This document shows positions 1 to 42,865 of a DNA stretch of 42,865 nucleotides, piece by piece. Every line of letters begins with the position of its first letter. Position 1 is the stretch's first letter. A program made the translations under genes and the position numbers. Under the pieces are notes generated by a model. It saw nothing but the letters and a program-made list of their open reading frames with translations, did not search any database and was not told the DNA's origin. Source of the stretch: Marivivens sp. (GTDB taxonomy: Bacteria > Pseudomonadota > Alphaproteobacteria > Rhodobacterales > Rhodobacteraceae); contig JAHEBR010000001.1 of assembly GCA_024642185.1 (NCBI GenBank), positions 1-42,865 of the forward strand, read 5' to 3'.

Positions 1-2
1 GA

Positions 3-1526
3 TCGCGGGGCGAGCTTCCTTGGCTAGCCGATTTCATGCCCGGTATCCTCAATCACCGCGGCTATTCCATCGAACGCGCAGCAAGCCAGCTGACGCTCGG
101 TGCAGAGGGGATATTCGGCATTCCCCTTGGCGTTGCCGCGACCTTCATCTTCGTTTTCGTCCTTTTCGGGGCCTATCTCGAGGCGACCGGCGCGGGCAAG
201 TTCTTCATCGACCTCGCCTATGCCGCCACCGGCCGCCAACGTGGTGGCCCCGCCAAGGCAGCGGTTGTCGCCTCGGCGGGCATGGGCTCGATTTCGGGCT
301 CGGCCATCGCCAATGTTGTCACCACCGGTGCTTTCACCATCCCGCTGATGAAGAAGCTCGGCTACCGGCCTGCGCAGGCTGGCGGGATCGAAGCCGCCGC
401 CTCGACCGGGGGGCAGATCATGCCGCCCCTTATGGGCGCAGGTGCGTTCCTGATGAGCGAATTCACGCAGGTGCCCTATTCGCAGATCGTCCTGATCTCG
501 ATCTTTCCGGCCTTCCTCTATTTCGGCTCGGTCTACCTTCTCGTCCATATCGCGGCGGTGAAACTCGGCCTCAAGGGCCTTCCGGCGTCAGAGCTTCCGA
601 AGGTGCGCGAGGTGATGGCCGATGGTTGGCATTTCCTCTTGCCGCTGGTCGCTTTGGTGGCATTCCTCGTCGTGGGCTACTCGCCAATGCGGGTGGGATT
701 CTATGCCGTGATCTCGATCCTCGCTGCGGCAGGGCTTCGGGGTTTCATGAAGTTTCTCGCCGATGGACCTAGCGGCAAAGCCTTTGCGGCGATGATGGTC
801 CGGGCGGTGAAGCTCAACCTTTCGGCGCTCGAACTTGGCGCCCGTAATGCTGTGGCCGTTTCGATGGCCTGCGCGGTGGCGGGGATTATCGTCGGCGTCG
901 TGGGCCTCACCGGTCTTGGCCTCAAGTTCTCGGCGATGATGCTGGCCTTTTCGGGCGGCAATATTGTTCTGGCCCTGCTGCTTGTGATCCTTGCCAGCCT
1001 GATCCTTGGCATGGGCCTGCCGGTCACGGCGGCCTATATCGTCCTCATCATCCTCGTCGGCCCGGCGCTGACCCAAGAGTTCGGCGTGCCCCTTCTGATC
1101 GCACACCTCGTCGTCTTCTGGTATTCGCAGGATTCCAACGTGACACCCCCCGTGGCGCTCGCAGGCTTTGCAGCCTCCGCGATCGCGGGATCAAAACCGA
1201 TGGAGACGAGTTTCCAGGCCTGGAAATACGCCAAGGGGCTCTACCTCATCCCGCTCTTCATGGTGTTCAACGACTCGATCATTTTGGGCGGGCCGCTGCA
1301 CTACGTCCTGTGGAATGGCTTCCTCGCGATCATCGCGCTGGTGGCTTTCGCGGCGATGCTCGAGGGCTTCCTCTTCGCGACGCTATCTGTCGCACTCCGG
1401 GTGCTTCTTGCGCCCGCTATTGTGCTTGTGTTCTGGCCGGATTTCCGTTTGGAACTCGTCGGAGTGATCGTCATGCTCGGCGTCCTTGGTCTCAACTGGT
1501 CAGCCGGGCGCAAGATCGCTTCTTAA
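3..1526 (+). CDS. TRAP transporter fused 4TM/12TM permease (TAXI-type), 5'-truncated by window edge
   Basis: The frame is open from nt 3 (SRGELPWLADF precedes the listed Met at 36). The sequence is very hydrophobic and multi-TM with DctM-like segments (GIFGIPLGVAATFIFVFVLFGAYLEATGAGKFFIDLA). The visible 496 aa is shorter than typical fused permeases. Confidence 0.8.
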   Translation, partial: SRGELPWLADFMPGILNHRGYSIERAASQLTLGAEGIFGIPLGVAATFIFVFVLFGAYLEATGAGKFFIDLAYAATGRQRGGPAKAAVVASAGMGSISGSAIANVVTTGAFTIPLMKKLGYRPAQAGGIEAAASTGGQIMPPLMGAGAFLMSEFTQVPYSQIVLISIFPAFLYFGSVYLLVHIAAVKLGLKGLPASELPKVREVMADGWHFLLPLVALVAFLVVGYSPMRVGFYAVISILAAAGLRGFMKFLADGPSGKAFAAMMVRAVKLNLSALELGARNAVAVSMACAVAGIIVGVVGLTGLGLKFSAMMLAFSGGNIVLALLLVILASLILGMGLPVTAAYIVLIILVGPALTQEFGVPLLIAHLVVFWYSQDSNVTPPVALAGFAASAIAGSKPMETSFQAWKYAKGLYLIPLFMVFNDSIILGGPLHYVLWNGFLAIIALVAFAAMLEGFLFATLSVALRVLLAPAIVLVFWPDFRLELVGVIVMLGVLGLNWSAGRKIAS

Positions 1527-1550
1527 CCGCCAATCACGGACATCGCCCAA

Positions 1551-2804
1551 ATGCACGACATCTCGCCCGAGCTTCTTTCCGAAATCCGCGCCCGTTTCGC
1601 CCATGTGGATACCTGCCCCTTCGAGGGCGAGCGGGTGTTCTTTGAAAACGCGGGCGGTGCGCTGACGCTGAACTCGGTTGTCGAGACCTCGGCCAAATTC
1701 GCCGCGATCCCCGACAATCAGGGCCGCGACAATCCCGCCGCCAAGGCGCTTCAGGCGATCATCGACCAATCGAAAGAGGATATGCGGGTTCTCTTTGGCG
1801 CGCCGAAGGGATCATTCTTTGTTGGCGAAAGCGGGACAGAGCTTCTCTTTCGCCTGATCAGCGCTGCTATCCTCGCGGCACCACAGGGGCGCGTGCTTGG
1901 CTCGACGCTCGAGCACCCCGCCTCGCGCAGCGCCTGCGACCGTTGGGCCAAGATCGCGGGCAAGCCCTATGTGGTCGTGCCGCATGACGTTGAGAACGGC
2001 ATCGTCACCGCCGAACACTACCTGCCCGAAATCACCCCCGACACCGTGGTTGCCACGATCCTCCATACCTCGCCGGTCACCGGCATGGGTGTCGATGTGG
2101 CGGCGATCTCGAAGGCGATCCGCAAGGTCGCGCCCGATTGCCTCATCATCGTTGATGGCATCCAGCACGCCGCCCATGGCCGCCTCGATATCGAAAGCTA
2201 CGGCATCGATGGCTATGTGATCTCGCCCTACAAGGTCTTTTCGCGGCACGGCTATGGCGTGGCATGGGTCTCGGACCGGCTCGCCAAGATGCCCCACAAC
2301 CACCTTCTCAACGCGCCGGGCGGCCCGTGGGAAATGGGCACGCGCGATACCGGTGCCTATGCGGCCTTCTCGGACGTTGTGAGCTATTTCGAATGGCTCG
2401 GCAGCAAAGTGACCGACAGCACCGACCGGCGCGAGCGGATCCGCGCGGCGGGCGAGGCGATCCACGCCCACGAGGCGCGGCTGACCAATGCGATGCTGCA
2501 CGGCTATGGCAACCTCAAGGGCCTTGCCGATCTGCCGGATGTGATCATCGTCGGCGGTATCGACAATCCCGCGCGCGAGGGCCTTGTCTCCTTCGCCATC
2601 AAGGGCAAGCCCTCGACCGAGATCGTCGAGGCCCTGCGCCTCAAGGGCGTGAGGGTGCATACCCGCAAGGCCGACCACTATTCGGGCAACATCCTTGATC
2701 CGATGGGCCTCGATAGCTGTATCCGCGTCTCGATGTGCCACTACAACAGCGAGGCCGAGGTCGCCAAATTCCTCGCCGCCATGCAGGAAATCGCCTACGC
2801 CTAG
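1551..2804 (+). CDS. Aminotransferase class V-fold PLP-dependent enzyme (cysteine desulfurase/SufS-like family)
   Basis: 417 aa. It has a PLP-lysine context (YVISPYKVFSRHGYG) and the overall class V layout. Its C-terminal CHYN motif resembles the SufS-like subfamily. Confidence 0.7.
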   Translation: MHDISPELLSEIRARFAHVDTCPFEGERVFFENAGGALTLNSVVETSAKFAAIPDNQGRDNPAAKALQAIIDQSKEDMRVLFGAPKGSFFVGESGTELLFRLISAAILAAPQGRVLGSTLEHPASRSACDRWAKIAGKPYVVVPHDVENGIVTAEHYLPEITPDTVVATILHTSPVTGMGVDVAAISKAIRKVAPDCLIIVDGIQHAAHGRLDIESYGIDGYVISPYKVFSRHGYGVAWVSDRLAKMPHNHLLNAPGGPWEMGTRDTGAYAAFSDVVSYFEWLGSKVTDSTDRRERIRAAGEAIHAHEARLTNAMLHGYGNLKGLADLPDVIIVGGIDNPAREGLVSFAIKGKPSTEIVEALRLKGVRVHTRKADHYSGNILDPMGLDSCIRVSMCHYNSEAEVAKFLAAMQEIAYA

Positions 2805-3676
2805 GGCGTCTTGCGGAAGATCCGCGTCGAGCGGAACATTTCCTCAAGCTTCTCGATCCGCTCGCGCGATTCTTCCCAGTCGCGCGATTGGACATCGGCA
2901 ATCAGAGCCTCGGAAATGAGGTTGATCGCGATGGTCGAGTCCCAACTGGACGGAACTTCGACCATCGCGTTGAACGTATAGTTGGCGATCTTGCTGACCG
3001 GCGAACCCCATTGATCGGTGAAGAGGATGATCGTTGTCCCCTGTTCCTTTGCAAGCCGCGCAAGTTTAGCCAGTTCGGATTCGTAGCGGCGGATATCAAA
3101 GAGGATCAGCACCGAACCCGCGTTCATATCGAGAAGATACTGGGGCCAGACGTTGGGCGATTGCGCAAGCAGCGTGACGCTGGGCCGGATTATCTGAAGG
3201 TGGTTGAACAGATAGTCCGCGTTCGAGCGGGTGATCCGGCCACCCGAAAGATAGACTGCACGGGAGGGGTCGGCGAGGATTTCGGCCACCGCGTTGAAGG
3301 TTGCCGGATCGAGGCGCTCGATCGTGTGCTGGAGGTTGTCAAACACGGCCTCGGCGAAATCCCGAAACGCGGGGGAATCAGAGCGGTTGGCCAGCCAGCC
3401 GTCGCGCTTGCGGATTGGCTTCTTGATCTGGGCCGAGGCTTCCTCGCGCAGCGCCCCCTGAAACTCGGGAAATCCATCGAAGCCGAGCTTGCGCGCCATA
3501 CGGATCACCGTCGGCGTCGAGACATTGGCGACCGCCGCGAGCTTGGTGATCGATTGCAGCCCGGCGATGGGATAATCGCGCAATAGAACGTCGGCAAGTT
3601 GACGCTCTGCCGGGGTCAGGGTCTCGGTATTATCCTGAATGATCTCTTTGACGATGCGGTGGCTACGCGGCTTCAT
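2801..3676 (-). CDS. MurR/RpiR family transcriptional regulator (HTH_6 + SIS domain)
   Basis: The N-terminal HTH reads ITKLAAVANVSTPTVIRMARKLGFDGFPEF, followed by a SIS-like sugar-phosphate binding domain. It is divergent from the catabolic operon. Its 4-nt tail overlaps the convergent upstream gene. Confidence 0.8.
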   Translation of the reverse strand: MKPRSHRIVKEIIQDNTETLTPAERQLADVLLRDYPIAGLQSITKLAAVANVSTPTVIRMARKLGFDGFPEFQGALREEASAQIKKPIRKRDGWLANRSDSPAFRDFAEAVFDNLQHTIERLDPATFNAVAEILADPSRAVYLSGGRITRSNADYLFNHLQIIRPSVTLLAQSPNVWPQYLLDMNAGSVLILFDIRRYESELAKLARLAKEQGTTIILFTDQWGSPVSKIANYTFNAMVEVPSSWDSTIAINLISEALIADVQSRDWEESRERIEKLEEMFRSTRIFRKTP

Positions 3677-3688
3677 GAAACACTCTGT

Positions 3689-3744
3689 AATTTTCTCTAC
3701 AGACTAGTATCACTCCGAAGCGTCGTCTACGAAATTTTCTTGAC
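3689..3744. promoter_or_regulatory. Pair of 12-nt direct repeats (AATTTTCTCTAC / AATTTTCTTGAC), candidate operator sites in the divergent regulator/operon spacer
   Basis: The repeats lie at 3689-3700 and 3733-3744, are 10/12 identical, and are spaced 44 bp start to start. The second repeat overlaps the predicted -35 box. Confidence 0.3.
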
Positions 3745-3768
3745 AGGTGAAAATGGGCTGTAGCTAAT
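3740..3768 (+). promoter_or_regulatory. Putative sigma70-type promoter of the catabolic operon (TTGACA-N17-GCTAAT)
   Basis: TTGACA lies at 3740-3745 and GCTAAT at 3763-3768. The -10 box ends 6 nt before the ATG at 3775, and no Shine-Dalgarno is visible, so the transcript may be leaderless. Confidence 0.35.
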
Positions 3769-3774
3769 GCTTCC

Positions 3775-4566
3775 ATGAAGCGCCCTGCTGCCAATCACAT
3801 TCTTGCCCCTGAAGAGGGCCCCGCCGCCGCGATCTACCGCGCGGATGGCAGGGCGCCGGTGTTGCTTGTCTGTGAACACGCAAGCTCCTACATCCCCGCC
3901 TCGCTTTCGGATCTCGGCCTCGCTACGGCCGACCGGCTCAGCCATGCCGTCTGGGACATCGGCGCCATCGACATGGCGATGCACATCGCCGACCTTCTGG
4001 ATGCGCCGCTGGTTCATTCGCGCGTGTCGCGGCTGGTCTATGATTGCAACCGCCCGCCCAGCGCCGCCTCGGCCTTTCCGGAGAAATCCGAAACGATCGA
4101 GGTTCCGGGCAATCGGGATCTGAGCGATGCAGATCGGGCGATGCGGACCCGCGAAATCTATGATCCCTTCCGGCAGCTTCTCGCATCGACCCTCGACGGA
4201 TTCGCCACAAGGCCCGCGCTCATCACGATCCACACCTTCACGCCAACGTGGTTCGGCACCGCCCGCGCGACCGAGCTTGGCGTTCTTCACGACGCTGACG
4301 ACCAGCTTGCAAGGGCCGTTCTGGCCGCGGCGCTCAGCCAGACCACGCTGCGCGCCGAGATGAACCAGCCCTATGCCGCTGTCGATGGGGTCACACACAC
4401 CTTGCGTGAACACGCGATCCCGCGCGGAATCGAGAATGTGATGATCGAGGTTCGCAACGACCTTGTCTCCGACCAAGCCAGCGCAGACCGGCTCGGAACG
4501 ATGCTCGCCTCGGTCTTTGCCGAGGCGCTCAACCTACCAACCACCACGCGACAGGGAGCAAGGTGA
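3775..4566 (+). CDS. N-formylglutamate amidohydrolase (FGase, PF05013-like) family hydrolase
   Basis: 263 aa. The characteristic N-terminal LLVCEHAS motif is present, along with a later HTF/IEVRND pattern typical of this family. It is the first gene of the operon. Confidence 0.75.
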   Translation: MKRPAANHILAPEEGPAAAIYRADGRAPVLLVCEHASSYIPASLSDLGLATADRLSHAVWDIGAIDMAMHIADLLDAPLVHSRVSRLVYDCNRPPSAASAFPEKSETIEVPGNRDLSDADRAMRTREIYDPFRQLLASTLDGFATRPALITIHTFTPTWFGTARATELGVLHDADDQLARAVLAAALSQTTLRAEMNQPYAAVDGVTHTLREHAIPRGIENVMIEVRNDLVSDQASADRLGTMLASVFAEALNLPTTTRQGAR

Positions 4567-5093
4567 TGGGGCTGATTAAAGGCTACATCAGGATCGTCGA
4601 CGGCTTTAATCGCCGGATCGGACGCATCGTGATGTATGGGATCTTCGTGATGATGGGGATCCTGCTTTGGTCGACCTTTTCAAAGGTTGGCAGCGATCTC
4701 GGCTTCGACATCAACCCATCGCTCTGGACGCTTGAAATGGCCCAATTCGCGATGGTCGCCTACTATATCCTTGGCGGGCCCTATTCGATCCAGCTCGGCT
4801 CGAATGTGCGGATGGACCTGATCTATGGAGAATTGTCGAACCACCGCAAAGCCTGGGTCGACAGCTTCAGCGTGCTCTTCCTGATCTTCTATCTCGGCGT
4901 CCTCCTGTGGGGCGGCCTCGAGAGCACCCAATATTCCTTCAAATACGGCGGCGAGCGTAGCCCGACCGCCTGGCGGCCCTATCTCTGGCCGATCAAGATC
5001 ATCATGGTGACTGGTATTTCCCTCATGCTGCTTCAGGCTATCTCCGAGCTTTTCAAAGACATCCTGCGTATCCGCGATGAGGAGATCGCCTGA
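4566..5093 (+). CDS. TRAP transporter small permease (DctQ-like)
   Basis: About 175 aa with 4 predicted TM segments. The ATG at 4566 overlaps the upstream TGA (GTGATG); an alternative GTG lies at 4563. The stop overlaps the start of the large permease. Confidence 0.8.
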   Translation: MGLIKGYIRIVDGFNRRIGRIVMYGIFVMMGILLWSTFSKVGSDLGFDINPSLWTLEMAQFAMVAYYILGGPYSIQLGSNVRMDLIYGELSNHRKAWVDSFSVLFLIFYLGVLLWGGLESTQYSFKYGGERSPTAWRPYLWPIKIIMVTGISLMLLQAISELFKDILRIRDEEIA

Positions 5094-6418
5094 TGTCCTA
5101 TGAAATGATCGCCATCCTGATGTTCTCGACCATGATGCTCATGCTGCTGACCGGTCAGCGCGTGTTCGGCGCCATCGGGTTTGTTGCCGTTGTCGCCGCG
5201 CTGTTGCTCTGGGGCGACCGGGGCGGCTATGACCTCGGCTTCGCCGCGGCGATGAAGCTGATGAAATGGTATCCGCTGCTGACGCTGCCGATGTTCATCT
5301 TCATGGGCTATGTGCTTTCGGAAAGCCGGATTGCCGACGATCTTTACAAGATGTTCCATGTCTGGATGGGCGGCCTGCCCGGCGGGCTGGCGGTTGGCAC
5401 CATCGGCCTCATGGTGCTTATCTCCGCGATGAACGGCCTCTCGGTCGCCGGTATGGCCATTGGCGCGACCATCGCGTTGCCCGAACTTCTCAGGCGCGGC
5501 TATGACAAGAAGATGGTGACGGGCGTGATCCAGGCCGGATCGTCGCTCGGCATTCTGGTGCCGCCTTCGGTGGTCTTGGTGCTCTATGCGATGATCGCCC
5601 GCCAGCCGGTCGGCCAGCTCTGGCTTGCCGGTGTCATACCGGGCCTGATGATGGCGGCGATGTTCATCATCTACATCATCATCCGCTGCAAGATCACACC
5701 CTCTCTAGGGCCGGTCTTGTCGCCCGAAGAGCGCGAGATGGACAAGCGCGAGAAATTCCGGCTGCTGGGCGCGGGGATTCTGCCTCTTTTCATCTTTGCC
5801 TCGATGATGGTCCCCTTCATCAACGGCTGGACATCGCTTGTCGAAAGCTCGGCCATTGGTGCGATTGCGGCCTTCCTTGCCGCTGTCTTCAAGGGCCGCA
5901 TGACCCGCGAAGTTTTCGAGACCAGCGTGCGCCAGACCCTCGCGATCACCTGCATGTTCATGTGGATTATCCTCGCGGCACTGGCCTTCGGTTCGGTCTT
6001 CGACGGCCTTGGCGCAGTGAAGGCGATCGAGTTCCTGTTCACCGAACAGCTCGGCCTAAGCCCCTGGATGATCCTGATCATCATGCAACTGAGCTTTATC
6101 GTCATGGGCACATTCCTAGACGACACAGCGATGCTCGTGATCGTGGCGCCCCTCTATGTGCCGCTTGTCGATCACCTCGGGTTTGACCTGATCTGGTATG
6201 GCGTCCTCTACACGATCACCACGCAGATCGCCTATATGACCCCGCCTTTCGGCTATAACCTCTTCCTCATGCGCGCGATGGCCCCGCCCGAGATCGGCCT
6301 GCGCGATATTTATGCATCCATCGTCCCGTTCGTTCTGGTGATGGTTGGCGCCTTGGCCATTGTGATGATCTTTCCCCAGATCGCGCTCTGGCTGCCGGAA
6401 CACGTCTACAACAAATAA
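5093..6418 (+). CDS. TRAP transporter large permease (DctM-like)
   Basis: 441 aa with roughly 12 TM segments. It has a TGATG junction with dctQ and typical DctM segments (GLSVAGMAIGATIALPELLRRGY). Confidence 0.85.
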   Translation: MSYEMIAILMFSTMMLMLLTGQRVFGAIGFVAVVAALLLWGDRGGYDLGFAAAMKLMKWYPLLTLPMFIFMGYVLSESRIADDLYKMFHVWMGGLPGGLAVGTIGLMVLISAMNGLSVAGMAIGATIALPELLRRGYDKKMVTGVIQAGSSLGILVPPSVVLVLYAMIARQPVGQLWLAGVIPGLMMAAMFIIYIIIRCKITPSLGPVLSPEEREMDKREKFRLLGAGILPLFIFASMMVPFINGWTSLVESSAIGAIAAFLAAVFKGRMTREVFETSVRQTLAITCMFMWIILAALAFGSVFDGLGAVKAIEFLFTEQLGLSPWMILIIMQLSFIVMGTFLDDTAMLVIVAPLYVPLVDHLGFDLIWYGVLYTITTQIAYMTPPFGYNLFLMRAMAPPEIGLRDIYASIVPFVLVMVGALAIVMIFPQIALWLPEHVYNK

Positions 6419-6483
6419 CCCCAAGACCCCGCCAAGGGGCGCCGGGCAAGAGCCCAAACATAGCAACTAGGAGGACTTGAAAA

Positions 6484-7515
6484 ATGACTACCAGACGTAA
6501 GTTTTTGTATGGAGCGGCCGCCGCGGCCCCGGCCGCACTTGCCGCCCCGGCGATTGCGCAATCGACAATCAAATGGCGGCTTCAGACCTATGCCGGCCCG
6601 GCCCTTGCCGAGCATGTCATCGTGCCTGCGATCAATATGTTCAACCAGATCGCCGGCGACCGGATGCAGATCGAGCTTTATTTCGCCGATCAGCTGGTTC
6701 CGACGGGCGAACTGTTCCAGGCGATGCAGCGCGGCACGATCGACGCCGTCCAGTCGGACGACGACTCGATGGCCTCGCCGACCGAAGTCACCGTGTTCGG
6801 CGGCTACTTCCCCTTCGCGAGCCGCTATAGCCTCGATGTGCCGGTGCTGTTCAACCAGTATGGCCTCAAGGAAATCTGGGAAGCCGAATATGCCAAGGTC
6901 GGTGTTCAGCACATCAGCGCCGGTTCGTGGGATCCTTGCCACTTCAACACCAAGGATCCGATCAACAGCCTTGCAGACCTCAACGGCAAGCGGATCTTTA
7001 CCTTCCCCACCGCAGGCCGTTTCCTGCAACAGTTCGGCGTCATCCCGGTCACACTGCCGTGGGAAGACATCGAGGTTGCCGTGCAGACCGGCGAGCTTGA
7101 CGGTATCGCATGGTCGGGCATCACCGAAGACTACACTGTTGGCTGGGCCGATGTGACCAACTACTTCCTGACCAACAACATCTCGGGCGCCTGGATCGGC
7201 CACTTCTTCGCCAATCAGGATCGCTGGAACGAGCTGCCGGAAGACCTCAAGACCCTCTTCCGCGTTTGCGCCGACCAGTCGCACTATTATCGCCAGTGGT
7301 GGTATTGGGGTGGCGAGGCCTCGCTGCGTGTCGATGGCACCAAGATGCAGCTCACCTCGATCCCTGATTCCGAGTGGTCGACCGTCGAAGCTGCCGCTCG
7401 CGTCTTCTGGGACGAGATCGCATCGGAAAGCGAGACGAAGGCCAAGGTCGTCGATATCATCAAGAAATATAACGCGGATATGGACAAGGCCGGCCGGCCC
7501 TACCGTTATTCGTGA
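6484..7515 (+). CDS. TRAP transporter periplasmic solute-binding protein (DctP-type, Tat signal)
   Basis: The twin-arginine signal reads MTTRRKFLYGAAAAAPAALAAPAIAQ. A strong RBS (AGGAGG) sits 6-11 nt upstream. The size of 343 aa fits the family. Confidence 0.8.
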   Translation: MTTRRKFLYGAAAAAPAALAAPAIAQSTIKWRLQTYAGPALAEHVIVPAINMFNQIAGDRMQIELYFADQLVPTGELFQAMQRGTIDAVQSDDDSMASPTEVTVFGGYFPFASRYSLDVPVLFNQYGLKEIWEAEYAKVGVQHISAGSWDPCHFNTKDPINSLADLNGKRIFTFPTAGRFLQQFGVIPVTLPWEDIEVAVQTGELDGIAWSGITEDYTVGWADVTNYFLTNNISGAWIGHFFANQDRWNELPEDLKTLFRVCADQSHYYRQWWYWGGEASLRVDGTKMQLTSIPDSEWSTVEAAARVFWDEIASESETKAKVVDIIKKYNADMDKAGRPYRYS

Positions 7516-7523
7516 TGCAATCC

Positions 7524-7551
7524 GGCGTCCGGGGGTTCGCTCCCGGACGCC
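7524..7551 (+). terminator. Intra-operon 10-bp GC-rich stem-loop after the SBP gene (partial terminator or mRNA stabiliser)
   Basis: The hairpin is GGCGTCCGGG-ggttcgct-CCCGGACGCC. It begins 9 nt after the dctP stop and is followed by ccaatttgagttt. Confidence 0.4.
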
Positions 7552-7576
7552 CCAATTTGAGTTTCGGGAGATTTAG

Positions 7577-8938
7577 ATGTCGGGAACCCTCACCCTGCAA
7601 CGGCTGCGCGAGATGGCAGCCGAGGAAATCATTGATACGGTTCTGGTCTGCATGGTCGATATGCAGGGCCGCCTGATGGGCAAGCGCTTTCACGTCCAGA
7701 ACTTCCTCGACAGCTCCCACGACGAGACACATTGCTGCAACTATCTCCTCGCCACCGACCTCGAGATGGCGACGCCCGATGGCTATGCCTCGACCAGCTG
7801 GCGCGCCGGTTACGGCGACTATGTGATGAAGCCTGATCTATCGACGATGCGCCGTGTTCCATGGCTTGAAGGAACAGCGCTCGTCCTGTGCGACGTTCTC
7901 GATCACCATCACGAACCTGTCGCCCATTCCCCCCGGCAAATTCTCAAAGCCCAGACCGCGCGGCTTGCCGCGATGGGGTTTGAGGCGATGATGGCGACAG
8001 AGCTTGAATTCTTTCTCTTCGACCAGACCTACAAGGAACTGGCGGCCACCGGCTTCCGCGATCTGAAACCGATCAGCGCCTATAACGAGGATTACCATAT
8101 CCTTCAGACCTCGAAGGAAGAGGCCGTGATGCGCCCGCTGCGCAATCACCTCTTTGCCGCCGGTATCCCGGTTGAGAATACCAAGGGCGAGGCCGAGGCA
8201 GGGCAAGAGGAGCTCAACATCAAATACGCCGAGGCCGTGCTCTGCGCCGATCACCACACGATCGCCAAGCACGCGGTCAAGGAGATTGCCTGGGCCAATG
8301 GCGTCGCGGCGACGTTCCTGCCGAAATGGCACCAGGAGCGGACCGGCAGTTCGAGCCATGTGCATATGTCGCTTTGGAAGGACGGCAAGAACGTCTTCCA
8401 AGATCCCAAGGGCCCGCACGGAATGTCGGCCCTGATGGAAAGCTTTGTCGCGGGTCTTTTGGCCTATGCCGCCGATAGCACCGTGTTCTTCGCGCCCTAT
8501 ATCAACAGCTACAAGCGCTTCATGAAGGGCACATTCGCCCCCACCAAGATCGCCTGGTCGATCGACAACCGCACCGCCGGCTTCCGACTTTGCGGTGAAG
8601 GCTCCAAGGCTGTCCGGATCGAATGCCGCATCGGTGGCTCGGACATGAACCCCTATCTCGCGCAGGCCGCCCTTCTGGCCGCGGGGATCAAAGGGATGGA
8701 AGACAAGCTGAAACTCGCCGGTCCCACCACAGGCGATGTTTACGACGACGCGAGCGTGCAGCATATCCCCTCGAACCTGCGCGACGCGACCGAGGCGCTG
8801 CGCGGCTCCAAGATGCTGCGCGAGGCGATGGGCGACTGGGTGGTCAACCACTATGTCCGCTGTGCGGAGTGGGAACAGGAAGAGTTTGACAAGGTGGTCA
8901 CCGATTGGGAGATCGCCCGCGGTTTTGAAAGGGCCTGA
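7577..8938 (+). CDS. Glutamine synthetase family protein (gamma-glutamyl-amine ligase, PuuA/IpuC-like)
   Basis: 453 aa with GS catalytic-domain signatures (ATELEFFLF, NxKGEAEAGQEELN, SSSHVHMSLW). An RBS (GGGAG) lies upstream. Confidence 0.8.
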   Translation: MSGTLTLQRLREMAAEEIIDTVLVCMVDMQGRLMGKRFHVQNFLDSSHDETHCCNYLLATDLEMATPDGYASTSWRAGYGDYVMKPDLSTMRRVPWLEGTALVLCDVLDHHHEPVAHSPRQILKAQTARLAAMGFEAMMATELEFFLFDQTYKELAATGFRDLKPISAYNEDYHILQTSKEEAVMRPLRNHLFAAGIPVENTKGEAEAGQEELNIKYAEAVLCADHHTIAKHAVKEIAWANGVAATFLPKWHQERTGSSSHVHMSLWKDGKNVFQDPKGPHGMSALMESFVAGLLAYAADSTVFFAPYINSYKRFMKGTFAPTKIAWSIDNRTAGFRLCGEGSKAVRIECRIGGSDMNPYLAQAALLAAGIKGMEDKLKLAGPTTGDVYDDASVQHIPSNLRDATEALRGSKMLREAMGDWVVNHYVRCAEWEQEEFDKVVTDWEIARGFERA

Positions 8939-8939
8939 C

Positions 8940-10316
8940 ATGGGCAAAATTGTCCGCTGTATTTCCCCGATCGACGGATCGGTCTATCTCGAACGTGAGG
9001 CGCTGAGCGAAGCGGCGGCCTTCGCCGCCGCCGCCCGTGCCCGCGCCGCCCAGAAGGATTGGGCCGCGCGTCCGGTGCAGGAGCGGGTCGATCTCGTTCT
9101 CAAGGCCAACGATTATATCGGCCAGACGGTCGACCGCATGGCCAACGAGCTTGCCCACCAGATGGGCCGCCCGATCCGCTATGGCGGCGAATTCCGCGGC
9201 TTCAACGAGCGGCTGACCTATATGGCCTCGATCGCGGGAGACTCGCTCAAGCCCTACCTTGTCGAGGATAGCGGCGCGTTCAAACGGATGATCAAGCGCG
9301 AGGCGATGGGCGTCGTCCTTGTCGTGGCCCCTTGGAACTATCCCTACATGACCGCGATCAACACGATCGCGCCGGCGCTGATGGCGGGCAACACGGTGAT
9401 CCTCAAGCACGCGGCCCAGACGCTGAAAGTGGGCGAACACCTCGCCGATGCCTTCGCCGCGGCTGGCCTGCCCGAAGGTGTTTTCCAGAACGTCGTGCTC
9501 GATCACGACACCACCTCGGCGCTCATCAGCCAGCGGGCGGTGAATTTCGTCAATTTCACCGGCTCGGTCGAAGGCGGAAAGGCGATGGAGCGGGCGGCCG
9601 CAGGCACGTTTATCCCCGTGTCCACCGAACTTGGCGGCAAGGATCCGGGCTATGTTCGGGCCGATGCCGATATCGGTGCGGCGGTCGAAACACTGGTCGA
9701 CGGCGCCATGTTCAATTCGGGCCAATGCTGCTGCGGGATCGAGCGCATCTATGTGCACGAGAGCCTCTATGATGCCTTCGTCGCCAAGACGGTTGATCTG
9801 GTAAAAACCTACCGCCTCGGCAACCCGCTCGACCCCGACACCACCATCGGCCCGATGGCCAACGTGCGCTTCGCCGCCGAGGTCCGCGCCCAGATCGACG
9901 AGGCCGTGGCGATGGGCGCTGTGGCGCATATCCCGCCCTCGAACGCCGACGATGGCGGCGCCTATCTCACGCCGCAGGTCCTCACCAACGTGACCCACGA
10001 CATGCGCGTCATGCGCGATGAAAGTTTCGGGCCCGTGGTCGGCATCATGAAGGTCAAGAACGACGACGAAGCCATCGCTTTGATGAACGATTGCCAGTAT
10101 GGCCTCACCGCCTCGATCTGGACCCGCGATCCCGCCGCCGCCGAAGCCATCGGCGACCGGCTCGAGACCGGCACCGTTTTCATGAACCGCTGCGACTATC
10201 TCGACCCCGCCCTGTGCTGGACCGGCTGCAAGGATACCGGCCGCGGCGCGGGCCTATCGATCCTCGCATATCAGGCTCTGACAAGGCCGAAATCCTATCA
10301 CCTCAAGAAAGCATGA
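8940..10316 (+). CDS. NAD(P)-dependent aldehyde dehydrogenase
   Basis: The ATG at 8940 lies 1 nt after the GS stop. The 8736 start listed in the ORF track would overlap the GS gene by about 200 nt. Catalytic motifs ELGGKDP and GQCCCGIERIYV are present. Confidence 0.85.
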   Translation: MGKIVRCISPIDGSVYLEREALSEAAAFAAAARARAAQKDWAARPVQERVDLVLKANDYIGQTVDRMANELAHQMGRPIRYGGEFRGFNERLTYMASIAGDSLKPYLVEDSGAFKRMIKREAMGVVLVVAPWNYPYMTAINTIAPALMAGNTVILKHAAQTLKVGEHLADAFAAAGLPEGVFQNVVLDHDTTSALISQRAVNFVNFTGSVEGGKAMERAAAGTFIPVSTELGGKDPGYVRADADIGAAVETLVDGAMFNSGQCCCGIERIYVHESLYDAFVAKTVDLVKTYRLGNPLDPDTTIGPMANVRFAAEVRAQIDEAVAMGAVAHIPPSNADDGGAYLTPQVLTNVTHDMRVMRDESFGPVVGIMKVKNDDEAIALMNDCQYGLTASIWTRDPAAAEAIGDRLETGTVFMNRCDYLDPALCWTGCKDTGRGAGLSILAYQALTRPKSYHLKKA

Positions 10317-11465
10317 ATGATGAAACTCGTCGGTAACTGGTCCTATCCCACCTCTGTGCGCTTTGGCGCCGGGCGCATTGCCGAGATCGCCGAGGCCTGC
10401 CGCGTGGCGGGCATCCGCAGGCCGCTTCTGGTCACCGACCGCGGCCTTGCGAGCATGGAGATCACCGCGAAGACCCGTGCGCTGATCGAGACCGCAGGCC
10501 TCGGCAACGCGATGTTCTCGGAGGTTGATCCCAACCCCTCCGACATCAACGTTGCCGCTGGCCTCAAGGTCTATCGCGAGGGCGGCTTTGACGGCGTGAT
10601 CGCCTTTGGCGGCGGCTCGGCGCTCGATCTGGGCAAGACCATCGCCTTCATGGCGGGCCAGACCCGCCCCTTGTGGGACTTCGAGGATATCGGCGACTGG
10701 TGGACCCGCGCCAACCCCGAAGGCATCCATCCGATCGTCGCCGTGCCGACCACCGCTGGCACCGGATCAGAAGTTGGCCGCGCGGGGCTGATCACCAATT
10801 CCGCGCTTCATGAAAAGAAGATCATCTTCCACCCCAAGATGCTCCCCGCTGTGGTGATCTGCGATCCCGAGCTGACCGTGGGCATGCCCAAATTCATCAC
10901 TGCGGGAACAGGCCTTGATGCCTTTGCCCATTGTGTCGAGGCCTATTCGAGCCCGCATTATCACCCGATGAGCCAAGGCATCGCGCTTGAAGGGATGCGG
11001 CTGGTGAAGGAATACCTGCCCCGCGCCTATGCCGACGGGTCGGATATCGAAGCCCGCGCCCATATGATGAGCGCCGCCGCCATGGGCGCGACCGCCTTCC
11101 AGAAGGGCCTCGGCGCGATCCATGCGATCAGCCATCCGGTTGGTGCCGTGCACAACACCCACCACGGCACGACCAACGCGGTCTGCATGCCCGAGGTGCT
11201 CAAGTTCAACCGCCCTGCCATCGAGGAACGCTTCGGCATGGTCGCCGCCTATCTTGGCATCAAGGGCGGCTTTGGGGGCTTTTGCGATTTCGTCGACGAG
11301 TTCAACGCAAGCCTCGGCATCCCCCGGACCTTGGGGGGTATCGGCGTCAAGGATGCCGACGTGGATGCGCTGACCAAATCGGCGTTGAACGATCCCAGCG
11401 TCGGCGGCAACCCGATGCCGATGACCTATGACAACACCCGCGCCATGATCGAAGCCTTGCTTTGA
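10317..11465 (+). CDS. Iron-containing (group III) alcohol dehydrogenase
   Basis: 382 aa. It has the GGGSALDLGK motif and a His-rich metal site (HCVEAY, HAISHPVGAVHNTHHG). It starts immediately after the ALDH stop. Confidence 0.85.
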   Translation: MMKLVGNWSYPTSVRFGAGRIAEIAEACRVAGIRRPLLVTDRGLASMEITAKTRALIETAGLGNAMFSEVDPNPSDINVAAGLKVYREGGFDGVIAFGGGSALDLGKTIAFMAGQTRPLWDFEDIGDWWTRANPEGIHPIVAVPTTAGTGSEVGRAGLITNSALHEKKIIFHPKMLPAVVICDPELTVGMPKFITAGTGLDAFAHCVEAYSSPHYHPMSQGIALEGMRLVKEYLPRAYADGSDIEARAHMMSAAAMGATAFQKGLGAIHAISHPVGAVHNTHHGTTNAVCMPEVLKFNRPAIEERFGMVAAYLGIKGGFGGFCDFVDEFNASLGIPRTLGGIGVKDADVDALTKSALNDPSVGGNPMPMTYDNTRAMIEALL

Positions 11466-11474
11466 ACCTCCCGG

Positions 11475-11506
11475 CCCGGCACCGGCCTTCCTCCGCCGGT
11501 GCCGGG
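11475..11506 (+). terminator. Strong GC hairpin ending the catabolic operon
   Basis: The hairpin is CCCGGCACCGG-ccttcctccg-CCGGTGCCGGG with an 11-bp stem, 10 nt after the ADH stop. There is no clear U-tract. Confidence 0.5.
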
Positions 11507-11570
11507 AAGCCATCTGTTGCACCGAAGCCGTGCAGGGCGTATTGCCATGGCAAACAAGCGAGGCGAGCGC

Positions 11571-12182
11571 ATGGCAAACTATCTCTACAAGGGCGATCTT
11601 CCCGACGATCTCGATATGGGGCCGGTGGTCGCCATTGATTGCGAGACCATGGGGCTCAACCCGCACCGCGACCGCCTCTGCCTGATCCAGATGTCTGGTG
11701 GCGATGGCAATGTGCATCTGGTTCAGGTTGCCAAGGGGCAAACCGATGCGCCCAACCTCTGCCGGATGCTGACCGATCCCAAGGTGCTTAAGCTGTTCCA
11801 CTTTGGCCGCTTCGATATCGCCGCGCTCTATCACGCCTTCGGCGCGCTGACGGCCCCTGTCTATTGCACCAAGATCGCCTCGAAGATGACCCGCACCTTC
11901 ACCGACCGGCACGGGCTCAAGTATCTCCTGCAGGATCTTGTCGGTGTCGATATCTCCAAGCAGCAGCAGCAGAGCGACTGGGGCGCAGAGAATCTTTCTG
12001 ACGCACAGCTCGACTATGCGGCCTCCGATGTTCTCTATCTGCACCGCCTGAAAGAGGCGCTCGACGAGATGCTGGCCCGCGAAGGACGGACCGAGCTTGC
12101 GCAATCCTGCTTCGATTTCCTGCCGGCCCGCGCGCGCCTCGATCTCGAAGGCTGGCCCGAAATCGATATCTTCGCGCATTAG
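11571..12182 (+). CDS. rnd: RNase D-like DEDD 3'-5' exonuclease (short form)
   Basis: It carries the exonuclease motif VAIDCETMGL, HFGRFD and ASDVLYL. The start is ambiguous: 11571 (MANYLYKG, GAGG RBS) or 11547 (MANKRGER). Confidence 0.75.
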   Translation: MANYLYKGDLPDDLDMGPVVAIDCETMGLNPHRDRLCLIQMSGGDGNVHLVQVAKGQTDAPNLCRMLTDPKVLKLFHFGRFDIAALYHAFGALTAPVYCTKIASKMTRTFTDRHGLKYLLQDLVGVDISKQQQQSDWGAENLSDAQLDYAASDVLYLHRLKEALDEMLAREGRTELAQSCFDFLPARARLDLEGWPEIDIFAH

Positions 12183-12207
12183 GCAGAATGGCGGCGAGGT
12201 CTGATCC

Positions 12208-12804
12208 GTGACGCCGAAGGACAACTTCTATTCCCTCTTCGTCAGTTGGGCGAAGATTATCCTGCCGATGGCGGGGATCGCCCTTCTATCGACCCTCTTC
12301 CTCTTCGCCCGCAACACCGATCAAAGCAGCCTGCCGCTGGCCCAGCTTGAAGAAATGGCGCGAACCGCGCGCCTGACTGGCCCGACCTTTTCCGGCGTGA
12401 CCGATGATGGCACGGTCTTCACCGTTTCGGCAGGCGTCGCCGCACCGGATCCTGCGGATATCAAGATCGTCAATATCGACAAGATCAGGCTCCTGCTCTC
12501 TGATCCCAAAGGGGCCTCGGTCGAGATCACGGCGGGCCGTGCGACATATGACGGAACGACCAATACCGTGAACCTCCTTGGCCTCACACGTCTTGTATCT
12601 TCGGTGGGTTACAGCCTCGAAACGCGCGGCCTGACCGCGGATATCGACAGTGGTCAGGTTAGAACCGATAGTGAGCTTGAGGTCCGCGCGCCTTTTGGTT
12701 TGATCAGCGCCGGAAGCCTCGTGATCCAGAGGAATGAGGCCGAAGGCGGCCAGCAAATGGTTTTCCAAAACGGAGTGCGGCTGGTATATCAGCCTACAAA
12801 CTAA
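12208..12804 (+). CDS. lptC: LPS export system protein LptC
   Basis: GTG start, N-terminal membrane anchor, about 198 aa, positioned immediately upstream of lptA-lptB. Confidence 0.7.
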   Translation: MTPKDNFYSLFVSWAKIILPMAGIALLSTLFLFARNTDQSSLPLAQLEEMARTARLTGPTFSGVTDDGTVFTVSAGVAAPDPADIKIVNIDKIRLLLSDPKGASVEITAGRATYDGTTNTVNLLGLTRLVSSVGYSLETRGLTADIDSGQVRTDSELEVRAPFGLISAGSLVIQRNEAEGGQQMVFQNGVRLVYQPTN

Positions 12805-12815
12805 GGGAGTTGGAC

Positions 12816-13304
12816 TTGCGGTCGCTGAGAATCCTTGCTGTCGGCATCATGGCGCTCTGGCCTCTTCTGGCCGCGGCGCAATCCACAAGCCTTGCCTTGA
12901 GCGGCTTTGAGTTCGACGGTGGTGCGCCGGTCGAGGTCACTGCCGATAATCTTGCAGTCGATCAAAACACCGGCATCGCCACCTTCAAAGGCAACGTGAT
13001 CATCGGTCAGGGCGCTATCCGGCTTTCTGCAGGCGAGGTTCGGGTGATCTATTCCGATGAAACCGGAGATATCGCCCGGTTTGTTGCCTCTGGTGGCGTT
13101 ACTTTCGTAACCGAGAACGAAGCAGCCGAAGCCGAGAGCGCTGACTATGATTTGACAACCGGTATGCTCGTGCTGACCGGTTCCGTCCTTCTGAAGATGG
13201 GCGCCTCGGCACTTTCCGCCGATACCATGACCGTTTCGCTCAAGGACGGGACAGCCATGCTTGAGGGCAATGTCCGCACCGTCCTGGCGCCGAGCGGCAC
13301 TTGA
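12816..13304 (+). CDS. lptA: LPS transport periplasmic protein LptA (OstA N-terminal domain)
   Basis: It has a signal peptide (ILAVGIMALWPLLAAAQ) and OstA-like beta-jellyroll repeats (FKGNVIIGQG). The TTG at 12816 has better spacing from the AGGGAG RBS than the listed TTG at 12810. Confidence 0.75.
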   Translation: MRSLRILAVGIMALWPLLAAAQSTSLALSGFEFDGGAPVEVTADNLAVDQNTGIATFKGNVIIGQGAIRLSAGEVRVIYSDETGDIARFVASGGVTFVTENEAAEAESADYDLTTGMLVLTGSVLLKMGASALSADTMTVSLKDGTAMLEGNVRTVLAPSGT

Positions 13305-14065
13305 TGAACACCGCACCTTCTCTCACGCTCACCGAAGGTAGCGTCGGCCTAAGGGTGGTTGGCCTTCGCAAGAGCTATCGTCGCAGGCCGGTTATCCGCG
13401 ACGTGAGCCTCGAGCTTGGCCGCGGCGAGGTCGTGGCTCTGCTTGGTCCGAACGGTTCGGGCAAGACCACCTGCTTTTATTCGATTGCAGGCCTGGTGAA
13501 CGCCGAGGGCGGGCAGGTTATCGTCGATGGACGAGATGTATCGGCCTTGCCGATGTATCGGCGCGCACAGCTTGGGATTGGATATCTTCCGCAGGAAATG
13601 TCGATCTTCAGGGGGCTAAACGTCGAAGACAATATACTTGCCATTCTCGAGATCACCGAGCCCGACAAGAAGGCGCGGCGCGAACGCCTTGAGCAGCTTT
13701 TGTCCGAATTTTCGATAGAACACCTGCGCCGCGCCCCGGCACTCGCCCTTTCTGGCGGTGAACGCCGCCGGGCCGAGATTGCCCGATGCCTTGCGGCAGG
13801 GCCGAAATATGTCTTGCTTGACGAGCCCTTCGCCGGGGTCGATCCGATTGCCGTTGGCGAAATCCGTCACCTTGTCGCGGATCTCAGAAACCGTGGCATC
13901 GGCGTTTTGATCACTGATCACAACGTCCAGGAGACCCTGCAGATCGTCGATCGGGCGTATATCCTTCACGATGGTCGCGTGCTGATGAGCGGCACGACAG
14001 ACGAGGTGGTGAAGGACGAAAACGTCCGTCGAGTCTATCTTGGCGCCAATTTTCGTACCTACTGA
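13304..14065 (+). CDS. lptB: LPS export ABC transporter ATP-binding protein LptB
   Basis: Walker A (GPNGSGKTT), signature (LSGGERRR) and Walker B (VLLDEPFAG) are present. The ATG at 13304 overlaps the lptA TGA; the listed start at 13301 is a TTG. Confidence 0.9.
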   Translation: MNTAPSLTLTEGSVGLRVVGLRKSYRRRPVIRDVSLELGRGEVVALLGPNGSGKTTCFYSIAGLVNAEGGQVIVDGRDVSALPMYRRAQLGIGYLPQEMSIFRGLNVEDNILAILEITEPDKKARRERLEQLLSEFSIEHLRRAPALALSGGERRRAEIARCLAAGPKYVLLDEPFAGVDPIAVGEIRHLVADLRNRGIGVLITDHNVQETLQIVDRAYILHDGRVLMSGTTDEVVKDENVRRVYLGANFRTY

Positions 14066-14121
14066 TTTCCGCTGATCGCTCCAGCGACTCATTGACAAAC
14101 CGCCCTCGGCTGACGCCAAAT

Positions 14122-14226
14122 GGGGGTGATGAAAGACCCGATCCACCCTCGCGTTTCCGCGCTGGCGTTTCCGCCAGACGGACGGGGCCAAGCCGGAAAA
14201 TCATCAAATCCCGCAAGCACAATTCA
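14122..14226 (+). pseudogene. rpoN: Probable relic of the 3' end of rpoN (decayed RpoN-box coding sequence)
   Basis: The spacer reads ...AGVSARRTGPSRK. Restoring one nt in the GGG codon at 14185 gives ARRTVAKPENHQIPQAQ. The RpoN C-terminal signature is [10 protein letters not shown]-x3-IP. This sits exactly at the canonical rpoN position between lptB and hpf. Confidence 0.4.
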
Positions 14227-14289
14227 GTTCCGCTCACAGGCTGTCGCCCGTGCGGTGTGTTTGCACATTTGTTAAGAAAAGGAGAGACG

Positions 14290-14859
14290 ATGCGGTATCA
14301 GATCAGCGGAAAGCAGATTGATATTGGTGAAGCACTGCAGACCCATGTCAAAACCGAGCTCGGAGAGACCGTCGGAAAATATGCGGGGCGTCCGACGGAT
14401 GCCAATGTGATCTTTTCCAAGTCAGGGCATGAATTTGTCTGTGAATGTATCGTCCACCTTTCGACCGGCCTAACCTGTCAGGCTCGCGATCATGCCAACG
14501 ATATTTATGCCGCCTTTGATGGCTGCAACGAAAAAATGGCCAAACAGCTGCGCCGCTATAAGCGCCGCCTGAAGGACCATCACAAGGAACGAGTAGAACC
14601 GGTTGAACTTTCGTTGGGCTCGGCCTATATCCTCGCCCCGACGGAAGAGTCGGACGATGATGTGGCCGCTGGCGAAGTTGCCACCATGATCATTGCCGAG
14701 ACCGAAACCAAGATTCCCTCGCTTTCAGTCGGCGAGGCCGTGATGCAGATGGAATTGGCTCACGGTGCAGTGCAGGTCTTCCGCAACGAGAAACACGGCG
14801 GCATTAATGTTGTCTACCGCCGGGACGACGGCAATATCGGTTGGATTGATCCCCGCTAG
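14290..14859 (+). CDS. hpf: Ribosome hibernation promoting factor, long form
   Basis: The ATG at 14290 is preceded by AAGGAGAG. The N-terminal sequence MRYQISGKQIDIGEALQTHV is typical of HPF/sigma54-modulation proteins. The C-terminal dimerisation domain is present (SVGEAVMQMEL...VVYRRDDGNIGWI). The upstream part of the listed ORF (14092) is the spacer/relic. Confidence 0.85.
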   Translation: MRYQISGKQIDIGEALQTHVKTELGETVGKYAGRPTDANVIFSKSGHEFVCECIVHLSTGLTCQARDHANDIYAAFDGCNEKMAKQLRRYKRRLKDHHKERVEPVELSLGSAYILAPTEESDDDVAAGEVATMIIAETETKIPSLSVGEAVMQMELAHGAVQVFRNEKHGGINVVYRRDDGNIGWIDPR

Positions 14860-14897
14860 GCGACAGTCCAGAGGCAAGGCGCCAGAAGGCAGGTTTT

Positions 14898-15362
14898 ATG
14901 CAGCTTTCGGACATTCTGAAGCCCACTGGGGTCAAGGTCATTTCGATCGCCTCCAGCAAGAAGAGGCTTTTCCATGACCTTGGGGAAATCGCTGCGGCGA
15001 ACTATGGCCTGAGCGAACAGACCGTCATCGACGCGCTGATCGAACGCGAAAACCTGGGACCAACCGGAGTGGGGCAGGGCGTCGCGCTGCCCCATGCACG
15101 CCTGCAAGGCGTCGAAAAGATCTGTGGCATCTTCCTCAAACTGGAAAAGCCGATGGACTTTGACGCCGTTGATCGCCAGCCCGTCGATATTGTCTTTGCC
15201 CTGTTTGCGCCCGAGACGGCCGGTGTCGATCATCTCAAGGCGCTGGCTCTTGTTTCCAGAACGCTTCGTGATCCGGCAGTCTGTGCCAAGCTTCGCGCCA
15301 ACCATGATGCCGCGACGCTCCATACCATCCTGACAGAGGCGCCGACGACTCAGGCCGCCTGA
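14898..15362 (+). CDS. ptsN: PTS IIA-like nitrogen regulatory protein PtsN (EIIA-Ntr)
   Basis: 154 aa with the phosphorylatable His context (GVALPHARL). It occupies the canonical position after hpf. Confidence 0.85.
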   Translation: MQLSDILKPTGVKVISIASSKKRLFHDLGEIAAANYGLSEQTVIDALIERENLGPTGVGQGVALPHARLQGVEKICGIFLKLEKPMDFDAVDRQPVDIVFALFAPETAGVDHLKALALVSRTLRDPAVCAKLRANHDAATLHTILTEAPTTQAA

Positions 15363-16777
15363 CCGCCCCAATCGCCAAATCCAAATCCGACATAGTCGCG
15401 CTGGTAGGCAGCGCGCGCTGCGGCTTCGATTTCAGCGTCATAGATGGAGCGAAGGCGGGCATCTTCGGGGTCGACCGCCTCGCTGAACGGCGCCAGATCC
15501 AGCCCGACTTCACCTGCAAGGAATCCAAGTCCCTCGGCCAAACGCCCCCGCCGCAGGATCACATCTGGTGACCCAAACCCGGCAAATCCCTGAATGAGGG
15601 CCGTTTGGGTCGCCCAGGACGGGTCGACACGAATGCCTGTCTGCCCGCCGAGGTTGGCCTTTAGAAATTTGAGAAAGGCCAGAAAGGCAGCACGATGCGC
15701 GGCGGTGTCGTAGGTGTCGTCCGGTGCTCTTTTTGGCAGCGGCACAGCGAAATGTTTGCGAAGAGATTCGCGGATTTCGCCAAAGGTGCCCGGCCCGACC
15801 GAGAGAATATGGGAGCAAAACGCCGAATGCGCGCGCGCAACCGGATGGCCGAGAACTGTAAAGCTTCGATGCGCTGGGGTCTTGCGCAGCCACTGGCGCA
15901 GCGTCTTTTGGGTCAGATCCTCTTCGAGGCCCGATCCGCCTCCAAGGCTCGCAAGCCAACCTCGGACATCCTCATCTCTCGTTCCTTTGAGCGGCAGATA
16001 AAGCAGCGGCGCCCCTTTTGACGCGACATAGCTCGGAATGGCGGGCCCGCGACGCGGCTCGAAATTCGGGGTGCGAGAGAGGTTGAAGCGGTCAAGTGCT
16101 GCGAGCGCCCTATCCATATCTTCGAAGTTGGATACCTTGTCTTCTAGCGGCTCCGGGTTCTGCTTTTTGAGCTCTCTGTCGAGCCCCTCGATCCGCTCCT
16201 CTGCCCCAAGCCAGGCTGCAAGTCCGTTGATAACCTCGGCGTCCTGCAAATCCTCATAGTCGATATAGAAGGCCGTCTGACCACTGCGCTGCAAACTGTT
16301 GAGAAGAAGAACCTGAAAATCCTGAAGTTCGGCAAGGAAGGTCTCAAACTCGGCGGCCCTGAAGGTAATCCGCTCTGATTTCGCGTGTTTCGCTTTGGTC
16401 AGCTTCCATTGACCGGTCTCTCTGGCAATCTTCCAACTCACATAGCTTTCCGCGGGATTGCGGGTGAGGATGACCTTGGCACAGCGGGGATCGTCCAGGA
16501 TCGCGTCAAGCACGCGCGGATCGTGATCGTGGAAATAGCGAAAGCCACCAAGAACACCATTCTCGGATTTGATCGCACCGAGGAATTGGTGAGGATTCGC
16601 CTCGCGTAGGCCAAGATCAAACCCGAGGATCTCGGTTGCGTTGGGATAACCGACGAAATGCGGATTGAACGCCTCTCCATTACAGCGAAGCCCGGAAAAC
16701 GCATTGAGGTTGGCTTCAAGGAAATTCGAGCCGGTCCGCATTTCGGCGAAAATGACGAAATAATCGAAGCCTGCCAT
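15350..16777 (-). CDS. Two-domain sulfotransferase (NodH-like N-terminal domain + Sulfotransfer_2-like C-terminal domain)
   Basis: The N-terminal domain has PAPS 5'-PSB-like FAEMRTGSNFL and 3'-PB-like ILTRNPAESYVS motifs. The C-terminal domain has LPLKGTRDED and TVLGHPVARAHSAF, resembling the IPKTGGTS / VRNPxxRxxS motifs. Confidence 0.65.
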   Translation of the reverse strand: MAGFDYFVIFAEMRTGSNFLEANLNAFSGLRCNGEAFNPHFVGYPNATEILGFDLGLREANPHQFLGAIKSENGVLGGFRYFHDHDPRVLDAILDDPRCAKVILTRNPAESYVSWKIARETGQWKLTKAKHAKSERITFRAAEFETFLAELQDFQVLLLNSLQRSGQTAFYIDYEDLQDAEVINGLAAWLGAEERIEGLDRELKKQNPEPLEDKVSNFEDMDRALAALDRFNLSRTPNFEPRRGPAIPSYVASKGAPLLYLPLKGTRDEDVRGWLASLGGGSGLEEDLTQKTLRQWLRKTPAHRSFTVLGHPVARAHSAFCSHILSVGPGTFGEIRESLRKHFAVPLPKRAPDDTYDTAAHRAAFLAFLKFLKANLGGQTGIRVDPSWATQTALIQGFAGFGSPDVILRRGRLAEGLGFLAGEVGLDLAPFSEAVDPEDARLRSIYDAEIEAAARAAYQRDYVGFGFGDWGGQAA

Positions 16778-16780
16778 ATC

Positions 16781-18478
16781 CTAACGCACCAGATAGGGTC
16801 GGCGCGCTTTCGGGCGCGCGTTTTGTGGGGCGGGATCGACCGGGAAATCACCCATAAGATACGGATGCATCCCCTGGTTCTTGAGGTTTTGCAGGAACTG
16901 TCCAAAACCGCTCAGATCGATGATGCGGGGCGCCTCTGCAAGCCGCCGGCCACCAGCGACCGAGATCTCGTCGATCACGGTTTGCAGGGCCTCCATCGGT
17001 GACTCGATGAACTCTGCAAGCGACCAAATGCGGATCTTTGCCTTGGCGTGTATCGACCGAAGATGATCGAGATGATCGCTTTCGATCTTCTGCAGGCGGG
17101 CCGCTTCAAGGCGCAGGTCTACGAAATTGCGGTTCGACTGAAAAAGTGGGATCGCCCAAGCGCCGGTTATGACAGATATCTGAGCATTCGGATCATAGGC
17201 GATATCGGATCCAACCGCCTGATTGTCGGCCGGGCCAAACTGGAAACACTGCCGCTCGCCGCGCGTATTCCAGATAAGGCTCGTCAGAAAGGCTTTGGGG
17301 TTATAATCGCGCAGGGTGCTACTGTCCGACAAGGCACCGGCGAAAGTGGTCTGGCGCCCATCAAACTCGACCCGGTCAGGCGCATAAAGATGACCGTGAA
17401 CCCTTGTCCCTGTCGCACGGGCGAGCCAAGGTTCGAAATTTTCGAATAGTTCTGAGAAGCCTTCAAACACAGAGTATGGCGCAGCGGTCACACCATTTTC
17501 CCAGCCCCAGTTGGGAAACCGCCCCTGCATAAAAAGGCCCGAACGGCCGCGAATTCGCCGATCGACGGCTCGGGAAAAGATCCTGTCAATCTTGCCGGGG
17601 TTTGGCTCTGACGCTTTCATTGCGGCGGCGTTGTCGCCCAGAAAGGTCTCATAGAGCTTGTCGGCCCGTGGCCAGATCTTGCGGGCAACAAAGCAATCGG
17701 ATCGCCGCAAAAGCTGCAGGTGGTCCTCGTAAAAGATGTGTGGCTTACCCTGAAAATCGAACTTTGAAAGTGTAAGCGACCGGCTTTCGATATGCGTCGA
17801 ATACAGGCGGGCGAGCGTTTGATAATAGCTCTCGTCCGGAATCCAGACCTTGCTGAAATAGCGGTCATAAGTCTCGCGTTCCGGATCCTGCAGGATCGCA
17901 GAAAGCGTCTGTCGCGTGAGGCACCACCACTGCGATCCCATATGCGGCACAAGCCCGGCGGGGATCTTGCGCCGAACGCCGAGCCGGCGTTGAAGGGCCA
18001 CGTATTTGTCAAAGAGGTATCTCTGTCGCTTCCATGAGAAGGGGAACCGGAGGGTGAACCTCTCCTCATCAAGGCCGCCGATCGTCCAAGGTACATCGGC
18101 CGTCGTCGCGCTTTCGATGAAATCCGTGCGCGGGCGCTTGGCAAGATAACTCACAAGCTCGCTCACGGGCCTCAGGGGAAGACAAGAGCCAGAAGCTAGA
18201 TAGACATGGCGAACTTCGGGATAGGTCTCGAGCATCAGCTGCGAGGCATCCTGAGACGCGGCAACGAGCCCCCAAGTCCCCCATTCACAGCGATGCCGTT
18301 TGGAAAACCGAACGTTCGAAAGGCCATCGAACCGCGAAACGAATGCATCATGTCTCTCGTCGTCAACATTCTTGTCGACGTGAACAACGACCGGGCACCC
18401 TCCGGCGATCCAGTGACGTATTACCTGCTCGGCACGTTCGAGCGAGGTATGAACAAGCATGACGATCCCGACAGTCAT
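16781..18478 (-). CDS. GT14 / Core-2-I-branching-enzyme-like glycosyltransferase with long uncharacterised C-terminal extension
   Basis: The N-terminal ~275 aa matches the Branch-family pattern (IVMLVHT..., HVDKN, CEWGTWGLV, GSQWWCLTR). The remaining ~290 aa has no motif I recognise. Its start has an ATGA overlap with the upstream GT. Confidence 0.6.
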   Translation of the reverse strand: MTVGIVMLVHTSLERAEQVIRHWIAGGCPVVVHVDKNVDDERHDAFVSRFDGLSNVRFSKRHRCEWGTWGLVAASQDASQLMLETYPEVRHVYLASGSCLPLRPVSELVSYLAKRPRTDFIESATTADVPWTIGGLDEERFTLRFPFSWKRQRYLFDKYVALQRRLGVRRKIPAGLVPHMGSQWWCLTRQTLSAILQDPERETYDRYFSKVWIPDESYYQTLARLYSTHIESRSLTLSKFDFQGKPHIFYEDHLQLLRRSDCFVARKIWPRADKLYETFLGDNAAAMKASEPNPGKIDRIFSRAVDRRIRGRSGLFMQGRFPNWGWENGVTAAPYSVFEGFSELFENFEPWLARATGTRVHGHLYAPDRVEFDGRQTTFAGALSDSSTLRDYNPKAFLTSLIWNTRGERQCFQFGPADNQAVGSDIAYDPNAQISVITGAWAIPLFQSNRNFVDLRLEAARLQKIESDHLDHLRSIHAKAKIRIWSLAEFIESPMEALQTVIDEISVAGGRRLAEAPRIIDLSGFGQFLQNLKNQGMHPYLMGDFPVDPAPQNARPKARRPYLVR

Positions 18479-19485
18479 GCCCAGTTGCCTTTCGACATGA
18501 GGCCGAGAATTTCAAGCTGGCGCCAGTTGATGTATTTCTCCGACCACTTGCACCAAATCTCTTCGCGCCGCTCAAAGCCTTCGACATAGGCCTTGTATTC
18601 CTTGCTGTTCGCAAAATGCTGCTTTCGCTCCAGCTCCTCCCTCGCCTTCTCGGTTACGCTTTGGAGAAACTTGGCGTGCAAGAGCGCCCCGCTCACTTTC
18701 TCGCCGCCCCATTCGTCGTAAACAAGGTTAAGGCCGCGCGGCAGAAGCATATGCGTTGAGTGCACATAGGTGAACCGGCGATCCCACTTGACCAGTGGAA
18801 TCTTGTTGAGGGCCGGCGCGCGCTCCGGCTCGTCGCGGAAGAAAACCCGCGCCCGTGGACCGCCCTGTATCCAAAGATTCCCGAACTTGTGGTTTCTCGA
18901 GATCGTGTAGTTTCCGGAGTCAAACCACGGCGCCACCTCGAACGGATCCTGGCCCCGCTCATACTCTGCGCTTTCTATCGGCCCCTTGGGATACATATCG
19001 ATCAGCATCGTCCCGAACGAGCGGATCGATGAGGCGTCGAGCCAGTCGGTGAGCGCCTTGAGGGGGCGGGTATCGCAGAAGGGGTAGACGAGAAACTCGT
19101 CGGGATCGACGACCAGCGTCCAGTGACCGTGAGCGTATTTCCTCTGGAGCCAGGTGATCCAATCCATCCCGAACCGAGCTCGCTTGTAGCTCGCGCTCGT
19201 CCGCCAGAGTGAGACATCCGGCTGGCGGGCAAGGTATTCAGCGCCGCCATCGTCGCTATCATTGTCGACCAGCAGAAAATGCCGGACCCCAAGATCGCGG
19301 TAGTATTTCAGGAAATAGGGAAGGCGGATATCTTCGTTGCGGATCGTCGAAAACAACAAGATATCGTCTGGCTCGATCTGCTCGGTGCGATCCACGAACA
19401 GAGAAAGCTCTCTGCGCTTGCGAAGCGACCGAATCCGCCACCTCTTGCGTTGCAGTCTCAGTCGATATGACTGCCAGAAGCCCAA
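18475..19485 (-). CDS. Glycosyltransferase family 2-like protein (Glyco_tranf_2_4 / PF13704-like)
   Basis: The sequence ILLFSTIRNEDIRLPYFLKYYRDLGVRHFLLVDNDSDDG, followed by DPDEF (DxD-like), is typical of this family. 336 aa. Confidence 0.6.
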   Translation of the reverse strand: MGFWQSYRLRLQRKRWRIRSLRKRRELSLFVDRTEQIEPDDILLFSTIRNEDIRLPYFLKYYRDLGVRHFLLVDNDSDDGGAEYLARQPDVSLWRTSASYKRARFGMDWITWLQRKYAHGHWTLVVDPDEFLVYPFCDTRPLKALTDWLDASSIRSFGTMLIDMYPKGPIESAEYERGQDPFEVAPWFDSGNYTISRNHKFGNLWIQGGPRARVFFRDEPERAPALNKIPLVKWDRRFTYVHSTHMLLPRGLNLVYDEWGGEKVSGALLHAKFLQSVTEKAREELERKQHFANSKEYKAYVEGFERREEIWCKWSEKYINWRQLEILGLMSKGNWA

Positions 19486-19532
19486 ACTTGTTCCTGCTCG
19501 TTATTGTGGCTTTGCCAATGTGTTCGCCGGTA

Positions 19533-20690
19533 TCATGTCACAGTAAAGACGATCTTGAAATGCGCCTCCCAGCCCGGAGACTCAAATGCTTGTGAGTCAT
19601 GTTCCGGTGGCGATTGTTCATGGGCCTTTATTGCTTCAATCCAAGAATAGGGATCGGCAACATCAAGGTAAACCGCCCTGTTGCCCAAGATCTCGCGCAC
19701 GGAAGGAAGATCATTGGCAATGACCGGCACCCCAAGGGCGGCAGCCTCGACGGGCGGAAGGCCGAAACCCTCGGCGAGCGATGGAAAAAGGAGCGCCCTG
19801 GCGCCCGAAAGCAGAGCCGCGAGCGCCGCATCCGATAGGCCGGCAAGCTCGGTCACGTTTGCAGCACCGGCATCTAGCCGCCCAAAGACATCCTCACAGC
19901 CCCAACCGCGGCTGCCACATATGAAAAGCTGAGGCGCCTTGCTATCCATATCGCCCCAGAGATCGAGCAGAAAGCCGATGTTCTTGCGCGGTTCGATGGT
20001 TCCTATGGCGACGAAGTAGGGGCGGCTGGTGTTCAGGTCGGGAGGAAGGGCTGCAACATCGGGCGGCACAACCTCGGCGCCGATCGGAGCGGTCAAAATC
20101 GGCGGGACACGGCCAAACTTCCCAAGATGATATTCCACCCTTTCTCGAGCCGCTCCGGAGATGCAGACGACTTGATCCGCAAGGCGCGCCACACGGCGCA
20201 TACGCCGACCAAATTCTTTGGCCCGCCCCTTCTTTTGCAGCTGAGGAAAATCGAGCGGGATCATGTCATGCAATAGGATGGTCGCCGTGCCACCGTTGGT
20301 GGACTTCACCGCAAGAAGAACCCGCCGCGTCAGATTGCTGTGGCCGACGTTGAGATAGGCCAGACCGGCGGGAAAACGCCGCCGGAGCAGCCAGCCAAGC
20401 AACGATCGGGGGCATCTCGCGAAAGCAACCGCTCGAGCACGATCAATGCACTCCGCTTGCGAAGCTCCGCTCTCAACCGCTGCCAACAGGGCCGCTGCCC
20501 CCTGCGCATCGAGCAGAAGATAGCCAAGTCGCGTCCGTATCAAACCGTAGAAAGGCAAGCCAAGTGTCAGAAGCTCTCGCAGATAGGCCAGTTCGACACG
20601 ATCAATGCCCGATGGCACCCGACCCGCCCGCGCCACTGTGCGCGACAGATCGAGCAGCCGGACTTTGGAGCTATTTTTCGTAGTGCCCAC
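19533..20690 (-). CDS. Glycosyltransferase family 4 (GT-B, RfaB-like)
   Basis: The C-terminal EX7E region (FPSLAEGFGLPPVEAAALGVPVIAND) is present. The start is uncertain: the GTG at 20690 overlaps the galE end by 20 nt, while the listed ATGs at 20825 and 20801 would overlap galE by more than 130 nt. Confidence 0.7.
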   Translation of the reverse strand: MGTTKNSSKVRLLDLSRTVARAGRVPSGIDRVELAYLRELLTLGLPFYGLIRTRLGYLLLDAQGAAALLAAVESGASQAECIDRARAVAFARCPRSLLGWLLRRRFPAGLAYLNVGHSNLTRRVLLAVKSTNGGTATILLHDMIPLDFPQLQKKGRAKEFGRRMRRVARLADQVVCISGAARERVEYHLGKFGRVPPILTAPIGAEVVPPDVAALPPDLNTSRPYFVAIGTIEPRKNIGFLLDLWGDMDSKAPQLFICGSRGWGCEDVFGRLDAGAANVTELAGLSDAALAALLSGARALLFPSLAEGFGLPPVEAAALGVPVIANDLPSVREILGNRAVYLDVADPYSWIEAIKAHEQSPPEHDSQAFESPGWEAHFKIVFTVT

Positions 20691-21654
20691 TCTGATGCCA
20701 CCGCCATGCGTCGGAGACCATCGTAGCGAGATCGGATCTCCTCGGCGACCATCCAAGCTCTTCGACGGCGCGTGCGCTCCCTGAAACGAGCATCGCTGCA
20801 TCACCCGGTCTACGCGGCTTCTCAACCACTGGCACCGTAAGGTTCGTAACGGCGCCCGATTTGGCGATTACCTCGCGCACGGAAAAGCCTGTGCCCGTTC
20901 CGAGATTGAACACGCGGCTGCCTTTGCCTGCTTCGAGCCACTTCACGCCAAGTATATGCGCGTCGACCAGATCGGATACATGAACATAGTCGCGGATGCA
21001 GGTGCCATCGGGTGTGGGGTAATCCGTGCCAAATAGCGAGAGCGCCTCGCGCTGGCCGGAAATTACCTCGAGCAGTACCGGCACCAAATGGGTTTCGGGG
21101 CGGTGGCATTCGCCAATTTCGCCCTCTGGATCAGATCCGGCAACATTGAAATACCGAAAGATCACCGACCGAAGGCTGTGGCTCGCTCCGAAATTTGCAA
21201 GGATGTCCTCCACCGCCCGCTTTGACGCACCATAGGCATTGATCGGTTGCTGAACGGAATTTTCGTCAAGAACCACCCCGTCCTGATCACCATAGGTCGC
21301 ACAGGTGGACGAGAACACAAAATCGAGACAACCCGCCGCTACAGCGGCTTCGGCAAGGTTGAGCGAGCCAAGAACATTGTTCCGCCAATAAAGAGCGGGG
21401 TTCTCCATGCTTTCACCCACAAGGCTCAGCGCGGCAAAGTGCATGACAGCCGAGGGGCGGTATTTGCGGAAAACCTCGTCGAGACGGGCGCGATCCAAAA
21501 GATCACCCTTCTCAAAAGGCCCAAACCGCACAGCGTCTTGCCATCCGGTCACAAGACTATCGTAGGCTACGGGGGTGTAGCCCGCGGCTCGCAGCGCCTT
21601 GCAGGCATGCGAGCCGATATAGCCCGCGCCACCCGTGACCAGTATCGTTTTCAA
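20671..21654 (-). CDS. galE: UDP-glucose 4-epimerase
   Basis: The Rossmann motif ILVTGGAGYIGSH and catalytic YGASK are present. There is no ATG near the conserved N-terminus. The TTG at 21654 gives (M)KTILVTGGAGY and a typical 327 aa product. The rest of the listed ORF overlaps galU. Confidence 0.85.
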   Translation of the reverse strand: MKTILVTGGAGYIGSHACKALRAAGYTPVAYDSLVTGWQDAVRFGPFEKGDLLDRARLDEVFRKYRPSAVMHFAALSLVGESMENPALYWRNNVLGSLNLAEAAVAAGCLDFVFSSTCATYGDQDGVVLDENSVQQPINAYGASKRAVEDILANFGASHSLRSVIFRYFNVAGSDPEGEIGECHRPETHLVPVLLEVISGQREALSLFGTDYPTPDGTCIRDYVHVSDLVDAHILGVKWLEAGKGSRVFNLGTGTGFSVREVIAKSGAVTNLTVPVVEKPRRPGDAAMLVSGSARAVEELGWSPRRSDLATMVSDAWRWHQSGHYEK

Positions 21655-21677
21655 ATCAGTGCCTGTCTGGGGCAGCC

Positions 21678-22571
21678 CTACTGGGCCGCGTTGCGCATCG
21701 AAACCAGCTCGGTCAGATACTGCGAGAACTCCTCGCGCAGCTCTGGACGGGCCAAGCCAAAGGCCACGGTCGCCTGAAGAAACCCAGCCTTCGAACCACA
21801 ATCAAACCGCTGACCGCGGAATCGGTAGCCAAAGACATCGCGCCCCTGCTCCATCTCGGCCGCGATGGCGTCGGTCAGCTGAAGCTCGCCGGCGGCGCCG
21901 CGATTGATCTTGCCAAGGTTCTGCATGATTTTCGGAGAAAGGATATAGCGGCCGATTACGGCTAGGCTCGACGGAGCGGTTCCAGCGGCCGGCTTTTCGA
22001 CCATGCCAGAGACCTTCACGAGCGAGCCCATGTCTTCCTTCACATCGAGAATGCCGTATGCCGATGTCTGTTCTTTCGGAACCTCCATCGCCGCAACCAT
22101 AGAGCCGCCGGTTTCGGCATAGGCCTCGACCATTTGCTGAAGGCAGGGCTTTTCCGCGGCAATCACATCGTCCGGCAAAATGACCGCGAAAGGCTCGTTG
22201 CCGATCAGGCGCCGGGCGCACCAGACCGCATGGCCAAGGCCCAAAGGCTTGTGCTGGCGGATATAGGCGATCGCCCCGCTATCCATGTTGGTCGATTTCA
22301 GGATTTCGAGCAGTTCTTCCTTGCCGGCACGACGGAGCGAAGCCTCAAGTTCGGGCGCGGAATCGAAATAGTCTTCGAGAGCGGATTTTCCACGGGCAGT
22401 GACAAATATGAAATCCCGAATGCCCGCGGCACGGGCCTCGTCGATCGCATACTGGATCAGCGGCCGGTCAACGAGCGTCATGATTTCTTTGGGGATCGCC
22501 TTGGTCGCTGGCAAAAACCGTGTTCCAAGCCCTGCGACCGGGAAAATCGCTTTGGTGATCCGTTTGGACAT
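21678..22571 (-). CDS. galU: UTP--glucose-1-phosphate uridylyltransferase
   Basis: The [23 protein letters not shown] motif and VEKP motif are present. 297 aa. Confidence 0.9.
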   Translation of the reverse strand: [297 protein letters not shown]

Positions 22572-22621
22572 GACTTACCCTTCAACCTGCACCGGCATTA
22601 TGTGCACAGAAAATCCCGCGT

Positions 22622-22649
22622 TCTATAGCACCTAAACTATTGAATACAA
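22622..22649 (-). promoter_or_regulatory. Possible sigma70-type promoter for galU-galE-GT operon in an AT-rich spacer (TTGTAT-N16-TATAGA on minus strand)
   Basis: The 94-nt spacer at 22572-22665 is clearly AT-richer than its surroundings. The hexamers were read on the minus strand. An 8-bp palindrome TGTGCACA at 22601-22608 lies in the predicted 5'UTR. Confidence 0.3.
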
Positions 22650-22665
22650 ATAGGGCACAATAATG

Positions 22666-23916
22666 TCATATGAGGGTTTTTGTTCGCTTAAATCCGCTGT
22701 TTTCGTCTCGAAGCCGCTCCTCGCGCTTCACCCTTTCTGAGCGCTTCCAATATTTGAATATCGGGTCCGTACGAAGTGAGCGGCCAAAAAGCCCGCCCCG
22801 CTGCTCCCAGTAGCCCTTTGGATCAAAGTGGCGGCGATGATAGAGAGAGGTCAGGGAAAAGGCGTAGACCGTCGCCCGATGTCCGTCGGCGACCGCCTTC
22901 CTCGCCCTGCGCCGTAGCTGGCCCAGACGGCCCAGCCAGCCCCAGATCACCTCGTGCCCGGCCCCTGCTCCGATCCGTGGAATGAACCTGGCAAAGGTCG
23001 GGTTCTCCGAAAAATCTGGTTGTGGCCCCTCCAAAGCTGCGGACCCCACCCATCCCTGATCAAAGCTTCGCAGAACGGGCTCCACAGCCGTAGGCAGGAT
23101 CCGCCCCGCAACCATATGCCCCAACAGCGCAGCGCGGTATTTCCCGCGCTCTGAACGCCGTACTGGTTCGGGATCAAGCCCTTCCCGATGACGCCGCACA
23201 AACCGCGCCAAGCTTGCACCAACGGGGGCAAGATCTCGCGGCGCCCGGTCGGCTTGCCTTCGGTCGCTCATCGCAAAGCCGTGATGGACCCGCGCCCGCG
23301 GCACGATCGCCGTTCTGGTGCCTTGCTCGGCGAGCCGCATATTCAGATCCGTTTCATCGAGGTAATAGGCGTAGCCCGGATCAAACCCGCCCAGCTTGAT
23401 CAACAGGCTCCGCCGAAAAGCCATGTTTGTTCCTTCGGTTTTGATGCCCCTGCCCGCGCTGCCGGTCAGGATCGTCTCCTCGTTTGGATCAACGCTGATT
23501 TCTCGCGCAGTTGCATCGGCAAGGACTTCACGGGCGGTCCACTGGAATGAGAGTCCGTTGCGCCCAAAGACGAACCCACCCGCCGCATCCGCGCGCCCCT
23601 CGGTGATCGGCGCGGTCAGCCGACGGAGCCAGTCATGTTCGGCTACGGCATCGTCGTCGATGAACGAAACCACCGGCGCAGCCGCTGCAGAGATGCCCTT
23701 ATTCCTTGCAACCGAGATATTTGCCTCATCAAAGCGGATAACTTTGACCCTGCCCGCCCAACCCATATGCTCCACCGCCGCGACACCATCGGCATCAGCC
23801 ACGACAACGATCTCGAATTCGGGATGATCCTGCTGATCGAGGCCAACGAGACAGCGCCTGAGCAATGCGGGGCGGCCGCGGCTCACGATGACGACGCTGG
23901 CGGCCTCCGGCGTCAA
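22666..23916 (-). CDS. Glycosyltransferase family 2 with ~190-aa uncharacterised C-terminal region
   Basis: The GT-A start SVVIVSRGRPALLRRCL and the DxD-like sequences VVVADAD and IDDD are present. The proposed TTG start at 23916 overlaps the kdsB TGA (TTGA). The listed start at 24090 would overlap kdsB by 178 nt. Confidence 0.65.
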   Translation of the reverse strand: MTPEAASVVIVSRGRPALLRRCLVGLDQQDHPEFEIVVVADADGVAAVEHMGWAGRVKVIRFDEANISVARNKGISAAAAPVVSFIDDDAVAEHDWLRRLTAPITEGRADAAGGFVFGRNGLSFQWTAREVLADATAREISVDPNEETILTGSAGRGIKTEGTNMAFRRSLLIKLGGFDPGYAYYLDETDLNMRLAEQGTRTAIVPRARVHHGFAMSDRRQADRAPRDLAPVGASLARFVRRHREGLDPEPVRRSERGKYRAALLGHMVAGRILPTAVEPVLRSFDQGWVGSAALEGPQPDFSENPTFARFIPRIGAGAGHEVIWGWLGRLGQLRRRARKAVADGHRATVYAFSLTSLYHRRHFDPKGYWEQRGGLFGRSLRTDPIFKYWKRSERVKREERLRDENSGFKRTKTLI

Positions 23917-24713
23917 GACGCCCCCATCCGCGCGAGCATCGCCTCGATAACAGCAACATCCTCGGGGTTGTTCAGCTCCCAAAACTCGCGGCCCTTGGCC
24001 TCGACCTCGACACAGAGAACCGCGGCCCCCTGTTCGAGAAACCGCAGCTGCTCGAGCCCCTCGGCCCCCTCCAGCGGACCCATCGGCCACGAGGGATAGG
24101 CGGCCAGAGCCTCGGCGCGATAGGCATAGACGCCCACATGATGAAATACCGGCGTCGCCGCCGCATCAGGATAGGCGTTGCTGGTGTGCGGCACCACTTC
24201 CTTGGAGAAATAGAGCGCAATGGCATTGCGGTCGAACACCGCCGTCGTGCCACCGATCCGCCCCTCGCGCCGGTCGTTCACCAGCCGCGCCAGCGCCGCG
24301 CCTTCGGTGCGAAGCACGGGGGTTGCCACCTTGGCAGTGGGATGCCCCGCAAGGCCGCTCACGAGGTCTTCGATAAACCACGGCGGGGTGAGCGCCGCGT
24401 CGCCCTGAAGATTGACGATGATCTCATGGCCGCCGCCCAGCGCGGCATGGGCTTCGGCGCAGCGCTCGGTGCCGTTGCGCCAGGCCGACGAGGTCATCAC
24501 CACCTCGGCGCCGAAGCCAATGGCCTCTTGCCGGATTCGCTCGTCGTCGGTCGCCACGACCACACGGGTATCGCCGCCAACCTGCATCGCCGCATCCCAT
24601 GTCCGCCGGATCAGCGACTTAGCCTCGCCCTCCACCCCGCGAAGGCCGACGAGCGGCTTGCCCGGATAGCGGGTCGAGGCATAGCGGGCCGGAATGACGA
24701 TGAGCGCGGTCAT
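23913..24713 (-). CDS. kdsB: 3-deoxy-manno-octulosonate cytidylyltransferase (CMP-Kdo synthetase)
   Basis: MTALIVIPARYASTRYPGKPL is the typical KdsB N-terminus. The ATG at 24713 shares one nt with the cysQ stop (TGATG). 266 aa. Confidence 0.85.
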   Translation of the reverse strand: MTALIVIPARYASTRYPGKPLVGLRGVEGEAKSLIRRTWDAAMQVGGDTRVVVATDDERIRQEAIGFGAEVVMTSSAWRNGTERCAEAHAALGGGHEIIVNLQGDAALTPPWFIEDLVSGLAGHPTAKVATPVLRTEGAALARLVNDRREGRIGGTTAVFDRNAIALYFSKEVVPHTSNAYPDAAATPVFHHVGVYAYRAEALAAYPSWPMGPLEGAEGLEQLRFLEQGAAVLCVEVEAKGREFWELNNPEDVAVIEAMLARMGAS

Positions 24714-25510
24714 CAGGCTTTCTTCAATTCGACGCCCGGCGCATAGGCGATGAAAAACGGGTTGGCGAAGCCCTCTTTGCCATAGCGCAGCGGCTGGTGG
24801 GTATCGAAGTGCACCACGTCGCCGCCCGCGCCCACCAGAACGGCATGGCCGGCGGCCGTGTCCCACTCCATCGTCCGGCCTACGCGGGGATAAAGGTCGG
24901 CCTCGCCGGTCGCTACGAGGCAGAACTTGAGCGATGAACCGGCGCTCTTCATATCCTTAACCGCATATTTCGAGATATAGTCGTCGGTGGCCTGATCGCG
25001 GTGGGATTTCGAGGCAACAACCAAGAGCGCGGCATTGTTTGGCTTTGAAACGCGAATGCGGTTCTGCTGACCGGGTGTCTCCTTGTCGAACGGCCCATCT
25101 TCCTCGACGGCATTGCCGCCAGCATCGGTATAGAAAAGCCGCCCCTTGGCGGGCGCGTAGACAACACCGCGCACCGGCGAGCCATCAAATACCAACGCGA
25201 TGTTCACGGTGAAATCGCCGCGCCGCTGGACGAATTCCTTGGTTCCGTCAAGAGGATCAACGATGAGAAAGGTCTTGGCCTCGATATCATGCGAGGCGGC
25301 CTGCTCTTCGGTCACAAGTGGAAGCTCGGGGAATTCCGCGCGCAAACCCGCCGAAATGATCGCATCCGCCGCTTCGTCGGCTTCGGTCACCGGGCTCTGG
25401 TCGCTCTTGGAGCGAACCTCGAAATCTTCGGCGGCATAGATCTCCATGATCTTGTCGCCCGCTTCCAGCGCAAGCCGGCGCATCACAAGTGTAAGTTTTT
25501 GAAGGTCCAT
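24713..25510 (-). CDS. cysQ: 3'(2'),5'-bisphosphate nucleotidase (PAP phosphatase), inositol monophosphatase family
   Basis: The motifs IVDPLDGTKEF and EWDTAAGHAV are present. The start at 25510 (MDLQKLTLVMRRLA) gives 265 aa. The listed upstream extension is unsupported. Confidence 0.8.
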   Translation of the reverse strand: MDLQKLTLVMRRLALEAGDKIMEIYAAEDFEVRSKSDQSPVTEADEAADAIISAGLRAEFPELPLVTEEQAASHDIEAKTFLIVDPLDGTKEFVQRRGDFTVNIALVFDGSPVRGVVYAPAKGRLFYTDAGGNAVEEDGPFDKETPGQQNRIRVSKPNNAALLVVASKSHRDQATDDYISKYAVKDMKSAGSSLKFCLVATGEADLYPRVGRTMEWDTAAGHAVLVGAGGDVVHFDTHQPLRYGKEGFANPFFIAYAPGVELKKA

Positions 25511-25640
25511 GCGAAGGCTCCGTTGCGTCTTGCCGTCAGTGTTGAAATGAATGGGCCGCCTCCTTATGCTGGCGCGGAAGGCGAACGGCAAGAAATTCGT
25601 CATAAGGCACGGTCAGATCAGACCACGAGGGCAGCAGCCA

Positions 25641-26462
25641 ATGTTTCGGGCGACAACCACGAGATCAACCCTTTCGATCGCCTTTGGCATGATCGAGTTG
25701 ATCTATCACAGCATCGTTCGGAATATTCGATCAGGACATCGCAACGCGGTTGTAGGGCTTGTTCTTATCGCTCTGCAGGGCGCGCTGATGACCTTGATGT
25801 TCTTTATGGTCTTTCAGGTCCTTGGTCTCAGGACAGCCAAGATCCGAGGGGATTTTCTCCTCTACTTGATGTCCGGCGTCTTTCTATACATGACCCATAA
25901 CCGCACCGTTTCGGCGGTAATGGGGGCACCCTCTGCCACATCTTCGATGTTGCAGCATGCGCCCCTCAACTCCTTCATTACCGTCAGCTCCGCAGCGATT
26001 GCCGCGCTCTATCAGCAGGTGCTGTCGCTGGGCATAATCCTTTTTGGCTACCACGCCCTTTTCACACCTATCACCATCGACAAACCCGTCGGCGCGCTCG
26101 GTGCGCTGTTGATGGCTTGGTTGTCCGGCGTGGCTGTCGGACTCATCTTTCTGGCGGTCAAGCCTTGGGCGCCACGGCTCGTTCCTATTCTGAGGATGGT
26201 CTATCTCAGAGCCAACATGATCACATCGGGCAAGATGTTCGTTGCCAATACCTTGCCCGGCTCTCTCCTCACCATCTTCAGTTGGAACCCGCTGTTTCAC
26301 TCGGTAGATCAAGCCCGCGGCTATATCTTCATCAACTATACCCCGCATTTCACCTCGATGACCTATCCGCTCTATCTTTCGCTGACATTGCTGGTCATCG
26401 GCCTGATGCTCGAATTCTTTACCCGGCAGCGGGCTTCGGCGAGCTGGGGCGCTGGCGTCTGA
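25641..26462 (+). CDS. ABC-2 type polysaccharide export permease (KpsM/CtrC-like)
   Basis: About 6 TM segments and the conserved WNPLFHSVDQAR motif (compare KpsM WNPLVHVVELSR). The ATG at 25641 with a GAGGG RBS gives 273 aa. No ATPase partner gene is adjacent. Confidence 0.7.
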   Translation: MFRATTTRSTLSIAFGMIELIYHSIVRNIRSGHRNAVVGLVLIALQGALMTLMFFMVFQVLGLRTAKIRGDFLLYLMSGVFLYMTHNRTVSAVMGAPSATSSMLQHAPLNSFITVSSAAIAALYQQVLSLGIILFGYHALFTPITIDKPVGALGALLMAWLSGVAVGLIFLAVKPWAPRLVPILRMVYLRANMITSGKMFVANTLPGSLLTIFSWNPLFHSVDQARGYIFINYTPHFTSMTYPLYLSLTLLVIGLMLEFFTRQRASASWGAGV

Positions 26463-26570
26463 CGTTGCCAAAAGTCGAATCTGTCCAACGACATGGCCTC
26501 TGGCGCATATCCCTGCGGCGGCGAGGTGGCAGAAGTGGCCAATTTGGCACATTTCCCATCTGCCTACCCG

Positions 26571-26599
26571 TTGCAGGCGCCAAAACTGCCCCCTATATA
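26571..26599 (+). promoter_or_regulatory. Putative RpoH (sigma32) heat-shock promoter of dnaK (cccgTTGCAg-N13-CCCCTATATA)
   Basis: The sequence matches the sigma32 consensus CTTGAA-N13-17-CCCCATNT. It lies about 100 nt upstream of the dnaK ATG. Confidence 0.45.
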
Positions 26600-26700
26600 C
26601 CGCTTGATCAGCAGGGAATGCCCCTGCCTCCTCATCCACAAAGGCCAAGGTGCCTACGGGGCCAAGGCCGCTCAAACCGCCTAGCGAAAGGGTTTTGAAA

Positions 26701-28599
<1,899 letters not shown>

Positions 28600-28621
28600 G
28601 GCCGACAACTAGCTACGGCAG

Positions 28622-28651
28622 ACCGGCCCCAAACACGCGGGCCGGTTTTTC
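28622..28651 (+). terminator. Intrinsic terminator/attenuator between dnaK and dnaJ
   Basis: The hairpin is ACCGGCCC-caaacacgc-GGGCCGGT, followed by TTTTT. Confidence 0.55.
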
Positions 28652-28675
28652 CGTTCGGACGAGGGACCAACTCTG

Positions 28676-29830
28676 ATGGCGAAACGCGATTACTATGAAA
28701 CGCTCGGGGTCTCGAAAGGCGCATCCGCCGACGAGATCAAGAAAGGCTATCGCGCCAAGGCGAAAGAGCTTCACCCCGACCGCAACGCCGACAACCCCGA
28801 CGCCGAGGCCCAGTTCAAGGAGGCCAACGAGGCCTACGAGGTTCTGAAAGACGCCAACAAGAAAGCCGCCTACGACCGCTACGGCCATGCCGCCTTTGAA
28901 AACGGCATGGGTGGCGGGGGCGGCCATCCGGGTGGCGGTTTCCGCGGGCAGGGCGATTTCGCCTCGGCCTTCTCCGATGTGTTCGACGATCTCTTCGGCG
29001 ATTTCATGGGCCGTGGCGGGCAAGGCGGCGGCCGCACCCGCGCCGCGCGCGGCAACGACCTGCGCTATAACCTGCGGATCAGCCTCGAAGAGGCCTACAA
29101 TGGCCTGCAGAAAACGATCAACGTCCCCTCCGCCGTCAGCTGCACCTCGTGCAAAGGCACCGGCGCCGAGGGCGGCAGCGAGCCTGTGACCTGCCCGACC
29201 TGTTCCGGCATGGGCAAGGTCCGCGCTCAGCAGGGCTTTTTCACGGTCGAGCGCACCTGCCCGACCTGCAACGGCATGGGCCAGACCATCAAGAACCCCT
29301 GCAAGACCTGCCACGGCGCGGGCCGGGTCGAGAAAGAGCGTTCGCTCTCGGTCAATATCCCTGCGGGCGTCGAGACCGGCACCCGCATCCGCCTTGCCGG
29401 AGAGGGCGAGGCCGGAATGCGCGGGGGGCCGACCGGCGATCTCTATATCTTCATCGAAGTGACCGAGCACCGCCTGTTCCAACGTGACGGAACCAACCTT
29501 TATTGCCGGGTGCCTGTCTCGATGGTCGACGCCTCCTTGGGCGGCGATATCGAAGTGCCGACGATCGACGGCGGCCGCAGCCGTGTTCGAATTCCGGAAG
29601 GCAGCCAGTCGGGCCGCCAGATGCGCCTGCGCGGCAAAGGTATGCCTGCGCTTCGTGGCGGCAATCACGGCGATATGCTCATCGAACTGTCGGTGGAAAC
29701 GCCGGTCAAACTGACTTCGAAGCAAAAAGAGCTTCTGCGCGAATTCGACAAGCTGAGCGCCGAGAACAATCCCCAAAGCTCGAGCTTCTTCTCGACGGTG
29801 AAGGGCTTTTGGGATTCGATGAAGGGCTAG
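28676..29830 (+). CDS. dnaJ: Molecular chaperone DnaJ (Hsp40)
   Basis: It has a J-domain with HPDRN, a G/F-rich linker and four CxxCxGxG zinc-finger repeats. Confidence 0.97.
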
Positions 29831-29874
29831 CGCCCTTAACCAATCGCTAACCAGGATGGCCTGATAGTCGGGCC

Positions 29875-30636
29875 ATGCCCAAGCCCGCCGCCTTTGCCGA
29901 AGCTCTTCTGCCTTTTGACGAGGCAGAAATTCCTATGGCTGGCCTTGGCGTTGGCGCGCGGCTTCCCTCCTATATCGCCGATCACCGCAAGCGCCTGCGC
30001 GAGCGCTTCATGGCGGGCGGCGCGGCGGCGCTGCCAGACTACGAGATGCTCGAACTTGTTCTCTTCCGCGCCATCCCCCGGCAAGACGTCAAGCCCCTCG
30101 CGCGGCGGCTGATCGACCGTTTCGTGGATTTCAATGGGGTGATCAGCGCCTCACCTGCCCGTCTGGCCGAGACCGAGGGCGTTGGAGAGGCGGTCATCTG
30201 CGAGCTGAAGATCATCGAAGCCGCCGCCCAGCGCCTTGCCCGCGCCCGCGTCATGCGGCGGCAGGTCATCTCAAGCTGGGATGCTCTGGTTGATTATTGC
30301 CACACGGTCATGGCCCACCGCGAGACCGAACATTTTCGCGTGCTTTATCTCGACAAGAAGAACGCCTTGATCGCCGACGAAGAACAGGCGCGCGGCACGG
30401 TTGATCATGTGCCCGTCTATCCCCGCGAGGTGGTCAAACGGGCGCTTGAACTCAACGCCTCGGCGCTCATCCTCGTTCACAATCACCCCTCGGGCGATCC
30501 AACCCCGTCCGACGCCGATATCCTCCTGACAGGCCAGATCGGATCCGCCGCCGAGGTGCTGGGCCTCGTCCTGCACGACCATCTGATCATCGGCAAATCA
30601 CGCGAGCTGAGTTTCCGAGCGAGCGGCCTGATCTAG
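29875..30636 (+). CDS. radC: RadC-like JAB/MPN domain protein
   Basis: The JAMM motif HNHPSGDPTPSDADI is present. 253 aa. Confidence 0.85.
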   Translation: MPKPAAFAEALLPFDEAEIPMAGLGVGARLPSYIADHRKRLRERFMAGGAAALPDYEMLELVLFRAIPRQDVKPLARRLIDRFVDFNGVISASPARLAETEGVGEAVICELKIIEAAAQRLARARVMRRQVISSWDALVDYCHTVMAHRETEHFRVLYLDKKNALIADEEQARGTVDHVPVYPREVVKRALELNASALILVHNHPSGDPTPSDADILLTGQIGSAAEVLGLVLHDHLIIGKSRELSFRASGLI

Positions 30637-31623
30637 CTATCGGGCGGCGACAGCCATCGACTGATACATGGCCCCAAGCGCGAGGATGTCTCCGCTGGCA
30701 TCGCACCCCGGCATTGTGACAACCAGATCATTTGCCACAGCCCTTTCGCCCGGCAGGATCTGAAGGCTCTGTGCGCTTGCCTCGCGACCACAGTTTTCAG
30801 CCGTCACAGGGATCTCGACCGAAAGCTCGATCTCGCCCGTCGCTGGCGATGCTCCGATTGGAAAAGTATAGATCTGGGCAAAATGGCCGCCTGCGATGGC
30901 GCGCTGACCGAGGGCTGTGAATGTTCCGGCGCCTGCGGTCGGCGCCTCCTGCCAGACATAGCCCGGCGCTCCGAATGGGGCAGCAAATTCCCTTGCGTGC
31001 AGCTGAGCACCAACGGCGCCCTCCCACATCAGCGCCGCGCGGCCAAAGAGATCAAAGTCCAAGACCTGTGCGACAGCCATCGCGCTCGGGCCAATATCAA
31101 ACGACAGAACGAATACGGCGGTCTTTGCCAAAGCCGGGATCGAAAGATCCGCACTGCCCTTTTCGTCAGTCAGGCCCGAAACCATCATGCCTTGGTGGTG
31201 CAAGACAAAGCTCGCGCTGGGCAGGCACGGTGCGTTCAGCGCAAGATCGACCTTGGCGCCCTCGACAGGCACGGCGATCAGCTCTGGAACGCAGTCTGTC
31301 GCCGATTCCGCACCCGGAAGAAGATCGAATTCGATCGAGGCAAGCCGCCGCGGCTCTAGCCTGTCTGTCCTCTCGAAACTTTCGGGAAGGGCAAGGCCAA
31401 TCCCTGCGCTGACAATCTCTGGGGCGATCAAGATCGGACCAAACCTTGGGTCGCGCGCCTTCTCCGGGCTCAATTCGGGCAGGGGCGAGAAGGCAAAGGG
31501 CTCACCGCCGGAATTTTTCCCGACAAGGCTGGCCCCGGCGCCCGAATATTGAATGACGATTGCGCCAGCAAGCAACACCGCGAAGGTGGCTCCAGCGACG
31601 GCAAATTTTCTGATCGCGATCAT
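30637..31623 (-). CDS. Hypothetical exported/membrane-anchored protein
   Basis: The ATG at 31623 has a GGAG RBS 6 nt upstream; the listed start at 31635 is a TTG. An N-terminal hydrophobic anchor (IAIRKFAVAGATFAVLLAGAIVI) and four Cys residues in the mature part are present. I recognise no family motif. Confidence 0.55.
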   Translation of the reverse strand: MIAIRKFAVAGATFAVLLAGAIVIQYSGAGASLVGKNSGGEPFAFSPLPELSPEKARDPRFGPILIAPEIVSAGIGLALPESFERTDRLEPRRLASIEFDLLPGAESATDCVPELIAVPVEGAKVDLALNAPCLPSASFVLHHQGMMVSGLTDEKGSADLSIPALAKTAVFVLSFDIGPSAMAVAQVLDFDLFGRAALMWEGAVGAQLHAREFAAPFGAPGYVWQEAPTAGAGTFTALGQRAIAGGHFAQIYTFPIGASPATGEIELSVEIPVTAENCGREASAQSLQILPGERAVANDLVVTMPGCDASGDILALGAMYQSMAVAAR

Positions 31624-31726
31624 CAGTTGCTCCAAACCCGTTAGGGATTTGGAAACAAACTCACTTAGAATCGCGACCTGTTGAGGACACCGAGACGGAT
31701 TCTTTCAGGCCCAATTCGGGCAGGGA

Positions 31727-34447
<2,721 letters not shown>

Positions 34448-34632
34448 ATTCTCTCCGCGCCCGCGTCTCCGGGCCAGTTGTTGCCGTTGAATGAGGAGGT
34501 CGCTTGTCGCCCCCGGACCTAAGGCCTAAACAGGGGTCTGTGTGGCCCCCTCGGAGCCTTAATGGGATGTAAGGGGCAGGCTATGGAGTGTCAACGCCGC
34601 GCGGCCTGCGCGGGCGTCAAGGGGAGCGAAAC

Positions 34633-35475
34633 GTGCTGAAAACTGCAACAAAACTCGCGGCGGGCATCGTCGCACTCACCGTAACCGCCGCAGCCGCTCA
34701 GGATGCGAGCCGCGATACCGTGATTGCCACCGTCAACGGGATCGACATCACGCTTGGCGAAATGATCGTCACCCGCGCCCAACTCCCTTCGCAGTATCAG
34801 CAGCTTCCTGACGACGTTCTGTGGGAAGGCGTTCTCGATCAGCTTGTCCAGCAGCAGCTTCTCGCCGCCCAGCTTGGCGAGCCGACCGCCCAGATCGTCC
34901 TCCTTCTTGCCACGCAAAAGCGATCCTTGATGGCGGCCGAAGTGATCGACCGACTGACCAATCAGGCCATCACCGACGAGGCGCTCGAGGCCGCCTATAA
35001 CGCCCGTTTCGCCAACGCCGCGGCGGAAGAGGAATACAGCGCCGCGCACATCCTCGTGGAAACCCGCGAAGAGGCAGAGGCCGTTATTGCCCGCCTCGTG
35101 GGCGGAGCGGATTTCGCCGAGACAGCGAAAGAGATCTCGACCGGCCCGAGCGGCCCCAACGGCGGTGATCTGGGGTGGTTTGGCATCGGCATGATGGTGC
35201 CGGAGTTTGAGGCCGCCGTTATCGCGCTCGATGTCGGGCAAGTTTCCGAGCCGGTTCAAACCCAATTCGGCTGGCACGTCATCATCCTTAACGACAAGCG
35301 CCAGAAAGAGGCGCCGACCCTGGATCAGGTGCGCGACGAGCTTGCCGCGCAGATCCAGCAGGAGGCCATCGCCAAGGCCCTCGATGACCTGACCGCCGCC
35401 GCCGCAATCACGCGCCCCGAGCCGGGCGCTTTCGATCCCGCTATCCTCAAGAACATCGACCTTCTGACGGAGTAA
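34633..35475 (+). CDS. Periplasmic parvulin-type peptidyl-prolyl isomerase (PpiC/SurA-like)
   Basis: The GTG at 34633 lies 7 nt after a GGGGAG RBS. It has a signal peptide and the PpiC domain (SAAHILV...GGDLGWFG...GWHVI). Confidence 0.8.
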   Translation: MLKTATKLAAGIVALTVTAAAAQDASRDTVIATVNGIDITLGEMIVTRAQLPSQYQQLPDDVLWEGVLDQLVQQQLLAAQLGEPTAQIVLLLATQKRSLMAAEVIDRLTNQAITDEALEAAYNARFANAAAEEEYSAAHILVETREEAEAVIARLVGGADFAETAKEISTGPSGPNGGDLGWFGIGMMVPEFEAAVIALDVGQVSEPVQTQFGWHVIILNDKRQKEAPTLDQVRDELAAQIQQEAIAKALDDLTAAAAITRPEPGAFDPAILKNIDLLTE

Positions 35476-35481
35476 CCCTCG

Positions 35482-36699
35482 ATGCCCCCAGTCTCGCCGC
35501 TTGCCCCCGCATCATTCCCCGACCTGCCCAAGGTCGCCGGCGTTCGTTTTGCCACTGCCGCCGCGGGGATCAAATACAAAGGCCGCACCGATGTCATGCT
35601 GGCCGAGCTGGCCGAAGGCAGCACCATCGCCGGTGTCTATACCAAGTCGGCCACGCGCTCTGCCGCGGTTCTCGATTGTCAGGCCAAAACCGGCGGCGCA
35701 GCCGCGGGTAAGGCAGCGATCCTTGTGAATTCCGGCAATTCCAACGCCTTCACGGGGCGCAACGGCATCGCCTCGGTCGAGGCGATCACCACGGCGGCCG
35801 GCAAGGCTTTCGGGATCGACCCTGCGCGGATATTCACTTCCTCAACCGGCGTCATTGGCGAACCGCTGCCGCATGACCGGATCATCGACAAGCTGAATGA
35901 ACTGGGTTCCAATCTCGGCGATGATAGCATCGGCGCCGCCGCCAAGGCGATCATGACGACCGACACGTTCGCCAAGGGATCATTCGCCGTGGTCGACGTC
36001 GACGGCACGCCCGTGACCATCGCCGGCATCGCCAAGGGCTCGGGCATGATCGCGCCGGATATGGCGACGATGCTCGTTTACATCTTCACCGACGCCAAGA
36101 TCGGCCACGCGCCCTTGCAGGCGATGGTCTCGGCCTTTGCCGACCGGACATTCAACTGCATCACCGTCGATAGCGACACCTCGACCTCCGACACCGTGAT
36201 CGTCGGCGCCACCGGTGCCTCAGAGGCAGACGCCACCAACAATGCCGCCTTTGCCGCCGCGCTCGAGCAGGTGATGCTCGATCTCGCGCTTCTCGTCGTG
36301 CGCGACGGGGAAGGGGCCACCAAGTTTGTCGAGGTTCAGGTCAGCGGCGCGGCCAATGATGCCGACGCCAAGACCGTGGGCCTCGCCATCGCCAACTCGC
36401 CGCTGGTGAAAACCGCCATTGCCGGCGAAGACGCCAACTGGGGCCGGATCGTCATGGCTGTTGGCAAATCCGGCGCGGTGGCTGATCGCGATCGCCTGTC
36501 GATCCGCTTCGGGGATATCGTCGTGGCCGAAAACGGCTGGCGCGCGCCAAACTATTCCGAAGACGCCACCAGCGCCTACATGAAGCAGCAGGAGTTGGTG
36601 ATCGGTGTCGATCTTGGCATCGGTGCGGGCAAGGCCAAGGTCTGGACCTGCGATCTGACCCACGGCTACATCGACATCAACGCCGACTATCGCTCGTGA
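35482..36699 (+). CDS. argJ: Bifunctional glutamate N-acetyltransferase / amino-acid acetyltransferase ArgJ
   Basis: The autoprocessing site context PDMATMLVYIFTDA is present. 405 aa. Confidence 0.9.
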   Translation: MPPVSPLAPASFPDLPKVAGVRFATAAAGIKYKGRTDVMLAELAEGSTIAGVYTKSATRSAAVLDCQAKTGGAAAGKAAILVNSGNSNAFTGRNGIASVEAITTAAGKAFGIDPARIFTSSTGVIGEPLPHDRIIDKLNELGSNLGDDSIGAAAKAIMTTDTFAKGSFAVVDVDGTPVTIAGIAKGSGMIAPDMATMLVYIFTDAKIGHAPLQAMVSAFADRTFNCITVDSDTSTSDTVIVGATGASEADATNNAAFAAALEQVMLDLALLVVRDGEGATKFVEVQVSGAANDADAKTVGLAIANSPLVKTAIAGEDANWGRIVMAVGKSGAVADRDRLSIRFGDIVVAENGWRAPNYSEDATSAYMKQQELVIGVDLGIGAGKAKVWTCDLTHGYIDINADYRS

Positions 36700-37100
36700 C
36701 CAAGAAGGTCGTCCTCGTCTCCGCCGTCGCGCTCATCGATCCGGATGGGCGCGTCCTTCTGGCCCAGCGGCCCGAGGGGAAATCCATGGCCGGCTTGTGG
36801 GAATTTCCCGGCGGCAAGGTCGAGGCTGGCGAGACGCCGGAGGAGGGCCTGATTCGCGAACTTCACGAGGAGCTGGGCATCGACACATGGTCGTCGTGCC
36901 TCGCGCCCCTGACCTTCGCGAGCCACGCTTACGAGGATTTCCACCTTTTGATGCCACTCTTCGCCTGCCGCCGCTGGAACGGCACCCCGCATTCGAAAGA
37001 GGGGCAGGCGCTGAAATGGGTGAAGGCTCAGGATCTTAGGAACTTTTCCATGCCGCCAGCAGACATACCCCTGATCCCCATCCTTAGGGATTGGCTCTGA
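36696..37100 (+). CDS. mutT: Nudix hydrolase, 8-oxo-dGTP diphosphatase MutT-like
   Basis: The Nudix box GLWEFPGGKVEAGETPEEGLIRELHEELGI is present. The GTG start overlaps the argJ stop. Confidence 0.85.
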   Translation: MTKKVVLVSAVALIDPDGRVLLAQRPEGKSMAGLWEFPGGKVEAGETPEEGLIRELHEELGIDTWSSCLAPLTFASHAYEDFHLLMPLFACRRWNGTPHSKEGQALKWVKAQDLRNFSMPPADIPLIPILRDWL

Positions 37101-37199
37101 TATCTTTCGATATCGAGACGGTTCTCAGCATTTCTGGTTATTGTTGCCAAAATCGGTTATAAACTGTGCAACGTCAGATGCCGCTTTGGGGGAAGTTGT

Positions 37200-37334
37200 A
37201 TGCTGCGCACGATCGTTATCGGAACTTGTGTTGCCATTCAGGGGCAGTTCGTTCGTCAACTCGACAACGGGAACATCGTCATCCGTGTCGGTGATCAGAC
37301 CTATGAAGGCAAGCCGGCCAACAAGGCGGCCTAG
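37200..37334 (+). CDS. Small ORF, 44 aa (MLRTIVIGTCVAIQGQFVRQLDNGNIVIRVGDQTYEGKPANKAA), not in the ORF track
   Basis: The ATG at 37200 is preceded by GGGGGAAG at 37188-37195. The TAG at 37332-37334 is followed 26 nt later by an intrinsic terminator. The composition looks coding-like and beta-strand rich. Confidence 0.5.
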   Translation: MLRTIVIGTCVAIQGQFVRQLDNGNIVIRVGDQTYEGKPANKAA

Positions 37335-37360
37335 TCAAAAGGCACCGGCGGAAAGAAAGA

Positions 37361-37390
37361 GGCCAGCCCTCAGGCTGGCCTTTTGTTGTT
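37361..37390. terminator. Bidirectional intrinsic terminator between the small ORF and infB
   Basis: The hairpin is GGCCAGCC-ctca-GGCTGGCC, followed by TTTTGTTGTT on the plus strand and by TCTTTCTTTCC on the minus strand. It lies 4 nt beyond the infB stop. Confidence 0.7.
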
Positions 37391-37394
37391 TCTA

Positions 37395-39872
37395 TCAGAG
37401 CGTCCGCTCGATCTCTTCGCGCTCGAAAATCTCGATGACATCGCCGGGGCGGATATCGTCGTAATTCTCGAAGGCCATGCCGCACTCCTGGCCGGAAATG
37501 ACCTCGGCCACCTCGTCCTTGAAGCGCTTGAGGGTCTTGAGCGTGCCTTCGTGGATCACCACGTCGTCGCGCAGGAGGCGCACGCCGGCGGAGCGGCGGG
37601 CAACGCCTTCGGTAACCAGACAGCCGGCAACCTTGCCAACATTGGACACCTTGAAGACCTCTTTGATCGCCGCGTAACCGATGAACTTCTCGCGCACCTC
37701 GGCCGAGAGAAGGCCAGACGCCGCTTTCTTCACATCATCCACAAGATCGTAGATGACCGAATAGTAGCGGATCTCGACGCCCTTCTGGTTGGCGCTGTTA
37801 CGCGCCGAGGCATTGGCACGAACGTTGAAGCCGATGACCGGACAACCCGACGCTTCGGCAAGGCCGATATCGGTCTCGGTAATCGCGCCGACACCCGAGT
37901 GGATCACGCGCACGCGCACCTCGTCGTTGCCGATCTTCTCCATCGCCTGAACGATGGCTTCGGACGAACCCTGAACATCGGCCTTCACCACGATCGGCAG
38001 CTCGGAAACGCTCTGATCGGCCTTGTGCTTGGCCATCAGCTGATCGAGCGTCGTCGCCGCACCGGCAGCGGCGCGTTTGTCTTTCGCCGCTTTCTCGCGG
38101 TAGGTCGCGATTTCGCGGGCCTGTGCTTCGGTCTCGACAACGTTAAGAACGTCGCCCGCCTCGGGGGTGCCGTTGAGGCCAAGAACCTCGACCGGAACCG
38201 AGGGGCCAGCTTCTTTGACGCGCTCGCCCTTGTCGTCGACCAGCGCACGCACCTTGCCCCACTGTTCGCCGACGACAAAGATGTCGCCCTGCTTAAGGGT
38301 GCCGTGCTGCACGAGAACGGTCGCTACCGGGCCGCGGCCAACGTCAAGCTGGGCTTCGATCACAGCGCCCTGAGCGGCGCGGTTCGGGTTAGCCTTGAGC
38401 TCGAGGATCTCGGCCTGAAGCGCGATTGCCTCAAGGAGGGTATCGAGGCCCTTACCACTCAGTGCCGAAACTTCGACGGTCTGCACATCGCCGCCCATCT
38501 CTTCGACCACGACTTCGTGATGCAGAAGATCGGTGCGGACCTTTTGGGGGTTGGCCGAGGGCTTGTCGCATTTGTTGATGGCGACGATCATCGGAACCTT
38601 GGCGGCCTTGGCGTGGTTGATGGCTTCAACCGTCTGCGGCATGACCGCATCGTCGGCTGCCACAACCAGAATCACGATGTCCGTGACCTGAGCACCGCGG
38701 GCGCGCATCGAGGTAAAGGCCGCGTGGCCCGGCGTGTCGAGGAACGACAAGACGTGGCCGCTGTCGGTTGTCACCTGATAGGCGCCGATGTGTTGGGTAA
38801 TGCCACCGGCTTCGCCAGAGACAACCTTGGTCTTGCGGATCGCGTCGAGAAGCGAGGTCTTGCCGTGGTCGACGTGGCCCATGACGGTGATGATCGGCGG
38901 ACGCGGACGCAGGTCTTCGGCCTTGTCCTTGACCGTGTCGATCACCTGCTCAACGTCGGCATCCGAAACGCGCACGACACGGTGGCCAAATTCTTCGACG
39001 ATAAGCTCGGCGGTATCGGCGTCGATCGCCTGGTTCTGGGTCGCCATGATGCCGTTTTGCATAAGGGCTTTGACCACATCAGCCACACGCTCGGCCATAC
39101 GGTTGGCAAGCTCGGATACCATGATCGCTTCGGGGATCTGCACGTCGCGCACGATCTTCTCGCGCTCTTGCATCCCGCCCATGGCTTTTTGGCGTGCACG
39201 CTCTTGCTTGCGCTTCATCGCCGCCATCGAACGCTGACGTCCGCCCTCACCACCGGTGAGCGCCTGATTGAGCGTCAGCTTGCCGCCACGGCGACCTTCG
39301 TCATCGCGCCCCGGCTTGACCTTGGCCGCCTTTTCGCGGGCTTCGCGTTCGCGGTCGGGCTTGCGCGGCGCGGATGGGGCGCGAGCCTCACCGACTTCGC
39401 CTTCGCCAGCGGCTTTGGTCGCGGCGCGGCGGGTGGCCTCTTCGGCCTTCACGCGCTTGCGCTCTTCTTCCTCGGCCTTGGCGCGAGCCTTCTCTTCGCG
39501 TTCGCGATCCTCGCGTTCCTTGGCTTCAACCTCCGCGCGGCGACGCTCGCGCTCCTCGGCGCGCTCGCGCTCTTCGGTCTCGCGCTGGGCAGCCTCTTCC
39601 GACTCCCGCGCCTTGGCCAAAGCGAGCGCCTTCATCCGGCGTTCAAGCTCGGCGTCCGAAATGCCTGCGGGGCGCTTGGAGGGATCGCTCACAACAGGAG
39701 CGGCCGGTCCGCCAGCGGGTTTGGCCGCGGCACCGGGCTTGGGGACCACAACGCGCTTGCGCTTGGTTTCCACCACGACGCTCTTGGTCCGGCCATGGCT
39801 GAAGCTTTGCTTCACGCTCCCCGGACGGGAGCCGCCGAGACCCAGAGTCTTCTTGCCGTCGTTATCGGTCAT
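37395..39872 (-). CDS. infB: Translation initiation factor IF-2
   Basis: It has the G-domain [12 protein letters not shown] and DTPGH, and a charged E/R/K-rich N-terminal region. 825 aa. Confidence 0.97.
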
Positions 39873-40501
39873 CTAGCTACTTTTTCCTTTCCGGCAGCAG
39901 GATCGCCACCGTCATTTGCGCGCAAGCCCTTAAGCTTTGCGGCTTCCTCTACAACACGGTTGCTGAGTCCGCCAGTCGCGAGCGCGCCATGTATCACACT
40001 TTGGCGTCCAAATGCCAAACCCAATTCCTGAGCGGTCAGGCAGTCGAAATAACGGGCCCCTTCAGGGGTCCAAAGCTTGGCCTTGCCGCGCGAGGAGCCG
40101 TCGTCAGCCTGCAACAGAACCCGGACGTTTTCGTTTCCGGCAAGCCAGCTTTTCACCTTCTCGAACCCGCAGACCGCGATCCCGGCCTTCCGGGCCATGG
40201 CGAGCAGGTCGATCACGCGGCGGGCAATCTGGCGCTCCACCTCGTCGGCCAAACCCTCCGGCACGGTGACCGGCGTCTTGGCCGAGCGAGAGAACTGGCC
40301 CTTGCCAGCCTTCTCGAGGATCGCGCGATCGGCGGTGACCCACATCCCGCGTCCGGGCAGCTTGCCCAGCACGTCAGGCACGACGACGCCGTCAGGGCCG
40401 ACCACGAACCGGATCAACCCTTCTTTCGGCTTGGCCTCGCCGGTGACTATGCACCGGCGCTCGGCCTCGTCGTCTGTTTTATCGCGGCCACCGCGTGTCA
40501 T
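39869..40501 (-). CDS. YlxR (DUF448)-like RNA-binding protein fused to L7Ae-like domain
   Basis: The sequence RRCIVTGE...RFVVGPDG...PGRGMWV is typical of DUF448. It has an ATGA overlap with infB and the canonical position between nusA and infB. Confidence 0.8.
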
Positions 40502-40521
40502 TGCGTGTTCCTCGGCTCCTC

Positions 40522-42126
40522 TCAGGCCTCGTCTTCCTCGGCGTCTTCCTCGCCCTCAGCGGCAAGATCGGCAGGATCGACCCAGCCCAGCATGACGCGG
40601 GCGTTCATGATCATGTCCTGCGCTTCTTCGAGGCTCACGTCGAACTTCTCCAGAACACCGTCGTCCTTGACGCGCTCGCCCTTGACCGTGGTCCAGCCGC
40701 CGGCCAGTTCCCAGTCGGCGCAGGTGGCGAAATCTTCCAGCGTCAGAACACCGTCTTCGGCCAGCGCCTCGACCATCTGCGGGGTCAGGCCCTCGTAGTT
40801 GATGAGGCTCTCCTGAGCGCCAAGCTCGATCGCGTGATCAAGAGATTTCTTGTTCTGGGCCTCAAGATAATCGCGGGCGCGCGCCTGAAGCTCTCCGGCG
40901 GTGCCTTCATCGACGCCGTCGATCACCAGAAGCTCGTCAACGTCGACATAGGCGACCTCTTCGAGATTGGTGAAGCCTTCGGACACCAGAAGCTGGGCAA
41001 AGAATTCGTCAAGGTCGAGCGTATCCATGAACAGCTTGGTGCGGCTCTCAAACTCGGCCTGACGACGCTTGGATTCCTCTTCCTCGGTCATGATATCGAT
41101 GTCGAGGCCGGTCAGCTGCGAGGCCAGACGCACGTTCTGGCCACGGCGGCCGATGGCAAGCGAAAGCTGCTCTTCGGGCACCACAACCTCGATCTTGCCG
41201 GCCTCTTCGTCGAGCACGACCTTGGAAACCTCGGCCGGCTGAAGCGCGTTGACGAGGAAGGTCGGGATATTCTCGTTCCACGGAATGATGTCGATCTTTT
41301 CGCCCTGAAGCTCGTTGACCACGGCCTGAACACGGCTGCCGCGCATACCAACGCAGGCGCCAACAGGGTCGATCGAGTTGTCATAAGAGACGACGGCGAT
41401 CTTGGCGCGGCTGCCCGGATCGCGGGCGACGGCCTTGATCTCGATGATGCCATCGTAGATCTCGGGCACTTCCATCTTGAAAAGCTCGGCCATGAACTCG
41501 GGCGCGGTGCGGCTGAGGAAGATCTGCGGGCCACGCGGCTCGCGGCGAACCTCCTTGATATAGCAGCGGATACGGTCGCCGGGGCGATAGGCTTCGCGGC
41601 CGATCTTTTCATTGCGGCGCAGGATCGCTTCGCCGGCGCCCACGTCGACGATGACGTTGCCGTATTCCTCGCGCTTGACCAGCGCGTTGATGATCGTGCC
41701 GGCGCGGTCTTTGAATTCCTCGTACTGGCGATCACGCTCGGCTTCGCGGACCTTTTGCAGGATGACCTGCTTGGCCGACTGGGCGGCAATCCGGCCAAGC
41801 TCGACCGGCGGAACCTCTTCAACCAAGGTGTCACCGACGCTCGGATCTTCCATGTATTGCTTGGCCTGCGCGACAGTCATTTCCGCCTGATAGTTCTCAA
41901 GCGCATCTTCTTCGACAACGGTGCGTACGCGGGTAAACGTCGCCTTGCCGGTCTTGCGGTCGATCGACACGCGGATGTCCATCTCGGCGCCGTAGCGGCT
42001 CTTGGCGGCGCGGGCGAGCGACTCTTCCATCGCCTCGACCACAAGGCCGGGGTCGATCATCTTCTCGCGCGCAACGGCTTCGGCCGTTTGCAGAAGCTCA
42101 AGCTGGTTAGCTGAAGTGATTGCCAT
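40522..42126 (-). CDS. nusA: Transcription termination/antitermination factor NusA
   Basis: 534 aa with S1 and KH domains, C-terminal acidic repeats, and the canonical rimP-nusA-infB context. Confidence 0.95.
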
Positions 42127-42131
42127 TTGGT

Positions 42132-42716
42132 TTACTCCTCGTCCCCATCGATGATGGTCTCAACTTCGTCAAACTGGGCCTCGTCAATCTGGCCCGCATC
42201 TTTCCGTCCGCGCAGAACCTCGCGGATCAATTCATCCGTCAGCACAAGCTTGGCATCCGACAGCCAATCAAACTTGAGCCCGATCGTGATTTCTTCGGCC
42301 TGATCATCAAGCGTGATCAAAACCTCGTCGCCCTCGGTCCCCGCCAGCGTGCCTTTAAAGCGGCGGCGGCCGTCGATCAGTTCGGTCGTCTCGATCTTGG
42401 CGACATAGCCGGCCCACTGGTCGAAATCCTTCAGCCGCGTCAGCGGCCGGTCGATGCCGGGGCTTGAGACTTCGAGCGTATAGGCCTCGATGATCGGATC
42501 CTCGACGTCGAGCACGGCGGAAACGGCGGTGCTGATCTCGCCGCAGTCGTCAACCTCGATGGTTCCATCAGGCCTCTGCGCCATGATCTGCAGCGTCGAT
42601 TCCTTGCCCGTCATCAGGCGGACACGCACAAGCTCGAACCCCAGATCCTCGATCACGGGGCCAGCAATTTCGGCGATGCGGCGGTCAAGGGCCGCCTTGG
42701 CAATAAGGTCTGTCAT
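42132..42716 (-). CDS. rimP: Ribosome maturation factor RimP
   Basis: The start at 42716 ([32 protein letters not shown]) gives 194 aa. The listed upstream extension runs through a terminator hairpin. Confidence 0.9.
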
Positions 42717-42744
42717 GGTCTCTACAAGCTCGAAATTCGGGCAC

Positions 42745-42768
42745 AAAAAAACGGGCGCGCGGCCCGTT
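42745..42768 (-). terminator. Intrinsic terminator about 30 nt upstream of rimP (upstream-gene terminator and/or leader attenuator)
   Basis: The minus strand reads ACGGGC-cgcgc-GCCCGT followed by TTTTTTT. Confidence 0.6.
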
Positions 42769-42822
42769 GATCTTTCCCGGTGGAGCCTTGGGGGTGGAGG
42801 CCAAGGCGCCGCTGTCAAGGCG

Positions 42823-42851
42823 CATATACGCGCCCTATCCCGGCGTTGCAA
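42823..42851 (-). promoter_or_regulatory. Possible sigma70-type promoter of the rimP-nusA-infB operon (TTGCAA-N17-TATATG on minus strand)
   Basis: The -35 box is at 42846-42851 and the -10 box at 42823-42828, with 17-nt spacing. It would give a leader of about 100 nt containing a 7-bp hairpin (42785-42807) and the terminator. Confidence 0.3.
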
Positions 42852-42865
42852 GGGGCAAGGCCAGA

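Follow-up and report, generated by a model that had tools for sequence, protein, structure and literature searches.

The window analyzed here, a 42,865-nucleotide stretch of a Marivivens sp. contig, carries between positions 15350 and 26462 nine minus-strand genes and one divergent permease gene, ten genes in all rather than the ten minus-strand genes and total of eleven counted in the original prediction. In the direction of transcription the minus-strand genes begin with cysQ (24713-25510, ATG start at 25510), encoding a 3'(2'),5'-bisphosphate nucleotidase (PAP phosphatase; TIGR01331, 271 bits against a cutoff of 229), followed by kdsB (CMP-Kdo synthetase, 23913-24713; NF003950, 327 bits against 234) and a GT2 glycosyltransferase gene (22666-23916, TTG start at 23916; Pfam Glycos_transf_2, E 2e-20). 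Beyond a gap at 22572-22665 lie galU (UTP-glucose-1-phosphate uridylyltransferase, 21678-22571; TIGR01099, 334 bits against 327), galE (UDP-glucose 4-epimerase, 20671-21654, TTG start at 21654; TIGR01179, 401 bits against 262), and a GT4 glycosyltransferase gene (19533 to about 20636; Pfam Glycos_transf_1, E 4e-16), the start of which is uncertain (GTG at 20636 or 20690). The last three are a PF13704 (Glyco_tranf_2_4, GT2_4) glycosyltransferase gene (18475-19485; Pfam E 1e-34), a gene assigned by Pfam to a GT14 (Branch) plus DUF5927 protein (16781-18478), and a gene encoding a 475-residue, two-domain sulfotransferase-like protein (15350-16777). The predicted GalU, GalE, KdsB, CysQ, four glycosyltransferases, sulfotransferase, and permease are thus all real. 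A hydrophobic-segment check of the nine minus-strand enzymes found no membrane segments.

Direct reading of the sequence bore out the junctions reported earlier: the kdsB ATG overlaps the cysQ stop (TGATG), the GT2 TTG start overlaps the kdsB stop (TTGA), the GT2_4 and GT14 genes overlap at ATGA, and 3 nt separate the GT14 and sulfotransferase genes. The GT2_4, GT14-DUF5927, and sulfotransferase genes are translationally coupled. An AT-rich gap of 94 nt, read from the sequence, separates GT2 from galU and is a possible internal promoter, so there may be two transcription units rather than one across the nine genes; a consensus promoter scan gave nothing above chance. One flank of the locus is lptC-lptA-lptB-hpf-ptsN and abuts it directly, as had been claimed, the convergent ptsN and sulfotransferase ends overlapping by 13 nt. 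The other flank is dnaK-dnaJ, with the permease gene directly preceding dnaK. The remainder of the window is housekeeping, and the window lacks Wzx/Wzy/Wzz, KpsT/E/D/C/S, priming transferase, and PAPS-synthesis genes, in agreement with the original prediction.

The KpsM/VexB-like ABC-2 permease gene (25641-26462, plus strand) is divergent from cysQ and encodes at least four strong hydrophobic segments. A Pfam search gave no match, and the matches to NCBIfam VexB (E 2e-18, 67 bits, cutoff 297) and KpsM (E 2e-10, 41 bits, cutoff 300) both fall below cutoff. The best PDB match was 8tsh, a KpsMT capsule-transporter structure, through its permease chain (E 5e-6). The gene is kept at the same position in 57 of 80 genome loci, and the permease is an orphan in that no ATPase gene was found nearby. 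Antisense to the 3' part of the gene is an Rfam Cis2_sRNA match (RF02645, 26207-26354, minus strand; 65 bits against a gathering score of 50), seen at the same position in four of seven other loci. The R. pomeroyi cis2 lies antisense to a gene annotated "ABC transporter, permease", SPO0040 (PMC4809877).

We fetched 160 related loci from Rhodobacterales genomes and metagenome contigs. The sulfotransferase and GT14 genes were present in all 160, usually between lptCAB-hpf-ptsN and dnaK, and the locus occurs in at least 598 GTDB species representatives. The R. pomeroyi ortholog of GT14 is SPO0035, and that of the sulfotransferase is presumably SPO0034. GT2_4 was found in 73 of the 80 genome loci (the absences are mostly truncated contigs), and these three genes are the invariant core. 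Synteny was kept in the 160 loci and the genes behave as one functional unit. Synteny persists in a lineage whose GT14 and sulfotransferase are ~36% identical to those of the window, and in one lineage the order from dnaK, permease, and cysQ through to sulfotransferase and ptsN is intact although its LptB is only 67% identical. Across genera the median identity of GT14 and GT2_4 is ~73%, on par with GalU or CysQ and unlike capsule or O-antigen enzymes, versus 44% for GT4 and 45% for GT2. Covariation of divergence was highest for sulfotransferase and GT14 among 45 gene pairs (Spearman 0.66). Most loci include kdsB and have cysQ adjacent. Six have the three core genes with no kdsB, galU, or cysQ nearby, and in Roseovarius sp. 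217 the core lies away from lptCAB, adjoining opgH-opgG-opgC. The ±8-10 kb flanks of the 160 loci held no gene set beyond the window's own. The arrangement had been called unusual, whereas it proves to be a fixed one.

Of the variable genes, GT2 and GT4 occur together in 52 loci, are replaced by a second GT2_4 paralog in 34, and show another pattern in 3, with swaps seen inside each of three genera (Marivivens, Sulfitobacter, Loktanella). The possible internal promoter falls between GT2, which is on its kdsB side, and GT4, which is on its galU side; since the two are gained and lost jointly from opposite sides, both halves of the locus are tied to one pathway. The genes kdsB, cysQ, galU, and galE are present as stated but probably also serve general housekeeping and are therefore a weaker clue to the product than was assumed. 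Note that CysQ additionally clears PAP from phosphopantetheinyl transfer.

The sulfotransferase assignment needed qualification. The window protein had no significant Pfam match (the best was Sulfotransfer_3, E 0.095, residues 9-49), but its relatives, a profile, and the predicted fold support the call. Among 24 relatives, PF03567 was matched by 20, PF00685 by 13, and PF13469 by 11, and a profile of the 24 matched PDB 9vki, "LPS sulfotransferase NodH", at E 2.5e-8 over residues 6-150. The predicted model (pLDDT 80.8) matches Stf0, TPST, and HS 3-OST folds, best of all Stf0 (1tex; E 1e-4, TM 0.57 on the target, 13-15% sequence identity). In 200 sequences the segments AEMRTGSNFLE and LTRNPxESYVS are invariant, with R14-T-G-S17 and R106-N-P..S111..S114 of the N-domain kept without exception, and these PSB and 3'PB motifs are retained in relatives only 31-37% identical; invariance of this kind would be difficult to account for in a protein with no catalytic role. 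The C-domain lacks the canonical PKxGG[ST] loop, its loop is variable in divergent lineages, and 71% of relatives have Ala in place of the 3'-phosphate-binding Ser. The PAPS-binding loops are thus kept only by the NodH-like domain at the N terminus (~1-230), the probable site of catalysis; the Sulfotransfer_2-like domain at the C terminus (~250-475) is probably degenerate.

Orthologs are publicly annotated "nodulation protein NodH", and NodH is recognized by an RxG motif of its PSB loop (PMC11625862). Like rhizobial NodH/LpsS/KpsS-type sulfotransferases (COG4424, "LPS sulfotransferase NodH"; PDB 9vki), the locus protein has an RxG-type 5'-phosphosulfate loop (MRTGS) and an RNP..S..S 3'-phosphate motif, and both types are soluble cytoplasmic enzymes, the rhizobial ones sulfating a glycan before export, as is predicted here. 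Unlike the NodH type, it has the second, apparently degenerate domain, falls under Pfam thresholds, is encoded always next to the GT14-DUF5927 gene, and is found not in symbiosis regions but in free-living marine bacteria, at a core chromosomal locus. Mycobacterial Stf0, the trehalose 2-sulfotransferase, is likewise soluble and sulfates a small sugar in the cytoplasm, but has a single domain, and its sulfolipid genes (pks2, papA, mmpL8) are missing from the locus.

The GT14 assignment is solid. Branch (~1-260) scored 70 bits against a Pfam cutoff of 23.4 and DUF5927 (266-565) 529 bits (E 3e-159); the top Foldseek matches were XylT1 and C2GnT-L (E ~2e-9), and a diverse profile matched XylT1 at 6e-15. 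The IPDE216 motif, of the PDE type that holds the catalytic Glu, is invariant. The enzyme shares Branch domain, fold, and this motif with eukaryotic xylosyltransferase 1 and core 2 beta-1,6-GlcNAc transferase, but it is cytoplasmic, with no hydrophobic segment or signal anchor, and is always fused to DUF5927. DUF5927 is a family of just 253 representative clusters, and our literature search found no paper mentioning the term. Among the members listed, every full-length protein (~540-575 residues) has DUF5927 C-terminal to residue ~265, the region that precedes it in the window protein being the Branch domain. DUF5927 bears a faint collinear resemblance to the sulfotransferase N-domain (hhalign E 0.012, probability 3.5%) without the N-domain motifs. 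DUF5927 and the degenerate C-domain probably bind the acceptor or hold the two enzymes together.

Given these enzymes, we tentatively favor, with less than even confidence, a model in which a short sulfated oligosaccharide is assembled stepwise in the cytoplasm on a lipid-linked acceptor that already exists, most simply lipid A-Kdo. GalU and GalE would provide UDP-Glc and UDP-Gal and KdsB CMP-Kdo, and the glycosyltransferases would add sugars singly to the pre-existing acceptor at the cytoplasmic face of the inner membrane, giving two glycan variants by way of GT2 plus GT4 or the alternative second PF13704 enzyme. GT14 would transfer a residue in beta linkage, its UDP-sugar donor most likely being that of GlcNAc or another that is ubiquitous, and the sulfotransferase N-domain would move sulfate from PAPS whose synthesis is encoded elsewhere in the genome, CysQ clearing the inhibitory PAP. 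The most economical acceptor would be lipid A-Kdo, as in core-oligosaccharide (LOS-type) assembly, with the product flipped by MsbA and carried by the neighboring Lpt machinery. Stepwise assembly on an existing acceptor could dispense with a priming phosphoglycosyltransferase, a flippase, a polymerase, and a chain-length regulator. Hence, of the earlier statement that assembly and export are unexplained, the absence of the standard genes stands, but nine soluble enzymes and an existing lipid-linked acceptor offer an ordinary candidate route.

The LPS-core reading is suggested because the locus adjoins lptCAB and mostly includes kdsB, and within the family a sulfated O-polysaccharide of Poseidonocella sedimentorum is cited in PMC9912281. 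Waa-type LPS core loci likewise have runs of soluble GT2/GT4-type transferases and nucleotide-sugar genes beside LPS genes (here kdsB and lptCAB), a conserved inner set beside variable outer transferases, and no primer, flippase, or polymerase; the roseobacter locus differs in lacking waaA, heptosyltransferases, and kinases and in having GT14 and the sulfotransferase. Several observations run against this reading. The LOS core of Loktanella rosea, the sole roseobacter LOS structure found in our literature search, consists of two Kdo and neuraminic acid with no hexose or sulfate (PMC3210612), although three Loktanella genomes have the locus, which argues against a lipid A-Kdo acceptor. Even by the standard of inner-core enzymes an identity of 73% between genera is high, six loci have the core alone, the Roseovarius sp. 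217 core sits beside opg genes, the KpsM-like permease is left without a role, PAPS synthesis genes were not seen in the window and may lie elsewhere in the genome, and the window sulfotransferase is below every Pfam threshold.

It is also conceivable, if on balance unlikely, that the locus is a mosaic in which housekeeping cysQ, kdsB, galU, and galE merely lie beside a self-contained GT2_4/GT14-DUF5927/sulfotransferase module acting on a conserved non-LPS acceptor such as a protein, a small-molecule glycoside, or an oligosaccharide that is periplasmic or secreted; the permease might export the product. Such a module would account for the cores that stand alone or beside opgHGC, and housekeeping-level conservation is more in keeping with a conserved acceptor than with a surface antigen. 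A protein O-xylosyltransferase is among the GT14 relatives, tyrosylprotein sulfotransferases and trehalose sulfotransferase Stf0 are among the fold matches of the sulfotransferase, and the L. rosea LOS, the second role of CysQ, and the 94-nt gap, which could split transcription units, point the same way. Against it, the joint swapping of GT2 and GT4 links both halves to one product, the whole dnaK-to-ptsN order survives even beside the divergent LptB, and no candidate acceptor gene (repeat protein or peptide precursor) was seen in the locus.

An ABC-transporter-dependent capsule or K-antigen, that is, a sulfated polysaccharide built on a Kdo-primed lipid and sent out through the KpsM-like permease with the help of KpsT, KpsE, KpsD, KpsC, and KpsS encoded elsewhere, is improbable. 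The permease has its best matches in the VexB/KpsM models and the 8tsh permease chain, and the kdsB copy recalls kpsU, a feature of group 2 capsule loci. In known capsule systems, however, the KpsT, E, D, C, and S genes cluster, and neither the window nor the ~8-10 kb around any of the 160 loci contained one, so the capsule proposed earlier, if of the KpsMT type, is poorly supported. Capsule glycosyltransferases are normally strain-variable, unlike the transferases here; a polymerizing or multidomain transferase is absent, and the permease scores lie far under the NCBIfam cutoffs. Known sulfated capsules do take the ABC-transporter route with CysQ and sulfotransferases, as in Cobetia marina (PMC11766843); Mesorhizobium loti KpsS is an example cited in PMC11625862. 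The C. marina KMM 1449 locus and group 2/3 kps loci share with ours a sulfotransferase, CysQ, several glycosyltransferases, Kdo metabolism, and a KpsM-like permease, but C. marina has kpsETMD, kpsSC, cysNC, cysD, and a sulfate permease in ~70 genes (PMC11766843), whereas the roseobacter locus has an orphan permease and enzymes conserved across genera rather than strain-specific.

Least probable is that no sulfation occurs and that the sulfotransferase-like protein is a pseudo-enzyme or uses another donor, its sole role being that of scaffold or acceptor-binding partner to GT14-DUF5927: its sub-threshold Pfam scores, its altered C-domain, the faint DUF5927 likeness (by which degenerate sulfotransferase-like folds may act structurally), and the lack of PAPS genes in the window would fit, but the N-domain motifs are invariant, NodH itself is recognized by the RxG motif (PMC11625862), and CysQ neighbors the locus genes in most loci.

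In favor of stepwise assembly on a lipid-linked acceptor, the conservation pattern resembles that of an inner (GT14, GT2_4) versus an outer (GT2, GT4) core. In the roseobacter group this glycan-assembly locus is lineage-wide and has a fixed chromosomal place, being part of the core genome rather than an accessory island.

The genes proposed in the original prediction were recovered by both the window open reading frame list and the profile searches, and direct reading of the sequence showed the four quoted junctions (cysQ/kdsB, kdsB/GT2, GT2_4/GT14, and GT14/sulfotransferase) to be correct. The count of ten minus-strand genes was in error, as nine genes run from 25510 down to 15350. In order these are cysQ, kdsB, GT2, galU, galE, GT4, the PF13704 glycosyltransferase GT2_4, the Branch/GT14-DUF5927 gene (16781-18478), and the gene for a 475-aa sulfotransferase-like protein (15350-16777). 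A KpsM/VexB-like ABC-2 permease gene (25641-26462, plus strand, probable start ATG 25641) is divergent from cysQ. The locus abuts the lptCAB-hpf-ptsN cluster as had been stated, with lptC-lptA-lptB-hpf-ptsN as one flank and dnaK-dnaJ as the other, and the remainder of the window is housekeeping (TRAP transporters, secA, argJ, and infB-nusA-rimP). A 94-nt AT-rich gap precedes galU and could split the nine genes into two transcription units. Scans for consensus promoters and terminators returned only chance-level matches, and thus we can only infer the operon boundaries. The possibility of a horizontally acquired island was rejected, as the GC content is barely below that of the flanks (0.56-0.61 versus 0.59-0.65) and synteny is lineage-wide.

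Several long reading frames lie in or near the flanks. A 658-aa reading frame antisense to dnaK (26632-28608, minus strand) matches PF10712 'NAD-specific glutamate dehydrogenase' (E 8e-176) and most likely represents a shadow frame of dnaK, not a true gene. Comparable long antisense reading frames without family matches lie opposite secA (31742-34522, plus strand) and infB (37383-40031, plus strand). A putative 332-aa reading frame between radC and secA (30637-31635, minus strand) is Ala/Gly-rich in composition, with hydrophobic segments near the N terminus, and lacks a Pfam match.

In a scan of GTDB species representatives, relatives of the sulfotransferase occurred in at least 598 genomes. 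From these, 80 loci were kept, and all their titles name either a roseobacter-group genus or a Rhodobacterales, Alphaproteobacteria, or Pseudomonadota metagenome-assembled genome. The sulfotransferase and GT14 genes are adjacent in all 80. GT2_4 is present in 73 of these loci, ptsN/lptB in about 75, galU in 60, cysQ in 57, and the permease gene in 57, many of the absences being due to truncated contigs. A further 80 metagenome loci, collected starting from the most divergent relatives of GT14-DUF5927, had the same gene order. The L081 locus (JQIA01000005.1) has the order dnaK-permease-cysQ-GT2-galU-GT4-GT2_4-GT14-sulfotransferase followed by ptsN-hpf-lptB-lptA-lptC; no kdsB match was found there. 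In this locus, identity to the window proteins has fallen together for GT14 and the sulfotransferase (36-37%), whereas GT2_4 (61%) and GalU (73%) stay higher; LptB and DnaK are at 67% and 83%, respectively. Across genera the median identities to the window proteins were 79% for LptB, 76% for GalU, 75% for CysQ, 73% for both GT14 and GT2_4, 69% for Hpf, 66% for KdsB, 59% for the sulfotransferase, 53% for the permease, 45% for GT2, and 44% for GT4. The locus belongs to the core of the lineage rather than being an accessory island; complete genomes that have it include NZ_CP123584, NZ_CP166251, and NZ_OZ255712. This agrees with published comparative genomics (PMC8319176), in which nine roseobacters, R. 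pomeroyi and P. inhibens among them, have the GT14 ortholog group and Dinoroseobacter shibae and Stappia lack it. The same pattern, present in all nine roseobacters and in neither D. shibae nor Stappia, is shared by that group (SPO0035), the Kdo transferase group SPO3444, and the 'bacterial sugar transferase' group SPO0838 (PMC8319176 Table 2), although with just 11 genomes phylogeny alone may produce it.

The window protein fails the HMM thresholds for a sulfotransferase, but the assignment of the last gene as one held up on its relatives, a profile match, its predicted fold, and invariant motifs. The best Pfam match was Sulfotransfer_3 (PF13469; E 0.095 over 40 residues, 13.4 bits versus a cutoff of 27) and an NCBIfam scan gave no match. 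As these direct scans were unusable, identification went via the more than 5,000 relatives given by a database search, which are annotated 'nodulation protein NodH', 'LPS sulfotransferase NodH', or 'sulfotransferase family 2 domain-containing'. When matches with E values up to 0.1 were counted in 24 aligned relatives, PF03567 was found in 20, PF00685 in 13, and PF13469 in 11. The profile of the relatives matched PDB entry 9vki, 'LPS sulfotransferase NodH', with an E value of 2.5e-8 over residues 6-150. Using the AlphaFold model (pLDDT 80.8), the top 19 Foldseek matches in the PDB were all sulfotransferases, the rest being mostly sulfotransferases alongside nucleotide kinases; the best were Stf0, TPST, and HS 3-OST (E 1e-4 to 5e-3).

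The protein has two domains that differ in the state of their motifs. In the N-terminal domain (residues ~1-230), A-E-M-R-T-G-S-N-F-L-E is invariant in 200 relatives and L-T-R106-N-P-x-E-S111-Y-V-S114 is invariant or nearly so; both are also kept in relatives having 31-37% identity. These correspond to the 5'-phosphosulfate loop (RxG[ST] type, after strand 1) and 3'-phosphate motif (R..P....S), and the RxG motif is the hallmark by which NodH is recognized (PMC11625862). The C-terminal domain (residues ~250-475) is similar to Sulfotransfer_2, though degenerate in appearance. In close relatives the loop is P-x-[RK]-[SG]-G-P instead of the canonical PKxGG[ST] of PF03567, and in divergent relatives it is unconserved (PINDYGK, PITHDPN, and PVAGGPV). 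In its RxPxxRxxS motif the R-H-P-x-x-R part is kept, but the phosphate-binding Ser is replaced by Ala in 71% of the sequences. Judged by these motifs, PAPS-dependent sulfotransferase activity is probable for the N-terminal domain and improbable for the C-terminal domain.

The GT14 assignment held firmly, with a Branch score of 70 bits (gathering score 23.4) over residues 31-241 and agreement of fold and profile. The top 18 Foldseek matches of the GT-A domain were XylT1 and C2GnT-L (E 2e-9 to 5e-8; rmsd 3.4-6.2 over ~245 columns), and a profile from A3, the diverse alignment of the family, matched XylT1 at 6e-15 and C2GnT at 1e-6 in the PDB. The I213-P-D215-E216 segment is invariant in A3 and in a second alignment, A2. 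It aligns with 'PAES' of XylT1, and its Glu is the predicted catalytic residue of the P-[DA]-E motif. The protein lacks a membrane anchor. Because the alignment was shallow the model is of low quality overall (mean pLDDT 57), with values of ~70-93 over residues 1-120, lower values beyond, and values below 50 over most of DUF5927. This is a small family (253 representative clusters among 1.84 billion), and among the full-length members listed (~540-575 aa) the domain always lies C-terminal to residue ~265, after the Branch position in the window protein. The A3 profile gave no PDB match to DUF5927. In an hhalign comparison DUF5927 (residues ~350-480; 16781-17683, minus strand) was collinear with residues 22-169 of the sulfotransferase N-terminal domain over 126 columns, pairing HG-LF-P with HGEAFNP, RD..P..FL with READP.RL, and DPNA with DPRCAK, at an E value of 0.012 and a probability of 3.5%, which is weak support. 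PAPS-binding motifs are absent from DUF5927, and a possible sulfotransferase-like nature of the domain is kept as a lead rather than a finding. Searches of GT2_4, GT2, and GT4 against the PDB gave no match or generic matches only and no clue to the acceptor.

How might these enzymes act together? None of the nine has a membrane segment. Genes for polysaccharide export, priming, or PAPS synthesis are absent from the window, as originally noted, and Pfam families of priming phosphoglycosyltransferases, Wzx, Wzy, and Wzz were found in no window reading frame. The lack of membrane segments, together with the lack of a primer, flippase, polymerase, or Kps export system near any of the loci, is characteristic of stepwise addition in the cytoplasm. 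Sugars would be added one by one onto an already existing acceptor, for which lipid A-Kdo is the simplest candidate since kdsB is inside the locus and lptCAB alongside. The product would be a core-oligosaccharide (LOS-type) glycan given a sulfate, and a conserved inner plus a variable outer set of transferases fits such a glycan. Soluble glycosyltransferases, an internal kdsB, and lptCAB adjoining in about 75 of 80 genomes are features shared with Waa-type LPS core assembly. A sulfated surface glycan from the family, the Poseidonocella sedimentorum O-polysaccharide, is cited in PMC9912281. We favor this sulfated LOS-type core model tentatively, at somewhat below even confidence. There are three main objections. 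The LOS core of Loktanella rosea, the sole roseobacter LOS structure found and from a strain whose genome is outside our comparison, consists of Kdo2 plus neuraminic acid and has neither hexose nor sulfate (PMC3210612). Moreover, GT14 and GT2_4 are conserved to a degree that is very high for enzymes of core-oligosaccharide synthesis, and the permease is left without a role.

The genes could instead be a mosaic in which housekeeping genes stand beside a three-gene module (GT2_4, GT14-DUF5927, and sulfotransferase) that acts on another conserved acceptor. Counter to a single pathway, the core genes stand without the others in six loci. A link between the locus halves comes from GT2, which sits between kdsB and galU, and GT4, which sits between galE and GT2_4. 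In 89 loci holding cysQ, galU, and the sulfotransferase gene, both were present in 52, whereas in 34 neither was present and a second PF13704 paralog took the place of GT4 (3 had other arrangements). This swap recurs inside Marivivens, Sulfitobacter, and Loktanella, and as GT2 and GT4 are replaced jointly from opposite halves of the locus, both halves are linked. Within the core, divergence of the sulfotransferase and GT14 from the window proteins gave a Spearman coefficient of 0.66; none of the other pairs among the 45 scored as high in this crude comparison, which is uncorrected for phylogeny. Such covariation may reflect a substrate in common or contact between the two proteins. On balance we consider the mosaic possible but rather unlikely.

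In Roseovarius sp. 217 (L026, 11518-16974) the core genes are not beside ptsN-lptBAC; an esterase gene, an opgH-like GT2/GT21 gene, opgG (MdoG), and opgC follow them, and senC-regB is upstream. This looks like a local rearrangement because the sister Roseovarius loci L036 and L053 keep ptsN(-lptBAC) downstream of the core genes, and a link to periplasmic glucans through opgHGC was dropped for the same reason.

The permease scored below cutoff with both the VexB (67 bits, cutoff 297) and KpsM (41 bits, cutoff 300) models, has multiple membrane segments, and matched the permease chain of PDB entry 8tsh (E 5e-6); dnaK directly follows its gene in related loci. Export of a Kps-type sulfated capsule with partner genes encoded elsewhere would give it a role, and among known sulfated capsules that of Cobetia marina, for example, joins kps genes, CysQ, and sulfotransferases (PMC11766843). 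However, KpsT, KpsE/KpsD, and KpsC/KpsS are missing from the locus and from the window as a whole, and such a capsule seems quite improbable. Antisense to the 3' part of the permease gene, positions 26207-26354 (minus strand) match Rfam RF02645 'Ruegeria cis2 sRNA' over its full length (65 bits). The match is at the same place in four related loci (L003, L040, L057, and L065) but not in L013, L081, or L104, and could partly be due to coding-sequence conservation. The cis2 RNA of R. pomeroyi lies antisense to SPO0040 'ABC transporter, permease' and has been validated by RT-qPCR (PMC4809877).

Two further readings are given very little credence. The core genes might form a roseobacter-specific machine that attaches a short glycan bearing sulfate to a single conserved acceptor other than LPS. 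This acceptor could be a protein serine, in which case the system might be a bacterial counterpart of the xylosyltransferase-initiated proteoglycan linker followed by sulfation, or it could be a secreted signaling oligosaccharide exported via the orphan NodJ/KpsM-like permease. DUF5927 and the putatively dead C-terminal domain would then be pseudo-sulfotransferase folds recruited for substrate handling. Finally, that the sulfotransferase-like protein is non-catalytic is highly unlikely, its failure to reach HMM thresholds being set against the invariant N-terminal motifs.

Each part of the locus belongs to a known kind: a NodH-like sulfotransferase, GT14, GT2, and GT4 enzymes, nucleotide-sugar enzymes, and an ABC-2 permease. 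Existing annotation is automatic throughout. The literature searched had no mention of DUF5927, and that on sulfotransferases and roseobacter genera had nothing on the locus; a Roseobacter phage-resistance study implicated other genes, and a GTA tailspike preprint gave no glycan chemistry. Three features are undescribed in these sources: that GT2_4, GT14-DUF5927, and the two-domain sulfotransferase form a fixed core, that this core is conserved at the level of housekeeping genes, and that it lies between lptCAB-hpf-ptsN and dnaK across the lineage. As orthologs are present in the genetically tractable R. pomeroyi (SPO0035 for GT14 and SPO0040 for the permease), the question is directly testable in model roseobacters and on present evidence the locus is worthwhile, if not mechanistically strange.

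Few marine heterotrophs are as abundant as the roseobacters, whose surfaces are involved in attachment to algae and particles, adsorption of phages and gene-transfer agents, and biofilm formation. If the preferred model of a sulfated LOS-type core is true, most of the lineage would have a sulfate-adding glycan pathway in its core genome, and with it a common envelope feature that is so far undescribed. Roseobacter sulfur metabolism would gain a PAPS-dependent branch, and there would be a first functional handle on DUF5927 and bacterial GT14 enzymes.
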